A stretch of DNA of 64,000 nucleotides from an uncultured Gammaproteobacteria bacterium (GTDB lineage Bacteria; Pseudomonadota; Gammaproteobacteria; Competibacterales; JAHEDQ01). This document shows positions 1 through 64,000 of this stretch, one piece after another (the stretch's first letter is position 1; each line of letters begins with the position of its first letter). The stretch covers positions 114,627-178,626 of the forward strand of contig CAWAOU010000018.1 in the NCBI GenBank assembly GCA_963783675.1, given 5' to 3'. Position numbers and translations under genes: made by a program. The notes under the pieces are model-generated. The model was not told where the DNA came from. It saw only the letters and a program-made list of their open reading frames with translations, and did not search any database.

Positions 1-1045
1 GATTCCATTCCGATTGCCAGGCACACCCTATCGCCGGCCCGTAGGTTTCCGTCAGACCGTAGACATGGGTGACATCGAAACCCATGCGTTCCATCCCCTC
101 GATAACAGCCGCCGGTGGCGCCGCTCCGGCTGTCATCACCCGAACCTGGTGGGATATACCGTGCTTGAGTTCATCGGCGGCGTTAACCAGAGTATTGAGC
201 ACAATCGGTGCACCGCAGAAGTGGGTGATGCCATGCGCGCGTATGGCGTCGAACACGGCGTCGGCGCGAACCTGCCGAAGCGATACGCTGGTGCCCGACA
301 TGGCGGCGATGGTCCAGGGAAAGCACCAGCCATTGCAATGAAACATAGGCAGGGTCCAGAGATAGACCGGATGCTGGGGCATGTTCCACACCAAGGCGTT
401 GGACACGGCGTTCAAGTAGGCGCCCCTATGATGATAAACCACACCCTTGGGGTTGCCGGTGGTACCGGAGGTGTAGTTGAGCGAGATGGCGTCCCATTCG
501 TCAGCGGGATTGGACCAGGCGAACTCCGGATCACCCTCCGCTATCAACTGCTCGTAGCTCAGCGCGCCGATCAGCTCACCGCCCTGGAACTGGGTATCGT
601 CGATGTCCACCACCGTCGGCCGGATCGGCATCATGGCCAGCGCACGCCCGATGACCGACGAGAATTCGCGATCGACAAACAGCCACTTGGCCTCCCCGTG
701 CTGGAGCATGAAGGCGATCGACTCGGCATCAAGTCGGGTGTTGATGGTGTTTAGCACGGCGCCGCTCATGGGCACCGCAAAATGCAGCTCGAACATCTCC
801 GGGAGATTGGGAGACACCACGGCCACGGTGTCTCCGGGTCGAACACCACGGGCGCGCAGGGCGCTGGCCAGTCGGCGACAGCGCCGATACGTTTCACCCC
901 AGCTGCGAGCAACCGACCCGTGCAGCGTGGCGGGGCGGTCCGGGTATACGGCGGCGCTGCGCTCAAGAAAGGTGAGCGGCGTCAGCGGTGTGTAGTTGGC
1001 TTGGTTGGCATCCAGCCCGTAGGCGTAGGGATTGTCCTGATTCAC
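1..1045 (-). CDS. Acyl-CoA synthetase / AMP-dependent ligase, 3' end cut by window edge
   Basis: Absent from the ORF track because it runs off the window. Manual reverse translation gives VNQDNPYAYGLDANQANYTPLTPLTFLERSA...DEWDAISLNYTSGTTGNPKGVVYHHRGAY...LWTLPMFHCNGW...THVYGLTETYGP (AMP-binding signature). GTG at 1045 is preceded by GAGGAGA. Confidence 0.8.
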   Translation of the reverse strand, partial: MNQDNPYAYGLDANQANYTPLTPLTFLERSAAVYPDRPATLHGSVARSWGETYRRCRRLASALRARGVRPGDTVAVVSPNLPEMFELHFAVPMSGAVLNTINTRLDAESIAFMLQHGEAKWLFVDREFSSVIGRALAMMPIRPTVVDIDDTQFQGGELIGALSYEQLIAEGDPEFAWSNPADEWDAISLNYTSGTTGNPKGVVYHHRGAYLNAVSNALVWNMPQHPVYLWTLPMFHCNGWCFPWTIAAMSGTSVSLRQVRADAVFDAIRAHGITHFCGAPIVLNTLVNAADELKHGISHQVRVMTAGAAPPAAVIEGMERMGFDVTHVYGLTETYGPAIGCAWQSEWN

Positions 1046-1155
1046 TCGTCTGGTCTCCTCGCATTACTCAAAGCAGCCCGGCCAGCGGCCCATCGCGACG
1101 CCATCGCGATATGCAGCCGGTATCGGCACACCATCGCGGTACGGATCTTGATCGA

Positions 1156-4100
1156 CTATGCCGGCGCGCCATCGGGACTCGATCCCCCTCCGAGGCCGCG
1201 GTCGGCTCCCTCCGGCAGGCTGCGCACATGCAGCACACGTTGGGGAAATGGAATCTCCACTCCGTTTTTGGCCAGGGTATCCCAGATACCGAACAACACT
1301 TCGGAGCGCAACTGCAGCAGGCTGTAACGGCTGGTGTCGCAAAAATACTGTACTCGGAAGTTCACCGAGCTATCGGCAAACTCATGTAAGAACACCGCTG
1401 GCCCCGGGTCATCGAGTATCTGGGAATGATGCTCCACCACCTCCTGAATCAGCCCTTTGACCGTATGCGGGTTGGCGTCGTAGCTGACCCCAAGATACAG
1501 CACGGTCCGCAGTACCGAGTTACTCCGGGTCCAGTTGGTGAAGCTGTTGGAGATCACGTCCGCGTTGGGAATGATAATCTCCTGATTGTCCCAGGTCTTG
1601 ACCGACAGCGAACGCATGCCGATTCGGGAAACTTGCCCTTCGCCTTCCCCGATCTGGACCCAATCCCCGGTGCGCAGGGGACGCTCCACCAGCAACAGGA
1701 TGCCGCTGACAAAGTTGTTGGCGATGTTTTGCATGCCAAATCCCAGTCCCACACCCAGGGCACCGGCAAAAACCGTAAAGGTGGTCAGATCCAGACCCAG
1801 CGAATTCAGCACCACCAACAGGCCGATCACAACGATGGCGTACTGGGTAAACACCGCCAAACTGTTGCGCACCCCGAGGTCGGATACCCGGGAGTACACC
1901 CACCGGTAGGTAATGGACTTCACCCAAGCGCTGAAGCGAACAATGAACCACAGACCCACTACACCCGCCACGATGTGCCAGGTGCTGATGCTCGATCCGC
2001 CCAGCTTGAAAAGGGGTATGGTCAGGACCTCCGACAGTCGGCCCTCGAACACTCGGAATTCCTCTGGACGATAGATCTCGAACACCGCGTAAACGGCAGT
2101 CAGGAGCAGGCCGAACTTTGCGACACTGTGCAGGGGGTTGATGACATCCTGGGTCCAGAGCAGACCGAAGCTCGTGCGGTTTAGCGCAAGGTTCTTGAGC
2201 CAGATGACGAAGTCTTCCAGGAGCCCCCGGGCGATCAGCCAAAGAATCATGACCAAAACGAACGACGCCAGTCCCATGCCGATACGCCAACCGATATCCA
2301 GATAACCGGCCAGACCGATCAGTGCCAACGCGCCCAGGGTGAGCACAGCAGCCAAACTGACAAAACGGGTAATGGTGAACCAATACCGCTGGCCATAGGC
2401 GTCCTCCAGCAGGCTCAGGATCAGTGCCCGCATCCTGAAGGCCGGCCAGACCGACAGCAGCAACACCAGCATCACCAGACGCTCCAGCACGTCCTCGGTG
2501 GCCGCCGGCAATCCGGCCAGTCCACCGGTAATGCTCAAGGTCCCGGTCACCCCGAGCAGCCAGAGAAACAGCGCGATCCAGAAGTAAAGCGTTTCGTCCT
2601 CGCTGGACGCCGGGGCCTGGGGACTGCGGAGCAACATCCAGGCGAGGTTGCGCACCGTTTCACCGATCAACACCGCCAGCGCAACGGTGATGATGATGCC
2701 GCGGCCCGGTTCCTTTACATCCGTGGCATATAGACTTGCCAACACAGCCGCGACGCAGGTTGCCACCGGCACGATACGGTACAGCAGGCTCACGGCCATG
2801 AGACTGACTTGATCGCTGAACCGATCACGGCGTTTACGCATCACCCGAAAGCCGCGCTGGGCACGATGGGCAATGCGCCTCAACCAGATGGCGGCAATCA
2901 GAAGAATCAGTACAAACAGGGCGAGCTTGAGCCAAAGATCGTAGCCCGCCGAGCGCATCGAACGGCCGGCGAACTGAAGGCTGAGCAAACCTTGATTCAT
3001 AAGTACACGGGGTGCATTGAGTACGGACAGTCCCAATGCCTGGAGCCCATCCAGCGTATTGGGAAAGGTTCTCCGTTCGAACAAACCCGTGCGCAGCGCA
3101 TCGTCGTAGCGTTCAATCAGCGCATCTTGCAATGTGGTGGCACGGCTCAGGGTGTCCAGGGCCTGGAGACGGCGGCCCTCCAACTGCTGAATCACCTCGG
3201 CAAACAGGCTGAGATCGCGCGCTCTTTGCGCTTCCGATCCCCCATCATCCCCGTCCAGCACGTTCAGGTGTTCTTTGCGACGTTGGAGAAGATCAATGCT
3301 GCGATTCAGGATATCTTCACCGGTGGTCAGTTCCGCGGTGAGTGTCTCCAGTTGGTCAAGCGCCCTGCGAATCTCATCTGATTGAGCCTCCTGAGCGTCG
3401 ATCAATCCGGTGTACCGGGTCAGACTGTCGTTGAACGCGAGCAAACGGGCATCGACCATGCCAATGGTCGCCTGGGCCTGGGCCAGGCGGATTCGAATGT
3501 CGAGCTGTATGCGTTCCTCGGAACTCAGATTCGGATCCCGCAAACGCTCGGTGAACCCCTCAACGTCGGTCAGGCGTTGATTGAACTCCGCCTCCAGACG
3601 TTCAATCGATTCGGTCTTCCCTTCGCTTCGCCGCCATTCATCACCGGCCAGACTGATTTGCGCGAGCCGGCCAATCCAGGACGTCAGCACCTGCACCCGA
3701 TCGTCGGTCACGTCGCGGTGTTCAGCCAGAATGGCGGCCTGCTCTCCGAGCCAGTCACGTTCGGCCTGAAGGCTGCTCAGCGATTCGCGAGTCTGCATCA
3801 ACAACAGTTCCCGGTTCGCACCCGGCGCCACGGGTGTGGCCGGATTCTCCAGCAATTGGCGTCGAGCGGTGAAGTCCTTGATTCTTGCCTCGACCTCCTG
3901 AATCTGACGCTCGGTGGTCTCCACGACAAACGCGAGCCCGTCGTAGGAAAGCTTGGCCGACTCGAGCTCGGCCCGAACCAACTCCAGCTCCTCATTTGTC
4001 GGCGGCCTGGTCGTAAGTTCCTCGGCGCGAGCCTGCGTGCTTCTGATCAGGGACTCCAACTGCGCCCTCGAGGTTTCCAAGGTTCGCCGTTCCGAGGCCA

Positions 4101-4239
4101 AGACGGATGCGCGTTGCTGTGGCAGGGTCAAACGGGGTGGAGCCTGGGCCCTCGTATGGTCCGGCGTCTGGGCCCATGCCGACACCGACAGGCAAAGATG
4201 TAGCAACACGAACAGCAACCCAAAGACGATTGGGTACAT
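1156..4239 (-). CDS. MscK/KefA-like mechanosensitive ion channel (MscS family, long periplasmic coiled-coil N-terminus)
   Basis: ORF 1156..4554. The C-terminus carries the MscS signature (GFGMQNIANNFVSGILLLVERPLRTGDWVQIG) after about 10 TM helices. Start is trimmed to the ATG at 4239, which yields signal peptide MYPIVFGLLFVLLHLCLSVSAWAQ. The longer ORF would overlap the upstream gene. Confidence 0.85.
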   Translation of the reverse strand: MYPIVFGLLFVLLHLCLSVSAWAQTPDHTRAQAPPRLTLPQQRASVLASERRTLETSRAQLESLIRSTQARAEELTTRPPTNEELELVRAELESAKLSYDGLAFVVETTERQIQEVEARIKDFTARRQLLENPATPVAPGANRELLLMQTRESLSSLQAERDWLGEQAAILAEHRDVTDDRVQVLTSWIGRLAQISLAGDEWRRSEGKTESIERLEAEFNQRLTDVEGFTERLRDPNLSSEERIQLDIRIRLAQAQATIGMVDARLLAFNDSLTRYTGLIDAQEAQSDEIRRALDQLETLTAELTTGEDILNRSIDLLQRRKEHLNVLDGDDGGSEAQRARDLSLFAEVIQQLEGRRLQALDTLSRATTLQDALIERYDDALRTGLFERRTFPNTLDGLQALGLSVLNAPRVLMNQGLLSLQFAGRSMRSAGYDLWLKLALFVLILLIAAIWLRRIAHRAQRGFRVMRKRRDRFSDQVSLMAVSLLYRIVPVATCVAAVLASLYATDVKEPGRGIIITVALAVLIGETVRNLAWMLLRSPQAPASSEDETLYFWIALFLWLLGVTGTLSITGGLAGLPAATEDVLERLVMLVLLLSVWPAFRMRALILSLLEDAYGQRYWFTITRFVSLAAVLTLGALALIGLAGYLDIGWRIGMGLASFVLVMILWLIARGLLEDFVIWLKNLALNRTSFGLLWTQDVINPLHSVAKFGLLLTAVYAVFEIYRPEEFRVFEGRLSEVLTIPLFKLGGSSISTWHIVAGVVGLWFIVRFSAWVKSITYRWVYSRVSDLGVRNSLAVFTQYAIVVIGLLVVLNSLGLDLTTFTVFAGALGVGLGFGMQNIANNFVSGILLLVERPLRTGDWVQIGEGEGQVSRIGMRSLSVKTWDNQEIIIPNADVISNSFTNWTRSNSVLRTVLYLGVSYDANPHTVKGLIQEVVEHHSQILDDPGPAVFLHEFADSSVNFRVQYFCDTSRYSLLQLRSEVLFGIWDTLAKNGVEIPFPQRVLHVRSLPEGADRGLGGGSSPDGAPA

Positions 4240-4417
4240 TCGACAGGCGGTTTCAGGGACCTCGCTCGCCGAGGGCGGGATCATGGGTGGAGCATTGCTA
4301 CGAGGATACATGGAGTCAATCGTGTACCACAGCAGACCCAAACTCTCCAGCCACCCATCCCAGGCGACCGCAGAGCCACGCAACCATGGGTCAGCCTGGC
4401 TGCTCGCCATTCCAGGC

Positions 4418-5146
4418 TCAACCAGACTCCGTTTCGTCCGCCAGTGGTGCCAGGATTCGATCCCCCTGGCTGCGCAGCCAGTTCCTGTGCAAGGCATACT
4501 CAGGCATATGCCTCGCCACCCGTGACCAGAATGCCGCACCGTGATTGCGTTCAAATAAATGACACAACTCGTGCAGCGTTACGTAGTCAAGCGCTTCCGG
4601 CGGCGCCATGACCAACCGCCAATTCAGATTCAGGTCGTCCCGTATGCCGCAGCTTCCCCAGCGGGTGCGCTGCGCACGCAGACGCACGCTGCGCGGCCAC
4701 CGACCGAGCTGCGCGGCGTAGCGGGCGACACTGTCCTCGATCGTCTCCCGTGCCCGCGCCCGCAACCATGCTTCCAGCAGACGGGCCGGCGTACGCCGAG
4801 TGGAGGCCAGGGGCACGGTGAGTAACGCTTCGCTCAGGGTTGGCGTGCCGCGCTGATCCGGCGCGAGTCGCAAGGTCACCGGGTTACCCCGGTACAGCAG
4901 CTGGCTACCGCTACACACCCGTATAACGTCGTCAGCCATGCCGGCCCGCTTGTGCAACTCATCCTGCTTTTGAAAAATCCAGCCAGCGCGACCTGTCAGC
5001 CAAGCCCGCGCCCGATCCGGATCGGCGCCTTTCGGCACAACCAGCTCGGTACCGCCGGAACCGACGACGATACTGACACGCCGGGCACGGGCGCTGACCC
5101 GAATCCGATACTCGATGGATTTCCCGTCAAATTCCAATGTCGGCAT
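4418..5146 (-). CDS. YgjP-like (DUF45 / M48-type) metal-dependent hydrolase
   Basis: 242 aa. Zinc motif HELCHLFERNHGAAFW near the C-terminus is typical of the YgjP/SprT-like family. Confidence 0.75.
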   Translation of the reverse strand: MPTLEFDGKSIEYRIRVSARARRVSIVVGSGGTELVVPKGADPDRARAWLTGRAGWIFQKQDELHKRAGMADDVIRVCSGSQLLYRGNPVTLRLAPDQRGTPTLSEALLTVPLASTRRTPARLLEAWLRARARETIEDSVARYAAQLGRWPRSVRLRAQRTRWGSCGIRDDLNLNWRLVMAPPEALDYVTLHELCHLFERNHGAAFWSRVARHMPEYALHRNWLRSQGDRILAPLADETESG

Positions 5147-5224
5147 GCGCGGAGCACGGGTTTGAGTTTGAGAGCACTCGGAACAGGCCCTTGGGATCGA
5201 CCCAGATACGCGCCGCCACAGCGC

Positions 5225-8200
5225 CTATCCCAACTGGGCGCGCGCATTTCGGAACATGCGCATCCAGGGACTCTCCTCGTCCCAATCGTCCGGGTGCCAG
5301 GATAACTGTCGGGTGAGAAACACGCGTTCCGGATGCGGCATCATGGCGGTGACGCGTCCATCCAGCGTGGTGAAACCGGTGGCCCCGTCAGGGGATCCGT
5401 TGGGATTGAGGGGATAGCGTTCAGTGGCCTCGCCGTAGTGATCCACGTAGCGCAGGCATACCTGGCCGGTCTGGTGCAGTCGATCCGAATCGCCGGCATG
5501 GGCGTAGCTGGCCCGTCCTTCACCATGGGCGACAGCAACCGGTAGACGTGAACCGGCCAGCCCGGCGAGGAACAGGGATGGAGACGGCAACACTTCAACC
5601 AGGGTCAAGCGCGCCTCGAACTGCTCCGAACGATTGCGCAGGAAGCGCGGCCAATCCTCCGCGCCGCTGATCAGACTGCCCAATTCGGCCAACATCTGGC
5701 AGCCGTTGCATACACCCAAGGTGAAGCTGTCGGGGCGATCGAAGAAGGCCTGGAACTGCTCCCGCGTTCTGGCGTTGAACAGGATGGACTTGGCCCATCC
5801 ACCCCCAGCACCCAACACGTCGCCGTAAGAGAAACCCCCACAGGCCACCAAGCCCTGATAAGCGGACAGGTCAGCCCGTCCTTGCAGGATATCGCTCATA
5901 TGCACATCAACCGCGTCGAAACCGGCACGCTCGAAGGCAGCCGCCATCTCGATCTGGCCGTTGACGCCTTGTTCGCGCAGAATCGCGACCCGAGGTCGCA
6001 CTTGGGAGACGGTCGGCGCTGACGCCATGGGCGCCTGAACGATGGCGTTCAAGCCCGGGTCATGGGCGTCCAGCAAGCCATCATACTCTTCGAGTGCGCA
6101 TTCGGGGTTGTCGCGCAGAGTCTGCATGCGGTAGCTGGTTTCGCTCCAGATTCGATGCAGCTCCACCCGAGCCGCCTCCAGCAGCGGCACGCCCCCATGG
6201 CGAATCTCAATGATCCCACTGGCATCTATGCCCCCCACTGCGTGCGTGCAATCGTGCAGCCCGTGTTCTGCGACAATGCGCAGCACCGCCGGAAGGTCCT
6301 CAACCCGGACCTGGATCACGGCGCCCAGTTCCTCGGCGAACAATGTCGCCATCGGGTCCGAACCCAGAGCGGCGAGATCAACCCTCAAGCCGGTGCGGCC
6401 GGCGAAACACATCTCGCAAAGCGTCGCAAGCAGCCCCCCGTCCGAACGATCATGGTAAGCGAGCAGCAGCCCGCTTCCATTGAGACGCTGAATGGCGGAG
6501 AAAAAGCCCTTGAGGTCATCGGCCGAGTCCACATCGGGTGGGACACCGCCGACCTGCCCGTACACCTGAGCCAGGGCAGAGCCACCGAGACGATTCTGTC
6601 CACGACCCAGATCGATGGCCAGCAACAGGCTCTCACCCCGATCGGCTTGAAGCTGGGGGGTCAGGGTGGAGCGCACGTCGATGACCGGTGCGAACGCGGT
6701 CACCACCAGAGACAGGGGCGAAACCACGGAGTGCTGGACCGCTCCCTCCCCCCACACGGTCTTCATAGACAGAGAATCCTTGCCCACCGGAATGGCGATC
6801 CCAAGGGCCGGGCACAATTCCATCGCCACCGCCTGAACCGTGTCGAACAATCGCGCGTCCTCGCCCACGTGCCCGGCAGCCGCCATCCAGTTGGCCGAGA
6901 GGCGCACATCCGCCATGCGACGAATTCGGGCTGCCGCGATATTGGTGATGGCTTCGGCGATGGCCATGCGGCCCGAGGCGGGCGCATCGACCACCGCGAT
7001 GGGCGCGCGTTCGCCCATGGCCATGGCCTCTCCCGCGTTGCTGTCAAACGAGGCGAACGTCACCGCCAAGTCGGCGCAGGGCACCTGCCAGGGACCCACC
7101 ATCTGGTCCCTGGCCACCAGACCGGTGATGGTTCGATCCCCGATGGTGATGAGAAAGGTCTTGTCTGCGACCGCTGGCAACCTGAGCACACGCGACGCCG
7201 ATTCACGTACGTCCAGAGCATGGGTATCGAACGGCTCGATTTCGATCTCCACATGCCGCACGTCCCGCCGCATCTTGGGCGGGTTACCCAGCAGCAGCGC
7301 CATCGGCATATCCACCGGATCCCGTTCCGATTCCGCGTCCCTCACCCGCAGTCGCGACGCACCCGTGACCAGGCCGAGGACCGCGTAGGGGGCCCGCTCC
7401 CGCTCGCACAATGCCCGGAAGCGTTCCAGACTGCGGGCGCCGATGGCCAGCACATAGCGCTCCTGGGACTCATTGCACCAAATCTCCCGGGGCGACATAC
7501 CCGGGTCCGCGCAGGGAATCTGCCGAAGATCGAAATTCCCGCCGCGTCCGGCATTCTCGACGATTTCCGGGACGGCATTGGACAGTCCTCCGGCGCCCAC
7601 GTCGTGGACCGACAGAATCGGGTTGTCAGATCCCATGGCCCAGCACCGGTCAAGCACCTCCTGACAGCGCCGCTCCATTTCCGGGTTGTCTCGCTGAACC
7701 GAGGCGAAGTCGAGTCCGGCATCGCTCTCGCCGGAACTGACCGAAGAAGCGGCGCCACCGCCCAAGCCGATCAACATGGCCGGACCGCCCAGCACCACGA
7801 TCGGTGTACCGGCGGGCAGGTCCAGCTTGTCCACGTGCCCTTCACGGACATTGCCCAGGCCACCGGCAATCATGATGGGTTTGTGATAGCCCCGCAGCTC
7901 CTGGCCACGGGGGCCCGGCACCATTTGCTCGAAGGTGCGGAAATATCCAGCGAGATTGGGCCGCCCGAACTCATTGCAGAAACCGGAGGCACCCAACGGG
8001 CCTTCCAGCATGATCTCCAGAGCGGACGCAATCCGCAGCGGCTTGCCGTAGTCAATCTCCCAGGGTTGCTCAAACCCGGGGATGCGCAGATTGGACACCG
8101 AAAAACCACTCAGACCCGCCTTGGGCTTACCCCCGCGTCCGGTGGCACCCTCGTCGCGGATTTCGCCACCGGACCCGGTCGAGGCCCCCGCATAGGGCGC

Positions 8201-9115
8201 GATGGCGGTGGGGTGGTTGTGGGTCTCGACTTTCATGAGAATGTGCACCGGCTCCGTTTCGTACCCGTACAACCCCGTGTCGGGATTCGGGAAAAAACGC
8301 CCGGCGCTGCTGCCGGTTATGACCGACGCATTGTCCCGGTAGGCGGACAAAACTCCCTCCGGGTTGCTGGCATGCGTATGGCGGATCATATCGAACAGGG
8401 ATCGACCCTGACCTTGACCATCCAGTGTCCATTCAGCGTTGAAAATCTTGTGGCGACAATGCTCCGAGTTGGCCTGTGCGAACATCATCAGTTCCACATC
8501 CGTCGGATTGCGCTCCAACGCCGTGAAGCCGTCGACAAGATAAGCAATCTCGTCCGTGGACAGGGCAAGCCCGAGCGCCCGGTTTGCTTCGAGCAGCGCC
8601 TCTGCACCGTCAGCGAGCACATCCACGCTGGCCAGGGGTGCGGGTGGGCGGTGGTCAAACAACTCGGCGGGGTCGTGCTCAGGCCCGAACACGGTCTCGG
8701 TCATGCGATCATGGAACAGTTCATGCGCCAGCGCTGATGCCTCGAAACTCAGGCTCTGCCCACCCGAGTCAAGCAGATACCACGCAGTCCCGCGTTCAAC
8801 CCGCTCGACGTTTCCAAGGCCACAGTTATGGAGGATGTCGGTGGCCTTTGAGGACCACGGCGACACAGTGCCGGGTCGCGGCAGCACCAGAAACGATTCA
8901 ACGCCATGCTGCGGCGCAGGTCTACCGTCACCGTATTCCAGGACCCGATCCAGGCGCTCCCGCTCATGGCTGTTCAGTGCAGCGCCATTCAGGGCCACAA
9001 AATGAGCGAACTCGGCCTGCACCGCGACGGCTACCGGCAACAGGCGGCGCACCGCATCGAGTTTTTTGGCGAGGCGAAAAGGGGATTGGGCAGGGTTGCC
9101 GCGCAAACGTAGCAT
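5225..9115 (-). CDS. purL: Phosphoribosylformylglycinamidine synthase, single-chain large form
   Basis: About 1296 aa. N-terminus [19 protein letters not shown], a central AIR-synthase-like repeat, and a C-terminal glutaminase domain (GVCNGCQM...HPE). Start is trimmed from 9190 to the ATG at 9115 to match the canonical PurL N-terminus. Confidence 0.95.
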
Positions 9116-9204
9116 CAGGCCTAGGGCTCCGGAACGGCCGGCGGATTCGGAAACGGCGTCATCATACCGGAAGCCATCGGCCGGTGACACTCACGGTCAT
9201 GGAC

Positions 9205-9981
9205 TCAATAGACCTCGCGCCAGTCCAGCCCCGATTCCTGGTCGGCCAGGCCTATCCATTGGGGTTCGCAGCTCAGAGCATCCGCCACACAGGCGCGAGC
9301 CAACTCGCCGGTATTGTTCTGCTCACTGAGATGGCCGATCACCAAATGCTGCAGACGCGAGCACTCTGCGCGCCGAATCAGGTCCGCGGCCTGTTCGTTG
9401 TTCAGGTGCCCGTAATCGCTGCCGACCCGCTGCTTGAGGGCAGCGTGATAAGGCCCGTCCGCCAGCATAGTCCGGTCATGATTGCTTTCCAGAAACAGGG
9501 CGTCGCACCCGCTCAACTCGGCTACGACATGGGGGGTGATGTGGCCGGTGTCGGTCAGCATGCCCAGGCGGCGCGCACCGCTGTTGAAATGGAACTGGAC
9601 CGGTTCCCGAGCGTCGTGGGGCACGGCGAACGCAGTCACCTCCAAATCATGGATGGCAAAACGATCCCCGGGCCGGATATAACGTACCTGGCGACCTTCA
9701 TCCAGGGGTTGGACCGAACAGGTGCCGTGGGTTGCGTAAACGGGTATCCCACAACGCGCCGCCAAACGGGCCACGCCCGCCACGTGATCGCTGTGTTCAT
9801 GGGTGACGAGAATGGCAGTCAATGCGTCTGTTTCCACGCCGAGTCGCAACAGCCGTCGCTGGGCCTCGCGCACCGAAAAACCGCAATCGACCATCACAAC
9901 GGTTCCGCCGGATGCGACCAGGGTTGCGTTTCCACGGCTGCCACTGCCCAGGGAAGCGAATTTGAGGCGACTCATTGGCAC
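9205..9981 (-). CDS. MBL-fold metallo-hydrolase
   Basis: 258 aa with the HxHxDH motif (VTHEHSDHVAG). Confidence 0.8.
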   Translation of the reverse strand: MPMSRLKFASLGSGSRGNATLVASGGTVVMVDCGFSVREAQRRLLRLGVETDALTAILVTHEHSDHVAGVARLAARCGIPVYATHGTCSVQPLDEGRQVRYIRPGDRFAIHDLEVTAFAVPHDAREPVQFHFNSGARRLGMLTDTGHITPHVVAELSGCDALFLESNHDRTMLADGPYHAALKQRVGSDYGHLNNEQAADLIRRAECSRLQHLVIGHLSEQNNTGELARACVADALSCEPQWIGLADQESGLDWREVY

Positions 9982-10069
9982 TCGCGGCTGTCGCTGCCCC
10001 AGCGAATTGCACTTGTTGCCTCTCGCTTGAGGGCAGCCGGCCGGCCGGCACCCATCGGTCCGGCCCAGG

Positions 10070-11206
10070 CTATTTGAGCTGACCCAGGAGGGCCGTGAGG
10101 ATGTCGCGGGCGGTCTCGGACTGACTTGCGTCTCCGTCTTCGTCGTAGATCGTCACGCTGGTTTTGAGTCGATCAAGCGCGACCATTCGGACCTCGTAGG
10201 GATTGGTGTCCGGACCGCTTCTCCAAAACGCCAGTCCGGCGAACAGGCCATCCGAATTCTGGCTTGCGGCGGGATCTCGATACTGCACCAGGTAGGTGCC
10301 CCGGGTAACGTCGCTCTCTTCCACCACATAGTTGGATCCGTCCAGAGCCAGGCCCACCAGGCGCCAGGTGCGCGGCAATGAGTCCTCGACCAGCAGATAG
10401 GGATGGCCGTCGACGGCACTGCGTATTTCTGCTCGCTGACCGGCCTCGCCCTGCCGATCCGCCAGCATGGTCTGTGCGCGCTCCTCGGAAATGCCCATAA
10501 ACACCATCAGGCGGCTCAACATCGCCGCTTCCAGCTCCGGGTCGCGGGGCCGGTCTTCCCAGACCACGTCGTACTCGCCCTGCTGGACCTCATAAACGCC
10601 ATAGTGGGTCAGATAGACTTCCGTGGAGGGGCTGTCCAGGGACTCCTCGATTCTGATGCGGAACTTGTCTCGGGTGGGGGCGGAATACAGGAAACCCAGA
10701 GCACCGCCGATCAGATTCCGAACCGGCCCTGCGGGAATATCCGCCCGATTTTCCGCCCATTCGGTCTCCATTACGCCTATGCGGGGATCATCGACCGCCA
10801 GCGCAAAGCCGTTGTCCTCCCAGAACCGCTTGAGCATCTTCCACACCTCGTCGGGTTGCGCATCGACTTCAAGCCAACGGGCCTGGCCATCCCTGCGAAT
10901 CCGCGCATTGTCCGGTTGCGCCAACAAGCTGTCGCTGTTCTGAATCGATCCTGCGTTGCGCTCCCCGGAGTAGTCGGAAAACGTCGCCGTACCGGCCGGA
11001 CCGAGTTCTGGCACGACCAAGGTGTCGTCTATGGTGGACGAGGTGAGATCCGGCGGAATCTCGAGTACATTCAGCGGGATGGTCGTCTTATAGTCCGGTT
11101 GTGCGCTGGGCAGCGCGTTCTGGAGCGACCCACAGGCCGCCACAGACACGCCCAGCGCAACCATCATCAAACTGCGGACGAGCCCCGCTGTGCGGTTCAT
11201 AATCAT
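10070..11206 (-). CDS. bamC: Outer membrane protein assembly factor BamC (lipoprotein)
   Basis: Lipobox VAACGS. Blocks alignable to E. coli BamC (LEIPPDL; EVWKMLKRFWEDNGF; TWRLVGLALDGSNYVV). Sits immediately downstream of dapA, as in E. coli. Confidence 0.75.
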   Translation of the reverse strand: MIMNRTAGLVRSLMMVALGVSVAACGSLQNALPSAQPDYKTTIPLNVLEIPPDLTSSTIDDTLVVPELGPAGTATFSDYSGERNAGSIQNSDSLLAQPDNARIRRDGQARWLEVDAQPDEVWKMLKRFWEDNGFALAVDDPRIGVMETEWAENRADIPAGPVRNLIGGALGFLYSAPTRDKFRIRIEESLDSPSTEVYLTHYGVYEVQQGEYDVVWEDRPRDPELEAAMLSRLMVFMGISEERAQTMLADRQGEAGQRAEIRSAVDGHPYLLVEDSLPRTWRLVGLALDGSNYVVEESDVTRGTYLVQYRDPAASQNSDGLFAGLAFWRSGPDTNPYEVRMVALDRLKTSVTIYDEDGDASQSETARDILTALLGQLK

Positions 11207-11220
11207 ACGTGCCGTGTGCC

Positions 11221-12096
11221 TCAGAGGACCTGGGCCTGCTTCATCGCGTCAAGGACCTGCGGATGGTACTGCGTATTCAGGGGCACCAACGGGAGCCGGA
11301 TGGCTTCACCCATCAGCCCAAGGCGTGCCACCGCCCACTTTACCGGTATCGGGTTGGCTTCGATAAACAGGCTTGCGTGCAGACCCTGCAACCGCGCGTC
11401 CAACTCACGTGCGCGCCCGTCCTGACCCACCAAAGCCGCGCCGATCATCTCATGCATAAGCGCCGGAGCCACATTGGCCGTTACCGAGATAACGCCTTTG
11501 CCCCCCGCCAGTGTCGTTTCGCAGCCCAGAGCGTCGTCTCCGCTCAAAACATCCAGCCGGTCTGCGCAACGCTGAATCAACTCGCGGTTTCGTTCGAGGC
11601 TGTTGCTGGCCTCCTTGATCCCGACGATGTTCGGGATATCGGCCAGACGTTCCACCGTTTCCGGCAGCATGTCACATGCCGTCCGACCCGGAACGTTATA
11701 TAGGATCTGGGGAATCGGGATCGCCTCAGCAATGGTTCGAAAGTGCTGATAGAGCCCTTCCTGAGGCGGCTTATTATAATACGGTGTCACCAGCAGACAG
11801 GCGTCGGCCCCCACCGCTTGGGCGGCGCGGGTCAGATCCAGGGCCTCACTGGTTGAGTTGGCGCCCGTGCCGGCAATCACAGGAATTCGGCGGGCGACGC
11901 ACTCGACGGTTTTGGCCACCACGTCGATGTGCTCTTCCGGCGTCAGTGTTGCGGACTCGCCGGTGGTGCCCACAGACACAATGGCGTCGGTCCCTTGGGT
12001 GACATGGAACTCCACCAGCTTGCCGAGCGCACTGTAGTCCACGCTTCCATCCGGCGCCATGGGTGTGACCAATGCCACCATGCTGCCACGAAACAT
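11221..12096 (-). CDS. dapA: 4-hydroxy-tetrahydrodipicolinate synthase
   Basis: MFRGSMVALVTPM...GTTGESATLT...YNKP...YNVPGRT: classic DapA. Start is trimmed from 12156 to the ATG at 12096. Confidence 0.95.
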   Translation of the reverse strand: MFRGSMVALVTPMAPDGSVDYSALGKLVEFHVTQGTDAIVSVGTTGESATLTPEEHIDVVAKTVECVARRIPVIAGTGANSTSEALDLTRAAQAVGADACLLVTPYYNKPPQEGLYQHFRTIAEAIPIPQILYNVPGRTACDMLPETVERLADIPNIVGIKEASNSLERNRELIQRCADRLDVLSGDDALGCETTLAGGKGVISVTANVAPALMHEMIGAALVGQDGRARELDARLQGLHASLFIEANPIPVKWAVARLGLMGEAIRLPLVPLNTQYHPQVLDAMKQAQVL

Positions 12097-12310
12097 TCGC
12101 CGTTCTCCCAGGCCGCCCGCCCCACCCCTCGGGCGTGGCAGGCGTAAACGCCGCACGGCGTACTCGGAGGGGGCCTAAAACTTAGGGATCGCATGGTACG
12201 TGGGCCCCGAAGCGAAAACAACCCAGCCGGTTTGCTTGCGCCGGAACTGACGTTACACTGCCCCCAAGACACCGTCCCCACCGACCCCAGAGCGTACACA
12301 ACGCCAATCA

Positions 12311-12841
12311 ATGAGTAGATTCCTGGTCATCTCCATGACGGGACCCGAGCAATCTGGTCTCATCCTCCATGTCACGCGCGCGGTGATGGACGCCGGATGT
12401 CAAGTCGGCGACAGTCGCATGAGCGCGATGGGCGGAACCGTGGCCCTGATGCTGGCCGCCCACGGGGAGTGGAACCAACTGGCCAGACTGGAGACCGGAC
12501 TCAGTCGACTTGGGGCTGAGCTGGCGCTTCCCATTTCCGTTCATCCAGTGGAAGAATCACCTTCCGACAGCGACCGGCTGCCATACCTGGTGGAGGCCGT
12601 GGCGCTGTCCCAGCCGGGAATCGTTCACTATTTAAGCGCCTTTTTCGCCGAGCGCGACATCGAGGTGATCGAACTCATGAGCCACGCCTATGAGGCATCG
12701 CAGACCGGCGCGCATATGCTCTCAGTGTCCATGACCGTGGGCATTTCGGCAAAACTGTCACTGGCTGGTCTGAGGGAGGACTTCCTCGACTACTGTGAGC
12801 AGCTCAATCTGGACGCCATTCTGGAGCCGGTGAAAATTTGA
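12311..12841 (+). CDS. gcvR: Glycine cleavage system transcriptional repressor (tandem ACT domains)
   Basis: 176 aa, collinear with E. coli GcvR (LVISMTGPEQSGLI...; second ACT LVEAVALSQPGIVHYLSAFF). Sits between dapA and bcp, as in E. coli. Confidence 0.75.
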   Translation: MSRFLVISMTGPEQSGLILHVTRAVMDAGCQVGDSRMSAMGGTVALMLAAHGEWNQLARLETGLSRLGAELALPISVHPVEESPSDSDRLPYLVEAVALSQPGIVHYLSAFFAERDIEVIELMSHAYEASQTGAHMLSVSMTVGISAKLSLAGLREDFLDYCEQLNLDAILEPVKI

Positions 12842-12877
12842 CCGCACCGATGGCGGGCCGAAGCCGTCGTTCCCAGA

Positions 12878-13129
12878 GGAGGGTCTGATTTGTTCTGGAC
12901 TAGGGCCTGCTAACACTATGCGGTTGCCCATCGACAGAGCCCCATTTTTTGCAGGACCAGGCGCAGTGAGCGCTGTGTACCTGGCGTACATGAGCGAAAC
13001 CGCAACGCAGGCCTGTGGGAAATGGGGCCTGTCCCTGCGGGTAATAGTTGCTCTATCGCCAGGATCTGTAACGATGAATCTGTGTATTTCAGTCCCAAGA
13101 TGCACGTTCATAAATAGATCAGAGGCTCC
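12878..13129 (-). repeat. MITE-like element, copy B (about 252 bp, imperfect terminal inverted repeats)
   Basis: Ends are GGAGGGTCTGATTTGTTCTGGAC (12878-12900) and GTTCATAAATAGATCAGAGGCTCC (13106-13129). The roughly 100 bp at the right end, reverse-complemented, align with 19244-19340. Confidence 0.7.
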
Positions 13130-13218
13130 CTGGCCACCCCGAACAACTTGGTCGCCATTTCCCGGCGCACGAGTGCACTATCCGAAACCCTGCCACCAAA
13201 CGCACAGGAGACAAACCC

Positions 13219-13689
13219 ATGAGCGCCATCGAGATCGGCCAGCCCGTCCCCAACTTCGAGGCCGCCGCGACCGGCGACAAGACCGTGCGTCTTGCCGACC
13301 TGAAAGGCCGTAACGTTGTGATTTACTTTTACCCCAAGGACAGCACTCCGGGCTGCACCACCCAGGGTCAGGATTTCCGTGACAGCATGTCTGAGTTCGA
13401 CCAGGCTGGAACCACTATCCTGGGTGTATCGCGGGACAGCCTGCGCTCGCACGAGAACTTCCGCAGCAAACAGGGGTTTGAATTCGATCTTATTTCCGAT
13501 CCGGACGAGAACCTGTGCAAGCTGTTCGATGTCATCAAGCTCAAGAAAATGTACGGACGCGAGACACTGGGTATCGAACGCAGCACCTTCCTGATCGACC
13601 GTGGCGGGGTGCTGCGGCAGGCCTGGCGAAAAGTCCGGGTCAAGGGGCACGTCGCTGAAGTCCTGGAAGCGGCCAGAGAACTGGGCTGA
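13219..13689 (+). CDS. bcp: Thioredoxin-dependent thiol peroxidase (peroxiredoxin Bcp)
   Basis: 156 aa. Active-site motif YFYPKDSTPGCTTQ. Confidence 0.9.
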   Translation: MSAIEIGQPVPNFEAAATGDKTVRLADLKGRNVVIYFYPKDSTPGCTTQGQDFRDSMSEFDQAGTTILGVSRDSLRSHENFRSKQGFEFDLISDPDENLCKLFDVIKLKKMYGRETLGIERSTFLIDRGGVLRQAWRKVRVKGHVAEVLEAARELG

Positions 13690-13738
13690 CTCGCAATACA
13701 TTCCACCTGGATAGGCCAAGCGGCAGGACCGTGATCGA

Positions 13739-15160
13739 ATGATTCGTAGACTGAACGACCGGCGTTATGTGTTCGTGCTCGATACCAACGTGCTGATGCA
13801 CGACCCCTCGGCGCTGTTCCGTTTTCAGGAACATGGCATTTATTTGCCCATGGTGGTCCTGGAGGAACTGGACCGTGGAAAAAAGGGCTTGTCGGAGGTT
13901 GCGCGTAACGCACGTCAGGCCAGCCGATTCATCGACGATCTGATCAGCGGCGCCAGCCACGAACAGATCGAGAAAGGATTGCCCATTTCGGCCCCCGGTA
14001 ACGGGGCACTAGCCGATACCGCCTCCCAGGGTCGCCTGACATTTCAGACCCGACCCTCCGAGTCGGTCCTCCCCGAGTCGCTCCCCGGCAGCAATCAGGA
14101 CAATCAGATCCTGGCCGCAATACTCGCCCTCAAAACCGATCAACCCGACGCGGAAGTGGTGTTGGTGTCCAAGGACATCAACATGCGCATCAAAGCCTCG
14201 ATACTGGGGATTAAGTCAGAGGACTATCAGAACGATCAGGCCCTGGACGACGTATCCCTTCTGCATACGGGTGTCAGCGAACTTGCCTTGGATTTCTGGA
14301 CAACCCACAGCAAGGATCTGGAATCGTGGCAATCGGAGGGTCGCACCTTCTATAAAATCCGGGGGCCCGATGTGGCTAAGTGGTACCCCAATCTGTGTTT
14401 GAACCTGGGGGGCGATGCGCCTCTGCAGGCCATCGTGCGCAAAGTCACGGAAGATGCCGGCACCGTCGAGTTGGCGACGGATTATCAGCAGGACGGCCGC
14501 AAAGTCTGGGGTATAAACGCCCGAAACCGCGAGCAGAGTTTTGCCTTGAATCTGCTGTTGGATCCGGAAGTGGACTTTGTGACCCTGCTGGGCACGGCCG
14601 GCACAGGCAAAACTTTGCTGGCCCTGGCGGCGGGCCTGACCCAGACATTGGAGACCGCCCAGTATCGCGAAATCATCATGACCCGGGTGACCATATCCGT
14701 GGGTGAGGACATCGGATTCCTGCCGGGCACCGAGGAAGAAAAAATGACTCCCTGGATGGGGGCGCTGATGGACAATCTTGAGGTCCTGACCAGCACGCCA
14801 GGGGGAGAAACCGGCAACTGGGCGCGGGCCGCGACCAACGATCTGCTCAGCAACCGGATCAAGATCCGCTCACTCAATTTTATGCGTGGCCGTACTTTTC
14901 TCAATCGTTACATCATCATCGACGAGGCGCAGAACCTCACGTCGAAGCAGATGAAGACGCTGATCACGCGGGCAGGGCCCGGCACCAAGGTGGTCTGCCT
15001 GGGCAACATCGCCCAGATCGACACCCCCTACCTGTCCGAAACCACCTCGGGATTGACCTACGTGGTGGACCGTTTCAAGGACTGGGACCACTCCGCCCAC
15101 ATTACGCTGCTGCGGGGAGAACGCTCGCGACTGGCGGAATTCGCCTCCGATTACCTCTGA
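13739..15160 (+). CDS. PhoH-like ATPase with N-terminal PIN domain (YlaK/PhoH2 type)
   Basis: PIN motif VLDTNVLMHDP at the N-terminus. Walker A GTAGTGKT and IIIDEAQN in the PhoH domain. Confidence 0.9.
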   Translation: MIRRLNDRRYVFVLDTNVLMHDPSALFRFQEHGIYLPMVVLEELDRGKKGLSEVARNARQASRFIDDLISGASHEQIEKGLPISAPGNGALADTASQGRLTFQTRPSESVLPESLPGSNQDNQILAAILALKTDQPDAEVVLVSKDINMRIKASILGIKSEDYQNDQALDDVSLLHTGVSELALDFWTTHSKDLESWQSEGRTFYKIRGPDVAKWYPNLCLNLGGDAPLQAIVRKVTEDAGTVELATDYQQDGRKVWGINARNREQSFALNLLLDPEVDFVTLLGTAGTGKTLLALAAGLTQTLETAQYREIIMTRVTISVGEDIGFLPGTEEEKMTPWMGALMDNLEVLTSTPGGETGNWARAATNDLLSNRIKIRSLNFMRGRTFLNRYIIIDEAQNLTSKQMKTLITRAGPGTKVVCLGNIAQIDTPYLSETTSGLTYVVDRFKDWDHSAHITLLRGERSRLAEFASDYL

Positions 15161-15261
15161 GCGCCATGAGTCCTCCATCGTGGGCCGGATCAGTGCCGCA
15201 TAGGAGCTCATCGGGCTCTGGCGCGCGATCGGTGAGCCCAGCAGCGCGTCGAGAGAGGGCG

Positions 15262-15606
15262 TCAGCGTAGCGAGGAATCCGGTCCGTAGTGACGCTCCAC
15301 GCGACATACGCGAGTGCGATAGTCGTCATACCACTCTGTGCGCCCGCGGCGCTGGGCGATCAGATGCTCACCGTGTTTTTTCCAACAGCGGATGGCATCC
15401 AAACTGGCCCAGTAAGACACGGTGATTCCGAAAGCGCCCTCGCGCACCGATTCCACACCCAGGAAACCGGGCTGATCTGCCGCCAGTTCGAGCATGCGGT
15501 CGGAGGTCTCGGCATAACCGTCATCAATGTCAGTTCGCAAGCTGGTGAAGATAACCGCAAAATAAGGGGGGTCGTGGTGGAAACCCACCGGTCGCATTGG
15601 ATTCAC
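15262..15606 (-). CDS. Antibiotic-biosynthesis-monooxygenase (ABM) domain protein
   Basis: 114 aa. Ferredoxin-like ABM pattern (YFAVIFTS...PGFLGVESVRE...ITVSYWASLDAIRCWK). Confidence 0.65.
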   Translation of the reverse strand: MNPMRPVGFHHDPPYFAVIFTSLRTDIDDGYAETSDRMLELAADQPGFLGVESVREGAFGITVSYWASLDAIRCWKKHGEHLIAQRRGRTEWYDDYRTRVCRVERHYGPDSSLR

Positions 15607-15760
15607 CGGCCAGTCCGCGCTTGGCAGAGTGACGCGACCAGTGAAGCGCCGCGCAACGGATCTTGGGAGTCAGCAGCGATAGAATCAAAGCGCACTAAAA
15701 CGGACAGCTCCAGCGTCCTGATTTTGGTTTTTCTTATCACCTGAAAAGGGGATACGTCGG

Positions 15761-16831
15761 TCAGGCCGGTCTGGCCTCATGGGCCAGCACGGACCTGGGC
15801 CAGGCCTTGAGTACCGCCTGGACCAGCGTGGCCAAAGGAATGGCAAAGAACACACCCCAAAAGCCCCAGATACCACCGAACACCAGAACGGCAACGATGA
15901 TGGCCACAGGATGGAGGTCTACGGCCTCTGAGAAAATAAGCGGCACCAGAACATTGCCATCCAGCGCTTGAATGACGGCGTACGCGCCCATCAACCAAAG
16001 GAACTCCGCGCTCCAGCCCCATTGGGAAAATGCAATCATACCCACCGGCAAGGTCACTACCGCCGCACCGATGTAAGGAATGATGACCGAGAGCCCCACC
16101 ATCAAACCGATCAACATGGCGAACTGCAGCCCCAGGAAGGCGAAGGTGGTGAAACTTGCCGCCCAAACAATGAGAATTTCCCAGAACTTACCCCGGACAT
16201 AGTTGCCGATCTGGCGATCCACCTCCCGCCAGACCTGGGTAGTGAGACTGTAGTCGTTGGGCAGAAAATCGTGGAACCAGCCCAGCATACGATCCTTGTC
16301 CTTGAGGAAGAAAAACACCAGCAGAGGAACCAGGATCAGGTACACCACGATGGTGATGAAACCCACCACCGAGGCCAGGGACCAGGACAGGACGTTCTGC
16401 CCGATGCGGCCGATCTCGGTCCGGATGGTGGCGATCATATCCACCACCTGCGCCTCGGTGACAAATCGCGGGTACATCTCCGGCAACCGCAGCAACAAAT
16501 CCTGCCCCCGGGCGAGAATGGCCGGAAACTGCTGCACCAGCTGGGTCATTTGCCTCGAAAGCAAAGGCGCCAGAACAAACAGCACGACCAGAACAAAGGC
16601 CGAGAAAACCGCGAACACGATCAACACCGCCGGCAGGCGGGGCATACCCCGCCGGATCAGAATCTGAACCAGACCCTCCAGCAGATAGGCGATGATGACA
16701 CCGGCGATGACCGGCGCCAGCATCTTGCCCATAACAATGATTGTGGCCGCGCCCACAATCAGCAGAACGGCCAGGACAACCGCCTGGCGGTCGGAGAAGA
16801 TGCGTTGGAACCAGTCGCTTATGATGTTCAT
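15761..16831 (-). CDS. AI-2E family (PerM/YhhT-like) transporter
   Basis: 356 aa, about 8 TM helices. Conserved C-terminal block PYIGAAVVTLP...LDGNVLVPLIFSEAVDLHPV. Confidence 0.85.
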   Translation of the reverse strand: MNIISDWFQRIFSDRQAVVLAVLLIVGAATIIVMGKMLAPVIAGVIIAYLLEGLVQILIRRGMPRLPAVLIVFAVFSAFVLVVLFVLAPLLSRQMTQLVQQFPAILARGQDLLLRLPEMYPRFVTEAQVVDMIATIRTEIGRIGQNVLSWSLASVVGFITIVVYLILVPLLVFFFLKDKDRMLGWFHDFLPNDYSLTTQVWREVDRQIGNYVRGKFWEILIVWAASFTTFAFLGLQFAMLIGLMVGLSVIIPYIGAAVVTLPVGMIAFSQWGWSAEFLWLMGAYAVIQALDGNVLVPLIFSEAVDLHPVAIIVAVLVFGGIWGFWGVFFAIPLATLVQAVLKAWPRSVLAHEARPA

Positions 16832-16912
16832 TCAATCTCGGTCTTCAGCCGCCCGATGAAAACCAGCGCCTGGCATCTCGTTGACAAAAAAAATGGGACA
16901 ACAGACTCCTGA

Positions 16913-16960
16913 GGAAGGTCTGATCAATTGCTGCAATCGTATCAATTGATCAGACCTTCC
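16913..16960 (-). terminator. Perfect 18-bp stem / 12-nt loop hairpin downstream of ORF 16998..17390; possible terminator and minimal copy of the repeat family
   Basis: GGAAGGTCTGATCAATTG (16913-16930) pairs perfectly with CAATTGATCAGACCTTCC (16943-16960). A T8 run follows on the minus strand about 20 nt further on (16887-16894), so it is not a textbook terminator. Confidence 0.4.
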
Positions 16961-16997
16961 TTAAGCCCAATCACGTGGTTCCGCAGGCCATCCGGGT

Positions 16998-17390
16998 TCA
17001 GCCATCCGGGTCGGCAAGCGTGCGATAGTGGCGTTCGAACATACGCTCGAGCTCGTCGATGACCTCCACAACGTCTCGCCCCTGCATCACATGCTGTCCC
17101 ATCAAGGACGACGTCTCATTGAGTATGCGGCGACGGTCAAGCATGGCATAGACACGGCTCAGGCGCTTGATGGCACCGACCACGGTCTCCGACTCGGGCC
17201 GCGGCTCGTGCTGTGGCTCGGGAATCGGAACCGGAGCGTTCTGCTCGTCCTCACCAGCCCGCAGGAATGCAGCAAAACGAACCAACGTGTCCCGCTCGGA
17301 TTCGCCCAGGCAATCCCAGTGGGCCAGTAACTCGTTGCGCCTGCTCACAGTGGGTTTCGATCCAAACCGGTACGCCTCTCTCTCACTCAA
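16998..17390 (-). CDS. Hypothetical protein
   Basis: 130 aa ORF overlapping the upstream gene end by 8 nt (17383-17390). No recognisable motif. Confidence 0.5.
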   Translation of the reverse strand: MSEREAYRFGSKPTVSRRNELLAHWDCLGESERDTLVRFAAFLRAGEDEQNAPVPIPEPQHEPRPESETVVGAIKRLSRVYAMLDRRRILNETSSLMGQHVMQGRDVVEVIDELERMFERHYRTLADPDG

Positions 17391-18120
17391 CTTTGAGGCT
17401 GAACACCGGCGCCTTGCGGCGTTCCGTCATCAGATTCAGAGATTTCACCAGGGCAACAATGAAATCGTCGGTCAGCCCCTGCATATCCGGCCATAGCTCG
17501 CGCGCCTCCGCCAACAGTTCCCCGATATTGTCCGGCAAATCGCGATTGGCCTCCATAATCATGTCTTCGATCATCCCCGGCTTGAGTTCCGGGCGAAACA
17601 GAAGCCCATAGCTGCCGTTATCCGGACGTATGCCAAGCCAACGTCCATCGTCGGCCAGCAGAATCGGTTCTATGCCTTGGGGCAGTTTCGCATCGCCCTC
17701 ATACAAGCTCAAAACTCGACGGCCGTGCAATGCCTCTGCCACCGGATCGCCGCGCCCCGCCTCTGTGATATTGGCCGTGGTCCAGCCGGCGGTGTGCCGC
17801 GGTTCAGCCAGGAGTTCAGCACCAAACGCAGCCGCCACGATCAACCCGCCGGCACCAAAACCCACCACCGGCCGGGCAGCGCGGCGGAAGATGGAGATCA
17901 GATTCAACTCGTGCTCAAACCAGGGCACAGTGGCCTGATCCAACGCTGGGTTTCGACCCGCCAGCAGAAACAGGCCGTCGAATTGCAGCGCCGACCCGGG
18001 CAGATCCTGACCGACAAACGGACGAAAATAGTTGAAGCCGATGTCACGCTTCTCGAGATGTTGCTCTATCAGGCCGAGAAACTCCGAGTAGGTGTGCTGA
18101 ACCACCGCATACTGCTTCAT
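17383..18120 (-). CDS. Class I glutamine amidotransferase-like protein (nucleophile Cys apparently absent)
   Basis: 245 aa. GATase1-like layout (MKQYAVVQHTYSEF...), but the nucleophile elbow reads GFGAGG rather than G-x-C-x-G. Confidence 0.55.
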   Translation of the reverse strand: MKQYAVVQHTYSEFLGLIEQHLEKRDIGFNYFRPFVGQDLPGSALQFDGLFLLAGRNPALDQATVPWFEHELNLISIFRRAARPVVGFGAGGLIVAAAFGAELLAEPRHTAGWTTANITEAGRGDPVAEALHGRRVLSLYEGDAKLPQGIEPILLADDGRWLGIRPDNGSYGLLFRPELKPGMIEDMIMEANRDLPDNIGELLAEARELWPDMQGLTDDFIVALVKSLNLMTERRKAPVFSLKVE

Positions 18121-18151
18121 TTTGTCTCGCTCCTAACAGTGGCACGGACCC

Positions 18152-19057
18152 TCACGCGCCGGACTTCGTTTCGAAATAGCTGCGCGCAAACCCCAACAGT
18201 TCGGTCATCACCGGCAATCGGAACTTTTGTTTCTTGCGCACAAAGGAGAAAGGCCGCAGGAGCCGCGGTTGCAGCGGGATGGCCTTGAGTGTTCCAAGTC
18301 TGAGTTCCTTGCCGACTATGGCGCGGGATACCACTGACAAACCCATACCCGCTTCAACCGCCCCTTTCACCGCCTCGGGGCTGGCAAGATCGAGGGTGCT
18401 GTTCAGAGTATCGATCTCGATACCCTGATCGGCCAGATAAGTATGAAACACACCACGGGTTCCAGAACCTGCCTCACGACTCACGAAAATCCGGTCGACC
18501 AACTGCCCGGGACTTACGGCCTGGTTCCCGGCCAGCTCATGGTCCGGCGCAACGATGACCACCAACTCGTCCTGCTGACACACTTCCACGTCCAGATTAC
18601 CGCTGATCACGGGGGCCTCGACGATGCCAAGATCGATGCTGTTGTCCTCAACCATCGCCACCACAGCATCGGTGTTGCCAACCTTGAGCGATATGGTGAC
18701 ATCTGGAAAATTACGGCTGAATTCTCCCAGCAGAGACGGCAACACATATTCGGCCAGAGTGGTGCTGGCACCCATAACCAGGTGACCGCTGACATCGCCA
18801 GTCAGTTCACCCACGGCATGCTCGAGTTCGTCGTACAGCTCGAAGATGCGTTCTGCATAGCCAAACACCACTTGCCCTGCCTCGGTCATACTGATTCGGT
18901 TGTGGGTACGGTCGAACAGGCGCGCCTTGAAATGGTCTTCCAGCTGACGCACCTGGAAAGTCACCGCCGGCTGGGTCATGTGCAGCGCCTCCGCCGCCTT
19001 GGTGAAGCTGAGCACCTTGCCCACGGCGTAAAACACCTGCAGCCTGCGATCGCTCAT
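18152..19057 (-). CDS. LysR family transcriptional regulator
   Basis: N-terminal wHTH LQVFYAVGKVLSFTKAAEALHMTQPAVTFQVRQLE plus a LysR substrate-binding domain. Confidence 0.9.
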   Translation of the reverse strand: MSDRRLQVFYAVGKVLSFTKAAEALHMTQPAVTFQVRQLEDHFKARLFDRTHNRISMTEAGQVVFGYAERIFELYDELEHAVGELTGDVSGHLVMGASTTLAEYVLPSLLGEFSRNFPDVTISLKVGNTDAVVAMVEDNSIDLGIVEAPVISGNLDVEVCQQDELVVIVAPDHELAGNQAVSPGQLVDRIFVSREAGSGTRGVFHTYLADQGIEIDTLNSTLDLASPEAVKGAVEAGMGLSVVSRAIVGKELRLGTLKAIPLQPRLLRPFSFVRKKQKFRLPVMTELLGFARSYFETKSGA

Positions 19058-19243
19058 CGTGTGTCTACCTCAGCGGCGATGCCGGCATACCGGCCGCGCC
19101 CGAAAAATGGTGCCGTTTGCATCCCTTATGGCCCGGGTGCCCGCAGCAGATTGGTGCGACATGGTAACAACATCCGGTTCTGCTCTCGCGGGGTAACGTC
19201 AGGCACGCCCGGATGACGTGATTGGGGAATCGCCCTATATTAT

Positions 19244-19415
19244 GGAACCTCTGATCTATTCGTGAACCTGCACCTTGAGTCTCAAATACACAGCTACATC
19301 GCCGCAAATCTCGGCAATAGAATAACTATTAGCCGCGATCTGCCCCGCGATCCGCCCCTTGAAGCTGCGCATTTCAGCCTCCAATCTGCTTCGTCCAGAA
19401 TAAATCAAAGGCTCC
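19244..19415 (+). repeat. MITE-like element, copy A (about 172 bp)
   Basis: Ends are GGAACCTCTGATCTATTCGTGAAC (19244-19267) and GTCCAGAATAAATCAAAGGCTCC (19393-19415), which are imperfect inverted repeats of each other. The internal roughly 75 bp are homologous to copy B. Confidence 0.7.
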
Positions 19416-19417
19416 TT

Positions 19418-19555
19418 AGAGGGTGTTTACAAAATCAAACGATCGGCAACGGTATCTCTTTGAAAACTCTCCGTTTTCCTCGAAGCACCCGATCTCCTGC
19501 TCAACCCGTATTTTTCTCAATATCAATAGCTTAGATTATTGTGTAAACACCCTCT
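19418..19555. repeat. 14-bp perfect inverted repeat flanking 110 bp of AT-rich DNA, abutting copy A
   Basis: AGAGGGTGTTTACA (19418-19431) and TGTAAACACCCTCT (19542-19555). Confidence 0.6.
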
Positions 19556-19598
19556 TAGAGAAGCGTACAATTCAAAGCATCCATCAGGAAGCAAGCAC

Positions 19599-20120
19599 GT
19601 GGCCAAGGCATGGCAAAAACTCGACCTTGAAGGCGGTGGCCTGCAGACCGTCAACCTGCATCTGCGTCGAACCCTGCGAAAACGCGGCATCGCCTATGCA
19701 CTGTGGCCGTTTTTTGCCCTGGGCGCCCACCGGTTTTACCTCAGAGAAACCCGGGGCGCTCTCGTCTACATGGGCCTGAGTAGCGCGGTAATCTTCACTG
19801 CCTGGCAGTTCGGCCAACCTTACTTCTGGATCGCACTCGCACCCCTGCTGATCTTTGCTTTGTTCGATCTCTGGTGGATCGATGGGGCAGTCACCCGTAC
19901 CAACAAAGCCCTGCGTATGGCCACACTGCTGCGCACCGATGCCAAACCGCCCACGGGGTACACCGGTCGCTTCAGCGACCCACCGGACACCTTGAACGAC
20001 TACGTTAAGCTCAAGGAGCGGGAACGGGCAGGCCACCCATCCCGCGAGAGCCCGCCGGCCGCCAACGATGCCGACGCCGCGCCCGGGTCCCCTCTTTCGC
20101 CGAACAAGAGGCATTGCTGA
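19599..20120 (+). CDS. TM2 domain-containing membrane protein
   Basis: IAYALWPFFALGAHRFYLRETRGALVYMGL matches the TM2 signature (GaHrFYlG). The track ORF starts at TTG 19539 inside the inverted repeat. GTG 19599 with AGGAAG 8 nt upstream is the more plausible start. Confidence 0.6.
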   Translation: MAKAWQKLDLEGGGLQTVNLHLRRTLRKRGIAYALWPFFALGAHRFYLRETRGALVYMGLSSAVIFTAWQFGQPYFWIALAPLLIFALFDLWWIDGAVTRTNKALRMATLLRTDAKPPTGYTGRFSDPPDTLNDYVKLKERERAGHPSRESPPAANDADAAPGSPLSPNKRHC

Positions 20121-20160
20121 AGGAACTGGCCCGACACCGAGGCAAGTCTCGGGACTGAGC

Positions 20161-21151
20161 TCAAACCACGAGTGGCGGTTCGTCCATGGCGGCCATCTGC
20201 TCCCGCAGTGCCAGGATCTGCTCTTCCCAGTAACGGGCCGAATCAAACCAGGGAAATGCACGGGGGAACGCCGGGTCTTCCCAACGCCGAGCCAGCCAGG
20301 CCGAATAGTTGAGCATGCGCAGACTGCGCAAGGCCTCGGTCAGATTCAGTTCCCGTCGATCAAACTCGCGAAACTGCTCATAGCCATCGATCAGCGTACC
20401 CAGTTGCCGGGTCTGATTACCCCGGTCCCCGGCCAACAGCATCCAGAGATCCTGCACCGCTGGACCGTTAAAGCTGTCGTCCAGATCGACAAAATGCGGG
20501 CCGGACTCAGTCCAGAGAATATTCCCGGGATGGCAGTCACCGTGAGTTCGCAGCGAGTGTAGTCGACCGGCTGCATCGAAGCGCGCCTGAACCCGGAGCA
20601 TGACATCCCGGGCGACACCTTCGTACACCGGGCCCAGTTCGGGCGGCATCCGGTCCAGCGACAAGAGATGTGAAATGGCGTCTTCTCCCAGCGCAATCGG
20701 ATCAAAGCTCGGTCGGTGCTGGTAGCGGCTCAAGGCGCCGATGTTGTGGATACGGGCCAGCAGGCGGCCCATGGTCTCAAGCGTGTCATCCAGATCAAGT
20801 TCGGGTGCCCGCCCCCCACCCGTGGATAGATGGCGAATCGAAATCCCTGATGACTGCCGAAGGGTATTTCCACGCTCATCGGGTAGTGGCGGCCACCACG
20901 GGGATTTCCTCCCCGGCCAGCTCCGTGCTGAAGGCATGTTCCTCCGAAATAGCCGCGTCGGACCAACGCTCCGGCCGGTAGAATTTCGCAACCACCGGTG
21001 TCTGATCCTCTACGCCAACCTGGTAAACCCGATTTTCGTAACTGTTTAAGGCCAGTAGCCGTCCGTCACAAGGCAATCCGCTGGCCTCAACGGCATCCAG
21101 GACTGTCTCCGGCCCCAGCGCATAGAAATCTCCGGTATCGCCTGTTTTCAC
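20161..21151 (-). pseudogene. srkA: Stress-response Ser/Thr kinase SrkA (YihE/RdoA) interrupted by two frameshifts
   Basis: Homology runs through three frames. Frame 1 is 21151-20876 (FYRPERWS...EEIPVVAATTR*). Frame 2 is about 20885-20815 (HQGFRFAIYPRVGG). Frame 3 is 20815-20161 (RAPELDLDD...HGDCHPGNILW...FVDLDD...PAVQDLWML). All align collinearly with E. coli YihE. Confidence 0.8.
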
Positions 21152-21157
21152 CCGTCG

Positions 21158-22003
21158 GTGCTCGCTAGCTACTCAGAACCAGCCTGGAGTCTAACGGGTT
21201 TCCTCCTTGAGCGGACGACTGCTGTGTCGGTTCCCTGCGATCCTCGCCGCCATCCGAGGGAACACAAACCGCAGGGACTCCTGGATCCCTCTTGGCGCTG
21301 CCGAGTATCTCAGCCGGACGCGGAGACAATCGAGCGTCTTTTCGCCTCGGTCTGTCCGTCTACGCCGGATGCGCTCAGCGCCCGGCTCTCGGAACATCCC
21401 GCTCTGGGCATGCCCTATGGCCTGCCGGCCCTGGGGGAACAGGCCTTCACCACTTTGGAAGCCTGGATTGCCGCCGGCGCGCCAGGCACCAGCGCGGAGC
21501 AATTACAGAAGGCGCGGACCGTCTCTGACGCCACAGCCGTGGCTGCATGGGAGGCCTTTTTCAATAGCCCTGACAAGCGCCAACAGCTGGTTGCCCGCTA
21601 CATATTCGAGCACGTCTTTCTTGCCACCATCACACTCGAGGAAAGTCCCGGTGATCGCTTTCGCCTGGTCCGCTCAACTACCCCGCCGCCGAAACTGGTC
21701 ACGGGAGAGGACGGGGCTGCAAGCCTGGAAACGGGGCCTATCAAGGTCATCGCCACCGACCTTCCCTATGACGATCCCTACAGCTACGCCGGTGTAGCGC
21801 GCTTCTGGTATCGCCTGGAGAAGATCACCGAGCCACCAGTGCAGAAAAATCTGTGGCTCTGGCGGCTGGGGCTCGACGATATCGAGCACCTCGCCGAGTT
21901 GTTCTTGTCCCGCGAACGGGCGCCGGACGCCGATCTGGATCCGCAATGTGGCACTCGCCGAAGGCTATGTCATCACCCGAGTTTATCCCAAAGAGGGCAA
22001 TGA
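21158..22003 (+). pseudogene. Fragment of fatty acid cis/trans isomerase (CTI), truncated at both ends
   Basis: From about 21340 to 21930 the ORF matches CTI blocks (GMPYGLPALGEQAFTTLEAWIAAGAP; LVARYIFEHVFLATI; RFRLVRSTTPP; VIATDLPYDDP; FWYRLEKI). No signal peptide or CXXCH motif is present, and only about 200 of roughly 760 expected residues remain. Confidence 0.6.
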
Positions 22004-23064
22004 GAGGTTCTGGGAAATGAGCAGGTTCTGGGATTCGACTATCGGACAAACGCGACCCAGTGGCCCACAGTGAGAGAGGCCATCGAGAAAGAGCAGACGC
22101 AGGCGGCTGGACCGGTTGACCTGGTTCAGGGTGGGGTGGGCGTAATCACCCGGACACCGATCTACATACCAGACCCCAAACGACCCGGGGAGCGGCTCTA
22201 CTGGGGCTTGTCCAGTGTCGTGATCGACTTCAACACCATCCTTGACGAGGCGGGTCTGCCGGACGCGGAGTCGAACTACCGCATTGCCATTCGGGGCAGA
22301 GATGGCCTGGGGGCCGAGGGCGGAGTGCGCTGGGGCGACCCGGAGTTGTTTCAGGCAAAGCCCGTGACCATGTCCGTAAGTTTTCCCAACGGCAGCTGGC
22401 AACTGGCGGCCGCCCCGAAAGGAAGGCTTTATCAACACAACGACGCGAAGTGAATCGCACCGGCGCGACCCCCATCGCCCTGTCGCTGAGCGCGCTTACT
22501 CTGGTCATGATCCGGGACAGTCGCAGGCTTCGCCACATGGCACTGCATGACCCGCTAACCGGGCTTCCAAACCGGCTCTTCCTGGAGCGTCAACTGACTC
22601 ACACCATTGCCCATGCGCGGCGTCATCAACGTCTGTTCGCGCTGGCCGTTCTGGACCTGAACGGTTTCAAACCGGTGAACGATACCTACGGCCATCTGGC
22701 GGGCGACTCCGTGCTGATCGAAACCGCCAGAAGGATCCAGAAACGAATTCGTCAGGAAGATACCCTGGCGCGCACCGGGGGCGATGAATTCACCCTGTTG
22801 TTGACCGAAATCAACGAACCGACGGATGCGGTCAGCGTCGCCAAGACGCTGGCCTCAGCCATCCGCCAGCCATTTGATTGGGACGGAGCCCAGATCACCC
22901 TGGCGGTGAGCGTCGGCATCGCCATCTATCCGAATCACGGGGATGACCTGAACGGACTGTTCCAACACGCCGACCTGGCCATGTATCAGGCAAAAGACAC
23001 CGCCAACAGCGATTGGACCATCGCCGAGCCCGATCCCGGCAGGATGGATGCCCGACCCCAGTAA
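21939..23064 (+). pseudogene. CHASE-domain diguanylate cyclase (GGDEF), 5'-truncated and frame-disrupted
   Basis: CHASE sequence IRNVALAEGYVITRVYPKEGNE lies in frame 0. It continues as NEQVLGFDYRTN...PVDLVQGGVGVITRTPIYI...FPNGSWQLAAAP in ORF 22070..22453. The TM helix plus GGDEF domain (ORF 22450..23064: DPLTGLPNR...GGDEFTLLL) follows in a third frame. Confidence 0.7.
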
Positions 23065-23100
23065 AATGCTCGGATCGGGCGTGGGCGGTTGGATGCTCCG

Positions 23101-26100
23101 CTACTGTGAATCCGGCTCTAGTACTCGACGCCGGGCCGCGTAGTACATCACCGGGATGACCAGCAGGGTCAAAACTGTAGACACCAGGATGCCGAATATC
23201 AGCGATACCGCGAGGCCACTGAAGATGGGGTCGTCGAGGATAAAAAACGCCCCCAGCATGGCCGCCAGCCCGGTGAGTACGATGGGCTTGGCGCGAACCG
23301 CGCCGGAACGTATCACCGCCTCCTGAAACGGTATGCCCTCGGCGACCTGTTGATTGATGAAATCCACCAGCAGTATCGAGTTCCGCACGATGATGCCGGC
23401 CAGGGCGATCATTCCGATCATGGAGGTGGCGGTGAACTGGGCTCCGGTGAGTGCATGCCCCGGCATCACACCGATGATGGTCATGGGGATCGGCGCCATG
23501 ATGATCAAAGGCACCAGGTAGGATTTGAACTGCGCGACCACCAGCAGGTAGATCAGCACCAGACCCACCGAGTAGGCGATGCCCATGTCGCGGAATGTGT
23601 CATAGGTAATCTGCCACTCGCCGTCCCACTTCATGCTGTAGGTGTAGGGATTGTCGGGTTGACTGATCAAGTACTGATCGATCGGGCCATCTCCTTCCAT
23701 ATCGATCTCATGGAGGGCGCCCGCAATCTCATACATGCCGTACAACGGGCTGTCCAGGTCTCCGGCCATATCTGCGATGACGAACACAACCGGGAGCAGA
23801 TCCTTGTGATATATGGCGTTTTCGCGGGGTTTGAACTCGGCCTCCGCTATTTCGACCAGCGGGATCAGCGCCCCACTGGCACTGGGCAGCTGCAGGGCGT
23901 GAAACGCATTGAGATCGGCTTTGTCGGCGGCTGAAAACTCAAGCCGAATCGGAATCGGGTACTTGACGTTCGCCCCGTGCAGATAGCCCACGTCGTCGCC
24001 CCTCAGGGCGGTGGACACCGCCTGAGCGACACTGTGCTGGGACACCCCCAACTCGGATGCCCGTTGGCGGTCTACCTTGACTACGATCCGGCGTGAGGGT
24101 GTTTCCACCGAATCATCCACGTCAACGATATCCGCAGTGCCCTCGAAAACAGCGCGAACGGAACGCGCCACCCGGATCTGGCCCTGGTAATCCAGGCCGT
24201 AGACCTCCGCCACCAGCGGTGACATGACCGGGGGACCCGGCGGTACCTCCACCACCTTCACGTTTGCGTTCAGCCGCCGGGCGATGGGCTGAAGCGCGTC
24301 CCGCACCGCGCGGGCGATTTCGTGACTCTTGCGCTCGCGCAGTTTCTTGTCCACCAGGTTGACCTGTATGTCACCCACATTCGCGCCCTCACGCAAATAA
24401 TACTGGCGTACCAGGCCGTTGAAGTTGATGGGGGCGGCGGTCCCGGCGTAGACCTGATAATCCGTTACTTCTGGCAGTTCTGCGATGCGGGCGGCCAACT
24501 CGCTGAGCACCCGGGCCGTGTGTTCGACGGTTGTGCCCTCGGGCATGTCCACCACCACCTGGAACTCGGACTTATTGTCGAATGGCAGCATCTTCAAGAC
24601 CACGAACTGGAAATAGACCAGACTCAGGGATCCGACGATCAGCACCAGCACCACCACGCCCAGAGCAAAGCGCATGGGGATGCCTTTTCGACCGCGGAGA
24701 AAGGGGCCAATCAGCGCGCCGAAGAACCGCTCAAGCTTGGGATTTGCCGGAGCCGAATTTGCATTATCCCCATGCTTTTCCACCACGTTGCGGATCACCT
24801 TGTAAGTCAGCCACGGGGTCAACACAAAGGCCACAATCAACGAAATCAGCATGCCGGCGCTGGCGTTGATGGGTATAGGACTCATGTACGGACCCATCAA
24901 TCCGCTGACGAAGGCCATGGGCAGCAGCGCGGCGATCACGGTAAACGTAGCCAGAATTGTGGGGCCGCCCACCTCATCCACGGCGATGGGAATGGCCTCG
25001 CGCAGGGATTTACCACCCATTTGCACATGCCGGTGGATGTTCTCCACCACCACGATGGCATCGTCGACCAGGATGCCGATGGAGAAAATAAGGGCGAACA
25101 GAGACACCCGATTCAGGGTAAAACCCCATGCCCAGGAGGCAAACAGCGTGATGGTGAGGGTAATGACCACGGCGGCGCCGACGATCAGCGACTCGCGCCA
25201 TCCCAGCGCCAGCCAGACCAGCAACACCACCGAGGCGGTGGCAAAAACAAGCTTCTTGATCAGAGTTTTGGCCTTGTCATCGGCGGTCGCGCCGTAGTCC
25301 CGTGTCAGGGTCACCTCAACCCCATCCGGAATGACAATGCCCTTCAGTTGCTCGACCCGCTTGCTGACCTTGCGGGCGATCTGAACCGCGTTTTCACCGG
25401 GTTTCTTGGCAACGGCGACGGTCACCGCCGGAAACTCGCCCCGCGCGGAAATCCCTTTGACGCCGGCTTCGGGGCCAGTACCCATCCAGACATATTGCTC
25501 GGGTTGATCCGGTCCCTGACGCAGATCGGCCACGTCCTCCAGGTACACGGGCGTGCCGTTGTGCAGACCCACCACAAGCCCACCCACATCTTCGGGGGTC
25601 AGCAAGAAAGTCCCGGCCTGGACCGGGATCTCAGTGTTGTCCCGCACCGTGGCGCCGGCGTCAACCGAGGTGTTGGCAGAGCGCAGGGCTGTGCGTAACT
25701 CGTTCACCGAAAGCCCGAATCCGGCCATACGCTGAGGGTCCAGCAACACATGGACGACATGATCCGGACCGCCGATGGTGTAGATGTCCCGGGTACCCGG
25801 CACCCGTTTCAGCTCCGCCTCGATGGCATGCGCCACCTGGGCCAGCTCAAACGCGCCGCGCTTGGGGTCTTCGGTCCATAGGGTAAGGGTCACGATGGGG
25901 ACATCGTCGATACCCTTGGGCTTGATAATGGCCTGACCCACACCCAGGTTTGCCGGCAGCCAGTCCTGGTTGGAAAACACCTGGTTGTACAGACGTACGA
26001 TGGCATCGGTTCGACTCTCGCCCACCTTGTACTGAACCGTGAGCACCGACATACCGGGTCGCGAGACCGAGTAAATGTGATCTATGCCCTCGATCTCCGA

Positions 26101-26337
26101 CAGGACCTGTTCCGCTGGGGTGCTGACCAACTGCTCCACCTCCTCCGCCGTGGCGCCGGCGAAGGGGATGAACACATTGGCGAAGGTGACGTCGATCTGA
26201 GGTTCTTCCTCGCGCGGTGTCACCAGAACCGCGAACACGCCCATGAGCAAGCCCACCAGCGCCAGCAAAGGGGTGATTTCCGACACCAGAAAAGTACGCG
26301 CGATGGTGCCGGAAACACCCAGTCTGCTTGTACTCAC
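23101..26337 (-). CDS. RND efflux transporter permease (AcrB/AcrD/AcrF family)
   Basis: 1078 aa, 12-TM RND topology with two large periplasmic loops. Typical blocks IFSIGILVDDAIVVVENI and ALAGIIVRNSILLVDF. Confidence 0.95.
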   Translation of the reverse strand: MSTSRLGVSGTIARTFLVSEITPLLALVGLLMGVFAVLVTPREEEPQIDVTFANVFIPFAGATAEEVEQLVSTPAEQVLSEIEGIDHIYSVSRPGMSVLTVQYKVGESRTDAIVRLYNQVFSNQDWLPANLGVGQAIIKPKGIDDVPIVTLTLWTEDPKRGAFELAQVAHAIEAELKRVPGTRDIYTIGGPDHVVHVLLDPQRMAGFGLSVNELRTALRSANTSVDAGATVRDNTEIPVQAGTFLLTPEDVGGLVVGLHNGTPVYLEDVADLRQGPDQPEQYVWMGTGPEAGVKGISARGEFPAVTVAVAKKPGENAVQIARKVSKRVEQLKGIVIPDGVEVTLTRDYGATADDKAKTLIKKLVFATASVVLLVWLALGWRESLIVGAAVVITLTITLFASWAWGFTLNRVSLFALIFSIGILVDDAIVVVENIHRHVQMGGKSLREAIPIAVDEVGGPTILATFTVIAALLPMAFVSGLMGPYMSPIPINASAGMLISLIVAFVLTPWLTYKVIRNVVEKHGDNANSAPANPKLERFFGALIGPFLRGRKGIPMRFALGVVVLVLIVGSLSLVYFQFVVLKMLPFDNKSEFQVVVDMPEGTTVEHTARVLSELAARIAELPEVTDYQVYAGTAAPINFNGLVRQYYLREGANVGDIQVNLVDKKLRERKSHEIARAVRDALQPIARRLNANVKVVEVPPGPPVMSPLVAEVYGLDYQGQIRVARSVRAVFEGTADIVDVDDSVETPSRRIVVKVDRQRASELGVSQHSVAQAVSTALRGDDVGYLHGANVKYPIPIRLEFSAADKADLNAFHALQLPSASGALIPLVEIAEAEFKPRENAIYHKDLLPVVFVIADMAGDLDSPLYGMYEIAGALHEIDMEGDGPIDQYLISQPDNPYTYSMKWDGEWQITYDTFRDMGIAYSVGLVLIYLLVVAQFKSYLVPLIIMAPIPMTIIGVMPGHALTGAQFTATSMIGMIALAGIIVRNSILLVDFINQQVAEGIPFQEAVIRSGAVRAKPIVLTGLAAMLGAFFILDDPIFSGLAVSLIFGILVSTVLTLLVIPVMYYAARRRVLEPDSQ

Positions 26338-27404
26338 GGCGCCCCCTCCCGCTGCGCTTTGAGCGCGATACCCGCCTGAATCGGGTCAAGCGCAACCCGC
26401 TCGCCCGCCTGAAGTCCAGCCAACACCTCAATGGACTCGCTCCCGGTGCGGCCGACCCTCACCTGCCGCAACACGATTCGGCCGGCATCGCCCACCACAT
26501 ACACACCGGTCACCTCGCTGCGCCGGACAACCGCCGCTTTGGGCACCAGCATTCGCTGGTCCTCACCGACCACGAAGCCGATCTTGGCGAACATGCCGGG
26601 AAAGACACCCGGCACACCGGCCGGCAGATACGCCCGCACCTTAAACGTGCCGCTTTGCGGGTCGGCATAGGGAAAGATCGTCAACTCAAGTGCCAAGGTA
26701 CCCCCAGGCTCCGCGGGATCGATCCAGACCCTTGCCTGGTCATGCCGCCGCACCGATTCAATCAGCCGTTGCGGCACATCGGCAAGGATGCGCAGCTCTT
26801 CCAGGGACACCCCGCTCAGGAGAGATTGACCGGGCTGCACAGCTTCGCCCAGCTGCACGTGACGTCCCAGGACGATGCCGCTGTAGGGCGCCCTGACCAG
26901 GGTGTACGCCAACTGCTGCTCGGTCCGGTCCAGCACGGCTGCTGTCGCTTCCAACCGGGCCTGAGCGGATTTCAGCTCGGCCTGTGCCGAATCCAGGGCC
27001 GATTTCGCCACCAGACCCCGATCGAACACCTGTTGAATCCGGCCGAACTCGGCCTGCGCCTGCTCTAGACGTGCCTGAGCCTCGGCCCGATTGGCTTCGG
27101 CCTGCTCCATGGCTGCACGCTGTTCACCATCCACCAGGCGAACGATGACCGAGCCCTTCTCCACGTAGTCGTTTACGTCGAACAGGATTTCCTGAACCCG
27201 GCCCGCGGTTTGAGCCGAGACCGTACTCTGATTCACCGCCTCCACCACCCCGTCGGCAACGAATTCACGCACCACCGTCTGATAGTCGACGGTAGCCGTT
27301 TCCAGCGCCGGCTGCGCCACGGCCCCGTGTGCCACACACAAGAGCAGCGCTGCGCCAACTGACCGCAACTCAAAGCACTTACTTCGCCTCATAGGCCGCT
27401 CCAA
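26334..27404 (-). CDS. RND efflux periplasmic adaptor (membrane fusion protein)
   Basis: 356 aa with a signal peptide, a coiled-coil hairpin (AEAQARLEQAQAEFGR...AQAELKSAQARLE) and a beta-barrel domain. 4-nt overlap with the permease gene. Confidence 0.9.
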   Translation of the reverse strand: MERPMRRSKCFELRSVGAALLLCVAHGAVAQPALETATVDYQTVVREFVADGVVEAVNQSTVSAQTAGRVQEILFDVNDYVEKGSVIVRLVDGEQRAAMEQAEANRAEAQARLEQAQAEFGRIQQVFDRGLVAKSALDSAQAELKSAQARLEATAAVLDRTEQQLAYTLVRAPYSGIVLGRHVQLGEAVQPGQSLLSGVSLEELRILADVPQRLIESVRRHDQARVWIDPAEPGGTLALELTIFPYADPQSGTFKVRAYLPAGVPGVFPGMFAKIGFVVGEDQRMLVPKAAVVRRSEVTGVYVVGDAGRIVLRQVRVGRTGSESIEVLAGLQAGERVALDPIQAGIALKAQREGAP

Positions 27405-27427
27405 AGGTTTGTTCGCTTGACTATCGA

Positions 27428-27451
27428 ATATATTAGATAATTCTAATATAT
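27428..27451. promoter_or_regulatory. Perfect 10-bp inverted repeat (candidate operator) upstream of the RND operon
   Basis: ATATATTAGA-taat-TCTAATATAT in an AT-rich island 24 bp upstream of the adaptor gene start. Confidence 0.4.
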
Positions 27452-27738
27452 GTGCACCGACACCGGCAAACCTGAATCAAGGAATGGCGGGATCCCCGTC
27501 GAACCCAGTGTGTTCACGAGCAGAGATCAGTGGCGCCTCTATAGACCAATCCGGGGCGCCTGCCCGGTCAACAGCATGCTGGTTGGCGAACCTGTTGCAG
27601 TCGGAGACAGCGCAGCAGCTTGCGACGATTGCCCGTCTCGGCCGGGACCCAGGGCACCTGCCCCGACTGTATGCCGGGTACGGGAATCCAATGTGCGAGA
27701 CGGGGCCCAGGCATAGACCGGACTGCACCCGGAAACGT

Positions 27739-28899
27739 CTACTCGGTCCGTTTAAACATTGCCATCAAAGTCTGCCTGGGTAACGGATCCATATTCATGA
27801 CCTGGATCAGATCGGTCACCTGATCCGGGTCCGAAATCCCCACCAGCGTTGTTCCGATACCGGGGGTGGAACGGTTGAACTGCAGCGCACGCTGGACCGG
27901 CGAAAGTGCCGGCAATGCCGCCTCCAGAGTCTCGGCTGACCGTTTGGCCAAGTGGCCTTTGAGCAGCGTGTGACTGGCCAGCAGATACAGCTTGAGCTGA
28001 TGCGCCGCCTGCACGGTGCTGGCCACATTGCCCTGCCCGGTGGCTTGATTGAAGCGGCTGAAACCTTCCAGCATGACCTGGTTGTAAGGCATCGACACCA
28101 ACTTGAGATGGTGCCGCGCCTGGGCACGGCCCTCGACCGCCTGGACAGCCTTTTCGGCCAGGCCCAACAGCGAGGCCAAGGATTGAAACAGGAGGTGATC
28201 CGTTTCCACCCGGAAACCGTCGAAGGTGCTTATGCCGTAGCAACGCAGACGGCCATCGCGAACAGCACGCTCAAGCAGGATAAAGACCTGCAGCAATTTC
28301 CGGTTCAGAGCCTCCTTGCCGATACCTGCGATGTGCACCTCGGGTTGGTCCACCAAAAATGCGTCCAGGGTGTCGATCCCCATCAAAGTTCGGGACAATT
28401 CCAACTGATAATTGATGTAGGCCGGGCTGATCAGGTGAGACATACCGGCGAGGTCATCCCGCGTACCCAGCCCCTGGGCGACGATCTCGCGTTCAAACCA
28501 AAGCTCCGGATCATCAGGCCGACCGCCGCGCCAGGACAGAAACCCACCCTTGGACACCAGGAACATGGCCGCCCGTGGCACACCCGCTTCCACCGCAGCA
28601 CGCACCCCCGCCCCCACCGCCGCCAGAGCCCGCCCATAGCGATAGTGCGCCGCGGTATCGACCACATTGATGCCGGACTGCAGCGCTCGAGTCACGGCGC
28701 CGGCCACCTGGGCGTCGGCAGCGGGACTGGCCGCGCCCGGAAAGGTCCCGACCCCAATCGAGCTGAGACGGATCCGGGTGCGCAGGAAATCGCTGTAATG
28801 ACCCGCACCCGCATGGGCGGCATGGATCGCGGCATAAGCCCGGGTAGCCTCAGGCGTCGCACTGCCGGCAAGGCGCCGGTGGCCGCTTTTCAGAGTCAA
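27739..28899 (-). CDS. Aldo/keto reductase family oxidoreductase
   Basis: 386 aa. AKR blocks (INVVDTAAHYRYGR; LVSKGG; YGISTF). Confidence 0.75.
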   Translation of the reverse strand: MTLKSGHRRLAGSATPEATRAYAAIHAAHAGAGHYSDFLRTRIRLSSIGVGTFPGAASPAADAQVAGAVTRALQSGINVVDTAAHYRYGRALAAVGAGVRAAVEAGVPRAAMFLVSKGGFLSWRGGRPDDPELWFEREIVAQGLGTRDDLAGMSHLISPAYINYQLELSRTLMGIDTLDAFLVDQPEVHIAGIGKEALNRKLLQVFILLERAVRDGRLRCYGISTFDGFRVETDHLLFQSLASLLGLAEKAVQAVEGRAQARHHLKLVSMPYNQVMLEGFSRFNQATGQGNVASTVQAAHQLKLYLLASHTLLKGHLAKRSAETLEAALPALSPVQRALQFNRSTPGIGTTLVGISDPDQVTDLIQVMNMDPLPRQTLMAMFKRTE

Positions 28900-30077
28900 C
28901 CCGCGCCTCCAAACAGCGGATGCTGTCGTATGAGCCGCTGCGTCCGATCCAGTACTTCGGGTCTCGCCGGAGCGGCGTTCGGACCGTCCAGCCGACCCGT
29001 AAAAAAGCCGGGAAAGTAATCTTCGTCCTCATCCATATCCCAGTCCACGGCACGCAACAGATCGACCCCGGATCGGGGCAGCGCATTGGGCAGTCTGCGT
29101 CCGGACAGCACAGCCCAGACTCCGGTCCAGCAGCGCGCCAGAGCCAGTGGATGGTAGCCTCCACCCCCGGTCACCAGCAGCCGGGGCGTACCGTGGGCAT
29201 CGGTCGGCGCACCTCGCATGATTTCACGCACCAGTTGCAGAAAGAAGCGGGTGGAAAGCTTGAACTTGCCGAGCGGGTCTGGGGCCAGGGCGTCGGTGCC
29301 GGCCTGGAGCACCACCACGTCCGGTGCCGCGGCAGCCAGCAGCCGTGGCCAGATGCGCCAGAACAGCGTGTGATACTCACTGTCGTTTACCCCCGGTGGC
29401 AGAGGCAGATTGACCGCATTGCCCGATGGCCCGCAGTCCTCGCTCCGACCACCGACAAAGGGATAAGCGTACGCAGGGTCCATATGCACCGAAAAGGTAA
29501 TCACCGCCGGGTCATCTCTGAACGCATATTCGACTCCGTCACCATGATGGGCGTCTATATCCACATACAGAACCCGCAGGCCGGCCTGACGCAAGCGAAA
29601 AATGGCCAGCACCGGGTCGTTGAAAAAGCAAAAGCCCCGGGCCTGATCGGGCATGGCGTGGTGCATCCCGCCGGCCGGATTGAACGCCACCCGTCCTGCG
29701 AGCACCGCTTCCGCGCCCTGAATGCTGCCGCCCGCAGCGGTGGCCGGCGTCGTGAAAAAGCCATCGAAATAGGGGTTTTCGAAATTGCCGATATTGTGCC
29801 GCTGACGATACCGATGCGTGACCTTGCCCAGGGCCTGACAACGCTGCATTGCGGCTATGTATCCTGGCGTGTGAAACCAGGACAGCTCCGCCACTGTGGC
29901 GGCGCGGGCCGGCAGCATTTCGTGGGGCCTCAAAGCGCCATAGGCAACAATCAAATCCTGGGTAAGGGACACCCGTGGAATGGCCAGAGGATGGTTCTCA
30001 CCATAGCTGTGGCGCCGGTACCCGCCCGCGCCGATGAACACGGCCGGTAGCGTGGGTGCCGGGTCCGACAGGTCCAT
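28896..30077 (-). CDS. Histone deacetylase-family protein (AcuC/acetoin-utilisation-type deacetylase)
   Basis: HDAC catalytic blocks (GGMHHAMPDQARGFCFFND; YVDIDAHHGDGVEYAF; GGGGYHP). Start is trimmed to the ATG at 30077 (MDLSDPAP...). 4-nt overlap with the AKR gene. Confidence 0.85.
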   Translation of the reverse strand: MDLSDPAPTLPAVFIGAGGYRRHSYGENHPLAIPRVSLTQDLIVAYGALRPHEMLPARAATVAELSWFHTPGYIAAMQRCQALGKVTHRYRQRHNIGNFENPYFDGFFTTPATAAGGSIQGAEAVLAGRVAFNPAGGMHHAMPDQARGFCFFNDPVLAIFRLRQAGLRVLYVDIDAHHGDGVEYAFRDDPAVITFSVHMDPAYAYPFVGGRSEDCGPSGNAVNLPLPPGVNDSEYHTLFWRIWPRLLAAAAPDVVVLQAGTDALAPDPLGKFKLSTRFFLQLVREIMRGAPTDAHGTPRLLVTGGGGYHPLALARCWTGVWAVLSGRRLPNALPRSGVDLLRAVDWDMDEDEDYFPGFFTGRLDGPNAAPARPEVLDRTQRLIRQHPLFGGAG

Positions 30078-30442
30078 GGCGGGTACTTCAGCCTCGACCA
30101 AGCCTACTCCTCCTGGCCCGTCGGAAAGCGAACCCGGCAAACCGGCGCGAAGGGGCAACCCACCCGTGGGGCCCCGCATCCGGGCGTTGCGACGGCATCA
30201 ATGAATGACTCCCTGGGAACGTACTGACCATGCAGCGGCTCGCGGCGCAACAGCGGACATAACGATACCCGTGGCTGTCCTGCAGCCCGTATCGCGCAAG
30301 TATATAATGTTGCGCTAATATACTGGTTGCGCTCATGTATAGATAGTCGTGCGTCGGTGCCTGTCGCTTTGATCCAACACCCGGATATACTTCCGGACTC
30401 CGCCACCATCTGGGGCGCGTACCGATCTGGGGAGTCCACCCT

Positions 30443-30601
30443 AGTCTGTCGGATTGAACCGTTCGAAGCGAAAATTCATCGGGGGCGAATCAAATCAGTT
30501 TATCGGGCGAGGCGAATAGCAGAGCTATTTAACGAGCGCGATAAGGTGAGTTGATCGCCATCCGTGGATTTGCAGCCGAACAGCGTTAAATCCGACAGAC
30601 T
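30443..30601. repeat. 13-bp perfect inverted repeat enclosing 133 bp directly upstream of iclR-family gene
   Basis: AGTCTGTCGGATT (30443-30455) and AATCCGACAGACT (30589-30601). The interior carries direct repeats ATCGGGGGCGAAT and ATCGGGCGAGGCGAAT. Confidence 0.5.
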
Positions 30602-30624
30602 CCTAGTTTCGAATCGAGAACCAA

Positions 30625-31470
30625 ATGACTGAACGACGCTCCCCTGGCCGCCCTCGAACGACGCCTCCCACCCGGACCAGTGCCCAGTCGGGCAGTGGCC
30701 AGGTTCAGTCCCTGACCCGTGGCCTGCGTCTGCTGACGGCGCTGGCCGAGGCCGGGGATGGCGCCACGCTGACCGACCTCGCGCTCCAGGTGGGGCTGGC
30801 CCCCTCCACCACCCACCGGCTTCTGAATACCTTGGAAAAGGAGGCCTTTGTCCATCAGGACACGGGCCAGGGGCGCTGGTTTGTGAGCGTCAAGGCGTTC
30901 CAGGTTGGCAACGCGTTTCTCAATACCCGCGACATCGTGGCACGTGCCCGGCCCCACCTGCAGGAACTGATGGAAGCCTCGGGGGAAACAGTGAACCTGG
31001 CGGTGCCCGACCAGGGTGAAGCCGTGATGATGGCCCAGGTGCAATGCCACGAGATGATGCGCATGCTGGTGCCGTTGGGCAGTCGCGCACCGATGCACGC
31101 CTCCGGCGTGGGCAAGGCGCTGCTGGCAGCCATGTCCAACAGCGAGGTGAACCGCATCATCGAACAGCGCGGTCTGTCGAGTTACACGGATTCCACGATG
31201 GACAGTCCGGAACGACTGATGATCGAGCTCAACGCGGTCCGCGAAGCAGGCTGGGCATACGACAACGAAGAGCATGCTGTGGGATTGCGCTGCGTGGCAG
31301 CGCCCATTTACGACGAACACGGGCTGCCGGTGGCGGCCATTTCCGTCTCCGGACCCCGTTCCCGCGTATCCAACGAGCAAGTCGCCGAGCTCGGATCCAT
31401 GGTGTCCCGTGCCGCGGCGAGCATCACGCGGGCCATCGGCGGTGCAGCCCCGCGCAACACCACCGCGTGA
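30625..31470 (+). CDS. IclR family transcriptional regulator
   Basis: N-terminal wHTH (VQSLTRGLRLLTALAEAGDGATLTDLALQVGLAPSTTHRLLNTLE) plus an IclR effector domain. Confidence 0.9.
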   Translation: MTERRSPGRPRTTPPTRTSAQSGSGQVQSLTRGLRLLTALAEAGDGATLTDLALQVGLAPSTTHRLLNTLEKEAFVHQDTGQGRWFVSVKAFQVGNAFLNTRDIVARARPHLQELMEASGETVNLAVPDQGEAVMMAQVQCHEMMRMLVPLGSRAPMHASGVGKALLAAMSNSEVNRIIEQRGLSSYTDSTMDSPERLMIELNAVREAGWAYDNEEHAVGLRCVAAPIYDEHGLPVAAISVSGPRSRVSNEQVAELGSMVSRAAASITRAIGGAAPRNTTA

Positions 31471-31605
31471 GCACTGAGCAATGCGGTTCCTGGGCGATCC
31501 GGTCCCGCGGGCAACACCTGCTCAAGGTCACTGGGCGACTGCTGAGAAATTCAGTATATTAACCTTTTCTTATTCGCCTATTCGGCGCGCGTTTTGGAGT
31601 TCACT

Positions 31606-31926
31606 ATGATCAACCTCATCAGGTCGGTCCACATCAACGGGGTGGAATTCAACACCAACCGGGATCCACAGTTCTACCGTCGCAGCGTCAACGAACCGTT
31701 CTCCATCCAGCTCTATCTGACCGGCACCGGTCGCGCCGATGCGACTCTGGAGATCGCAGGCGAAGGCGAAGACGCAAAATCGATCGAACTGCCCGGGCGC
31801 GTCGCCTGGGAGGCCCGGTTTGAATCCGCCGGTACGCGCGTCGGGCGGGTCACCGTCACCTGCGGTGATCAGAGCGAACACAGAGACTTGCGGTTTGACG
31901 TGGAAGCACATGCCTGGGTCGGCTGA
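31606..31926 (+). CDS. Hypothetical small protein
   Basis: 106 aa from the ATG at 31606 (GGAG 6 nt upstream). No recognisable motif; composition suggests a beta-rich fold. Confidence 0.45.
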   Translation: MINLIRSVHINGVEFNTNRDPQFYRRSVNEPFSIQLYLTGTGRADATLEIAGEGEDAKSIELPGRVAWEARFESAGTRVGRVTVTCGDQSEHRDLRFDVEAHAWVG

Positions 31927-31973
31927 CGATTCGGATCAATTTCCCCTGGTCCCGGGCATATCGGGCGGAATAC

Positions 31974-32363
31974 TCATCCGCCCCAGGCATACTGCTCGAA
32001 GAACATCGGTAACACCCGGCCGACTTCGTTCTTGGCGAAGAATCGATCGGCCCGGGCCAGACGCATCTCGTCCCGGATGTCATCATCACCGCCAAAGCAG
32101 AATACGGCCAGGTTGATCTGGTGCTGGTTTCTGATTTCGCGAATCACGTCCATGGGATCAAAGACATCGCATTCGTCGAGATCCAGAACCAGGAAACGAA
32201 ACAACAACAGTTCATGCCATTCGCCGGCCTGGTCCAGATCATCCACCTTAACCTGATCCCAACCCGGAGGCGTAAGGCTCTGACAGTCCGCCACAAAGCC
32301 ACCGTCGGTGCTGAGCAGCAGATAGCGTCGCCTTAAGCGCTGCTCGATGGTCGGTTCACTCAT
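31974..32363 (-). CDS. Degenerate CheY-like receiver domain protein
   Basis: 129 aa. Receiver-like spacing (RYLLLSTDGG; FLVLDLDECDVFDPMDVIREIR; LAVFCFGGDDD; FFAKNE) with incomplete acidic-pocket conservation. 4-nt overlap with the upstream LplA-like gene. Confidence 0.45.
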   Translation of the reverse strand: MSEPTIEQRLRRRYLLLSTDGGFVADCQSLTPPGWDQVKVDDLDQAGEWHELLLFRFLVLDLDECDVFDPMDVIREIRNQHQINLAVFCFGGDDDIRDEMRLARADRFFAKNEVGRVLPMFFEQYAWGG

Positions 32364-33352
32364 GGGATTCCCCGTACGATTTCCCGCGCCTCGTCTACCA
32401 GCGGTATCGCGCCTGTCGGCCCAAGACAGCGGCGTGCCGCCCGCTCGAACGCCTTGGATGAGGGCGCCAGGCCCTTTAGCTCGTCCAACGCCCGATCCCG
32501 ATGCCGAATACGCATTATTCTGCCTTGTTTCAGGATCAGCCGGGTTGACTCGAGTTCAAGCAGAAAGGTCCCGTGGTTCACCTTGATGCCATGACGAACC
32601 TGGCGGCGGCCATCGGGGTATGCACTCTGTTCCAGTTCTGCCCTGACCTCGGGCAGTTCGTCCCGTTCAGCCGCGGTCAGTTCGGATCCGGCGAAACGCA
32701 GACCCAGGTTATCGCCCAAAGCGGTGCGGAATCGTTGGGCAAGCTCAGACCGTTTCGGGGGAATGCCCTCAGTCATCCAGTCGGTCATCCCGTCACGCAG
32801 GGCCCGAGCCAGCCAGTTACGGTACCCAGACGTGGGTGCCGAGACCAGACCGGCGAAGGTTTCGGCATCGAACCGATGCATAAAACTTGAGCCAATCAAA
32901 TGCGCCTCTCCCACGCTTGCGGCGCCGCTGCCCAGGATCTTGCGTTCAACACACCAAAGATCGCCGATCCCGACGGTTCGCAGGTTCAGCCCAAAAGCAC
33001 GGTAGGTGCTGCGGGCTGCCGCGAGCACCATGGAAAACAAGGTCACCCTCGCCGCCTTGATCAGATCGCGGTGCACGATCAGATAGAAACTGTCCTGCCC
33101 ATCGTCCACCAGTACGGTGCCCCCACCCAGGCAGCGGCGGGTTGTCACGACCCCCCGTGACTGGCAGGCACCCAGATCCAGTTCCGCGCCCGGATCCTGA
33201 CTCGCACCGACGCACATCTGGGTTTGGGCAGAGCGCATCCACACCAAGACCGACGAGTCACCGACCCGCATGCATTCGGCGATGGCCATGGGAACCGCAT
33301 GCATTTCCCGAGGATCGGTGGCGCCGAGTTCGATCCAGCGACCCACTGTCAT
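32360..33352 (-). CDS. Lipoate-protein ligase A-like protein (second, divergent LplA paralog)
   Basis: 330 aa, collinear with E. coli LplA. Motifs: TTRRCLGGGTVLVDDGQDSFY (RRxxGGGxV motif) and the catalytic-lysine block VERKILGSGAAS. Confidence 0.7.
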   Translation of the reverse strand: MTVGRWIELGATDPREMHAVPMAIAECMRVGDSSVLVWMRSAQTQMCVGASQDPGAELDLGACQSRGVVTTRRCLGGGTVLVDDGQDSFYLIVHRDLIKAARVTLFSMVLAAARSTYRAFGLNLRTVGIGDLWCVERKILGSGAASVGEAHLIGSSFMHRFDAETFAGLVSAPTSGYRNWLARALRDGMTDWMTEGIPPKRSELAQRFRTALGDNLGLRFAGSELTAAERDELPEVRAELEQSAYPDGRRQVRHGIKVNHGTFLLELESTRLILKQGRIMRIRHRDRALDELKGLAPSSKAFERAARRCLGPTGAIPLVDEAREIVRGIP

Positions 33353-33503
33353 AAAGCGAAAGCAGGCATTTGCGTCAGGCAGACAGCAGGGAAAGGCAGT
33401 GACAACTCAGGGAGCCTCGGATCTATTGGTGAACGTTCATCCTGGGACAAGAATCTGCTTCGTTCAGAACCAATCAGAGGCGCCTCAGCCAAGCGGGGTA
33501 GCC

Positions 33504-33905
33504 TCACTCACCGTCCGCATCGGCGGCCGGATCGGACCGGTAAAATTGCTTGAAGTAGAAATCCTTCTGGCGAAGCTCCTGATACAGAGCCGCACGCTCC
33601 TCCACGCCTTGGCGCAGAATTCGGATCAGAGCCTTGGCCTGCTCCCCGTCCACCAAGTGCATTTGGCCGACCAGATCATGATCCGTTTCCAGAATATGGC
33701 CCTCCAGTTCCCCCGGCTGATCCAGATAGAGCAACATGGATGCACATTCCGGATCCTCCGGATCCAGCGGCTGAAACACCACCTTGCCCAGCCAGGCGAG
33801 TCTGGCCACCTGATTGAACTGTCCTAGATCGAACTTCTTGCCCTGTTTGTACTTGTTCAACTCATTGCGGATGGCGCCGAGATTGGTGACCTTGATGGAT
33901 TTCAT
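33504..33905 (-). CDS. Hypothetical protein
   Basis: 133 aa ORF, co-directional between the fadL-like and lplA-like genes. No recognisable motif. Confidence 0.5.
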   Translation of the reverse strand: MKSIKVTNLGAIRNELNKYKQGKKFDLGQFNQVARLAWLGKVVFQPLDPEDPECASMLLYLDQPGELEGHILETDHDLVGQMHLVDGEQAKALIRILRQGVEERAALYQELRQKDFYFKQFYRSDPAADADGE

Positions 33906-33963
33906 GCCCTTACCTCGACCGGCTCGCCGGACGGCTCACCACCGACCGGCGGCCGAAACCGGA

Positions 33964-35310
33964 TCAGAATCGCTTGGAGTAATTGAGGGACAGTTCGTAC
34001 TGCTTCATCTCGAGCTCAACATTCTGCGACGGATCAAAGGCGTTGGGGCCCTTGACCGACTCGGACGGCGCATACATAAAAGAAAAATCGATGCCGCTGT
34101 CGTCGCTGAGCGTCCGGGTGAAGCCAAAAGTGAAGTGCTGCTTGACCACCCCTGGGGCCAGAATATTGAACAGCACCTGGCTCTTCGGGATGGGTTGATC
34201 GTTGTATGAGTATCCCGCGCGCCAGGTCCATGCGGGGCTGGATTGCCATTGAAAACCCAGTTTATAGACATTTATGTTCTGCCAGCCGAAGCCGGGACCC
34301 TTGTTGCCGCCCAGCAGAAGATCGTTGTTTCCGGTCATCGCCCCCTGCATCAGGGAACTGGTATTCAGCTTATTGTGTATGGAATCCTCGTCGCTGTACC
34401 AGATGCGCTGCCAATCGAAAAACAGGGTCTTGGAGTCATCCACGTCCCAGGCCAGCCCCAGGCTTAAGGTGGATGGGATGTCGAAACTGCCTTGATTTGC
34501 GAACAGGCCCTTGTAGTCATCGAACTTGGTCATCCAGATTTTGCTCTGGTAGGCCAGCCCCAGATGCAAGCCGTCAACCACCTCGCCCTGGAGACCCAGG
34601 CGCACGCCCATGCCATAGGAAAAATCATGACCATTGTTGGTCAGTTTGTCCGGGTTGCTGGAGAACCCGAACTGACCGAAACGTCCCAACCCTTTTGCCT
34701 CAAACCATTGCATCGCCACAATGGGCGTCACCCCCCAGGAAAACTTCTCATTGATACGGCGCGAATACGTCGGGGAAATAAACAGCTGCATGAGATCAAC
34801 GCCGGTCTCGCCATCGCAGAAGGTGCCGCCCTGCCCCGGCGGAATACCGGTGCCCGGCGCCCCGGCCAACGCGCACGATGCATTGGAACTGTAGTCAGTG
34901 TTCATACCGCCGTTGCCGTATACCGCCACACCCCAGGAGGATTCTTCGTCAATCTCGCTGGCATAGCCGAAACTCGGCAGCAGGAAGTAGTTGGAGTCAC
35001 TGTCTTCCTTACCCTGTCCCAGGGGGAACGTGCCGGGCTGAAACGAGGGGTTGCCGCTGACGGTATACTTGCGGCGCGGGCTGAACAGGGCCGCCCCCAG
35101 ATCCCACTGATTGCCGATGTTGACCAGCCCGGCCGGGTTCATGGCCTGGGCCAGTGAGTCCTGAGGCTTGGCCACCCCGGCCCCGGCCAACCCTTTATGG
35201 ATGGTGCTGTAACCATTGGCGAAGTACCCGGTGGTGGCCTGGGCACCCGTCCCAGCCAGCAGGGCGAGACTCGCCGCACCCGCTGCAAGTAGGTGTGATA
35301 ACTTCCTCAC
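33964..35310 (-). CDS. FadL/TodX-family outer membrane transporter for hydrophobic compounds
   Basis: 448 aa. Signal peptide ending AQA. N-terminal hatch motif TTGYFANGYSTIHKGLAGAGVA. Beta-barrel with a C-terminal aromatic residue (YSKRF). Confidence 0.85.
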   Translation of the reverse strand: MRKLSHLLAAGAASLALLAGTGAQATTGYFANGYSTIHKGLAGAGVAKPQDSLAQAMNPAGLVNIGNQWDLGAALFSPRRKYTVSGNPSFQPGTFPLGQGKEDSDSNYFLLPSFGYASEIDEESSWGVAVYGNGGMNTDYSSNASCALAGAPGTGIPPGQGGTFCDGETGVDLMQLFISPTYSRRINEKFSWGVTPIVAMQWFEAKGLGRFGQFGFSSNPDKLTNNGHDFSYGMGVRLGLQGEVVDGLHLGLAYQSKIWMTKFDDYKGLFANQGSFDIPSTLSLGLAWDVDDSKTLFFDWQRIWYSDEDSIHNKLNTSSLMQGAMTGNNDLLLGGNKGPGFGWQNINVYKLGFQWQSSPAWTWRAGYSYNDQPIPKSQVLFNILAPGVVKQHFTFGFTRTLSDDSGIDFSFMYAPSESVKGPNAFDPSQNVELEMKQYELSLNYSKRF

Positions 35311-35489
35311 GATATCTGCTCCGTAATCTCTAACGCATGGTTTGTCGACGCAGACATCCCTGTCGACTCACCACATCCAAGCCACCACCTGGTCGATTCA
35401 CCAAATGTGCCGTTCCCTGCCGATGGGAACAAAAACCGGAGCTCTATTGCGTGCGCGGCCCCGTGCTTTTCCGGTCGATTTCTCTCTTG

Positions 35490-36644
35490 TCAATCCAGGT
35501 CTTCGTGATCCAGCGTGCCCACGTTCTCACCGGCCATCTGTCGACGGACGAACCCCACGTCGGAGGCGTTTAGCACAAACGGAAAGGACAGAATGTCCGC
35601 CGGGCTGGAATCCCCATAGGGTCGATTACAGGCCGACACTTCCTCATCGGATTTGCCTGGGCATCCGGAGGTTTGAAACGGTTTGCCGGATGCAATCAGC
35701 GATTCGAGTTCATTGCGATCAAGCCCAAAATCCACCACCCGACCTGCGTCGTCAAAGCGCATGTCATCTATCCGGCCGCCGGCATAATCGATGATGAATC
35801 GGGCGAGCTGCACGCGACGCCACTGATCCCGGGATACCGGATTCCAGTCTTCCATCATCGAGCCCTGCTCGGGGAAGAACGCGAACATGTGGTTGTGCCC
35901 ACCCAGGTCCCGTATGCGTTGGGCGATGTCGAGCATCTCCCGCTCGGTCTCACCCATGCCGCAGATCAGGTGAGCACCGAACTTCTCCGGGCCAAAGATC
36001 TCCGCCGCCCACTCGATGGCCTGCCAATACTTGCGCCAGGTGTGGGGGCTGTCCACGGTCTTGCCCCGGGTACGCTCGAAGATCTCCGGTGTGACCGCAT
36101 CCACCGCAACGGTGAAAATGTCCGCACCTTCGTCCCGCAGCCGCAGGATGTCGTCGCGATTCAGCGTGGTCGGATTGGACAGAATGGAAACCGGTATATG
36201 CGCGACCTGATCCACCCACTTACGCAGCAGCACAAAGGTGTCATGGTCCGAGTTGGGATGGGTGATCATGGAGATGCACATGCGCTCGAACTGACCCCGG
36301 TCATCCCCGCTTCGGACCCTCGCGATGACGTCGTCGTAGTGAACGGTGGGCCAATCCACGCGAATGAAATTACGGTCCGCATAGTCGCGTGATTCTTCAC
36401 GATGACGCGCCAGACCGCAGTAGCTGCAGTTGGCCCGGCAACCCTCCGGGTACGTCACCAGAAGGTTCAGACAATGGGTGCAGGCGGTGCGGTGCATGGT
36501 CCCCGGCACCAAGCCCAGGGTGATGGCGGCCGCAGTGGACAGCTGCACGTACTCCGGTGACCGCATATCCGGTGTCTGGATGTGATAGTCAGGCCGGTAG
36601 AAGGTTACCGGCGCTTCAGTTACCGAATCAGCCCTGACACTCAT
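35490..36644 (-). CDS. Radical SAM protein, LipS-type lipoyl synthase subunit (distal copy; LipS2 by position only)
   Basis: 384 aa. Radical SAM cluster motif CRANCSYCGL (CxxxCxxC). Located after the lipT-like gene, as in sHdr-associated lipoate assembly clusters. Confidence 0.75.
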   Translation of the reverse strand: MSVRADSVTEAPVTFYRPDYHIQTPDMRSPEYVQLSTAAAITLGLVPGTMHRTACTHCLNLLVTYPEGCRANCSYCGLARHREESRDYADRNFIRVDWPTVHYDDVIARVRSGDDRGQFERMCISMITHPNSDHDTFVLLRKWVDQVAHIPVSILSNPTTLNRDDILRLRDEGADIFTVAVDAVTPEIFERTRGKTVDSPHTWRKYWQAIEWAAEIFGPEKFGAHLICGMGETEREMLDIAQRIRDLGGHNHMFAFFPEQGSMMEDWNPVSRDQWRRVQLARFIIDYAGGRIDDMRFDDAGRVVDFGLDRNELESLIASGKPFQTSGCPGKSDEEVSACNRPYGDSSPADILSFPFVLNASDVGFVRRQMAGENVGTLDHEDLD

Positions 36645-36694
36645 GGGTGCATACTCCTGATATCCCGTTTCCTGCCGGCGTGACTGGGCCGACC

Positions 36695-37774
36695 TCAGGC
36701 AAAGTACTCGTCGAATGCGATCCAGCCCCGCCGCATTGCTGCGTCAGAACCGGCCATCGATGTCCGCCACACGGCGGCCAACTCAAGGCGCCGCGCCACC
36801 GCGCGATCCAGCGCAACCTGAAACTGGTCACGCATGTCTTCTTCGTAATCATCCAGGGCCGCATGGTCACCGCCCAACCAGGCCCGCGCCGCCGCACCGG
36901 CAGCCTCACCGGACACCACGGCAGCGTGGATTCCCGCGCCCGTAATGGGATGGGTCAGGCCGGCCGCGTCCCCCACAAACACCGCCGCGCCCCAATGGAG
37001 TTGCGAACGCAAACCGCCCACGGGAATCAATCCACCGGTGCGACCCAGAATGCGTCGGCCGACAATGCCGCGCTCCACCATGCTGGCGTGCAGTCGATCC
37101 AGGGGGCCTTTCAGATCACGGTCGTAGCGGCGATCAGCGCCCAGTCCGAGATTGGCGACCTCTCCCTTGGGAAACAGCCAGCCATAGCCGCCGGGGTAGT
37201 CATCGGACAGGAATACATCGGTGTCGCCGTAGGGCAACCGCAACGGTACCGTATATTGCCGGGTGTTGACCGTCTCCAGGGGTGTCAAACCAAGTTTCTC
37301 CGCAACCGATGAACCGGGTCCGTCGGCAGCGATCAACAGCCGATAGGCAATGCTTTCCAGGGCGCCGTTCTGGCGCCTTATCTGGGCCTGATTGCGCGCC
37401 GGGTCCAGATTCACCAGGCCGGCGCCGCTCCACAGCTCGGCGCCGGCCTGCCGGGCTCGAGCCGCGATGGCCTGATCAAAGCGGGCCCGGTCTATCATCA
37501 GACCGGGAAACTCGGTGGCTACGCGCGCATGGGAGGGCAACTCGGTTTGCATACCGTTGATCCGCTGAACCAGGACCCCGTCCTCACGGGCATATCCCCC
37601 CATGGGGTTGGGAATGAACTCCGCGCACTGAACCGGGCTGCCCAACTGCTGCTTGCGATCGATCCCAACAACGCTCAGGCCGGCCGCTGCCGCACTGGCG
37701 GCCGCACTGCCGCCACCGGGTCCCAGGCCGACGATCAGCAGGTCCACCTCACGGCGGCGCTGTGCTTCAGCCAT
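36695..37774 (-). CDS. Geranylgeranyl-reductase-like FAD-dependent oxidoreductase (LipT-type)
   Basis: FAD fingerprint DLLIVGLGPGGGSAAASAAAAG. Start is trimmed to the ATG at 37774, which overlaps the upstream stop in ATGGCTGA (8-nt overlap). Confidence 0.8.
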   Translation of the reverse strand: MAEAQRRREVDLLIVGLGPGGGSAAASAAAAGLSVVGIDRKQQLGSPVQCAEFIPNPMGGYAREDGVLVQRINGMQTELPSHARVATEFPGLMIDRARFDQAIAARARQAGAELWSGAGLVNLDPARNQAQIRRQNGALESIAYRLLIAADGPGSSVAEKLGLTPLETVNTRQYTVPLRLPYGDTDVFLSDDYPGGYGWLFPKGEVANLGLGADRRYDRDLKGPLDRLHASMVERGIVGRRILGRTGGLIPVGGLRSQLHWGAAVFVGDAAGLTHPITGAGIHAAVVSGEAAGAAARAWLGGDHAALDDYEEDMRDQFQVALDRAVARRLELAAVWRTSMAGSDAAMRRGWIAFDEYFA

Positions 37775-38273
37775 GGACCTGCTCCGGTGCCGAGGCAACC
37801 GCCGACCGGATCGCGGCAACCAGGTCAGCAGGCTCAAGCATCAACATCTGCACCGGGTACTGATCGAAAAAGCGACTGACATTGCGCTCCAACTCGGCCA
37901 GCGCCGTGTTTCGCAATGCGCTTTCCAGATCCACCACCACACGTCTGGGTGCGGCGAAAAAATCCCCGGTGATCCACACCTGGTTCAACCGTTGCCGAGG
38001 CTGGTCAAGCACCACCCCACAGCGCAGGGTGCCACCGCTGCACCGGTGGATCGCTTCACGCATCGGCGCCTCGGTGACCGGTCGATCGCGTTGATAGACC
38101 CAGTCGTCGCAGTCGATTTCTGCCAGCGCCTCGACATACAGGGCTTGTTCCGCCGAATTGAGTTCCGATGCAACTTCATACCGAGCGCCGAAAGCCTCGC
38201 CAAAGGCGTTCGCAAGTGCCTGTCTGACGGTATCCAGCGGTGGCGGAGATCCGAGCAGATCCTGCAGACTCAC
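37767..38273 (-). CDS. Lipoate-protein ligase sLpl(AB), C-terminal (LplB-like) domain portion
   Basis: 168 aa ORF aligning with the LplA C-terminal domain. Its reading frame stays open upstream and reads PAEKLSDKAIASARERV, continuing the homology of the preceding ORF. Confidence 0.75.
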   Translation of the reverse strand: MSLQDLLGSPPPLDTVRQALANAFGEAFGARYEVASELNSAEQALYVEALAEIDCDDWVYQRDRPVTEAPMREAIHRCSGGTLRCGVVLDQPRQRLNQVWITGDFFAAPRRVVVDLESALRNTALAELERNVSRFFDQYPVQMLMLEPADLVAAIRSAVASAPEQVHG

Positions 38274-38301
38274 GACCCGCTCGCGGGCGGAGGCGATGGC
38301 C

Positions 38302-38865
38302 TTATCCGACAGCTTCTCCGCCGGGAATCCTCAGCACGCGCAGCATCCGCTCAACGTCGAACGCCACCAGCACGGTACCCTGATAAAGTATGGAATCGCC
38401 GTCGAACGCGCCACCGGTGCCCGATATCTTCCGTCCTTCCACCTCGATGTCGTTACGCGGTCGAAAGCGGGCATCGACCCCCAGGCTGCTCAAACCAGCG
38501 GCAGCGGCCTCACAGATGCGTCGGGCGATGGTGGTCATGTCGGCGGTACCCAGCACCGCTTTGTCCAGAAACAGTTCCCAACCCAGATGCTCAGGCGCGA
38601 AGTAAATGGCGCCGCCCCCGGTCAGTCGCCGTTGGATCTCGATATCGTGGGCTCGGATGTAGTCGAGATTGAGCTCCTGCTCAACGTTCTGATGAAACCC
38701 CAGAAGCGCCGAAGCTTGGAAACGCAGGAAGCGCAGCGTATGCGGTGAAGTGCCGGCCTGATGGGACTCGAGCAACGCCCGGTCGATGGCGAAATTCTCC
38801 GCCGCCCGTCTCAAGCCGGTATCCAGCACTCGCCATTGAACCGGGTCTCGTGCCTTCACGGGCAA
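38302..38865 (-). CDS. Lipoate-protein ligase sLpl(AB), N-terminal catalytic domain portion
   Basis: 187 aa. Motifs: IQRRLTGGGAIYFAPEHLGWE and the catalytic-lysine block EGRKISGTGGAF. It ends ...RVLRIPGGEAVG*, exactly where a 1-nt shift would join it to the next ORF. Confidence 0.8.
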   Translation of the reverse strand: MPVKARDPVQWRVLDTGLRRAAENFAIDRALLESHQAGTSPHTLRFLRFQASALLGFHQNVEQELNLDYIRAHDIEIQRRLTGGGAIYFAPEHLGWELFLDKAVLGTADMTTIARRICEAAAAGLSSLGVDARFRPRNDIEVEGRKISGTGGAFDGDSILYQGTVLVAFDVERMLRVLRIPGGEAVG

Positions 38866-40040
38866 AAGGCGCCTTTGGAAGGGCTGGACAGCGGATCGTT
38901 GACGGCGGCAACCACCGGAATGCCACCCAGGCTTTTGGTCGGAACACGGCCACCTTGCCGGCGCTCGTGCTCCAGAACACGTTCAAGATCCACCAGCACC
39001 CCCCCATCATCCTCCAGCGCCATGACCTCCTCTCCCACCGCAATGGAGCAGCAGGCCGGCGTGACCTTGACCTGCCGGTCCAAGCGGGCCGCCAGTTCAA
39101 CCACCCCGTCGGACGGGTGGGCGATACCGTTCAAGCCCGCCAACACGGCATAGGCGTCGATTTGCATCTTGCTGATGCCCGGCGGCCTGGCACAGCCCAA
39201 CAGCAGAGGGGTGTCCGGCAAAGCCTCCCGCGCATCCATAAAAAAGCCGCCGACCGCATCGGAGTCAGGCGTGACAAACGGACGGTTTTCGGGCGCATAG
39301 AATGGCATCACTACCACCAGTACCACCGCATCGGGCAGGTGACGGCCAAGCATGCTGAGGGCATTCCACTCGCCCAGAAGCTGTCCATAGTGCAGGCCGA
39401 TGACGATATGGGGCACGACCTTCATGCTGGTTTTGACCAGGGATTCCAGGGTCGCCTCAAAATCGTCCACCGATCGCCGCAGATGATAGACCTGGGTAAT
39501 GGTGTCCTGGGCCCCGATCACGTCCATCATGGCTGCATCGACACCGGACTGTTCCATGCTGCGGGCCATGTCATCGGTCACCAGGGCGGTGTGCATGGCG
39601 ATGCGAAAATCGGGGTGGTCATCCTTCACCCGGCGGATGACCGGGTAGTACGCGTCGTACTCCACTTCGTTGCGGTGATTGGAACCGCCGGTGATCAGCA
39701 TCCCCTGCCCTCCCTGCTCAATCACCTCGTTGACCACCCGCCAGAGCGCCTCCGGTGTCCGCGCCGGCAGCATCGGCTCAAGTATTTTCGCCTTGCAGTG
39801 ATCACACTGCAGTTTGCAATCACTCCCGGTGATGGACACCGCCGGCCAGGCGCTTTTACCGCAGTCACGCAGTTCCGAACTCTGGAAGCTCTTGAAGGTG
39901 GGCGTGTAGAAGTGGATTCTGGTCGAAGCGTCCGCCCCCGATCGGCTCCAGCGCGTCTCCATTTGGCCCACCAGATCCCGATCAAAACTGACGTCTTCCA
40001 AGGCCTCTACCCGTCCCAGCGTATCAATCCACTGCCGCAT
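38856..40040 (-). CDS. Radical SAM protein, LipS-type lipoyl synthase subunit (proximal copy; LipS1 by position only)
   Basis: Radical SAM motif CKLQCDHC (CxxxCxxC). Start is trimmed to the ATG at 40040 (MRQWIDTLG...). 10-nt overlap with the ligase gene. Confidence 0.75.
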   Translation of the reverse strand: MRQWIDTLGRVEALEDVSFDRDLVGQMETRWSRSGADASTRIHFYTPTFKSFQSSELRDCGKSAWPAVSITGSDCKLQCDHCKAKILEPMLPARTPEALWRVVNEVIEQGGQGMLITGGSNHRNEVEYDAYYPVIRRVKDDHPDFRIAMHTALVTDDMARSMEQSGVDAAMMDVIGAQDTITQVYHLRRSVDDFEATLESLVKTSMKVVPHIVIGLHYGQLLGEWNALSMLGRHLPDAVVLVVVMPFYAPENRPFVTPDSDAVGGFFMDAREALPDTPLLLGCARPPGISKMQIDAYAVLAGLNGIAHPSDGVVELAARLDRQVKVTPACCSIAVGEEVMALEDDGGVLVDLERVLEHERRQGGRVPTKSLGGIPVVAAVNDPLSSPSKGAFCP

Positions 40041-40211
40041 GCCAATCACCATCTGCACCGAGCCACGCGGGCACAGTAAAACCGCACCCACGGGCGGTAT
40101 CGTTAAAGGATTCTCGCCATCTCACCGGCAACCAGCCAGGTGCGGGCCATACGACTCCGACGGACTCACGACCAGCGGACCCGGGGGATCCGCTGACCCG
40201 TCCAGGCTCGT

Positions 40212-40649
40212 TCAACAGCCTTCGAAACCCTCGGCGTCCATTTTCGCCTCGAACGCAGCCAGGGCGTCGGCTCCGGTCTTGAGCGCCCCCGACTCGCCAT
40301 CCCAATCCGAGGGCTGCAGCTTCACCAACCAACCCTCGCCATAGGGGTCCTCGTTGATCAAACCGGGATTGCCGGAGACCGCCTCATTGACTGCGGTCAC
40401 TTCACCGGCAACCGGCACCTTGGCCGGACCAACCCATTTGCCCGACTCGACGGTGGCGCAGGATTTATCCTGCTTGACCGACTTGCCGACTTTTTTCGGT
40501 GTGTAGGACACGATCTGCCCCGCCAACGAACAGGCGTATGAGGTCAGACCCACGGTCACGGCACCGTCATCCTCCCTCCGCGCCCACACATTGTTTTCCA
40601 CGTTGTAGATCAGGTCTTCAGGTACGTCGCAACCCCGTACGTCAGCCAT
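40212..40649 (-). CDS. lbpA: Lipoate-binding protein LbpA (GcvH-like), copy 2
   Basis: 145 aa from the ATG at 40649 (GGAGGA 8 nt upstream). GcvH fold with lipoyl-lysine motif TVESGKWVGPA. N-terminus MADVRGCDVPEDLIYNVENNVW. Confidence 0.85.
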   Translation of the reverse strand: MADVRGCDVPEDLIYNVENNVWARREDDGAVTVGLTSYACSLAGQIVSYTPKKVGKSVKQDKSCATVESGKWVGPAKVPVAGEVTAVNEAVSGNPGLINEDPYGEGWLVKLQPSDWDGESGALKTGADALAAFEAKMDAEGFEGC

Positions 40650-40928
40650 TGACGCGCTCCTCCAGAACTCAAGACAAACTCCCCGCCGGTCGCCCGCAGC
40701 CAACCAACGAACCCCCATGCGCCCTTGGCCTGATTTGAAACACCCCTGCCCAAGGCACGCTGCCAGGCGCCTGCGCGGTAGTAAAGGGAACGGTCTGCGG
40801 CACCGCCATTTCGGCCCGATTCCGCGATCCTCCTGGTCACATAGCGACGGCTATGCTTCTCGGACCATCCCGAAATCGTTCTCGAACTGGACAGCACCTC
40901 GCCTCATTCATTTCTACCGCGCAGACGC

Positions 40929-41327
40929 TTAGAACGAAACAACCTTATCGCAACTCAAGATCAAGTCTGCCAAAACTCCGGCGCCGGATACGTGATCCAC
41001 CTCATCAATCAGCGCATCTTCTTCCAGTTCGTAGCCTGGAAGCGCCGGGCGGCACACATGCAGGACGACCCCGGCGCGCTTGGCATCCCGTATAAACCCT
41101 ATTATCGTCTTGCCACCTTCCATGGCCACCAGCGCTTCGGCGACCCCCACCCGCATGAGATTGACGCCCTCCATGGTGAAGAAAATGTGCACCTCCGCGT
41201 CCATGGACGCCAGCAAGGCCCCAAGATAAAAGGGCGTCGCGCAGCGCTGTGGCGTGCTCGGTCCGCTGGTCACGACAAACACGACGGTTTGCTCGTCCTC
41301 ATCGTCAAGGTAGACATCCGGCTCCAT
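40929..41327 (-). CDS. DsrE/DsrF-family sulfurtransferase-like protein
   Basis: 132 aa. DsrE-like Rossmann pattern (VVFVVTSGP...) with a conserved-position Cys (LHVCRPAL). Confidence 0.7.
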   Translation of the reverse strand: MEPDVYLDDEDEQTVVFVVTSGPSTPQRCATPFYLGALLASMDAEVHIFFTMEGVNLMRVGVAEALVAMEGGKTIIGFIRDAKRAGVVLHVCRPALPGYELEEDALIDEVDHVSGAGVLADLILSCDKVVSF

Positions 41328-41330
41328 ACC

Positions 41331-41828
41331 CTATTCGGTCCTGCGCTCACACTGGATGTCTTCATTGCGCACGCGCTCGCAATAGCCCACGAACGCTGCG
41401 TCACCGGTGAGGAAATCGGCCAGCGCCAAGTCGGCGCCCCCGGTCGGTTCGACCCGGGAGATCCAGGCGCCGTAGGGGTCGGCGTTGAGCAGAGCCGGAT
41501 CGGCCAGCACCGCCGGGTTACCCTCGACGATGACGCAATCGAAGAAATTGGGGACCGGTCCCGCCCATTTCCCGCTTTCCACTGTGGCAACGGGTTTACC
41601 CGCCGGACGTCGGGTGCCGGGACGACGGACCCGAACATGAAGAATCTTGCCGGCCACGGTCTGGGAGATGTCCGTCATGCCAACGGTCAGCGTGCCGCCC
41701 TGCTCCCGCCGCACCCAGATCTGGAATTCGGGGTCATAGTGCAGCGTACCGATGAACTCACAGCCATTGCATGCCTGCATGCGGACCCCGGTGGTTGCGC
41801 CGATAATGTTCGGACGGTCTGACCTCAC
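41331..41828 (-). CDS. lbpA: Lipoate-binding protein LbpA (GcvH-like), copy 1
   Basis: Lipoyl-lysine motif TVESGKWAGPV. Alignment with copy 2 favours the internal ATG at 41780 (MQACNGCEFIGTLHYDPEFQIW) over GTG 41828. Confidence 0.85.
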   Translation of the reverse strand: MRSDRPNIIGATTGVRMQACNGCEFIGTLHYDPEFQIWVRREQGGTLTVGMTDISQTVAGKILHVRVRRPGTRRPAGKPVATVESGKWAGPVPNFFDCVIVEGNPAVLADPALLNADPYGAWISRVEPTGGADLALADFLTGDAAFVGYCERVRNEDIQCERRTE

Positions 41829-41831
41829 CCA

Positions 41832-42743
41832 TCAGATGATGCGCTTTTCCTTCAACAAGCCGATGGAATCGCTGACGTTCTCGTGGATTCCGAGCTTGCG
41901 TGGCGATAAACCCATGGCCAAGCCCAGAAGTTGGGTAAAGTAGATAATCTTCGGCGTGGTACGGATACCAAACTCGGTTTCCGCACGCACCTGGTGCATC
42001 TCCAGCCCGGAATGACAGGTCGGGCATTCGGTGGCGATCACCTCCGCGCCGCTCTCCTCCGCTGACTGCAACAGGTTCAATACCAACTGGGTGGACGTGT
42101 CGGCGTCCGACAGGGTGTGGGCACCGCCGCAACAAGCCGTCTTTAACGCGAAATCCGTATTGACCGCCCCGGCCGATGCCAGCAGATCGTCCATGAAGTG
42201 CGGCTTATATGTGGATTCCGAATCGGGGCCCTGGTCTTTCTCCGGAAAAATCTGCCGAGGCCGTGTGTACATACAGCCGTAGTAGTTGGCCACCTTGAGG
42301 CCGTTCAATTGTTTGGTCATGCGCTCCCTGATACCCGCCGGACCCAACTCCTCCATCAGCCATTCCAGCACATGCAGGGTGCGCACGTTGCCGGTGTAGA
42401 CCGGATCATCCGCCTTGCGCGCCAGCTCCTGCACTGTGCTCAAGGCATCGTCAGACGTTGCCAGTTCAAACTCGGCTTTCTTCAGATTGTGGTAGCAGCC
42501 ATTACACGGTGCCATGACCGTGTCCAAGCCCATCTGTTCGGTCGCGATGGCCAGGTTGCGGGCCGACAGGTAGGTCTGCAGCATGGGGTGAACATTCTTC
42601 ACTTCCATGGCCCCGCAACAGTTGTAGTCCCGCAGGTTTTCCATCTCCAGATCCAGCGCATTCACCAGGGCGCGGGTGGACTTGTCGTACGGGCCACCGG
42701 ACCCTTCCAGGGCACAACCCGGATAGTAGGCAACCTTAGCCAT
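41832..42743 (-). CDS. hdrB2: sHdr subunit HdrB2 (CCG-domain protein)
   Basis: 303 aa with two CCG-type cysteine motifs (YNCCGAMEV; KTACCGGAHT). Confidence 0.85.
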   Translation of the reverse strand: MAKVAYYPGCALEGSGGPYDKSTRALVNALDLEMENLRDYNCCGAMEVKNVHPMLQTYLSARNLAIATEQMGLDTVMAPCNGCYHNLKKAEFELATSDDALSTVQELARKADDPVYTGNVRTLHVLEWLMEELGPAGIRERMTKQLNGLKVANYYGCMYTRPRQIFPEKDQGPDSESTYKPHFMDDLLASAGAVNTDFALKTACCGGAHTLSDADTSTQLVLNLLQSAEESGAEVIATECPTCHSGLEMHQVRAETEFGIRTTPKIIYFTQLLGLAMGLSPRKLGIHENVSDSIGLLKEKRII

Positions 42744-43452
42744 GAGCGGCCTCCTTCTGTTCGCGCACGTACTGCTGCAGTACCTCGCCGGTCCGGCCCC
42801 AGGATTTGGTCTTGGGCGGAAACAGCATGTTGAGGCCCATCCGCAGCATTTGAGCGATGGGCAGGCCCTTGGTCATGCGTTTGCCGAACTCCACCAACCA
42901 TCCCTGCATCAGCGGCTGACCGGTCTTCTTGAAAAAATGCATCAACACGTGGCTGTCTTCGATCCGGCCAGTCTTGAAAATCTGATCGGCGAACTCTTCG
43001 TCGAAGTGGGTGGAGGGTGATTTATCGGTGATTCCCTGGTCCTCCATCCAGTGTGCCAGCGCCTTCATCACGCCCTCGGGCCGCACATCCTTGGGGCAGA
43101 TGTTCGTGCACTTATTGCAGGACACGCACTGCCAGATGATGTCTTTGTCCTTGATCAACTCTTCCTTGAGGCCCAACCGCGTCAGGTAAATCCAGTAGCG
43201 CGGATTAAACTGGGTATTCTGCGCGTACATGGTGCAGGCGTTGGTGCACGACCCACATTGCCAGCAGCGATGCACGTACTCGCCGCCACCGTAGGCCTGG
43301 ATCGTCTTCTCGAAATGCTCGTCGTAATCACGCAGCGTGCGCGGTGTGATCATGGTGTTCCAGTGGCCCGAAACATCCACCCCGTCCACGACCAGGTCAT
43401 CGGACTCCAGCAGACGCTCCGGCTCGATCAACGACTTCTCATGAATCGCCAT
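42736..43452 (-). CDS. hdrC2: sHdr subunit HdrC2 (4Fe-4S dicluster protein)
   Basis: Two ferredoxin-type motifs, CWQCGSCTNAC and CVSCNKCTNICP. 8-nt overlap with hdrB2. Confidence 0.85.
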   Translation of the reverse strand: MAIHEKSLIEPERLLESDDLVVDGVDVSGHWNTMITPRTLRDYDEHFEKTIQAYGGGEYVHRCWQCGSCTNACTMYAQNTQFNPRYWIYLTRLGLKEELIKDKDIIWQCVSCNKCTNICPKDVRPEGVMKALAHWMEDQGITDKSPSTHFDEEFADQIFKTGRIEDSHVLMHFFKKTGQPLMQGWLVEFGKRMTKGLPIAQMLRMGLNMLFPPKTKSWGRTGEVLQQYVREQKEAAHG

Positions 43453-43488
43453 CAGTGGGTCTCCAAATTTGTCTGTTCTTGCGCCGCA

Positions 43489-44328
43489 TCAGTGGCCCTT
43501 CGGGTTGCGTCTGACCCTGGATCGCCCACCGCGCCGGGCGGGCTCGATCCCCAATAGCTTGACCACAAACTCCAGCGGATCTGCCTTGGCGCCGAGTTCC
43601 CCGGTCACCATGCCGGCGTTGAACGACATAGCCTGCATGTAGTCCGAGTAAGCCTGGGCCAGCGTCAGGTCTATCAGAAACGGAATCTCACGGTAGTAGC
43701 CACGCTCGGCCAGCTGATCCGCGATCCAATCCCTGGCTTGTTCATAGGTGCCGGTGTCTCCACCCAGCGGCACTTCGCGCAATCCATCGGAACCCCGAAT
43801 CAACTCCCGCAATGCACCCGCTTCGGTGGCCGGGTCCCAGATCCACCGGGTCATCAGCGGACAGCGTTCCGGCGCTCGGAAATGCAGGCACTCCGCCGCA
43901 AAATCCCAGGCAGCGCGTTTGATCTTGCGATCACCGCCGGTGGGCGCAGCCTCAGCAAAAGCCCGGATCCGCTCCAAAGAATCGGTGTCCTCATCCAACA
44001 GGGCTTTGAGTAAACCCTGCCTTTCTTCCAAAGCCATGCTCATAAACGGACCGGCAAACTTGCGACGGGCCGTAAACATGTGCTCAAACATCGCCATGCA
44101 TGCGTCCTGATCCAGCCGGGCAGCCTCTGTACCGCCGATCAGATCCTCGAACAACGTCTGCTTGGCCGCCAGCGATTCGATGTAGTGCTCCACACCCAAG
44201 CCGGCACCCATGTGTTCGATGAGGTGATCGAACTTGCTGCCCAAGATGGCCGAGTCATAGGGTGGTTGGCGCTTCGGCGGCTCGTTTGCCCCCCCATCGC
44301 CCCTATCCTGCTTCGCGAACCAAGGCAT
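43489..44328 (-). CDS. Conserved hypothetical protein of sHdr clusters (Hyp)
   Basis: 279 aa with no cofactor motif. Occupies the invariant position between hdrA and hdrC2. Confidence 0.7.
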   Translation of the reverse strand: MPWFAKQDRGDGGANEPPKRQPPYDSAILGSKFDHLIEHMGAGLGVEHYIESLAAKQTLFEDLIGGTEAARLDQDACMAMFEHMFTARRKFAGPFMSMALEERQGLLKALLDEDTDSLERIRAFAEAAPTGGDRKIKRAAWDFAAECLHFRAPERCPLMTRWIWDPATEAGALRELIRGSDGLREVPLGGDTGTYEQARDWIADQLAERGYYREIPFLIDLTLAQAYSDYMQAMSFNAGMVTGELGAKADPLEFVVKLLGIEPARRGGRSRVRRNPKGH

Positions 44329-45355
44329 ATAGATCCGCTACGGCACGCGCGCCCGCCGTGTGTCCCTGGGAAATGGAGTCGTCTATAGTTTCAGGTCCGT
44401 ACGCCGCGCCGGCGGAATAAATCCCCTGCCGGGTCGTGCCGCAACTGTTGGTGTAGTGCTCGGCTCGGGCAAGGAATCCATGCTTTTCCAGCCCCACTCC
44501 GAACACCCGGGAGATGTCCGGATTGTCTTCGTTTGGGTCCATGCCGATGGCGTGAACCACAAGGTCGAAGGGAATGACGATGGGGCGCTTAACCAGCGTG
44601 TCCTCACCCTTTACCAGCAAGCGGCCATCACCGGATGCGGTCACCTCAGCGATGCGCGCCTTGACATATTTGGTCTTAAACTCTTCCTGAGATTTCCAGT
44701 AAAACTTGTCCTCGTACAATCCGAAGGTCCGGATGTCCATGTAGTAGATGAACACATCGGTTTCGGGCGACAGCTCCTTGATCTCCATCGCCAGGTTGGA
44801 CGACACGGTACAGCAAATCTTCGAGCACCATTCGCGACCGATTTGACGGTCACGGGAACCGACACAGAGCAGAATCGCAACCCGCTTCGGCACTCGACCA
44901 TCTGAAGGGCAACGTATCTCGCCGGCGCCCACCATCTGTTCCATCTGCGTGGTGGTGAGCACGTCTTCAAAGGTGCCAAAGCCCCACTCGGGCTTATTGA
45001 TGGGATCGAAATGGGTGAAGCCGGTACCGAGTACAATCGCGCCGGCGCTGACGGTTTCACCGTTGCTCAACGTGGCGTTGAAATTGCCGGGCTCACCCTC
45101 GAGCCGAGTGACCTTGGCAGCGGTGTGGACGCTCACGTTGGCGTCGTCAACGACCCGGGTGACCATGCGCCCGATGGCGTCCTTGGCCCACTCGCCGGAG
45201 GGCACCAGCTTGGCGTACCCCGACAGGATGGGCGCCCCACCCAGCACGTCTTCCTTCTCCACCACGACGGCGTTGAATCCCGAAGCACTGACGGTGGCCG
45301 CCGCCGACAGGCCGGCTGGACCACCACCCACCACCAGAACGGTGCTCTGCATCAC
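44303..45355 (-). CDS. hdrA: sHdr subunit HdrA (FAD-dependent, Fe-S binding)
   Basis: 350 aa. FAD fingerprint VLVVGGGPAGLSAA and a Cys cluster including WCSKICC. Confidence 0.85.
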   Translation of the reverse strand: MMQSTVLVVGGGPAGLSAAATVSASGFNAVVVEKEDVLGGAPILSGYAKLVPSGEWAKDAIGRMVTRVVDDANVSVHTAAKVTRLEGEPGNFNATLSNGETVSAGAIVLGTGFTHFDPINKPEWGFGTFEDVLTTTQMEQMVGAGEIRCPSDGRVPKRVAILLCVGSRDRQIGREWCSKICCTVSSNLAMEIKELSPETDVFIYYMDIRTFGLYEDKFYWKSQEEFKTKYVKARIAEVTASGDGRLLVKGEDTLVKRPIVIPFDLVVHAIGMDPNEDNPDISRVFGVGLEKHGFLARAEHYTNSCGTTRQGIYSAGAAYGPETIDDSISQGHTAGARAVADLYALVREAG

Positions 45356-46764
45356 GCGGTTCCTCCGTAAGCGAGTTCCGGGTTGTACAAATGTTCGATG
45401 TTCCCGGCTTCAACCTCCTTGAGGTAGGCCTGAAACCGCAGCTTGGACTCATCCCAGGAAATCCCCATCTGCTCCACCAGTTCCTCGCAGGGCGATGCGT
45501 GCCACTGGAGTTGGACGATCTTGAACGGATCTGCACCGCAAGCCAGAGCCGCGAACTGGACCTCTGCCATAATCGGCATGGTGAAATTCTGCTCGTGGCT
45601 GCGACCAATCCACTGGTTTTTGTCCATGGTGGTAACGCATCCGGTGTCGTTGGCCAACATGACGTCGGCCTTGGCCTCTTCCCGCGCCACGCGAATCTTC
45701 CGGTCCATGGTGAAGGAACGCGTGAACTCCCGCTCGGAGATGATGTGGCGAAAACCGAAGCCGCAGCAGTCATACCAGGTGGAGTAGTCGATAACCTGGG
45801 CACCCAAAGCCTGAGCAGTAGAGGTGATAATCGCCGTCCGGTTCCCGCCCAGCACGGTGGGATCGTATACCGCGTCCTCATGCACCATTTTGTAATAATG
45901 ACACGCCACATGGGTGGTGGTGCGGATGTGGGAAACATCTATCGTCTGCAATTCCGAGGCGATGCGATCGCGCATCACATGCACCCATTCCGAGTAGTGG
46001 ATAATCTCCTCGGGAATGACCAGCTTGCCATCCACCAGTCGCCCCAGTTTGCCCAGGATCTTGGTGACCTTCTCGCGCAGCTCCGCCGACTCGATCAGGT
46101 ACTTGCGAATCTCTTTGTAATTGCCGAACGAGGTGCCGCAGTGCACCAGCGGGAAGAAATGGCCAGGCTCATAGCCAAAGCGGTTACCGGAGACATAGGC
46201 CTGATGGAAATTACGCAGAAACACCGCCGCCAGTGACTCGACATTGCCGATACCGGAACCGTGGTAATTCCAAGCCGTGCAGGAGGTCTGATCGGTCTCG
46301 TCCAGATAGTCCTTGCCCGGCTCAAAACCAAACTTGTTCATGAACCACAGCAGCGAAGTGGGGTAGCCCGGAATGTTGCCGCATTGACCGCAGGACTTAT
46401 GGTGCCAGAGCTGCCGCGTCGGTACTTTCTTGTCCCAACCAAACAGCGTGCTGACCGACTTTGGATCATGGCCGTCGTTGATTCGGTGAACGATGATCTC
46501 GCCCTCCTTTTCCAACTGCCACATATGGTCCCGCACATCGTCCATACGATCGCCCAGGTCCACGGTGCGGCGATCCACATGCTTGCGGACCCACTCTGTG
46601 GCGGTCACCGCGTCCTCGGCGGACAGGTCAGTGGCCTGGAAAAACGAGCCGTGACCAGCCACACCCTGACCATCGGTATTGTGGAACCCGGGTTTCATGG
46701 TGCCGGCACCCGCACCCTCGGGTGATACGTTGTGATGCCCGGGTTTTTGATCCTTGGAACTCAT
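45352..46764 (-). CDS. hdrB1: sHdr subunit HdrB1 (CCG-domain protein)
   Basis: 470 aa. Cys-rich CCG-type motifs (WYDCCGFGFRH; VHCGTSFGNY). 4-nt overlap with hdrA. Confidence 0.85.
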   Translation of the reverse strand: MSSKDQKPGHHNVSPEGAGAGTMKPGFHNTDGQGVAGHGSFFQATDLSAEDAVTATEWVRKHVDRRTVDLGDRMDDVRDHMWQLEKEGEIIVHRINDGHDPKSVSTLFGWDKKVPTRQLWHHKSCGQCGNIPGYPTSLLWFMNKFGFEPGKDYLDETDQTSCTAWNYHGSGIGNVESLAAVFLRNFHQAYVSGNRFGYEPGHFFPLVHCGTSFGNYKEIRKYLIESAELREKVTKILGKLGRLVDGKLVIPEEIIHYSEWVHVMRDRIASELQTIDVSHIRTTTHVACHYYKMVHEDAVYDPTVLGGNRTAIITSTAQALGAQVIDYSTWYDCCGFGFRHIISEREFTRSFTMDRKIRVAREEAKADVMLANDTGCVTTMDKNQWIGRSHEQNFTMPIMAEVQFAALACGADPFKIVQLQWHASPCEELVEQMGISWDESKLRFQAYLKEVEAGNIEHLYNPELAYGGTA

Positions 46765-46822
46765 ATGGCTTTACTCCGATGAACGTCCGGTCGGTCTGTC
46801 TGGTTTGGCTCGGCCGATGCCC

Positions 46823-47506
46823 TCAATCGTCTTCCTGTTCTTCCAACCAATCGTCGTACTCTTCCTTCTTCTCGTCGATGAAGTCCTCGATCACATCGAA
46901 CAGGTTCTCATCCATGAGTGCGAGCGAATCCAGCACGCCGGTCATCTCCCAGATGGTGTACATCTCCACCGAGGTCTTGAGCGAGATTTCCCAGGCCGTG
47001 TCTGTGGTTTGCAGCGTCTGCATCGGAATCGCTTTGCGGAGCACTTTGAGGTCCCCCTCCACCTTCTGAATGTTGGGGCCCCAATCCGGGAAGTGGTCGG
47101 GTTGGATCATGTCGGGTGAAAGCTGGTTGCCTGTGGTGATCAGCTTGAGCATCACCCGTCCGAAAGGCCGGAGCACATCCTTGGCCGATTGCATCTCATG
47201 CTTGATCGCTACCTCACGCATGATGGCGACCAGCCCCCCCGGGGAGTTTTTGAACGGGCAGCGAGCGGCGCAGGTCATGCACTGGGCACAGGCCCAGATC
47301 TTCTCCTGCATGGCGTCGTAGATTTGCTCCACGTTCTCGGTCCAAAGCAGTTGGACGATTTCCCGGGGGCTATAGTCGTAGAATTGCGCCGACGGACAGG
47401 TGGCCGTGCAGATGCCACAATTCAAGCAGCCGTTCAACTCATGGTCGTAGCGGAAATCCCCACGAATATCTTCGAAAATCTGCTGCATTTCGGCATAGCT
47501 CGCCAT
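46823..47506 (-). CDS. hdrC1: sHdr subunit HdrC1 (4Fe-4S dicluster protein)
   Basis: Motifs CLNCGICTATCP and CAQCMTCAARCP. Confidence 0.85.
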   Translation of the reverse strand: MASYAEMQQIFEDIRGDFRYDHELNGCLNCGICTATCPSAQFYDYSPREIVQLLWTENVEQIYDAMQEKIWACAQCMTCAARCPFKNSPGGLVAIMREVAIKHEMQSAKDVLRPFGRVMLKLITTGNQLSPDMIQPDHFPDWGPNIQKVEGDLKVLRKAIPMQTLQTTDTAWEISLKTSVEMYTIWEMTGVLDSLALMDENLFDVIEDFIDEKKEEYDDWLEEQEDD

Positions 47507-47589
47507 AACCTACCCTCGCGTCAGGAACACTGCCTAGGACTGTGACATGGCGGCACAGTCACCGGTTCACCCTGCTCTCCGTACATGCG

Positions 47590-48060
47590 CTAAATGTACA
47601 GGCAGATGTCGGACTCACCCGCGAACTCGAAGAACGTCGCGGCACCGCCGTACTCAATGCCATCGATGAACTCGTTGGTGGGCATATCAAACAGGTCGAC
47701 CGTCATTTGACAGGCGATCATCTTTACCTCGGCCTCCATGCACAACTCGCGCAGTTCGTCGACGCTGGCGACCCCTTTCGATTTCATTTTCTTTTTCATC
47801 ATCGAGGTCATCATGCCCTGCATTCCGGGCAGAGTTTGCATCAAAACCGGCACTGGCATCGGCATGGGCATGGCTGGGTTGCCGACCGAGGTCACCTTGA
47901 GATCCAGATCTTTCTTCAGCAGCTGGAGTCCGTAGAAGGTAAAGAAAATCTGGGTCTCATAGCCCAAGGCGGCGGCCGTGGACGCAAGTATGAACGGGGG
48001 GTAAGCCCAATCCAGACTGCCCTTGGTCGCGATAATAGCGAGCTTCTTTTCATCCGACAT
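47590..48060 (-). CDS. dsrE3: DsrE3-type (DsrE family) sulfurtransferase
   Basis: 156 aa. DsrE-family pattern (KLAIIATKGSLDWAYPP) with a conserved Cys in MIACQMT. Adjacent to tusA. Confidence 0.75.
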   Translation of the reverse strand: MSDEKKLAIIATKGSLDWAYPPFILASTAAALGYETQIFFTFYGLQLLKKDLDLKVTSVGNPAMPMPMPVPVLMQTLPGMQGMMTSMMKKKMKSKGVASVDELRELCMEAEVKMIACQMTVDLFDMPTNEFIDGIEYGGAATFFEFAGESDICLYI

Positions 48061-48116
48061 AATGCAACTCCAGTGGCTCTGCCCTGATCAGCAGACGCTG
48101 CCTGCCGATTGATCGA

Positions 48117-48353
48117 TCAGGATTTTTTGAGCAGAAAGTAGAACTTGCCGCCCTCTTCCTTGGACTCCAGCAAATCGTTGCCGGTCTGTTTGGCAAAGGC
48201 TTCAAAGTCCTTGATGGCGCCCGGGTCGGTGGCAATGATGTGCAGCACCTGGCCGGAGTCAATGCCGGCCAGCGCCTTCTTCGCTTTCAGAATCGGCAGG
48301 GGGCAGTTCAGACCAGAGGCGTCGAGCTCGGCGTCAAAGCTTGCCATGATCAC
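48117..48353 (-). CDS. tusA: TusA-family sulfur carrier protein
   Basis: 78 aa with the diagnostic motif DASGLNCPLPILKAKKAL. Confidence 0.9.
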   Translation of the reverse strand: MIMASFDAELDASGLNCPLPILKAKKALAGIDSGQVLHIIATDPGAIKDFEAFAKQTGNDLLESKEEGGKFYFLLKKS

Positions 48354-48609
48354 ATCTCCTATTCGATTGTCCAGAAATAGCCATGAGGCATTTAAGAAAT
48401 GCCTTATATGCTAACGTAGCATCGCGCTCAAGTTGCACTGCAGCATGTAGCCATATGTTATAGGCATGGTGCGTTTGGCGGCTGTACCCTACCCCCGCAA
48501 TTATCACCGAAAGTTTATCGCATTAGTGTATCGCGATATACTTCTATACTGTCAAGGTCGGCGCCATCGCGCATTCAAATCATACTCGCTCAAACAACCG
48601 AGGTGTCCC

Positions 48610-48915
48610 ATGCTTAAAGAGGATTTCGAAGAGAGCACGCGCTATGCTCTCACCGTACGGCGCAAATCGGGCAAGCTGCAGCCGGCGAACGTCTATGTAT
48701 ACCGTCGGTTCGACGAGTTTATGATTGTGCGCAACACGCAGGATAGTGGGCTGTTGGAAAAGCTGCGCTATGAAGATGTGCAGAAAATTGTGCGGTCGGC
48801 GCCGGTCCCACCGGCCAAGCAATTGGCCATGCCAGACGCGTTGCTACAGCCAAAATTCTGGGCGGAGCGTGAGTTCGTGGAGGCCTACTCATCCTCCCCT
48901 TCCGTCGGCAAGTAG
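48610..48915 (+). CDS. Hypothetical protein, divergent from the tusA-sHdr operon
   Basis: 101 aa from the ATG at 48610 (GAGG 5 nt upstream). The longer track ORF from 48466 spans the AT-rich promoter region and is unlikely. Confidence 0.45.
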   Translation: MLKEDFEESTRYALTVRRKSGKLQPANVYVYRRFDEFMIVRNTQDSGLLEKLRYEDVQKIVRSAPVPPAKQLAMPDALLQPKFWAEREFVEAYSSSPSVGK

Positions 48916-49023
48916 TGGATGCAAACAGATTGTCCCTACGGCTTGGCGGGAGCTGACGCCGCCAGTTCCGACGATTGAACCCGGGGCACTGCGAGGGGTC
49001 ATAAAGTTATGATGAGCGACTGA

Positions 49024-50475
49024 TTGGATAACAAATTGATTTCGCGACTACTGGCCCTGTTGATGTTTGCGGTGCCCTTCGGCGCCGGGAGTCAGACGTT
49101 TTCGCTGCCTGAAATGGGGGATTCGTCCCGTGAGATCCTGGGCGCTGGTCAGGAGAACCGCCTGGGCCGGGCCATATTCGAGAACTTCCTCAACTCCGGC
49201 ATCGTGATAGAGGATCCCATTCTCCAGCAGTATATCGAGTCGGTGGGGCATCAGGTGGCCACCAACGCGTTCAGCGACACCGGCGGGTACGTGTTTTTCC
49301 TGGTCAACGACCGGTCGATCAACGCCTTCGCGCTTCCGGGTGGGTACATTGGGGTCAATACCGGATTGCTCACCGCGACCCGAACCGAGAGTGAACTGGC
49401 CGGCGTACTGGCTCACGAACTCGCGCATGTCACTCAGCGGCACATTGCCCGCGGCATTGAGGACCAGACACGGTTGAAAGTGCCAAAGGCCGCAGCGATG
49501 CTGGCCGGCATACTGTTGGCGAGCCAAGGGGGCGCTGACGCGGGTGCCGCTGCTGTAAGCGGCATGATGGCCGCCGACCTGCAGCACCAGATCAATTTCA
49601 CTCGACGTCACGAGTCCGAGGCGGATCGAGTCGGCGTCGATCTTCTGGTCAAGTCCGGCTATGACCCCGAAGGCTTGCCCGATTTCTTCCAACGACTCTA
49701 CGAGGCTTCACGCTCTTACGGCACCAACGTGCCCGAGTTTCTGAGAACGCACCCGGTGGAAACCCGTCGAATTTCGGAAACCCGCGACCGCATCGCTCAA
49801 CTCGGGGCCAGCGGCAAGCGTCGCGCCGACCCGCTCGACTACCATGTGGCGCAAGCCCGGGCGCTGGTTCTGTCGACCCAGTCCCATAGCACTCTGGCCA
49901 CACGATTCGAGGGCGCAATCAACAGCGGCAGCAACCGGGACTCAGCCGGGCAGCGCTACGGAATGGCACTCAGCCAACTGCGTGCCGGAAACATGGCGGG
50001 CGCAAGGGCCGAGACCGACCGGCTGCTGCAAACCCACCCCGAGTACCTCCCGTTCCTGCTTCTGAGCGCGGAAATCGATCTGCAGTCCGGACAGGCAGAC
50101 CTGGCACTCGAACGCTATCAGGAAGCGGCCAAGCTGTACCCAGGGGATTACACACTCGCCCTGAGTCAGGCCACCGCTTTGATCGAGGTCGGACGCTACA
50201 AGAGCGCCATGAATCTGCTTCGAGAGCAGTTGCAACCCAATATATTGAGAACCGGCGCCTATGCTATGTTCGCGCGCGCGGCGCGCGGGGCCGGTTTGAT
50301 TTCCGAGAGCCATGCCAGCATGGCGGAGTACTACGCCCTGCGCGGCGACGTGCGCCAGGCCATCGAGCAGACCGAACTGGCTCTGAGCGCTGCCGACGCC
50401 ACGCCTTATCAACGTTCCAGGCTGCAGGCGCAGCTGGAAACCCTGCGCAATCGGGCGGCGGAAGACGAGGCATGA
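49024..50475 (+). CDS. bepA: Beta-barrel assembly-enhancing protease BepA (M48 peptidase with TPR domain)
   Basis: Signal peptide, zinc motif HELAHVTQRH, and C-terminal TPR-like repeats. Size is similar to E. coli BepA/YfgC. Confidence 0.85.
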   Translation: MDNKLISRLLALLMFAVPFGAGSQTFSLPEMGDSSREILGAGQENRLGRAIFENFLNSGIVIEDPILQQYIESVGHQVATNAFSDTGGYVFFLVNDRSINAFALPGGYIGVNTGLLTATRTESELAGVLAHELAHVTQRHIARGIEDQTRLKVPKAAAMLAGILLASQGGADAGAAAVSGMMAADLQHQINFTRRHESEADRVGVDLLVKSGYDPEGLPDFFQRLYEASRSYGTNVPEFLRTHPVETRRISETRDRIAQLGASGKRRADPLDYHVAQARALVLSTQSHSTLATRFEGAINSGSNRDSAGQRYGMALSQLRAGNMAGARAETDRLLQTHPEYLPFLLLSAEIDLQSGQADLALERYQEAAKLYPGDYTLALSQATALIEVGRYKSAMNLLREQLQPNILRTGAYAMFARAARGAGLISESHASMAEYYALRGDVRQAIEQTELALSAADATPYQRSRLQAQLETLRNRAAEDEA

Positions 50476-50670
50476 ACCTCAGATTAATAATATTTATGGG
50501 CTTGAAAGCAGAATTAGGATGCACGCCCGAACGGATGCATTACTCTGGGAAAGTGCGCCTGAGGACCTTGCCAGCTATAAGCAGTCGGGTATTCTGGAGC
50601 GCATCGGGCCGTTGGGTATCTTCGCAGCCATTAGTTGCGCGGCCATGAAAACCAAAGCGAGGAAAGAAAT

Positions 50671-51039
50671 ATGCGGAATCTGTTCGGCACAGCCGGTGCA
50701 GTCGCGCTTGCGGCTACCTTGATCGGCTACGCCATACCCGATCTCGCCAACGCCGATGCCGACCCGGAACTGGTCGCCCAGGGCAAAGACATCGCATTCG
50801 ATCGGAAAAAGGGGAACTGCCTGGCATGCCACGCCATCGAGGGTGGCGACCTGCCGGGCAACATCGGGCCGCCACTGGTTGCCATGAGCGCACGCTTTCC
50901 GGATCCGGAGAGATTACGCGCGCAGATATGGGATCCGACCGCCGCCAATCCAGACACCATGATGCCCCCATTCGGCCTGCACGGGATTCTGTCCGAGGAT
51001 GAAATCGACAAAATCGTTGTGTTCGTTCAAACCCTGTGA
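50671..51039 (+). CDS. soxX: SoxX, monoheme cytochrome c of the SoxAX complex
   Basis: Signal peptide plus heme motif CLACH. Start is taken at the ATG at 50671 (GAGGAAAG upstream). Confidence 0.85.
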   Translation: MRNLFGTAGAVALAATLIGYAIPDLANADADPELVAQGKDIAFDRKKGNCLACHAIEGGDLPGNIGPPLVAMSARFPDPERLRAQIWDPTAANPDTMMPPFGLHGILSEDEIDKIVVFVQTL

Positions 51040-51080
51040 GCCAAAATGATGAATCGAACCTCAACGGAGGATACGCAGCC

Positions 51081-51554
51081 GTGAAGAGCAAAAGACGCTT
51101 GTTTTTGAAAGGAGCCACATCCGCAGGTCTGATCGGTGTGGCAGTTGGGGCCGGGCTGCTCAAGCCCGTGCGCGTGCTCGCAGCCGCTTGGCCGAAGACG
51201 GCCTTTGACGCGGACACCACCGCCGCCGCAATGACCGAGATGTTCGGGTCCACCGAAGCGGCCGAAAGTGGCGATATCAAGGTAAAGGCGCCCGACATCG
51301 CGGAAAATGGCGCCGTAGTGCCGGTCACCGTCGAAACCGGCCTGAGCTCGGTGGAGAGCATTTCCATCATCACTGAGAACAATCCGGCCCCCTTGTCCGC
51401 CAGTTTCAACCTGGCATCGAACGCTGAGGGATATGTCTCAACGCGTCTGAAAATGGGCAAAACCTCAAAAGTCGTCGCCCTGGTCAAGGCGGATGGAAAG
51501 CTCTACAGCGCGTCCAAGGAAGTCAAGGTGACCATCGGCGGTTGCGGCGGCTGA
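51081..51554 (+). CDS. soxY: SoxY, thiosulfate-carrier subunit
   Basis: Tat signal SKRRLFLKG and the diagnostic C-terminus VTIGGCGG. GTG 51081 is preceded by GGAGGA. Confidence 0.9.
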   Translation: MKSKRRLFLKGATSAGLIGVAVGAGLLKPVRVLAAAWPKTAFDADTTAAAMTEMFGSTEAAESGDIKVKAPDIAENGAVVPVTVETGLSSVESISIITENNPAPLSASFNLASNAEGYVSTRLKMGKTSKVVALVKADGKLYSASKEVKVTIGGCGG

Positions 51555-51598
51555 TCCGAGCCGGTTGAATTTGATACAGAACGTCAGGAGGCAAAACG

Positions 51599-51907
51599 AT
51601 GTCGAGCATCAAAGTACGCGCCAAGGCGGACGGCGACGTGGTCACGGTAAAGGCGCTGATGAAACACCCCATGGAAACAGGCCAGCGCAAGGACAAATCG
51701 GGCAATCCGATTCCCGCTCACTACATTCAGGAAGTGGTCTGTGAACACAACGGCAATGTGGTGATGACGGCCCTTTGGGGGCCAAGTGTGTCCAAGAACC
51801 CATATCTGTCGTTCAAGTTCACAGGCGGCGCAAAAGGTGACGCTCTGAAAATAAGCTGGGCCGATAACGAGGGCAAATCCGACTCCGAAGAAGCCACCAT
51901 CGGCTGA
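51599..51907 (+). CDS. soxZ: SoxZ
   Basis: 102 aa, typical SoxZ sequence (MSSIKVRAKADGDVVTVKALMKHPMETG...), immediately after soxY. Confidence 0.9.
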   Translation: MSSIKVRAKADGDVVTVKALMKHPMETGQRKDKSGNPIPAHYIQEVVCEHNGNVVMTALWGPSVSKNPYLSFKFTGGAKGDALKISWADNEGKSDSEEATIG

Positions 51908-51944
51908 AAACCGTGCTGCAGCACAATAAGAACGGTGAAGAGTA

Positions 51945-52772
51945 ATGAACAAATTCATGAGCGCAACCATCGCGCTCGCTCTGGCTGTGCCGCTGGGTGT
52001 TGTAGCAACACCGCAGGAGGATCTCGACACGTTTCGGGCTTACTTCGAACAGCGCTTCCCGAACACGAGCATGGACGACTACGTCAATGGCATCTACTCC
52101 ATCGACCCCACTTCCCGCGAGGAGTGGGTGGCGATCGAGGAGTTTGCGCCCTACGAGTTGAACATCGACAACGGTAAGGCCCTATTCGAGACACCGTTCA
52201 CCAATGGCAAGAGCTTGGCAGACTGTTTTCCGAACGAGGGTATCGGCGTACGACAGAACTACCCCCACTACGACCTGGAGCGTAAGGAGGTCGTGACTCT
52301 GGAACTGGCCATCAACGAGTGTCGTGAGGCCAACGGTGAAAAACCGTACAAGTACTCTAAGGGACCAATCGCGGACGTCTCGGCTTACATGGCCTACACG
52401 TCAAGGGGCGAGAAAATCGAAGTCGAAATTCCCAACGACGACGCTTTGGCCTGGTATGAGCGGGGACGACGGCATTTCTATGCCAAACGGGGCCAGCTCA
52501 ATCTGTCCTGCGCCGATTGTCATGTCTACAACGCCGGCATGTACGTGCGTGCAGACAAACTCAGCCCCGCGTTGGGGCATTCCAGCCACTTCCCGGTGTT
52601 CAGGTCAAAGTGGGGCGAGCTCGGTACATTGCATCGTCGCTACAAGGGGTGCAACGAGCAGGTCCGGGCAAAACCGTTCAAACCCCAGGGTGAGGAATAC
52701 CGAGCACTGGAGTACTTCCATACCTACATGTCGAACGGTCTCGAGATAAACGGACCCGGCGCACGAAAGTAA
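51945..52772 (+). CDS. soxA: SoxA, cytochrome c (single CxxCH site)
   Basis: Signal peptide, heme motif CADCH, and a conserved distal Cys (YKGCNEQV). Confidence 0.9.
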   Translation: MNKFMSATIALALAVPLGVVATPQEDLDTFRAYFEQRFPNTSMDDYVNGIYSIDPTSREEWVAIEEFAPYELNIDNGKALFETPFTNGKSLADCFPNEGIGVRQNYPHYDLERKEVVTLELAINECREANGEKPYKYSKGPIADVSAYMAYTSRGEKIEVEIPNDDALAWYERGRRHFYAKRGQLNLSCADCHVYNAGMYVRADKLSPALGHSSHFPVFRSKWGELGTLHRRYKGCNEQVRAKPFKPQGEEYRALEYFHTYMSNGLEINGPGARK

Positions 52773-52787
52773 CGCAGCGCAGACATC

Positions 52788-52825
52788 AACGCCCGGTACG
52801 GCACCAATGCCGCACCGGGCGTTTT
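52788..52825 (+). terminator. Rho-independent terminator after soxA
   Basis: 16-bp GC-rich stem AACGCCCGGTACGGCA / TGCCGCACCGGGCGTT (one mismatch), 4-nt loop, followed by TTTT. Confidence 0.7.
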
Positions 52826-52865
52826 ACATTCCACAGCATTACCAGATCCAAGCGCGCTCCGGCCA

Positions 52866-54747
52866 TTGCGCATCAGCTGCGCGGCGCCTCGATCGAGTCA
52901 GGCGGGTTCGGGTCTTTTCGTGAACACATCTGTCGAGCAGAGATTCACCAATCTCCTGCGGGAACTGGAAACCCTCGTCGGCCAGGAACTCGCCGACCTG
53001 GCTCTGCAAGCCCTTGACGCTGCGGATGCACCCGCCACACAACACGCACCGGTCTTTGAGCTGGGATCGACGGGGCTGCCAGGGTGGCGAATCGCACGCG
53101 CCGTCGAGGAACTCGATACGCTTGCGACAAACCTGCACGCTGCCGCGGACGCACGGGATCGGGGCGCATGGTTGAAATACCACGGCCTGCCAAACCCGAC
53201 CCGACCCGATCCGCTGCTCGCATGGCTTGCAATGATTCCCAGCCTGACATCTGCCTCGCCCAAACTGATCCTGGCGGACGCGACGGATGCATTGAGTGGC
53301 ATGCTGAGCAACAGCAGCCCGGATAAGGCGTCCGAATGGGCGCCCTTCTCCAATGCGACGATCCACAGGACTGCTCGTTACCTGCGTATCCGTCAGGCGC
53401 AAAGAGTCTGGCAGCAGAGCACTTTGGTGACCGCACAAGGGCTGTTTGCCGACGCGCTGAATCGGATGGATGATCCACGCCGCAGTCGATCTGACGATCT
53501 TTGTTCGCTGTTCCCGATTTGGTCACGCTGCCAAGCCCTCGCCGTACAGACAACGGCGGTGCCAAACGTAGACGATATTGAATCAGACACGGCCCAGACA
53601 GCACATAACAGTGTCCAAGCGCGATCGGATCTGTGCCCGGGGCCCCGTCGAACCGTTTCGCGCAGGGCACGGATCCCAAACCCGCTTCCTGGCGGACGGT
53701 CCACTCTTCCCACGCGGTTTCATGACGGCTTGGCCGCGCTGTTAAACGCCATGGCGGCGACTCCAGCGCTTACGCCCATCACGACCCCGCGCCGAGCGCA
53801 TTGGGCGCAACATGGCGCGACACTGTACCGCTATGAAGCCCTGGCAGGGGCCAACGCGGCGCCGGCCCTACTTCTCGTCAGTGGTTGGCGACATCGCAGC
53901 GCGGTGTTGGATCTCGAACCAGACCTGTCGCTGGTAAACGCGCTACGGGGGCATCATATCGATGTGTGGGGACTGGAGTGGGCTGATCCCGAGTTGTCAT
54001 TACGACCGCGCACTATTGAACACTGTCTGCGTGACGTTCTGTCGCCTGCCATCGAATGCATGGCGCAACTCACAGGCTCGCCATGTGCGCTATTGGGCGT
54101 CGGCGAGACCGGCGTTCTTGGCCTCTGCCAGGCGGCACTGCAATCCAAGGCCCTGTCGGGTGTCATTGTAGAGGGTGGCGGCCTAGGGCTCGACCCGACC
54201 TGGCCAGCCCTCGTCCGATGGCTTCCCCTGGATAACTGGCCCACGCAGGTTCTCGTATATTCCGAGCACGGTTCTGGGTGCACTGGAGCACAGTCTGTTG
54301 GGTTGTGGAGAAGATCTGAGCGCGGTGATGGTAAAACTCATGGCGTCCGAGCGGCCTGACTCAGCTCAGTCGTTTGCACGCATGGTGTACTGGACGCTGG
54401 ATCGATTAAGCCTGGACCCGCAGCTGCTGTTGGAGTACCGGGACGCATTTATGCCAGCACCTGAGGTCCCGCGCAAGCCGGTGATGGTGGCTGGCACTTC
54501 AATCGATCCCTCCGCCTTGCGAACGCCGATTCTCAACCTCATCGGCGCCGGCCCAGCGCACGAGCCTCGGGAACCGCCAGGCTGGAATTTTGAAAGTGAA
54601 CGATTTACCTATCGTGAGCTGTCAACGCCTGATGGGGGGCTGGAAGCGATCGCCATGTCCACAGCCTCCGTGCGCAGCCAGTTTGCCCGCGACATTGCTG
54701 AGTGGCTTTGGGCTCTGGAGTGCCACACCACGGTCACCCGCCCTTAG
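52866..54747 (+). pseudogene. PHA synthase (class III PhaC)-like alpha/beta hydrolase with long N-terminal extension, altered catalytic box and a frameshift
   Basis: Residues from about 53850 align with class III PhaC (PALLLVSGWRHRSAVLDLEPDLSLV...DVWGLEW). The lipase box reads GVGETG instead of G-x-C-x-G-G. Homology switches from ORF 52866..54359 to ORF 54298..54747 near 54245-54258 (FARMVYWTLD...PILNLIGA...). Confidence 0.55.
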
Positions 54748-54756
54748 GGGCCATGC

Positions 54757-55251
54757 TCAATCATCTGATTCGGGCTCGTCCTGGGCCTTCCTGTTCTGCG
54801 CCGCCTGCTTGTAGAACTTATCCTGCATGCTTTTCCACATGGCCAGATTCTGTTCGGCAAAATCGGACATGACGCCCAACGGATTCAGACCCGGACTGAC
54901 CGGGGTGAAATTTTTCATCTGTTCCCGGAACAGGTGCTGCTGATCGACGAATCCGCGCATACTCTGCTCCAGATATCGCCCCATCATGCCCTGCAGCGTA
55001 TCTCCGTAGAAGCGAATGATGTGCGCCAGCACCTCGGTGGAGAAAATCGGGTCGCCCTGCTCCTCCTGCTCGCTGATGATCTGCAGCAGGATGGTTCGGG
55101 TAATATCCTCTCCGGATCGCGCATCAATCACGTGAAAACCGACCCCATCCAGCACCAGCCGTTTCACATCTTCAAGGGTGATATAGCTGCTGATGGCGGT
55201 GTCGTAAAGCCGCCGATTCGGGTACTTCTTTATAATCCGTGAGTCGCTCAT
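54757..55251 (-). CDS. phaR: Polyhydroxyalkanoate synthesis repressor PhaR
   Basis: N-terminus IIKKYPNRRLYDTAISSYITLEDVKRLV is the PhaR signature. Confidence 0.9.
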   Translation of the reverse strand: MSDSRIIKKYPNRRLYDTAISSYITLEDVKRLVLDGVGFHVIDARSGEDITRTILLQIISEQEEQGDPIFSTEVLAHIIRFYGDTLQGMMGRYLEQSMRGFVDQQHLFREQMKNFTPVSPGLNPLGVMSDFAEQNLAMWKSMQDKFYKQAAQNRKAQDEPESDD

Positions 55252-55310
55252 TTTCTCCGCACCAGGTTCGTTGACTGCGGTACCGGTCAGCTGACCGGTA
55301 CCGCCTGGGG

Positions 55311-56060
55311 TCAGTGCATGTACTGACCGCCGTTCACCGAGAAATCCGCCCCGGTGATAAAGCCCGCATCATCGTCGGCCAGGAATACAACCGTCCGAGC
55401 AATCTCTTCGGGCTGTCCCAGACGTCCAACCGGAATCTGGGCCACGATCTTGGCACGGACCTCCTCCGGAACCGCCATAACCATCTCGGTACCAATATAA
55501 CCGGGTGAAATGGTGTTGACAGTGACACCCTTGCGGGCTCCCTCTTGGGCCGCCGCCATCGTGAACCCGTGCACACCCGCTTTGGCAGCGGAGTAGTTGG
55601 ACTGCCCAAACTGACCCTTCTGCCCGTTCAGGGACGAGATGTTCACGATACGGCCGAACCCCCGGTCACACATCTTCTCGAACACCTGCTTGGTCATGTT
55701 AAACATGCTGTCCAGATTGGTGCGAAGCACCGCGTCCCACTGATGCTTGCCCATTTTCTTGATCACCCCGTCGCGGGTGATGCCGGCGTTGTTAACCAGG
55801 ATTTCCACAGGTCCGATTTCCTGTTCAACCCGATCAACCAGAGCGGCACAGGAATCGAAATCGCTTACGTCCACCGGCAGAATGGTCACTTCGTAACCCG
55901 CATCCCGCATGACAGCCTGCCACTGTTGCGCCTGCTCTTCTTCCGCCGGAAAGTAGGCGCCAACCACTTTCCTACCCTGATCACTCAAAGCCTTGCACAT
56001 AGCCGTGCCCAATCCGCCGTTGGCGCCCGTTACGATCGCGACTTTGCTCGAATCCGTCAT
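55311..56060 (-). CDS. phaB: Acetoacetyl-CoA reductase (SDR family)
   Basis: 249 aa SDR (VAIVTGANGGLG; NNAGI; YSAAKAG). Adjacent to phaR and to a thiolase remnant. Confidence 0.85.
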   Translation of the reverse strand: MTDSSKVAIVTGANGGLGTAMCKALSDQGRKVVGAYFPAEEEQAQQWQAVMRDAGYEVTILPVDVSDFDSCAALVDRVEQEIGPVEILVNNAGITRDGVIKKMGKHQWDAVLRTNLDSMFNMTKQVFEKMCDRGFGRIVNISSLNGQKGQFGQSNYSAAKAGVHGFTMAAAQEGARKGVTVNTISPGYIGTEMVMAVPEEVRAKIVAQIPVGRLGQPEEIARTVVFLADDDAGFITGADFSVNGGQYMH

Positions 56061-56099
56061 TGTGCTTAGCTCCTTGATTATGTTGTATAAGCTTCAATT

Positions 56100-56900
56100 C
56101 AGGTGAAGCGGCCACAGTCGCTATGTACTGGTTCCGCACCACCGCCATGGGGCCCCCATGCCGCCCCCTGTACACCGCGTTGCCAATCCTTTTCGGGTCG
56201 CTTTTTTTGCACTGCCTTCAGCAGCGAGACCAAAATGTGCCAGCTCCGGAGGCTCCGATCTGATATCCCAGGGCAATCGCACCACCGTTTTCGTTGACCT
56301 TCGACGTGCCCAACCCATGCTACAGTTGTGCGAGGCGGCTCGAACAGCCGTCCGACCGGCCTTTTCCAGGCATCTCCGGCTCTGCGGGATGACTGCCGTA
56401 CCCTTGATTCTCGGGTCTACGCCGGATTTTGGCGTATGCACGCACAAGAGTCTCCCGCTGCGGCTGCGCGCAAAGGCTCGGCAGCACAAAGCCGGTCGGT
56501 TCTGTTGCGCTACAGCGATGGAACATACTGTTCTGACAGTTTATGATGCGCCGCAATATTGAAGATTCTGGATTGGAGTGTCAACCCGCATCAACGATGC
56601 CTGACGACGGCCTCAGCCACCGGTAATGCCTCAGCTTGGCCTCCTTGAGACCACACAAGGAGACACACCTGGGTGACGCACATCGAGCTGTTGAATGACC
56701 CGCCTGGGTTGATCCCAGTTGCGCGTTGCCCGCGAATCTACCTGACCACATCCAGGGCTGGGGATTCGAATTGCCACGTGTGGCAAAGTACACGCCGCGA
56801 ACCTCTGGGCAGGTCTGGGCGCAAGTACACACCGCGACCGCCGTGTAGTGAACCGATCCTCAATATCGACAACTCGCAAAAACGGAACACCCGTGTTCGA
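56100..56900 (-). pseudogene. phaA: Decayed acetyl-CoA acetyltransferase (beta-ketothiolase, phaA) remnant
   Basis: Manual minus-strand translation finds collinear thiolase blocks scattered over several frames. These are GITGG*GRRQASLMRV (about 56600-56650), KSGVDPRIKGTAVIPQSRRCLEKAG (about 56355-56423), VNENGGAIALGYQIGASGA (56242-56298) and AKKATRKGLATRCTGGGMGAP (about 56130-56200). Catalytic GHP reads GYQ. Confidence 0.75.
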
Positions 56901-57984
56901 CCCTGCGACCAAGACCCAACCCTGGCCCGTGTTCGAGTTACCCACATCAACGGCGGCCTGGTCATTGCTGTTCTTCGCCATGATGGTGGTCACACTCGCG
57001 TTCCCGATCATCGTCGATCGTTACCAGGCGACGGGCCCCAACTTGGTCGATGCTTCGCAATGGCGGAATCACAATCGCGCCACTGTCCAGTATTTGCCCA
57101 CCGGTGCTTTGATCGTTCAGAACAACGACCGCAGCACCACCCGCGGTGTGTACCAGACCGTCCCGGTACCGGGAAAGTGTGAGCTGATTCGGCTGAGCGG
57201 GACGCTGAGTTCACAAGACATCGTGGCGGGACCAAGGCCCTGGCACCAGGGACGCATGATGCTGGGATTCGAAACCCAGCAACGCCCCCGACGCGGTCCC
57301 CTGTACGTGGCAGCGAGCCTATCCGGAACGCAACCCTGGCAATCCTTCCAATTGATCCGACCTTGCCCTCACGGTAAAACGGATCGAATCAGCGTTCGAC
57401 TGGAGCTGACCCGTGTTCCAGGCCAGGTTGCGGCCCGCGATGTCCGGCTCGAACGTGTGGAACAACAAAATCGCTTCCTGATCGTCCGCTGGCTGTTGGC
57501 GGGTCTTTGGCTGCTCGCACTGTCCGGACTGACCCTCAATCTGTTTAAGGGCCATCGAGGCTGGACACTGGGTTGGCTGCTGGGTATCGGGACCCTGATT
57601 TGTATCGGCGTGCTGTTACCGAAACCGATCAGCAACCAAGTGTTGGATGTGATCATCGGCAGCCGCTCCTATGCCCGGACAGAACTTTGGTCGAATGGCT
57701 TACCAGCGCATTTCCTGCTGTTCACGGCCCTGGGCTTCGCCATTCGCCGGCACTGGCCCATGACCAGCCCGTGGATCATGAGCGGACTGCTTGTTCAGTT
57801 GGCGATCGGCGCGGAGATACTGCAAATCCTGGTTTTGGACCGAGAAACCGGTGTGATGGATGCGGCCGCCAATGTTCTGGGTGTGCTGCTGGGTTCCAGC
57901 GTTGCATGGGGTTTCAATCGGCTCGGCCGAGGCCAGCGCCAGTGTGAGAGCAAGCGCACCCCTGAAGACAGCGCCGGTCCATGA
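56848..57984 (+). CDS. VanZ-like membrane protein with N-terminal extracytoplasmic domain
   Basis: The C-terminal 4-TM region resembles the VanZ family (LLFTALGFAIRR...GAEILQILVLDRETGVMDAAANVLGVLLG). Start is uncertain: GTG 56848, or the downstream GTGs at 56893 or 56929. Confidence 0.5.
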   Translation: MNRSSISTTRKNGTPVFDPATKTQPWPVFELPTSTAAWSLLFFAMMVVTLAFPIIVDRYQATGPNLVDASQWRNHNRATVQYLPTGALIVQNNDRSTTRGVYQTVPVPGKCELIRLSGTLSSQDIVAGPRPWHQGRMMLGFETQQRPRRGPLYVAASLSGTQPWQSFQLIRPCPHGKTDRISVRLELTRVPGQVAARDVRLERVEQQNRFLIVRWLLAGLWLLALSGLTLNLFKGHRGWTLGWLLGIGTLICIGVLLPKPISNQVLDVIIGSRSYARTELWSNGLPAHFLLFTALGFAIRRHWPMTSPWIMSGLLVQLAIGAEILQILVLDRETGVMDAAANVLGVLLGSSVAWGFNRLGRGQRQCESKRTPEDSAGP

Positions 57985-59003
57985 GGCCTCACCTTTGGGT
58001 CACCCTTTCCGGGCACGGATTTGGGCATTTGGCCCAGACGGCACCGGTGATCAATCAATTGTTCCGGCGCATGCCTGAGTTGCGGGTCACAATCCAAAGC
58101 ACGTTGCCACAACCCAAGCTGAAGGAACGCATCGAAGCGCCGTTTGAGTACATAGATGAGCTGGACGATCTGGGCATGGCGATGGTCGATCCATTCGAAG
58201 TGGATTTGGGTGCAAGCGTCGCCGCCTACACGGTGCAGTTGTCAGAGTGGCCACAACGCCTTGCCAGGCAACGTGCGCTGTTGGCCCGATCCACCCCACA
58301 ACTGTTGCTCTCCAATGTTTCACATCTGGCCATTGCCGCCGCTGCCGCAAACGGCATTTCCACGGTCGCTCTTTGTTCATTGAATTGGGCCGACATTCTG
58401 GAGGGCTGCCTGGCTCACCAGCCTATGCCGGAACTCGTGAAACCTTTACGGGCAGCGTATCGCCAAGCCGAAACCTTCCTGGCACCCACGCCGTGCATGC
58501 CCATGACGGGACTGGACCGGCTCGTTTCCATCGGTCCCATTGCGGCTTTGGGGACAAACCGGCGCCGTGAAATCGTTCATGCCCTGGGGCTGCCGGCGCA
58601 TCAGCGACTGGTCCTGGTCACTCTGGGCGGGATCCATGGCCGGCTACCGATGGAGCGTTGGCCACGGACCCCCGGTATCACTTGGCTGGTGCCCACATCA
58701 TGGCGAACCAATCACCCGGACGCCTTGGCCTGGGAGTCCCTGGGTCTCGGTTTTCTCGATGGGCTGTCCAGCTGCGATGCGCTGCTGACCAAACCCGGGT
58801 ACGGCAGCTTCGTAGAGGCGGCTTGCGCGGGCGTCCCGGTGGCCTATGTCGCGCGCCCTCGTTGGCCTGAGGCACCGGCTCTTGTGCAATGGCTGCAAGC
58901 GGTGGCAGCTGCGCGCGAGGTCCGAGCAGAATTACTGAATTCTGGCAATCTCTTGCCCACTCTGGACATGCTCTGGAGCAGCACCAAACGACCCGCCGGT
59001 TGA
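57981..59003 (+). CDS. Putative GT-B fold glycosyltransferase
   Basis: 340 aa. N-terminal LSGHGFGHLAQT and C-terminal LLTKPGYGSFVEAACAGVP resemble GT1/GT28-type nucleotide-sugar transferases. 4-nt overlap with the upstream gene. Confidence 0.5.
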   Translation: MRPHLWVTLSGHGFGHLAQTAPVINQLFRRMPELRVTIQSTLPQPKLKERIEAPFEYIDELDDLGMAMVDPFEVDLGASVAAYTVQLSEWPQRLARQRALLARSTPQLLLSNVSHLAIAAAAANGISTVALCSLNWADILEGCLAHQPMPELVKPLRAAYRQAETFLAPTPCMPMTGLDRLVSIGPIAALGTNRRREIVHALGLPAHQRLVLVTLGGIHGRLPMERWPRTPGITWLVPTSWRTNHPDALAWESLGLGFLDGLSSCDALLTKPGYGSFVEAACAGVPVAYVARPRWPEAPALVQWLQAVAAAREVRAELLNSGNLLPTLDMLWSSTKRPAG

Positions 59004-59956
59004 TCCTTGCGGCGTGGAGCAGGCGGTCGACCACCTCGCGGCCCGATTGGACTGAGCGGTCACAATCCGCGCCCAGCGTGAGGCGTCGGACCATAGCCGC
59101 CTCTTCTTTGCCACCACAATCCTTTGTATGATGTCGCGGGGAAAGAGAATACTCGACCACGCACATCGCCGAACATGGAATGGCGGTGGCATGGAAAGCA
59201 ACACGACGCCAGACGTTGCGTGGAATCGAGGCTTGGGGAAACTGTGATTGGAAGTCTCGTTCCGGGAGCAGGTCTTGGAAGGATCTGTGCCCTGTCGTGC
59301 GCCTGTCTGCTGTCTAAGCCAGTGGCGCCCTTGGCCGGCATTCGGCGAATCAGCGTCGACAAAGGCGTGGGTTCGTATCGCGCTTTTACCGGCAATCCGG
59401 CAGCCGGAGACCAAAACGGCTTACCCGATGTTTCCGTCCGCAACCACAGTGTTGGGGCGGTACTGACAGCGCATCGCGACCTTCCGGCATGGCGCAGCCG
59501 CCTCTATCAAGTCCAGGATGTGGCCCGGACTCCAAGAGCTGAAACCCCAACCCCACAAACCGCCTGCGACGACTCTACAATCCGGCTACGTTCCAAAATT
59601 GCCCAGCGCGGGCTTGATCGCACGAACCCACTGAACCATCAGAACCTGGGCACGTGTCATCTGTGCTCGTTCGCCAGGTTGAACGATCCCCACACGCCTG
59701 CGTCAATCGACCTATATCCAGGATCTGCCTCTCATTGCGCCCATGGGCCGCACAGCGGATGCGCCGTTCTGCAGGCACAGAAGCGACGCCCGAGGCGTAG
59801 CCATGCATCGTGGGAGAATACGATACGCAGACCGGGAGGGCCCGTGCGCCCGGGACAGTGGGCACACCTTCGATTCGATACTGCTCTGCGAACTTTGGCC
59901 GGTTTGCGCAGGTCTGTCGATACACCACTCGCAGCCTTGTACTGAGGAGCTAGGGC

Positions 59957-60961
59957 ATGAACTTTCGAAGTCTCGGCCAAAGTGGCCTTCGGGTTTCCCC
60001 TCTTTGCCTGGGCACCATGATGTTCGGCGGCCCGACGGATGAGGCCTGTGCCCGCGACATCGTGGCGGCAGCCGCCGCCGCCGGGGTCAATTTTATTGAT
60101 ACTGCTGATGTCTACAATGCGGGCCGTTCCGAACAAATCGTAGGTCGTGCGGTGGCGGGACGTCGGGATCACTGGATACTGGCGACCAAAGTGGCCAACG
60201 CCATGGGGGACGGCCCCCATCAGCGGGGACTCTCGCGCCGCTGGATCATGCAGGCGGTCGAAGACAGCCTTGCCCGGCTTGGAACCGACTACATCGACAT
60301 CTACTACCTGCACAAGGAGGATTACGGCACGCCGCTGGAGGAAACCGTGCGGACCATGGCGGACCTGATACGCCAAGGCAAGATCCGCTATTTCGGCTTG
60401 TCCAACTTTCGTGGATGGCGGGTGGCGGCGGTGTGCGCATTGTGCGATCAGCTCGGTATTGCCCGCCCCGTGGTCAGCCAACCCTATTACAACGCTCTGA
60501 ATCGAATGCCCGAGGTTGAACACCTTCCGGCCTGCCGCCACTTCGGTCTGGGCGTCGTTCCCTACAGTCCGCTTGCCCGCGGCGTGCTTACGGCCAAGTA
60601 CGATGCCGATCGCCCCCCCGCCAAGGAGACCCGGGCAGGGCGGGCCGATCCCCGCATGATGGAAACCGAGTGGCGCCCGGAATCTCTGGCCATAGCTCGA
60701 ACTCTGGCGGCCCATGCCGAGCACAAGGGACACAGCCCGATCGGATTTGCGATCGGCTGGCTACTCTACAACCGGATCGTGACCTCAGTCCTGGCAGGAC
60801 CCAGGACCCTTGCACACTGGGAGGGTTATGTCGCCGCACTGAGCTACCCGTTCGATGCCGATGATGAAACCCTGCTGAATTCCATCGTCCCAGCAGGTCA
60901 TCCTTCCAGCTCTGGCTACAGCGACCCGGCCTATCCCATAGAGGGTCGTGAGGTCGGCTGA
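59957..60961 (+). CDS. Aldo/keto reductase (Tas/YajO-like)
   Basis: MNFRSLGQSGLRVSPLCLGTMMFGG...INFIDTADVYNAGRSE...YYLHKED...RYFGLSNF: canonical AKR. Confidence 0.9.
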   Translation: MNFRSLGQSGLRVSPLCLGTMMFGGPTDEACARDIVAAAAAAGVNFIDTADVYNAGRSEQIVGRAVAGRRDHWILATKVANAMGDGPHQRGLSRRWIMQAVEDSLARLGTDYIDIYYLHKEDYGTPLEETVRTMADLIRQGKIRYFGLSNFRGWRVAAVCALCDQLGIARPVVSQPYYNALNRMPEVEHLPACRHFGLGVVPYSPLARGVLTAKYDADRPPAKETRAGRADPRMMETEWRPESLAIARTLAAHAEHKGHSPIGFAIGWLLYNRIVTSVLAGPRTLAHWEGYVAALSYPFDADDETLLNSIVPAGHPSSSGYSDPAYPIEGREVG

Positions 60962-61021
60962 TCCACCAGCTTTTCGCGTCAGACAAACCAAGATGCTGCG
61001 TCCAGAATAGTTCAGAGGCTC

Positions 61022-61558
61022 CTAAACCGCACCGATGTACTCTCCCCGGGCTGGATAATCGTTAGCGATGGCGAAATCAAGTGCCCCCACCAACTCGGCG
61101 AATACCGGACGGACGAAGGGCATGGTCTGAACCGATCCATAGTAGAGGGATTGATCGGGTTTCATGAGGAACACGCCAGGCTCGGAGAACAGGGCCGGCT
61201 CTTCGATACCGATGGATGTTACGCCCCGCGAGGTGGATATGTACAAGCCCCAGTCCCGCGCAACCTCCAACTGTAGATCGTAGCCGAACCGAAGATCCGG
61301 CGAGGCAACGTTGTCCGCCATTTGCTGCGCACGCTCGCGCCCGTCAGCGCTTACCGCGAGAACTTTGACACCACGCTCCGAGAATTTCGGCAGAAGCCGG
61401 GCCAGGTCCTTCAAGTATTTTGCGCAGACCGGACAATGCAAGCCCCGGTAAAACACGAGCATGGTGAACTGTTCGGCGCCATCAGCGGCGAGGTCAAACT
61501 CGCCGTGAGACAGCGTTTGAACGGTCAGACCCGGCGTTTTCTGGCGTGGCATCAGCAT
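61022..61558 (-). CDS. Peroxiredoxin-like (AhpC/TSA / redoxin family) protein
   Basis: 178 aa with a thioredoxin-fold CxxC-type site (FYRGLHCPVCAKYL). Confidence 0.7.
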   Translation of the reverse strand: MLMPRQKTPGLTVQTLSHGEFDLAADGAEQFTMLVFYRGLHCPVCAKYLKDLARLLPKFSERGVKVLAVSADGRERAQQMADNVASPDLRFGYDLQLEVARDWGLYISTSRGVTSIGIEEPALFSEPGVFLMKPDQSLYYGSVQTMPFVRPVFAELVGALDFAIANDYPARGEYIGAV

Positions 61559-61997
61559 TGGATAGTCCCCTGGGAGTCGATGTGGTGTCAGCAGCGTGTC
61601 GAAAAAGCCTCACTCGGCACGATACGGCGTTGAAAACGCCCTCACAATGCTCATTTGCTGAGTGTAGACTGTACTTTCTCCGTCGTTTTCGCCTTGCCTC
61701 GCACTCGACCGAGACTCTTTCAACGCGCTACTGGGCCAGCCTTCGAGTTCGGCGATTGAGTGCGAATCTACACGGTACGCAAAGATACTATGCGTCCGCA
61801 TTTGTTGACCTTAAGTCGGATCCATCGACGAAACCCTTGATCAACTGTCGGCACTGATCAAACGGTTCCACACCCATCCACAGGTCCACTTGATGGTATC
61901 CGCGGCGGCAACGATGCGGGATACATCCTCTCCACCTGGTGTGTTTCGGTGGCCGAAACTGAACTGGCCCGGGGCATACTGCTATAGACGGTGGCGC

Positions 61998-63050
61998 TCA
62001 GCTCACTGTGCGCAAAGCATCGATCTCCCCCGCCAACGAAGCCGGTATGCTAATCCCGTTTTGGAGCGTCTCGGCACGCACCGCGAAACGACGTTGCGAC
62101 GGAAGCCGGGTGCCCTCTTGTGCCAGAATTCGCTCAAACAGGGCCTCGGCGTGCTGCAACTGGTTCCCCGCGTCCTCATCGGCAATACAGCGACTGGGAT
62201 CGATCACGATCATGAACTCCCCACCCGGTGGTACACCGCTTTTATTTGTGTCCAGGGCCTGAGCCTCAAAGCTGAAGACGCTGCCGATCAGCGCGCCCGC
62301 CAGCAGTTCAACCATCAGGGCAATGGCCGCTCCTTTGTGCCCACCGAAGGGCAATTGCGCACCCTCAAGGGCCATGGCCGCATCGGTGGTGGGCGTGCCA
62401 TCGGGCCCGATCGCCCATCCTTCGGGAATCGGCTTGCCGTCCCGCAGGTGAAGCTGGATCTCACCTCGTGCACTGGCGCTTGACGCCTGATCGAACACCA
62501 TGGGCGGGTGACCGGCCCGAGGCCATCCGAAGGCCATCGGGTTGGTGCCGTAAAGAGGACGGGTTCCTCCAGCCGGCGCCACGAAACTGCTGGCACCCGT
62601 AAACGCGAACGCGACCAGACCCCATTCCGCCAACCGCTCGACTTCCGGCCAGAGCGCAGCGATGTGACAGACATTGGTCAGCGCCAATGCGGCAATGCCC
62701 TGAGACCGTGCACGTTCCGCGATGGGTTCGGCCCCCAACTTCAGGGCCAACGGCGCAAACCCCAATCCACCGTCGATCTTCAATACGCCCGGGGCCAGAT
62801 CGGTAAACGTTGGTACCGCGCGCGGCCGGACGATTCCGCCCCGTATGGCGCGTACGTAAAACGGGATTCGGAACAGCCCGTGGGATGCACATCGGTCGCG
62901 CTCCGCCGCGGTTATGGTCTCGGCGATGGCTTCGGCTTGCGGCTCCGAACAGCCTTGGACGCACAGCACCTCAAAGGCCGTTGCGTACACTTCTTCCAGC
63001 GTCATGGAAACGCCATCGCTCATGATCAAACTCCTGTGGATCAGCGCCAC
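61998..63050 (-). CDS. Ldh_2 family (malate/L-lactate/sulfolactate dehydrogenase type 2) oxidoreductase
   Basis: Family blocks (ERDRCASHGLFRIPFYV; NPMAFGWP; FGGHKGAAIALMVELLAGAL). The true start may be the internal ATG at 63023. Confidence 0.8.
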   Translation of the reverse strand: MALIHRSLIMSDGVSMTLEEVYATAFEVLCVQGCSEPQAEAIAETITAAERDRCASHGLFRIPFYVRAIRGGIVRPRAVPTFTDLAPGVLKIDGGLGFAPLALKLGAEPIAERARSQGIAALALTNVCHIAALWPEVERLAEWGLVAFAFTGASSFVAPAGGTRPLYGTNPMAFGWPRAGHPPMVFDQASSASARGEIQLHLRDGKPIPEGWAIGPDGTPTTDAAMALEGAQLPFGGHKGAAIALMVELLAGALIGSVFSFEAQALDTNKSGVPPGGEFMIVIDPSRCIADEDAGNQLQHAEALFERILAQEGTRLPSQRRFAVRAETLQNGISIPASLAGEIDALRTVS

Positions 63051-63313
63051 CCGGTCGCGCAGTCGGAAAATGGGACGTTGATGTTCGAACCGGTGCTGGA
63101 TCGCGCATGGGTCGACACCAGTTCAGCGTCCGTCTGGTTAGCTTAGGCAGTGCCGACCAACCGGGCAAACCAGCCGGAGGGATCTGAACCGCCGAACTCC
63201 CCGAAAACCGATTTGCGGCGTCTATACTTCAGTAGGGTAGCGTATAGCGACTCTCTGTCGGAACTCCGGCAAAAGGTTGCATGGGTCCACGATACAGAAC
63301 TGGGAGTTCAATA

Positions 63314-63913
63314 ATGGGTGACTGGCAGATAAGCGGCACATACGTTGAAGCATGCAATTGCGAGGCGGCCTGTCCCTGCATTTTTTTTTCGCCCCCCACC
63401 GAGGGGGAGTGCAAGGTCATTCTGGGCTGGCGAATCGAATCCGGTGACTATCGGGGTGTCGATGTCGCGGGTCTGAACACCGCGATGCTGGCCTATGCGC
63501 CTGGCAACATGAAAGACGGTAACTGGAAGGTTGCACTTTACCTGGATCAACGCGCCAGCGAGGCCCAGGCGGAGGGCCTGCAAGGTATATTTTCCGGCGC
63601 TGCGGGCGGCCACCTGGCCAGTTTGGGACCTTTGATCGGTGAGGTCATGGGGGCCCGGGCCGCGGACATTCGATTTGAGGGTGGAGGGAAACGCTTCAGT
63701 CTGTCGGTGGACGGCGCCGCTTCGGTCGAGATAGAAGCCATCGCGGGACAGGGCGGGGGCGCGGTCGACATCACGGGGCACCCCCTGGCGATTGCGCCCG
63801 GCCAGCCGGCTACGGTTGCCCGAAGCACCAGTCTAAGCATCGACGACCACGGTGTGCACTGCGAAATCGACGGCCGCAGCGGACTGTTCGCGCCATTTCA
63901 GTACCAGGGCTGA
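63314..63913 (+). CDS. DUF1326 domain protein
   Basis: N-terminal Cys motif EACNCEAACPC is typical of DUF1326. Start is taken at the ATG at 63314 (GGGAG upstream). Confidence 0.65.
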   Translation: MGDWQISGTYVEACNCEAACPCIFFSPPTEGECKVILGWRIESGDYRGVDVAGLNTAMLAYAPGNMKDGNWKVALYLDQRASEAQAEGLQGIFSGAAGGHLASLGPLIGEVMGARAADIRFEGGGKRFSLSVDGAASVEIEAIAGQGGGAVDITGHPLAIAPGQPATVARSTSLSIDDHGVHCEIDGRSGLFAPFQYQG

Positions 63914-63916
63914 GGC

Positions 63917-64000
63917 ATGGGCGCACTGCCGCTGCAGGCTCAGCGCCCGCTTGGTTTGATTGCCGGGATGCTGATCTGTACCGGGCTCGGCTGGTGGTTT
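63917..64000 (+). CDS. Probable DUF2182 integral membrane protein, 5' fragment (runs off window)
   Basis: ATG at 63917, 4 nt after the DUF1326 stop. Hydrophobic start MGALPLQAQRPLGLIAGMLICTGLGWWF. The DUF1326/DUF2182 pairing is common. Only 28 codons are visible. Confidence 0.4.
   Translation, partial: MGALPLQAQRPLGLIAGMLICTGLGWWF

Follow-up and report, generated by a model that had tools for sequence, protein, structure and literature searches.

A divergent Lpl(AB)-type ligase paralog encoded between two conserved small genes, often beside the sHdr-lipoate cluster of gammaproteobacterial sulfur oxidisers

Gene content of the locus

The window (the whole stretch of 64,000 nucleotides analysed here) carries three consecutive genes on the minus strand, which we refer to as the triad. 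The first gene, A133 (33905..33504), encodes a 133-aa protein of unassigned fold. The second, B (33352..32360), encodes a 330-aa divergent Lpl(AB)-type ligase paralog (Pfam LplA-B_cat, E = 4.8e-17), and the third, C (32363..31974), encodes a 129-aa degenerate CheY-like protein, or pseudo-receiver, that was assigned from its AlphaFold2 fold. The first-pass annotation had described these three open reading frames on one strand, together with a 4-nt overlap (ATGA) between the stop codon of B and the ATG of C, and all of this is present in the sequence. The genes have the spacing of an operon; the A-B, B-C, and A-C gaps are mostly between -20 and +60 nt, and B and C codons overlap in 14 of 50 loci. 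No Rfam family was found between positions 27000 and 49000 of the window, and a promoter and terminator scan stayed at background level.

Directly upstream of the triad is a gene for a FadL/TodX-type outer-membrane protein (33964..35310, minus strand; Pfam Toluene_X, E = 2e-24), which is named lipY and described as a putative fatty-acid transporter (Tanabe et al., 2023; PMC10332631). The sHdr genes and the two LbpA paralogs that had been annotated were also found, the latter as two GcvH-like genes. On the downstream side, D106 (31606..31926, plus strand) is a 106-aa open reading frame that is convergent with the triad, and it follows C on the opposite strand in most loci; because of this orientation, it is not in the triad transcript. 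An IclR-family regulator gene (30625..31470, plus strand; Pfam IclR_C, E = 2.5e-52) comes next. Further on are an HDAC-family (zinc amidohydrolase-like) gene (28896..30179, minus strand; Pfam Hist_deacetyl, E = 4e-72), which is syntenic with the triad, and a gene for a 386-aa atypical aldo/keto-reductase (AKR)-like protein (27739..28899, minus strand), in which Pfam Aldo_ket_red covers residues 48-227 only (E = 1.4e-17).

The canonical sLpl(AB) gene

Among the routes of sulfur oxidation, the sHdr-LbpA pathway is a major one. Its lipoate is assembled by a dedicated system of sLpl(AB), LipS1/S2, and LipT, which was worked out only between 2018 and 2023. In the window, the canonical sLpl(AB) gene (37767..38865, minus strand) is divided into two open reading frames of 187 and 168 aa by one extra C near position 38323. 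A tblastn search with the intact 363-aa protein of locus L011 placed the frame change at residue 178-179, where the window has CCC and five other sequences (four assemblies and L011) have CC. The four assemblies are independent and are 99.6-99.8% identical to the window.

The first-pass annotation had called this gene frameshifted and suggested that the paralog may make up for it. The gene is indeed split in the window, which would fit B as a backup or replacement for sLpl(AB), but the split comes from a single additional C within a short run of this base. The compensation idea fails because this C is absent from the four near-identical assemblies; like L011, they carry an intact 363-aa gene. 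In addition, the two halves of the window gene retain identities of 94% and 81% to the protein of L011, and B is accompanied by a full-length sLpl(AB) (355-373 aa) in all other loci that hold both. A backup role is very improbable, and the tempting account of a broken canonical ligase rescued by its paralog is corrected here.

Domain structure and active site of the ligase paralog

Protein B matches Pfam PF21948 LplA-B_cat over residues 18-190 with 63 bits (cut-off 27), which places it in the LplA/LipB/BPL superfamily. An exhaustive homologue search yielded 353 B-family clusters at E<=1e-30. In the source data, one family member is named "biotin--protein ligase", and one distant relative, P0029, was excluded from the triad as it has another gene context.

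An RRxxGGG motif and a catalytic Lys had been annotated in the paralog. By alignment, R73, G76-78, D131, and K138 of B correspond to the adenylate-site residues R70, G73-75, D122, and K133 of E. coli LplA, and the R-x-x-GGG and catalytic Lys motifs are kept in 56 non-redundant triad-context copies, with the Lys invariant. Residues R73, G76-78, D83, D131, and K138 are conserved in the triad-context copies and largely so in 133 clusters formed at 50% identity. Residues H79 and H149 of E. coli LplA are replaced in B, and the same replacements are found in sLpl(AB). sLpl(AB) is a proven ligase (Cao et al., 2018). Protein B is predicted from its retained residues to be an active, ATP-dependent enzyme that would form an acyl-adenylate.

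Alternatively, B could be a decaying, non-catalytic duplicate that is retained as a structural partner only. Identity within the B family is approximately 30%, compared to 65% within sLpl(AB), and B has been repeatedly lost, or is simply optional. Arg also occupies the catalytic-Lys column in 19 of the 133 wider representative sequences, but these cases may reflect a misaligned adjacent R-K pair. Every locus with full coverage has an intact open reading frame for B, and with the active-site residues kept as described above, a pseudo-enzyme is improbable.

The C-terminal part of B comprises approximately 90 aa. In an hhalign comparison of B with sLpl(AB) (E = 6e-48), residues 3-289 align with residues 8-301, and the alignment reaches the LplB-like accessory domain, which two-domain Lpl(AB) ligases require for adenylation. 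When the C-terminus alone was compared to LplB, a deeper alignment gave a weak match (E = 4e-4, probability 35%) and a shallower alignment gave no signal; the C-terminal domains of solved LplAs were not matched. The two ligases may share a layout with a catalytic domain and an LplB-like domain.

Relationship to other ligases

Protein B scores 43.5 bits against the NCBIfam equivalog TIGR00545, for which the cut-off is 280, and the profile match of its family to the E. coli LplA structure is weak (E = 5e-8). The best relative with a solved structure is LplA from Thermoplasma acidophilum (PDB 2ARS, profile E = 3e-21), and the catalytic Lys motif EKKIMG of this enzyme aligns with ERKILG of B. The archaeal LplA requires a separate LplB subunit, whereas B has its own C-terminal domain, for which homology to LplB is weakly supported.

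In a neighbor-joining tree, the B family is monophyletic (94/100) and sister to sLpl(AB) (100/100). The characterised sLpl(AB) proteins form a clade of their own with a support of 100/100, and B falls outside it. Together, B and sLpl(AB) join T. acidophilum LplA (100/100), apart from the ligases of E. coli, S. pneumoniae, 8CRI, and Plasmodium. The TIGR00545 score, the ranking of PDB profiles, and the tree rule out that B is a housekeeping LplA; it forms its own clade outside the housekeeping group, in keeping with the divergent paralog of the first-pass annotation.

The closest relative of B is thus a member of the same superfamily, sLpl(AB) (e.g., TK90_0642; Cao et al., 2018; Tanabe et al., 2023), with an identity of 21-25%. 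The two ligases occur in common genomes and usually in a common gene cluster. They differ in that B is a separate monophyletic family that evolves faster and is optional to the cluster, and also in position; B lies between A133 and the pseudo-receiver gene, while sLpl(AB) lies between lipS1 and lipT. Between genomes, B is approximately 30-40% identical, whereas A133 and C from these genomes reach 55-70%, and judging from these identities B evolves much faster than its neighbours. B would be an old lineage that is sister to the LbpA-specific sLpl(AB) and has evolved fast.

The receiver-like protein and A133

The AlphaFold2 model of C (pLDDT 87) has a (beta-alpha)5 fold, and receiver domains of response regulators make up almost all of its best Foldseek matches in the PDB, which have TM-scores of 0.6-0.73. 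A profile search against the PDB gave weak matches to the CtrA and 3LTE receivers (E = 0.045), and Pfam PF00072 Response_reg matched neither the window protein nor 20 family members, even at E<=1. The first-pass annotation had described C as CheY-like with an incomplete acidic pocket, and the residues agree with this description. Residue D61 is kept and aligns with the phospho-acceptor of CtrA, but one acidic residue (D20) follows beta1 instead of two. When the family alignment is read against the model strands, the Thr position is Gly, and the Lys position is Arg in most members and Lys in the window. Protein C lacks the full phosphorylation quintet of receiver domains. Residues D20, D61, and D63 are invariant, as are the motifs VFCFGG (which contains Cys89) and ARADR. 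The family alignment has no conserved Lys, and from its sequence C does not look like a lipoyl-domain acceptor.

No kinase or output domain is encoded near C. The protein is similar to pseudo-receivers (CikA PsR, PDB 2J48) and to single-domain CheY-like proteins in having the same fold, a degenerate residue set, and a stand-alone domain. Its own features compared to these proteins are the retained D61 and the invariant VFCFGG and ARADR motifs.

A133 has 402 homologues with 55-95% identity, and no Pfam domain is found among the matches listed; a search with 20 members also gave no consistent Pfam match. The family has the invariant motif NELNKY..G.K.D..QFNQ.ARLAWLG. The AlphaFold2 model (pLDDT 77) has no significant fold match in the PDB, DNA-binding folds included (best Foldseek E = 0.9), and matches of A133 to MarR-type regulators and to a PadR C-terminal helix are weak and not significant. 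A phycobilisome linker-like identity is unproven; the summed match to phycobilisome linker repeats is weak and has no Pfam backing. Residue K24 is invariant and sits in a helix-helix loop of the model, and going by this model A133 does not look like a lipoyl-domain acceptor. When A133 and C from genomes that have B were compared to those from genomes that lack it, no residue pattern indicated a ligase contact or an acceptor site.

Single-domain degenerate receivers are usually protein-interaction modules, and BirA is a ligase of the BPL/LplA fold that doubles as a repressor with an acyl-AMP co-repressor. With BirA as a precedent in the superfamily, B could be a sensor that forms or binds lipoyl- or octanoyl-AMP as a signal, so that the expression or activity of neighbouring genes is regulated via A133 and the pseudo-receiver and no protein is modified. 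The presence of the CikA pseudo-receiver among the fold matches of C, the MarR and PadR matches of A133, and the "biotin--protein ligase" name in the B family are consistent with this reading. However, neither Foldseek (E = 0.9) nor Pfam (20 members) connects A133 significantly to a DNA-binding fold, A133 and C occur without B in approximately 30% of species, and no fusion of B to A133 or C was found among approximately 175 B-family sequences (146 representatives and P0001-P0030). B itself has no DNA-binding winged-helix domain. We consider a sensor of this type unlikely.

Conservation of the triad and its neighbours

The triad arrangement recurs in approximately 70 species-level genomes and 29 metagenome loci, and it is therefore not a chance arrangement. 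The pairing of ligase and receiver, on which the first-pass annotation had focused, is conserved in other genomes; B lies between A133 and C in 50 of 72 species-level loci, and all metagenome loci that were anchored on B and have enough flank contain both A133 and C. However, the pair is not the conserved unit. C follows A133 in 71 of the 72 species-level loci, and B is absent in approximately 30% of species. This indicates that the conserved core is the A133/C pair and that the ligase is an optional insert. Because A133 and C exist with or without the ligase, they would form the core of the module, most likely as a non-phosphorylated adaptor or regulatory pair. Protein B would be an add-on that is translationally coupled to the receiver-like protein, with which it may interact physically.

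The triad had also been described as appended to the sHdr/lipoate cluster. This holds for 38 of 49 loci, in which lipS1-slpl(AB)-lipT-lipS2 is directly upstream, and all 15 loci without B sit directly after lipS2. In the other 11 of the 49, no sHdr-lipoate gene lies within 6-10 kb of the triad.

A second set of genes is found on the downstream side. Most other loci have E134, F, and G in the place that is taken by an IclR gene in the window and in L007, L008, and L011. F is an AAA+ protein that matches CbbQ (E = 3e-105) and NorQ (E = 7e-99), and the C-terminus of G matches the VWA domain of NorD (E = 3e-37). A profile search with E134 against the PDB returned nothing, and D106 had no match in Pfam or the PDB. 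Where the flank is long enough, most loci have the HDAC-like gene on the downstream side of the triad, and the AKR-like gene is kept adjacent to it across loci. A role in anti-phage defence was rejected, since PADLOC had no match for A133, B, C, D106, E134, G, or the HDAC-like protein and returned weak P-loop matches for the CbbQ-like ATPase.

The triad may serve this downstream set (D106, E134, the CbbQ/NorQ AAA+ protein, the NorD-like VWA protein, and the HDAC-family and AKR-like proteins), with B acylating or adenylating a target other than LbpA, in which case its position next to sHdr would be inherited. Triad loci without sHdr genes within 6-10 kb retain the downstream neighbours (L001, L009, L010, L012-14, L017, L056, L062, and L087). 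Among 40 loci with long flanks, 21 have both gene sets and nine have the downstream set alone. The CbbQ/NorQ-VWA pair is present in 25 of 41 loci with B and in none of the 16 without B, and the matches of F and G to CbbQ/NorQ and NorD also favour a functional unit on this side. On the other hand, eight of the 40 long-flank loci have the sHdr-lipoate genes upstream and nothing of the downstream set, and the loci without B are all next to lipS2. D106 belongs to another transcript on the opposite strand, the association of B with F and G may be a nested phylogenetic pattern and not several independent events, and the closest relatives of B are the LbpA-specific sLpl(AB) proteins. This explanation seems rather unlikely.

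Possible function and relation to described systems

Our best explanation, which is tentative and held with slightly less than even confidence, is that B is a catalytically competent Lpl(AB)-type ligase in an A133-B-pseudo-receiver operon that is accessory to the sHdr/LbpA lipoate system of gammaproteobacterial sulfur oxidisers. The ligase would probably add a specialised acylation step (lipoyl or octanoyl) and not replace sLpl(AB), and in this way it may be linked to LbpA lipoylation. In vitro, sLpl(AB) accepts LbpA1 as well as LbpA2 for lipoylation (Cao et al., 2018), so no unmet need for a ligase is evident. The fast divergence of B and its absence from approximately 30% of species count against the accessory role, as does the fact that the triad is as often linked to D106, E134, the CbbQ/NorQ-VWA pair, and the HDAC-like and AKR-like genes.

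A further proposal is that the triad and the HDAC-family amidohydrolase form a reversible protein-acylation or acyl-AMP signalling switch that is associated with dissimilatory sulfur oxidation. In this scheme, B would act as writer or sensor and the HDAC-like enzyme as eraser, with A133 and the pseudo-receiver as adaptors for specificity or regulation. Either the target would not be the classical lipoyl-domain Lys, or the switch would control the lipoylation state of LbpA. We regard this switch as speculative and distinctly unlikely.

Firmicutes reportedly have an operon that encodes LplA2, GcvH-L, SirTM, and a macrodomain protein. Similar to the triad, this operon combines a second LplA paralog, in an accessory operon of its own, with an enzyme from a deacylase-type family. 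Unlike in the Firmicutes operon, neither a GcvH-like acceptor nor a sirtuin or macrodomain accompanies the triad ligase, whose partners are A133 and the pseudo-receiver; the nearby amidohydrolase is of the HDAC family.

Descriptions of the sLpl(AB)/LipS1/LipS2/LipT pathway (Cao et al., 2018; Tanabe et al., 2023) do not include a ligase-receiver pair, as the first-pass annotation had noted. A second ligase family that is sister to sLpl(AB) and is encoded between two conserved uncharacterised proteins in dozens of genera suggests that the published pathway is incomplete. An acceptor may have gone unrecognised, or the pathway may include a layer of regulation or a step of lipoylation quality control, and the triad would mark an unexplored accessory part of sHdr sulfur oxidation. 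With 55-70% identity across orders, no Pfam family, and a near-obligate association with each other, A133 and the pseudo-receiver are good targets for structural and genetic work.

We found no literature description of A133 or of C, and in the main text of Cao et al. (2018) we found neither an analysis or phylogeny of the "2. lplA" gene nor a mention of A133 or the receiver-like protein. A second lplA gene has already been tabulated; Figure 2-source data 1 of Cao et al. (2018) has a "2. lplA gene" column (TK90_0648, TVD_10570, BJI67_RS04910, AFE_2540, and others). Matched by tag position, the locus-tag spacing of these entries fits the order lipS2, outer-membrane protein, a gene of approximately 310 aa, A133, and B. 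Organisms entered in that table as "no", or with only a weak match elsewhere in the genome (Ectothiorhodospira), correspond to loci in our set that have no B next to A133. The tag BJI67_04905, which adjoins one of the tabulated "2. lplA" entries, is an A133 homologue.

Gene organization in the window

The published lipoate-assembly pathway of sHdr sulfur oxidizers comprises lipS1-slpl(AB)-lipT-lipS2, plus lipY and lipX (Cao et al., 2018; Tanabe et al., 2023). In the window, a complete sHdr cluster lies upstream of three additional genes on the same strand. These encode a 133-aa protein (A133; 33905..33504, minus strand), a 330-aa LplA-like ligase paralog (B; 33352..32360, minus strand), and a 129-aa CheY-like pseudo-receiver (C; 32363..31974, minus strand), and the B stop codon overlaps the C start codon in the 4-nt sequence ATGA, all as described in the first-pass annotation. 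B is a new, uncharacterized form of a known kind of enzyme within an undescribed, conserved three-gene module (triad). The finding can be tested directly and should interest those who study lipoate and sulfur oxidation.

The sHdr part of the cluster encodes DsrE-like, HdrC1, HdrB1, HdrA, hypothetical, HdrC2, and HdrB2 proteins (minus strand). Also on the minus strand upstream of the triad are two genes for GcvH-like lipoate-binding proteins (LbpA) with a DsrE gene between them, in line with the two LbpA paralogs noted earlier. The lipoate genes on this strand encode a radical-SAM protein, the canonical LbpA-specific ligase sLpl(AB), a LipT-like flavoprotein, and a second radical-SAM protein. 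They are accompanied by a FadL/TodX-type outer-membrane protein gene, of the kind named lipY, a putative fatty-acid transporter (Tanabe et al., 2023). The A133-B gap (33353-33503) is 151 nt (146 nt in L011, the closest species-level genome, a MAG labelled Candidatus Competibacteraceae bacterium Ww208) vs. 46 nt or less in most loci. It has no Rfam match, and promoter or terminator signal in it is not above background.

Conservation of the triad

One genome per species was scanned with the A133 family, and the window proteins were mapped on 80 loci by tblastn. In 71 of the 72 loci with enough flank, A133 is followed by C, and 50 of the same 72 have B in between; the unit is therefore better defined as an A133/C core with an optional B insert. 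The A133/C pairing is near-obligate. Loci without B include those of Ectothiorhodospira, Acidiferrobacter(aceae), and several unclassified Proteobacteria MAGs. A ligase-anchored metagenome scan recovered 29 loci, and all with sufficient flank have A133 upstream and C downstream of B, as do individually inspected contigs. The ligase-receiver pairing thus recurs across species and metagenomes, and the objection that it might occur in no other genome clearly fails.

Spacing in the triad is operon-like. A and B are mostly separated by ≤46 nt. Between B and C the distance is mostly -20 to +60 nt, with overlap in 14 of 50 loci; where B is lacking, A and C are -4 to +10 nt apart in nearly every locus. 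B is in a tight operon with the pseudo-receiver gene and is in part translationally coupled to it.

The ligase paralog

B exceeds the Pfam LplA-B_cat threshold but scores far under the LplA equivalog cut-off (43.5 vs. 280 bits). Its active site was aligned with those of E. coli LplA, Thermoplasma acidophilum LplA, and sLpl(AB). R73, G76-78, and D131 of B align with E. coli R70, G73-75, and D122, and K138 with the catalytic K133. Both motifs, the R-x-x-GGG and the catalytic Lys that had been proposed from the sequence, are kept in 56 non-redundant copies of B from this gene context, all of which have the Lys. The adenylate-site and Lys residues are retained in B. At two further positions, E. 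coli H79 and H149, B has other residues, as does sLpl(AB), a ligase of proven activity (Cao et al., 2018). Given the retained residues, we consider it improbable that B is a pseudo-enzyme; a BirA-like sensor role is unlikely. In the C-terminal domain, a second Lys, K257 (GIK motif), is strongly conserved (123 of 133 representatives), though in <70% of the 56-copy locus alignment.

The best solved relative of the B family is archaeal T. acidophilum LplA (E=3e-21), with E. coli LplA at just 5e-8; no LipB, LipM, or LipL chain matched among solved structures. Profile-profile comparison with sLpl(AB) from the same loci gave E=6e-48 over residues 3-289 vs. 8-301, a span that reaches into the LplB-like accessory domain. 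The layout of B is thus Lpl(AB)-like at least to the start of that domain; the C-terminal 90 residues alone match weakly (E=4e-4, probability 35%).

A neighbor-joining tree was built from 251 columns of the catalytic domain, with 100 bootstraps, and included E. coli LplA (identical to 1X2G) and partial sequences of other solved ligases. The B family was monophyletic in 94 of 100 replicates and sLpl(AB) in all 100. The two were sisters in 100/100, and together with T. acidophilum LplA they split from the E. coli, Streptococcus pneumoniae, 8CRI, and Plasmodium ligases in 100/100, in a distance tree with few references, long branches, and no LipM, LipL, or LipB. In this tree B is sister to the LbpA-specific ligase and, as the bit scores also indicate, lies outside the housekeeping LplA clade. 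Mean identity is approximately 30% in the B family vs. 65% in sLpl(AB) of the same genomes. An exhaustive profile search (E≤1e-30) gave 353 clusters at the 50% identity level, to all of which the triad context need not apply.

The split canonical ligase gene

The first-pass annotation noted that the canonical ligase gene is frameshifted and suggested that B might supply its function. The split is present in the window (37767-38865, minus strand), where its reading frame departs from that of the intact 363-aa L011 protein at residue 178-179. Its source is a single extra C near 38323, ATTCCCGGCGG vs. ATTCCGGCGG (CCC vs. CC). At this site CC and an intact gene are present in all four independent assemblies compared (one each from NCBI and JGI and two from Logan; 99.6-99.8% identity across 4.6-8.2 kb) and in L011; the extra C is therefore likely an error of assembly or a mutation that arose very recently in this strain. 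GCA_942492415.1 also holds a contig 99.7% identical to the window. Every other locus with B has a full-length sLpl(AB) (355-373 aa). Compensation by B for a broken sLpl(AB) is thus not supported and is highly improbable. The earlier observation of the ligase-receiver pair was confirmed, and its interpretation is supported in part.

C and A133

C and 20 relatives matched no Pfam family, even at E≤1. An AlphaFold2 model from 20 homologues (pLDDT 87, pTM 0.83) has a five-stranded beta-alpha fold, and its top PDB matches are nearly all response-regulator receiver domains (TM-scores ≤0.73), with the CikA pseudo-receiver among them. The family profile matches the CtrA receiver weakly (E=0.045), and D61 falls on the phospho-acceptor Asp. 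D20, D61, D63, VFCFGG (including Cys89), and ARADR are invariant in the family alignment. Read against the model strands, the conserved Thr position is Gly, and the conserved Lys position is Arg in the family and Lys in the window. The earlier label of a degenerate receiver holds, given the receiver fold and these altered residues.

A133 has 402 detectable homologues (55-95% identity), with no Pfam domain among the matches listed, and its N-terminal motif is strikingly invariant. No PDB structure is significantly similar to its model (pLDDT 77). Residues 66-127 show a weak summed match to phycobilisome-linker repeats (E=7e-4; single repeats are not significant), namely the Gloeobacter Glr1262 and Glr2806 linker domains (PDB 9k9w); Pfam scans do not back this likeness.

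Neighboring genes and proposed role

Lipoate-assembly genes lie directly upstream of the triad in 38 of 49 loci (15/15 without B and 23/34 with B), a linkage that is strong but not exclusive. Most loci have a second conserved set downstream, including a 106-aa ORF (D106), an approximately 135-aa ORF (E134), and HDAC-family and AKR-like genes, with MFP/RND efflux genes also frequent. A CbbQ/NorQ-type AAA+ gene and one for an 838-aa (~840-aa) protein with a NorD-like VWA C-terminus occur only with B (25/41 vs. 0/16), downstream of the triad (L010:11809-15200, L009:11403-14811, and L001:12595-16091). The association may be functional, or it may follow from a nested pattern in the phylogeny. Both genes are absent from the window, where an IclR-family regulator (30625-31470, plus strand) stands in place of the E134/CbbQ/VWA genes.

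Long flanks on both sides were available for 40 loci: both neighbor sets occur in 21, the downstream set alone in nine, the sHdr set alone in eight, and neither in two. Synteny by itself therefore cannot tie the triad to a single partner system. That it belongs to the downstream CbbQ/NorQ-VWA/HDAC/AKR system is possible but less likely than the reading given next. Our preferred, tentative reading is that B is a putative active acyl-adenylate ligase that would add a specialized acylation step or sense an acyl substrate. A133 and C may form an adaptor or regulatory module that houses B and is accessory to sHdr/LbpA.

In the window, the HDAC-family gene (30179..28896, minus strand), an atypical 386-aa AKR-like gene (28899..27739, minus strand), and MFP/RND efflux genes (together 23101-30179, minus strand) keep their synteny with the triad across orders. 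With an HDAC-type amidohydrolase beside a lipoate-ligase paralog, a deacylase partner is conceivable. D106 (31606..31926, plus strand) is conserved, matches nothing in Pfam or PDB, and is oriented convergently with the triad here and in most loci; in the window lineage it is downstream of the IclR gene.

Previous records

A second ligase is mentioned in neither main text (Cao et al., 2018; Tanabe et al., 2023), consistent with the claim that the ligase-receiver pair is outside the described pathway. Figure 2-source data 1 of Cao et al. (2018) has a column "2. lplA gene" listing TK90_0648, TVD_10570, BJI67_RS04910, Tgr7_2168, AFE_2540, Atc_2337, and others. Hyphomicrobium is scored "no" there, and Ectothiorhodospira has "no" or just a weak hit at another place. 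Tag spacing is consistent with lipS2 - outer-membrane protein - ~310-aa gene - A133 - B, and BJI67_04905, adjoining BJI67_RS04910, is an A133 homologue. The existence of the paralog is therefore already on record, though unstudied. Literature searches found neither A133 nor the receiver-like partner described, nor any paper that cites the neighboring locus tags.

The lipY-type FadL-like gene and the ~310-aa gene accompany the triad even where sHdr-lipoate genes are >6 kb away (L009:6026-8400, L012, L017, and L005:6808-9338). The ~310-aa protein, without a match in Pfam scans, is possibly the published lipX, and both genes may be part of the triad module rather than of lipoate assembly proper. 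Outside the triad, a distant LplA-like relative of B (P0029, 30% identity; L125:7508-10275) lies beside AhpC/redoxin and PQQ beta-propeller genes, a further uncharacterized context for an LplA-like protein.

Follow-up and report, generated by a model that had tools for sequence, protein, structure and literature searches.

A predicted type I sHdr-LbpA sulfur-oxidation cluster and its interrupted lipoate:protein ligase gene in an uncultured gammaproteobacterium

Related systems and how the locus compares with them

The closest known shdr-lbpA-lip cluster is that of Thioalkalivibrio sp. K90mix (TK90_0631 to about TK90_0645; Cao et al. 2018, Tanabe et al. 2023, 2024), in which tusA, shdrC1B1A-H-C2B2, lbpA1, dsrE3B, lbpA2, lipS1, slpl(AB), lipT, lipS2 and lipY follow one another in the same order as in the locus described here. 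Group I operons with maturation genes and LbpA1/LbpA2 pairs have been reported (PMC6067878), the arrangement hdrC1B1A-hyp-hdrC2B2-lbpA1-dsrE-lbpA2 is found in 73 of 75 Thioalkalivibrio genomes (PMC6382920), and both the series lipS1-slpl(AB)-lipT-lipS2-lipY and the need for slpl(AB) have been described (PMC10332631). The proteins of the Thioalkalivibrio loci are 60-94% identical to those encoded here, and the genes for a 133-aa protein and an LplA-like enzyme located downstream of our cluster are also present in most of those loci whose flank reaches far enough. However, the Thioalkalivibrio loci contain no dsrE2 between tusA and shdrC1, with which the locus-tag numbering agrees, their dsrE3B-lbpA2 spacer measures 31-40 nt in most cases and 62 nt in one of them (L015) versus 279 nt here, and their ligase is intact, unlike the one in our sequence.

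An uncultured relative (MAG contig L083; GCA_024641125.1, JAHEDQ010000002.1) carries 19 genes of matching lengths in the same order, from an M48 peptidase to an IclR regulator, with a DNA identity of 85-89%. It differs from our locus in that it is devoid of a 165-nt insertion, its spacer being 108 nt long, and in that its ligase is an intact protein of 363 aa.

The genetic model for these systems is Hyphomicrobium denitrificans (Hden_0683-0698). The core shdrC1B1A-H-C2B2 is common to both, its sHdrA aligns end to end with ours (PDB 6TJR), and LbpA2, LipS1, LipS2, LipT and sLpl(AB) are all there too. On the other hand, this organism has a single LbpA (LbpA2), DsrE3C in place of DsrE3B, a different order of lip genes (lipS1-lipT-lipS2-slpl(AB)-lipX) and additional genes for sHdrI, the regulator sHdrR and SoxT transporters (PMC6067878, PMC10332631).

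Methanogenic HdrABC (e.g. PDB 5ODC, 8RVU) resembles the encoded proteins in the FAD and Fe-S chemistry of HdrA, the two [4Fe-4S] clusters of HdrC and the CCG domains of HdrB with non-cubane clusters. Nevertheless, methanogen HdrA, at about 650 aa, has additional domains and the shdrA product aligns with it across residues ~100-340 only, the similarity between methanogen HdrB and the 470-aa HdrB1 is weak, and the methanogenic complex reduces CoM-S-S-CoB without the LbpA, TusA and DsrE partners of the cluster studied here.

Gene order, sulfur carriers and lipoate-binding proteins

The cluster occupies positions 35490-48353 of the window, the whole stretch of 64,000 nt that was analysed, as an array on the minus strand. 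A preliminary description had proposed a complete series from tusA to a second radical-SAM gene; the 15 genes were all found in that order and on that strand (ORF list, Pfam, NCBIfam), and every motif named was located. The features of the region are the following:

48117..48353, minus strand: tusA, sulfur carrier with Cys17 in CPLP (Pfam TusA, E 2.3e-23)
47590..48060, minus strand: gene 2, DsrE2-type sulfurtransferase (NCBIfam NF047629 DsrE2, 297 bits, cut-off 210)
46823..47506, minus strand: shdrC1, ferredoxin-like subunit with two [4Fe-4S] motifs (Pfam, NCBIfam, motif script)
45352..46764, minus strand: shdrB1, CCG-domain subunit of 470 aa (Pfam CCG), proposed catalytic subunit
44303..45355, minus strand: shdrA, short FAD/[4Fe-4S] flavoprotein (PDB 6TJR, E 6.9e-145)
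43489..44328, minus strand: shdrH ("hyp"), conserved, function unassigned, no Pfam or NCBIfam family
42736..43452, minus strand: shdrC2, ferredoxin-like subunit (Pfam, NCBIfam, motif script)
41832..42743, minus strand: shdrB2, two complete CCG motifs (Pfam CCG, E 8.8e-25, two stretches)
41331..41780, minus strand: lbpA1, GcvH-like lipoate-binding protein (Pfam GCV_H), ESGKW with Lys71 of the 149-aa form
40929..41327, minus strand: dsrE3B, internal DsrE3-type sulfurtransferase (Pfam DsrE), candidate active-site residue Cys92
40764..40928, no strand: palindromic MITE/REP-like repeat element of 165 nt, inserted at the dsrE3B stop codon
40212..40649, minus strand: lbpA2, GcvH-like lipoate-binding protein (Pfam GCV_H, E 4.4e-36), ESGKW, C-terminal Cys
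38856..40040, minus strand: lipS1, radical-SAM lipoyl synthase subunit (top NCBIfam NF053742 LipS1, 193.9 bits, under the 230 cut-off)
37767..38859, minus strand: slpl(AB), lipoate:protein ligase with a +1 frameshift, N-terminal LplA-B_cat and C-terminal LplB-like domain
38323..38325, minus strand: frameshift site in slpl(AB), CCC here and CC in three same-species contigs and in L083
36695..37774, minus strand: lipT, FAD oxidoreductase of the geranylgeranyl-reductase family (TIGR02032, 182 bits, cut-off 158.8)
35490..36644, minus strand: lipS2, radical-SAM lipoyl synthase subunit (top NCBIfam NF053743 LipS2, 198 bits, under the 270 cut-off)
33964..35310, minus strand: FadL/TodX-type outer-membrane transporter, lipY equivalent (Pfam Toluene_X, E 2.2e-24)
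31974..33905, minus strand: conserved unnamed trio, coding for a 133-aa protein (33504-33905), a second LplA-like enzyme (32360-33352) and a 129-aa protein (31974-32363)
50635..52772, plus strand: soxXYZA, periplasmic thiosulfate-oxidation genes outside the cluster (four NCBIfam equivalogs, all above cut-offs)

Start codons were corrected from relatives and called genes, which gives starts at 41780 for lbpA1 (149 aa, after L083), 40649 for lbpA2, 40040 for lipS1 (394 aa), 38859 for slpl(AB) and 37774 for lipT (359 aa); the true start of tusA is likely 48347 (76 aa, as in the gene of L083). Overlaps of 4-10 nt had been said to join many of the genes; five of the 14 junctions overlap (hdrB1/hdrA 4 nt, hdrA/hyp 26, hdrC2/hdrB2 8, lipS1/ligase 4, ligase/lipT 8). 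The co-directional array continues past 35490 with four further genes, as far as 31974.

The related loci used for comparison numbered about 80 for gene order, 76 for LbpA, 71 for the ligase and 52 for lipY. The succession shdrC1-B1-A-H-C2-B2, which defines type I sHdr loci (PMC11094781), is shared by 80 related loci, and the order of the cluster as a whole is identical in essentially all of them, including those of Thioalkalivibrio, Ectothiorhodospira, Sulfuriferula and Acidithiobacillus. Pfam and NCBIfam searches of the ORFs in 31974-48353 gave no domain of the type II markers shdrB3, etfAB and emo. Because domain and family assignments back all the genes, and because the diagnostic motifs, the full-length sHdrA match, synteny and the literature point the same way, the locus is very probably a standard type I sHdr-LbpA cluster for cytoplasmic sulfur oxidation, belonging to a sulfur-oxidising gammaproteobacterium akin to Thioalkalivibrio and Ectothiorhodospira. 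The sHdr-LbpA system with its own lipoate-assembly genes is already published, and the present one is an ordinary copy. Four features had been singled out as non-canonical (two LbpA copies, extension genes, a split ligase and a structured spacer); each turns out to be either the norm or otherwise explained.

Gene 2 had been taken for dsrE3, but its product is of the DsrE2 type by the NCBIfam score given above, and its top PDB match, spanning the full length, is 2QS7, with 3MC3 aligning partially. The internal DsrE protein is of the DsrE3 type; it has 3MC3 (DsrE3A) as its sole PDB match, over its full length, and its position suggests the sub-class DsrE3B. Related to this, a dsrE gene flanked by lbpA1 and lbpA2 is known from the literature (PMC6382920), dsrE3B usually adjoins shdr core genes, and a sulfur relay from DsrE3B to TusA has been described (PMC11094781).

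Both LbpA proteins consist of a single GcvH-like lipoyl domain encoded beside shdr genes, with ESGK at residues 68-71 and the modifiable lysine kept. The 145-aa form of LbpA2 starts at an ATG preceded by a GGAGGAG Shine-Dalgarno sequence, and the genes called in L081 and L083 also code for 145 aa. The two copies stand at the positions of TK90_0638 (LbpA1) and TK90_0640, they are 61-80% identical to their positional counterparts in 76 loci, and the second is the more GcvH-like, as published (PMC6067878). Two LbpA genes on either side of a DsrE gene are the rule in gammaproteobacteria (Cao 2018; Berben 2019; 76 related loci).

The 279-nt spacer between dsrE3B and lbpA2 is due to the inserted repeat element, a peculiarity of this sequence or lineage rather than a design feature. 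The element folds into a long hairpin whose inverted ends measure 18 nt (z = -3.0). The same-species contig L147 contains it, L083 lacks it, and copies 93-96% identical occur in other genomic contexts in L139, L109 and L127.

Lipoate-assembly genes and the interrupted ligase

The set lipS1-slpl(AB)-lipT-lipS2 is present, with CX3CX2C radical-SAM motifs in LipS1 (CKLQCDHC) and LipS2 (CRANCSYC), which match best to the respective LipS1 and LipS2 models although the scores are under the equivalog cut-offs. The ligase contains RRLTGGG and GRKISGTG. Its gene falls into two ORFs (38302-38865, 37767-38273) that differ in frame, so that the sequence at hand does not encode a single polypeptide with catalytic and LplB-like domains. 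Owing to one extra C, the reading frame is lost beyond residue ~181, within the catalytic domain; no other indel separates the sequence from L147 across 14.8 kb, and the alignments with L081 and L082 show this single gap. In these three same-species contigs (99.3-99.7% identical) and in 69 of the 71 relatives slpl(AB) is one intact ORF, and the repaired protein shows 99% identity to P0001, an intact protein of 363 aa. The interruption is a 1-nt insertion, again a peculiarity of this sequence or lineage and not a design feature, and the word "complete" is therefore doubtful for the present sequence.

A change of length in a short run of C or G is a common assembly error. The extra C is nonetheless there in the given sequence, and the lack of any second indel against L147 indicates an assembly that is not riddled with them, so a genuine and recent mutation of the strain has to be considered, by which the dedicated ligase would be lost and the pathway would be off, or another enzyme would take over the lipoylation of LbpA, for instance the LplA-like paralogue (32360-33352), which is conserved and has its RxLGGG and catalytic Lys motifs intact. 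We consider this possible but rather unlikely: the intact allele is found in three independent contigs of the species, beyond the frameshift the identity to intact alleles remains 99%, with no decay, and the remaining genes of the cluster are all intact. Besides, relatives have the second LplA-like gene (lpl2) alongside an intact sLpl(AB), which speaks against replacement, and the mutation would be costly, since the pathway of H. denitrificans does not work without slpl(AB) (PMC10332631). If the frameshift were real, LbpA would perhaps be unlipoylated.

The genes beyond lipS2 had also been regarded as non-canonical. They recur in many relatives, and the FadL/TodX-type gene has already been named lipY (Tanabe 2023, PMC10332631) and occurs in 35 of the 52 related loci. 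The unnamed trio after lipY, whose LplA-type enzyme keeps its active-site motifs, might form an accessory branch, not described so far, that serves to mature or repair LbpA. Were the frameshift real, this paralogue would maintain the lipoylation of LbpA and the strain would offer a natural experiment on it. The proposal is an unlikely one.

That the two ORFs represent an evolved two-subunit enzyme like archaeal LplA plus LplB, a candidate suggested by the LplB-like domain of the second (NF053749, E 7.8e-12), is rejected as highly improbable, given that the break lies within a catalytic domain that aligns to Thermoplasma acidophilum LplA up to residue ~228, that the LplB-like domain begins ~100 residues further along, that the frames are one base apart inside conserved codons (RIP|AEKLSDK), and that the split, far from being conserved at a domain boundary, is absent from the same-species contigs and from nearly all relatives.

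The sHdr core and the proposed route

HdrC1 and HdrC2 have two CX2CX2CX3C motifs apiece, and HdrA has GGGPAG and the cluster cysteines. CCG motifs had been announced for both HdrB proteins; HdrB2 has two complete ones, whereas HdrB1 has one and is otherwise divergent. The shdrC1 product is 85-95% identical to those of related loci. The shdrA product, with FAD and one Fe-S cluster, is of the short form (~350 aa) and nearer to H. denitrificans sHdrA, with which it aligns over residues 5-349, than to methanogen HdrA (~1e-59, residues 102-340 only). For shdrH, Pfam, NCBIfam, PDB fold and profile searches gave no match and no Cys is invariant among 53 homologues; its AF2 model is all-alpha (pLDDT 87).

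The weak similarity of these proteins to methanogen HdrABC, QmoC models and GcvH could be taken to indicate a reductive or electron-bifurcating complex of the Hdr/Qmo/Flx type, or general lipoylation and glycine cleavage by the GcvH-like and lip genes, but this is scarcely credible. Judged by their models, the Hdr subunits are not equivalogs of methanogenic HdrABC or Qmo, as the scores are all far under the cut-offs (HdrB2 157 vs 345, HdrC1 86 vs 270, QmoC 71 vs 300, HdrA 236 vs 1100; for shdrB1 the HdrB models are also far below, with a methanogen HdrB match of 2e-8). HdrA has the short form of sHdrA, tusA, dsrE and soxXYZA are in tight linkage with these genes, and LbpA proteins are unable to substitute for GcvH, their ligase being LbpA-specific (PMC6067878).

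The preliminary assignment to the pathway established by the Dahl laboratory, with lipS1-slpl(AB)-lipT-lipS2, is borne out by the 6TJR match of sHdrA and the lipoyl lysines of both LbpA. The steps of this sulfur-oxidation route have been demonstrated in Hyphomicrobium denitrificans, Thioalkalivibrio sp. K90mix, Thiorhodospira sibirica and Aquifex aeolicus, and here they are proposed from homology and synteny. The sulfane sulfur that remains after the action of the periplasmic Sox proteins, whose genes soxXYZA are adjacent, would enter the cytoplasm and be passed as persulfide via DsrE2 and DsrE3B to TusA, which would deliver it to a complex of LbpA1/LbpA2 and sHdrAA'B1C1B2C2 for oxidation to sulfite. 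In the maturation of the carrier, sLpl(AB) would put octanoate or lipoate on the ESGKW lysine of both LbpA, LipS1 and LipS2 would insert the sulfurs with electrons given by LipT, and LipY probably brings in the fatty acid.

Gene content and published architecture

Judged from its sequence, the system encoded at 35490-48353 on the minus strand is the already known sHdr-LbpA system, in its standard gammaproteobacterial form. The preliminary description had recognised the sHdr pathway correctly, and the genes that it listed are all present in the ORF list, in the order claimed (tusA, dsrE2, shdrC1B1A-H-C2B2, lbpA1, dsrE3B, lbpA2, lipS1, slpl(AB), lipT and lipS2 in the names used here, of which lbpA1, lbpA2 and dsrE3B are given by position). 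The peculiarities attributed to the locus, on the other hand, do not stand, and they are accounted for by a one-base frameshift, an inserted repeat element and downstream genes that are conserved in relatives.

Pfam and NCBIfam assign a TusA, a DrsE_2/DsrE2 protein, two ferredoxin-like HdrC, two CCG-domain HdrB, a short HdrA-type FAD protein, two GcvH-like proteins, one DsrE protein, an LplA-type ligase, a flavoprotein of the geranylgeranyl-reductase family and two radical-SAM proteins (best families LipS1 and LipS2), leaving one protein with no family match. Every motif named earlier was found by script: CPLP in TusA, two CX2CX2CX3C motifs in each HdrC, two full CCG motifs in HdrB2 and one in HdrB1, GGGPAG in HdrA, ESGK(W) in both LbpA proteins and CX3CX2C in both radical-SAM proteins. 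The genes overlap at five of 14 junctions, by 4 to 26 nt, and the start codons of several of them are better placed further inward, judging from relatives. HdrA aligns over its whole length with the crystallised sHdrA of Hyphomicrobium denitrificans (PDB 6TJR; E 6.9e-145), with which it shares an identical cluster segment, CVGSRDRQIGREWCSKICCTVS, whereas methanogen HdrA aligns with residues ~102-340 only (about 1e-59). The NCBIfam scores of HdrB and HdrC for methanogenic Hdr and QmoC are far under the cut-offs. No LbpA crystal structure was among the matches of a PDB sequence search.

A scan with HdrB2, using one genome per species, returned 80 loci with 77-87% identity in Thioalkalivibrio, Ectothiorhodospira, Acidihalobacter, Sulfuriferula, Acidithiobacillus and many uncultured Gamma- and Betaproteobacteria. 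In essentially all loci of sufficient length, tblastn with all window proteins found the same gene order, including lbpA-dsrE-lbpA-lipS1-ligase-lipT-lipS2. The MAG contig L083 (GCA_024641125.1, JAHEDQ010000002.1) shares 19 genes of equal length, from an M48 peptidase through an IclR regulator.

This architecture has been described from several sides. Cao 2018 (PMC6067878) defined as "group I" the proteobacterial arrangement whose operon also contains the maturation genes, and showed that where an organism has two lbpA genes, one encodes LbpA1 and the other LbpA2 (TK90_0638 and TK90_0640, with the ligase TK90_0642). Berben 2019 (PMC6382920) found the operon hdrC1B1A-hyp-hdrC2B2-lbpA1-dsrE-lbpA2 in 73 of 75 Thioalkalivibrio genomes. 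Tanabe 2023 (PMC10332631) reconstituted lipS1-slpl(AB)-lipT-lipS2 and named the next gene, a fatty-acid transporter, lipY, and Tanabe 2024 (PMC11094781) defined type I as shdrC1B1AHC2B2 and classified the DsrE proteins. With its two LbpA and internal DsrE, the arrangement is thus common and already in the literature; the two LbpA copies, regarded at first as non-canonical, occur in 76 related loci as well, and together with the literature this rules them out as an oddity. With this locus, one further uncultured gammaproteobacterium joins the several hundred genomes in which the pathway is known; no new question about the pathway arises from it.

The ligase reading frame and the dsrE3B-lbpA2 spacer

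The ligase slpl(AB) appears as two ORFs in different frames, which had been taken as a non-canonical split. At the junction, frame 0 reads MLRVLRIPGGEAVG followed by a stop codon and the next frame reads AEKLSDKAIASARERVVSLQDLLG; relatives read MLRVLRIPAEKLSDKAIASARERV across it, unbroken. A single uninterrupted ORF of about 350 aa is present in 69 of 71 relatives, and the rejoined protein is 99% identical to an intact 363-aa protein of public assemblies. Three same-species contigs with 99.3-99.7% DNA identity to the window, L081 (ENA), L082 (Logan) and L147 (JGI metagenome), each differ from it by one indel, an extra C in the window at 38323-38325 (CCC vs CC), so that the split is a one-base frameshift.

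An archaeal-style LplA/LplB design was also considered and is ruled out, because the break (residue ~181) falls within the catalytic domain, whose alignment to Thermoplasma LplA reaches residue ~228, and the LplB-like domain starts about 100 residues further along; the single ORF of relatives and same-species contigs speaks against it too. The frameshift is due either to faulty assembly or to a null mutation that arose very recently and is confined to this sequence. In H. denitrificans, deletion of slpl(AB) has the same effect as deletion of lbpA2 (Tanabe 2023, PMC10332631). Annotation as a two-subunit enzyme is unwarranted, and the gene should be treated as a candidate assembly error or null allele.

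The spacer between dsrE3B and lbpA2, taken earlier for a structured feature of the cluster, measures 279 nt with the corrected lbpA2 start, against 9-154 nt in 76 relatives. Directly 3' of the dsrE3B stop codon, 165 nt (40764-40928) are extra compared with L083, which is 88% identical and lacks the element. The element is palindromic, with 18-nt inverted ends, (CTAG)GCGTCTGCGCGGTAGAAA, and folds as one long hairpin (z = -3.0). An Rfam search (E <= 1) over 32000-49500 gave no match, so the spacer corresponds to no known riboswitch or sRNA. No similarity to the spacers of relatives was found, nor a second copy within the window. A metagenome scan seeded on the end sequence of the element, followed by BLAST, located it in place in the same-species locus L147 (9887-10057), and detected further copies of almost full length (93-96% identity) on JGI metagenome contigs, where they occupy at least three other contexts: L139/L159/L086/L108, L109 and L127.

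Copies of the 165-nt element in other genomic contexts
L139: 3386-3554
L109: 3320-3486
L127: 1872-2038

The copies in unrelated contexts point to a small mobile or repeated palindromic element of MITE/REP type; these copies, the variable length, the lack of similarity and the absence in L083 rule out a conserved pathway element. The long structured spacer is thus a mobile repeat and no regulatory RNA of the pathway. Its hairpin might lower read-through towards lbpA2 and the lip genes, as hairpins of this kind can. Promoter and terminator scans gave counts not above those of shuffled sequence and were left unused. Besides, two stretches of the window, 13071-13131 and 19250-19301, are 85-90% identical to sequences flanking the element in L139, L159, L086 and L108, and may be members of another small repeat family.

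DsrE proteins and sHdrH

The gene after tusA scores 297 bits with the NCBIfam DsrE2 equivalog (cut-off 210), and its best solved relative, over the full length, is 2QS7, which Tanabe 2024 (PMC11094781) gives as a DsrE2B. The internal DsrE matches 3MC3 (DsrE3A) only, also over its full length, and shares the position between lbpA1 and lbpA2 known from the literature (PMC6382920). By its family score the tusA-adjacent gene is a DsrE2, and the labels "dsrE3" and "dsrE-like" of the preliminary description were in effect swapped. Tanabe 2024 (PMC11094781) noted that dsrE3B genes usually adjoin shdr core genes, and showed sulfur transfer from DsrE3B to TusA. A dsrE2 gene between tusA and shdrC1 is present in the window, in Ectothiorhodospira and in many MAGs; none is found in the Thioalkalivibrio loci L003, L005-L011 and L013, consistent with the TK90 locus-tag numbering.

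The protein sHdrH (43489-44328), the former "hyp", is conserved at 35-44%, far under the 60-95% of its neighbours, and its function is still described as unknown in the literature. Its AlphaFold model, built with 53 homologues, is confident (pLDDT 87, pTM 0.86) and all-helical. Neither Foldseek against the PDB nor a profile search of PDB sequences found a significant match. There is no invariant cysteine among the 53 homologues, and this speaks against sHdrH being a persulfide carrier or an Fe-S protein.

Genes flanking the cluster

The co-directional array runs on to 31974, with genes for a FadL-type outer-membrane protein (lipY), for two small proteins of 133 and 129 aa and, between these two, for a second LplA-like protein (330 aa). 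These extension genes, considered at first non-canonical, are conserved downstream in relatives: among the 52 loci with at least 3 kb past lipS2, the FadL gene is found in 35, the 133-aa gene in 29 and the LplA-like gene in 20, counts that are lower bounds because flanks are cut. Behind the lip genes, the 133-aa gene and the LplA-like gene turn up as a pair in Thioalkalivibrio, Sulfuriferula, Acidithiobacillus and Burkholderiales MAGs; outside the present module (31974-33905), the 129-aa gene was seen in L083 only. The second LplA-like enzyme has 24% identity with sLpl(AB), and its family (23 homologues) keeps the RxLGGG and lysine motif. Besides lipY, none of these genes was found under a name in the literature searched, which does not prove them undescribed. 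The LplA-like enzyme and the two small proteins are the sole lead of some wider interest; they accompany such clusters in several sulfur-oxidiser orders.

On the other side, a small divergent ORF without family match (48466-48915) lies upstream of tusA; its final 101 codons match the place of a 101-aa gene that is called in L083. The genes soxX, soxY, soxZ and soxA follow 2.3 kb upstream of tusA, on the plus strand (50635-52772), all four above their NCBIfam cut-offs. SoxXYZA is the usual partner of the cytoplasmic pathway of sulfane-sulfur oxidation. The ORFs searched beside them, to ~58 kb, included no soxB or soxCD. The sox genes are adjoined by polyhydroxyalkanoate genes (52866-56060), encoding a PhaC-like protein, a PhaR repressor and an acetoacetyl-CoA reductase.

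Follow-up and report, generated by a model that had tools for sequence, protein, structure and literature searches.

A one-base frame break in the sHdr-associated lipoate:protein ligase gene slpl(AB) is probably a consensus error

The DNA analyzed here is a stretch of 64,000 nucleotides (nt), hereafter the window, in which the gene slpl(AB) for an sHdr-associated lipoate:protein ligase is broken by one extra C in a CCC run. Based on the comparison of assemblies, we consider it probable (roughly 0.75) that the extra C is an indel error introduced into this one assembly at the consensus or assembly stage. This explanation is best supported because the near-identical assemblies all have CC at the site and because further private 1-nt indels are numerous in the window. 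The organism would most likely make a normal 363-aa ligase. For annotation, the locus is best treated as an unbroken slpl(AB) gene that probably contains a 1-nt consensus error. Read literally, the split would imply that this sulfur oxidizer had lost or reorganized its dedicated ligase for LbpA lipoylation, and the organism could then be scored as sHdr defective or as the carrier of a new bipartite bacterial ligase; the comparison warrants neither.

The original prediction placed an sHdr-associated LplA-type ligase in two ORFs, which was borne out by the Pfam match, the match to protein P0001, and the cluster context described below. It also attributed the break to a 1-base shift in a CCC/GG tract, in agreement with our three-frame translation and the alignment with relatives. 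A sequencing error, an inactivating mutation, and a natural split into LplA-like and LplB-like polypeptides were named as options without ranking. Thus, gene, 1-base shift, and tract were right, and the evidence now ranks the options: error comes first and mutation second, and the split is unsupported.

slpl(AB) is a single-chain ligase gene in a lip cluster

Deletion of one C from the broken gene yields a repaired protein of 363 aa when translated from GTG 38859, which is the start in relatives, or of 365 aa from TTG 38865. The Pfam profile LplA-B_cat (PF21948) matched the repaired protein over profile positions 2-199 of 200 (E = 4.9e-49, 167 bits), and protein P0001 was 99% identical to it (E = 6.8e-234), excluding chance resemblance. 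The NCBIfam model LplB (NF053749) matched residues 282-354 (E = 2.7e-11, 43.5 bits, which is below the 65-bit cutoff), and the LplB chain of PDB 3r07 (3r07_C) was aligned with residues 278-351 (E = 2.3e-4). LplA of T. acidophilum was aligned with residues 22-228. The lysine motif GRKISGTGG of the repaired protein was aligned with EKKIMGAAG of T. acidophilum LplA, and we take the lysine in this aligned motif to be the catalytic residue of LplA. Homologues from Thioalkalivibrio, Ectothiorhodospira, and Acidihalobacter were 58-70% identical to the repaired protein. The 120 best homologues were all single chains of 357-379 aa, and none was split. Judged by these matches, slpl(AB) encodes an ordinary lipoate:protein ligase made as a single polypeptide, a fused chain of the LplA plus LplB type.

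The main distinguishing feature of sLpl(AB) is its genomic context, with lipS1-slpl(AB)-lipT-lipS2 located beside lbpA and shdr genes (Tanabe et al. 2023, PMC10332631). In the window, slpl(AB) is flanked by the following genes:

40212..40649, minus strand: lbpA2, a GcvH-like lipoate-binding protein and presumed substrate of the ligase (Pfam GCV_H, NCBIfam, context)
38856..40040, minus strand: lipS1, a radical-SAM lipoyl synthase subunit (Pfam Radical_SAM; best NCBIfam match LipS1, 194 bits, below the 230-bit cutoff; mapped by tblastn)
36695..37774, minus strand: lipT, a geranylgeranyl-reductase-family FAD oxidoreductase (NCBIfam GG-red-SF, 182 bits, above the 158.8-bit cutoff; role per PMC10332631)
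35490..36644, minus strand: lipS2, the second radical-SAM lipoyl synthase subunit (best NCBIfam match LipS2, 198 bits, below the 270-bit cutoff)
33964..35310, minus strand: lipY-like FadL/TodX outer-membrane transporter (Pfam Toluene_X, E = 2.2e-24)

By gene order and profile matches, this is the canonical cluster lbpA2-lipS1-slpl(AB)-lipT-lipS2-lipY, adjoining sHdr genes. LipY has been described as a putative fatty-acid transporter (PMC10332631). The TGA stop codon of lipS1 and the GTG start codon of slpl(AB) overlap as GTGA, and lipT, at its ATG, shares 8 nt with the 3' end of slpl(AB). The GcvH-like proteins number two, and DsrE and CCG/Fer4 Hdr-like genes are also present. Thioalkalivibrio K90mix has this gene order, lipS1-slpl(AB)-lipT-lipS2-lipY, as well, downstream of shdr genes and two lbpA genes. 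The closest known system is the sLpl(AB) ligase of Thioalkalivibrio sp. K90mix, Thiorhodospira sibirica, and Hyphomicrobium denitrificans (PMC10332631), from which the window as deposited differs by the extra C that interrupts the frame at residue 179, a feature shared by no relative. The predicted function of the lipS1-slpl(AB)-lipT-lipS2 lipoate-assembly cluster is maturation of the LbpA proteins of sHdr sulfur oxidation.

The frame is broken by one C inside the catalytic domain

The deposited sequence around the break contains the following features:

38302..38865, minus strand: N-terminal piece of slpl(AB), 187 aa from TTG 38865 or 185 aa from GTG 38859, the latter identical to protein P0128
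37767..38273, minus strand: C-terminal piece of slpl(AB), 168 aa from GTG 38273, identical to protein P0129
38302..38333, minus strand: the sole interval able to hold the frame change, from the +1-frame TGA to the 0-frame TAA
38323..38325, minus strand: CCC run with one extra base (GGG on the plus strand), within ATTCCCGGCG, as placed by nucleotide alignment with relatives
38274..38321, minus strand: codons for AEKLSDKAIASARERV, residues 180-195 of the repaired protein, contained in neither ORF as deposited (mean conservation 0.91 among 120 homologues vs 0.74 for the whole protein)

The N-terminal ORF ends with ...RVLRIPGGEAVG* at a TAA (38302..38304), and its last six residues, GGEAVG, are out of frame. 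Three-frame translation showed that the +1 frame, which encodes ...FPAEKLSDKAIASARERVVSLQDLLGS..., begins its open stretch at a TGA (38331..38333). Since this TGA and the 0-frame TAA delimit it on both sides, the frame change lies between 38331 and 38302. In a tblastn search, residues 179-363 of the repaired protein were mapped to 38324..37770, showing that homology in the C-terminal frame extends upstream to approximately 38324. Removal of one C (or one G) from ATTCCCGGCGGAG (38316..38328) resulted in a single ORF. When the gene was aligned with four relatives, its only indel was at the CCC run, where ATTCCCGGCG in the window contrasts with ATT-CCGGCG in the relatives.

We considered whether the two ORFs could represent a natural two-polypeptide ligase resembling archaeal LplA plus LplB, in which translation of the second product would begin at GTG 38273. 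Bipartite LplA/LplB ligases are known (PDB 3r07 chains A and C; PMC10332631), and the in-frame GTG is located 29 nt past the stop. The T. acidophilum ligase (PDB 2ars, 3r07) is also encoded by two adjacent ORFs, and its LplA fold and LplB-like region are recognizable in the window protein. However, the archaeal division separates complete domains (262-aa LplA and 91-aa LplB), whereas the unconserved break in the window cuts through the middle of the catalytic domain at residue 179, and the archaeal LplA|LplB boundary would follow only 50-100 residues downstream. The N-terminal piece retains only 158 of the 200 catalytic-profile positions (PF21948, positions 2-158 of 200, E = 1.7e-39), and the C-terminal piece comprises the end of the catalytic domain together with the LplB-like accessory domain. 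The conserved residues 180-195 would be absent from both products. In addition, the 12 nt upstream of GTG 38273 read CGCGAGCGGGTC and contain no AGGAGG-like ribosome-binding site. The split arrangement was found in none of the 120 best homologues and in none of six near-identical contigs; in the 90%-identity protein cluster (see below), it was found on the source contig only. Based on the domain mapping, the loss of 16 conserved residues, and the lack of a split orthologue, the natural split suggested as one option by the original prediction was rejected as highly improbable. A literature search on the LplA adenylate-binding loop, intended to place residue 179 functionally, yielded nothing usable.

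A real CCC could also be compatible with a full-length, active sLpl(AB) if the peptidyl-tRNA(Pro) on the CCC of AUU-CCC-G slipped by +1 onto CCG, perhaps aided by the upstream GAGG. tRNA(Pro) tends to slip at CCC-N, and in prfB a Shine-Dalgarno-like element is located 3 nt before the shift codon. The layout in the window recalls the prfB-type frameshift: a +1 change would be needed, and the motif GAGG-AUU-CCC-G has a Shine-Dalgarno-like GAGG 3 nt upstream of the candidate shift codon; a +1 shift at CCC-G would give the exact ancestral ...RIPAEKL.... The likeness appears superficial, however. The A-site codon is GGC, which is neither a stop codon nor obviously slow, and the shift site is not conserved in any orthologue: every relative is without the extra C and has a continuous ORF that needs no frameshift. 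The GAGG derives from the Leu-Arg codons CTG AGG, which are also present in near-identical intact genes, and the outgroup has TTG CGG and no GAGG. Unprogrammed slippage would yield a trace product only. A programmed frameshift at GAGG-AUU-CCC-G was rejected for lack of conservation, and recoding at this site appears very improbable. If it took place, the site would be a case of recoding that arose newly, is not conserved, and rescues an essential sHdr maturation enzyme.

The break is private to the source assembly

For comparison, six near-identical contigs covering the site were available, which represent independent assemblies from ENA, Logan, JGI, and NCBI. At 99.3-99.8% nucleotide identity to the window, all six read ATTCCGGCG (CC). 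Within the 14.8 kb common to the window and the sequence L006, the extra C was the only indel. The outgroup, a Competibacteraceae metagenome-assembled genome (MAG; L003/L004, 86-89% identity), also has CC, indicating that the CCC of the window is the derived state. A pattern scan allowing CC or CCC retrieved only this 86-89% identical MAG, with CC, from the GTDB representative genomes and one contig, again with CC, from the JGI metagenomes. As the observation that would refute it, the original prediction named reads with one C fewer, restoring a single ORF of roughly 365 aa. By proxy, this is what every near-identical assembly has, making a sequencing error the best supported of the options that it listed.

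Protein clustering gave a consistent picture. The cluster at 90% identity has ten members, of which five are intact 363-aa sequences, including P0122 (on 14 contigs) and P0123 (on 8). Within this cluster, the split pair of 185 aa and 168 aa occurs only on one contig of 567,125 bp (NCBI and ENA), the source of the window. P0124 (168 aa, Logan) was examined as a second case of a split and discarded as a contig-edge artefact, since the 1020-nt contig opens almost directly with its gene (start at nt 10). The intact protein P0126, encoded on a Logan contig, matched the repaired window protein at 362 of 363 residues, and both window-specific residues (RCSGG, APRRVV) were present in it. Among the assemblies and proteins compared, the frame break is private to the source assembly.

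The main competitor of a consensus error is a real CCC, that is, a very recent, strain-private frameshift inactivating slpl(AB), by which dedicated LbpA lipoylation would be lost unless another ligase substitutes. Such an inactivating mutation, the second option of the original prediction, would be private to this one assembly; we regard it as rather unlikely. The extra base is present in the deposited sequence, short runs commonly gain 1 nt by spontaneous mutation, and the 36-42 kb segment contains real, mostly synonymous private SNPs, suggesting a distinct strain. On the other hand, the rest of the shdr-lbpA-lip cluster is without decay, its remaining genes all being unbroken and 99.4-100% identical to those of relatives. 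Intact forms of the ligase were found on more than 20 contigs vs one for the split pair, and one intact form differs from the repaired protein by the single residue mentioned above. Furthermore, a real mutation would require four further freshly broken genes in 64 kb, at a private SNP divergence of approximately 0.16% and under evident purifying selection. If the insertion were nevertheless real, slpl(AB) would be a strain-level pseudogene of modest significance.

A possible substitute for the ligase, already named as such in the original prediction, is encoded 4.4 kb from slpl(AB), which would fit with inactivation:

32360..33352, minus strand: second, distant LplA-like gene, 330 aa, outside the split (PF21948, E = 4.8e-17)

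Its product has an ERKILG motif that aligned with EKKIMG, which is the lysine motif in T. acidophilum LplA. However, it is a distant paralogue, with a PF21948 score of 63 bits vs 167 bits for the repaired sLpl(AB) and no LplB match. The exact protein is listed in 42 collection blocks, and a gene of the outgroup L003 matches it in length, Pfam family, and cluster position. Because this second gene is also present in genomes with intact slpl(AB), it was not acquired to replace a lost slpl(AB).

Private indels are frequent in the window

A consensus error in slpl(AB) would probably be one of several in the window. In the 62.8 kb that could be compared, 13 private 1-nt indels were detected, 10 of them within genes. 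Their rate of approximately one per 5 kb would be in keeping with an assembly from long reads alone or with light polishing. Besides the one in slpl(AB), they are located at the following positions:

15168, 19509, 20081, 20815, 20853, 20893, 53632, 53642, 53652, 54253, 58990, and 59894: the 12 other private indel sites

Five genes are disrupted by private indels, namely those for a TM2 protein, an APH-like kinase, sLpl(AB), a 609-aa protein, and a 357-aa protein, and each of the five is unbroken in all sister contigs. Like slpl(AB), at least four further genes of the window probably need such a 1-nt correction. The sister sequence, approximately 267 kb, contained only two frame-disrupting indels private to one assembly, a count that is not strictly comparable with that of the window, since the sisters are interrelated. 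The private substitutions comprised 50 synonymous and 26 non-synonymous changes, or 32 and 10 when one hypervariable gene was left out. Judged by these counts, the private substitutions on the window lineage look filtered by selection, whereas the private indels do not.

Seven of the private indels were aligned base by base, and six of these are length changes in short runs (GG>G, GG>GGG, TT>T, C5>C4, CCC>CC, and TT>TTT). Length changes of this kind also belong to the natural spectrum of slipped-strand mutation, a point against the error reading. A methylation motif as the cause of the indels was considered but not adopted. Of the 13 private indels, 6 had a CCGG no more than 6 nt away, vs a background of 16% (nominal P = 0.011), which is only suggestive given that the test covered six motifs and that three of the sites lie next to each other. 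The private indels co-cluster with private SNPs at 14-16, 20-22, 36-42, and 52-56 kb. Also counting against an error, this co-clustering could mark truly diverged or recombined segments rather than stretches of low-quality consensus.

Ligase gene and its neighbourhood

The lipoate:protein ligase is encoded in the window by two ORFs in different frames:

38302..38865, minus strand: N-terminal ligase ORF, 187 aa from TTG (185 aa if counted from GTG 38859, the start used by relatives), ending ...RVLRIPGGEAVG*
37767..38273, minus strand: C-terminal ligase ORF, 168 aa, GTG start, +1 frame relative to the N-terminal ORF

In the translation of the window, the +1 frame is open from the TGA at 38331..38333 and reads FPAEKLSDKAIASARERVVSLQ...; since it opens only there, the frame change is confined to 38331-38302. 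Deleting one C or one G of ATTCCCGGCGGAG (38316..38328) restored a single continuous ORF. In Pfam, the N-terminal piece spans positions 2-158 of the 200 in profile PF21948 (LplA-B_cat) and the repaired protein positions 2-199, while the C-terminal ORF alone gave no match. ORFs, frames, and Pfam coverage agree with the original prediction of a 1-nt frameshift in the ligase, which was right in every detail.

The following genes accompany the ligase:

40212..40649, minus strand: lbpA, GcvH-like, neighbour of the ligase
38856..40040, minus strand: LipS1-like radical-SAM gene (top NCBIfam match, LipS1)
36695..37774, minus strand: geranylgeranyl-reductase-family flavoprotein, its ATG overlapping the ligase end by 8 nt
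35490..36644, minus strand: LipS2-like radical-SAM gene (top NCBIfam match, LipS2)
33964..35310, minus strand: FadL/TodX transporter, last in this order

The stop of the LipS1-like gene overlaps the ligase start as GTGA. Further upstream are DsrE, a second lbpA, and CCG/Fer4 Hdr-like genes. The names LipS1 and LipS2 rest on best hit and context because both scores (194 and 198 bits) are below the NCBI cutoffs (230 and 270 bits, respectively). The arrangement is the lipS1-slpl(AB)-lipT-lipS2-lipY order described for Thioalkalivibrio sp. K90mix, a pathway in which LbpA is octanoylated or lipoylated for sulfur oxidation by the sHdr system (PMC10332631). Judged from sequence, the broken gene is the canonical slpl(AB).

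Comparison with relatives

Searching for homologues of the repaired protein yielded 2659 matches at E <= 1e-20, and every one of the best 120 was a single chain of 357-379 aa. The top match, P0001 (363 aa), was 99% identical. When the ligase gene was aligned with four contigs encoding P0001 or the ligase protein P0002, a single indel was found: the window reads ATTCCCGGCG, the others ATT-CCGGCG. At the nucleotide level, 1086 of 1093 alignment columns were identical between the window and the sister contigs L001 and L002. Pattern scans accepting CC or CCC were run on GTDB representative genomes and JGI metagenomes. The sole GTDB match, a Competibacteraceae MAG (86-89% identical), has CC, as does the one JGI contig, which is 99.74% identical over 14.8 kb and differs from the window across that length by no other indel.

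Further near-identical contigs were fetched via neighbouring genes, so that the site was covered by L001, L002, L006, L007, L008, and L009, drawn from ENA, Logan, JGI, and NCBI assemblies. Comparison with orthologues, proposed as a check alongside the original prediction, showed CC and an unbroken, called 363-aa gene in all six. The 90%-identity protein cluster (n = 10 members) holds five intact 363-aa sequences, two of which occur on 14 and 8 contigs, and a partial sequence of 353 aa. The split pair of the window, P0128 (185 aa) and P0129 (168 aa), occurs on one contig only, which measures 567,125 bp, is in NCBI and ENA, and is evidently where the window comes from. Another 168-aa entry was rejected as a second split, being a contig-edge artefact: the contig is 1020 nt long and the gene begins at its nt 10. 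The intact cluster protein P0126 equals the repaired protein at 362 of 363 positions and has both residues marking the window allele (RCSGG, APRRVV). Given the CC of the relatives, the cluster, and P0126, the extra C is derived, private to one assembly, and missing even from the closest haplotype.

If tRNA(Pro) slipped by +1 at AUU-CCC-G, moving from CCC to CCG, translation would yield precisely the ancestral protein. With a Shine-Dalgarno-like GAGG three bases upstream of CCC (window 38323..38333), GAGG-AUU-CCC-G bears a superficial resemblance to the +1 frameshift site of prfB. However, the site is unconserved (the outgroup reads TTG CGG ATT CCG), the following codon GGC is unremarkable, and GAGG belongs to the Leu-Arg codons CTG AGG shared by intact near-identical genes. 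Such recoding is extremely improbable.

Position of the break within the protein

The original prediction had also offered a natural division into two polypeptides. Thermoplasma-type bipartite ligases divide between LplA and LplB: T. acidophilum LplA (PDB 2ars, 262 aa) aligned to residues 22-228 of the repaired protein and LplB (3r07 chain C, 91 aa) to residues 278-351, placing the boundary between about residues 230 and 278. The NCBIfam LplB profile matched residues 282-354. In contrast, the window break, at residue 179, cuts the catalytic domain. In the downstream frame, translation could first start at GTG 38273, which leaves residues 180-195 (AEKLSDKAIASARERV) out of both polypeptides. This segment, whose aligned counterpart in the archaeal enzyme is PDEKFRDKIAKSTRERV, has a mean conservation of 0.91, against 0.74 for the whole protein (120 homologues). 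No orthologue split at residue 179 was found among the best 120 of the 2659 homologues or in the near-identical contigs. On these alignments we reject the view that the gene pair would be a natural bipartite ligase.

Private indels across the window

Of the 64 kb, 62.8 kb could be compared with near-identical contigs. Counting as private what differs from all covering contigs, which are related to one another, we found 102 private substitutions in the window, together with 13 private 1-nt indels (15168, 19509, 20081, 20815, 20853, 20893, 38323, 53632, 53642, 53652, 54253, 58990, and 59894). Ten of the indels lie within genes and five genes are disrupted, all intact in every sister contig. Besides the ligase, these are:

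About 20081: TM2-domain protein, split by GG>G; 186 aa in sister contigs
20815, 20853, 20893: APH-like kinase, 329 aa; three 1-nt indels within 80 nt, net shift +1
52920..54749: 609-aa protein; frameshift at about 54253, window ORF stopping after 497 aa
57981..59056: domain-less protein, 357 aa in sister contigs; private G insertion at 58990

The TM2-domain and kinase genes are adjacent (window 19599..21151) and broken in the window only; the kinase gene also has eight private SNPs. The 609-aa protein, hypervariable and without Pfam domains, is encoded just downstream of soxYZA. It shows ~95% amino-acid identity to sister contigs, where flanking genes are 100% identical, and its gene carries 34 of the 76 tallied private coding SNPs and three 1-nt deletions within 20 nt (net -3) in addition to the frameshift. 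The insertion at 58990 alters the C-terminus of the 357-aa protein; a look-up for the exact 340-aa window product returned no record.

Private coding substitutions were 50 synonymous versus 26 non-synonymous (32 versus 10 without the hypervariable gene), a signature of real variation under purifying selection. In the same lineage, substitutions thus look selected, whereas coding 1-nt indels fall as if selection were blind. Six of the seven private indels aligned base by base are short-run length changes, and selected substitutions with unfiltered run-length indels are the pattern that indel-type consensus errors produce. Five newly arisen pseudogenes at a divergence of about 0.16% are hard to reconcile with it. 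Frame-disrupting indels private to one assembly were detected only twice in the ~267 kb of sister sequence: a 1-nt indel in lipY/FadL of L008 (GCA_942492415.1; equivalent to window 34149), with GGGG against GGGGG and 425 aa called instead of 448 aa, and a 7-nt deletion (22403..22409) in L007.

The split is thus probably a consensus or assembly error (probability roughly 0.75): one extra C, most probably an assembly artefact and at most a strain-private pseudogene. That the extra C is a real private mutation seems unlikely, although private indels and private SNPs cluster together, possibly marking diverged segments, and slipped-strand mutation shares its spectrum with consensus indel errors. 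Of the 13 private indels, 6 (38323 among them) have a CCGG no more than 6 nt away, compared with a background of 16% (nominal P = 0.011, with six motifs tested and three sites adjacent), which may hint at motif-associated consensus errors.

As L008 lipY illustrates, single-assembly frameshifts in this population are not confined to the window's assembly. The L007 deletion shifts the junction of CHASE-domain and GGDEF-domain ORFs, two overlapping called genes in sister contigs (window 22353..23064); the pair may be a sensor diguanylate cyclase, frameshifted or variable population-wide. In a ~900-nt stretch (window 59056..59957), none of the sister contigs has a called gene, yet the window holds a 273-aa ORF there (59124..59945) with the private TT>TTT insertion at 59894.

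Second LplA-like gene

32360..33352, minus strand: second LplA-like gene, 330 aa, a distant paralogue (63 bits on PF21948)

The NCBIfam LplB profile did not match this protein. In alignment with T. acidophilum LplA, its ERKILG falls on the lysine motif EKKIMG. Because intact slpl(AB) accompanies the gene in all relatives, its presence is not evidence of compensation. The 330-aa protein, listed in 42 blocks of the sequence collection, may represent a further transferase of lipoate or octanoate, tied to the sHdr/LbpA system. Its gene overlaps that of a 129-aa protein without known domains (window 31974..33352), and the same layout of the pair is found in the Competibacteraceae MAG.
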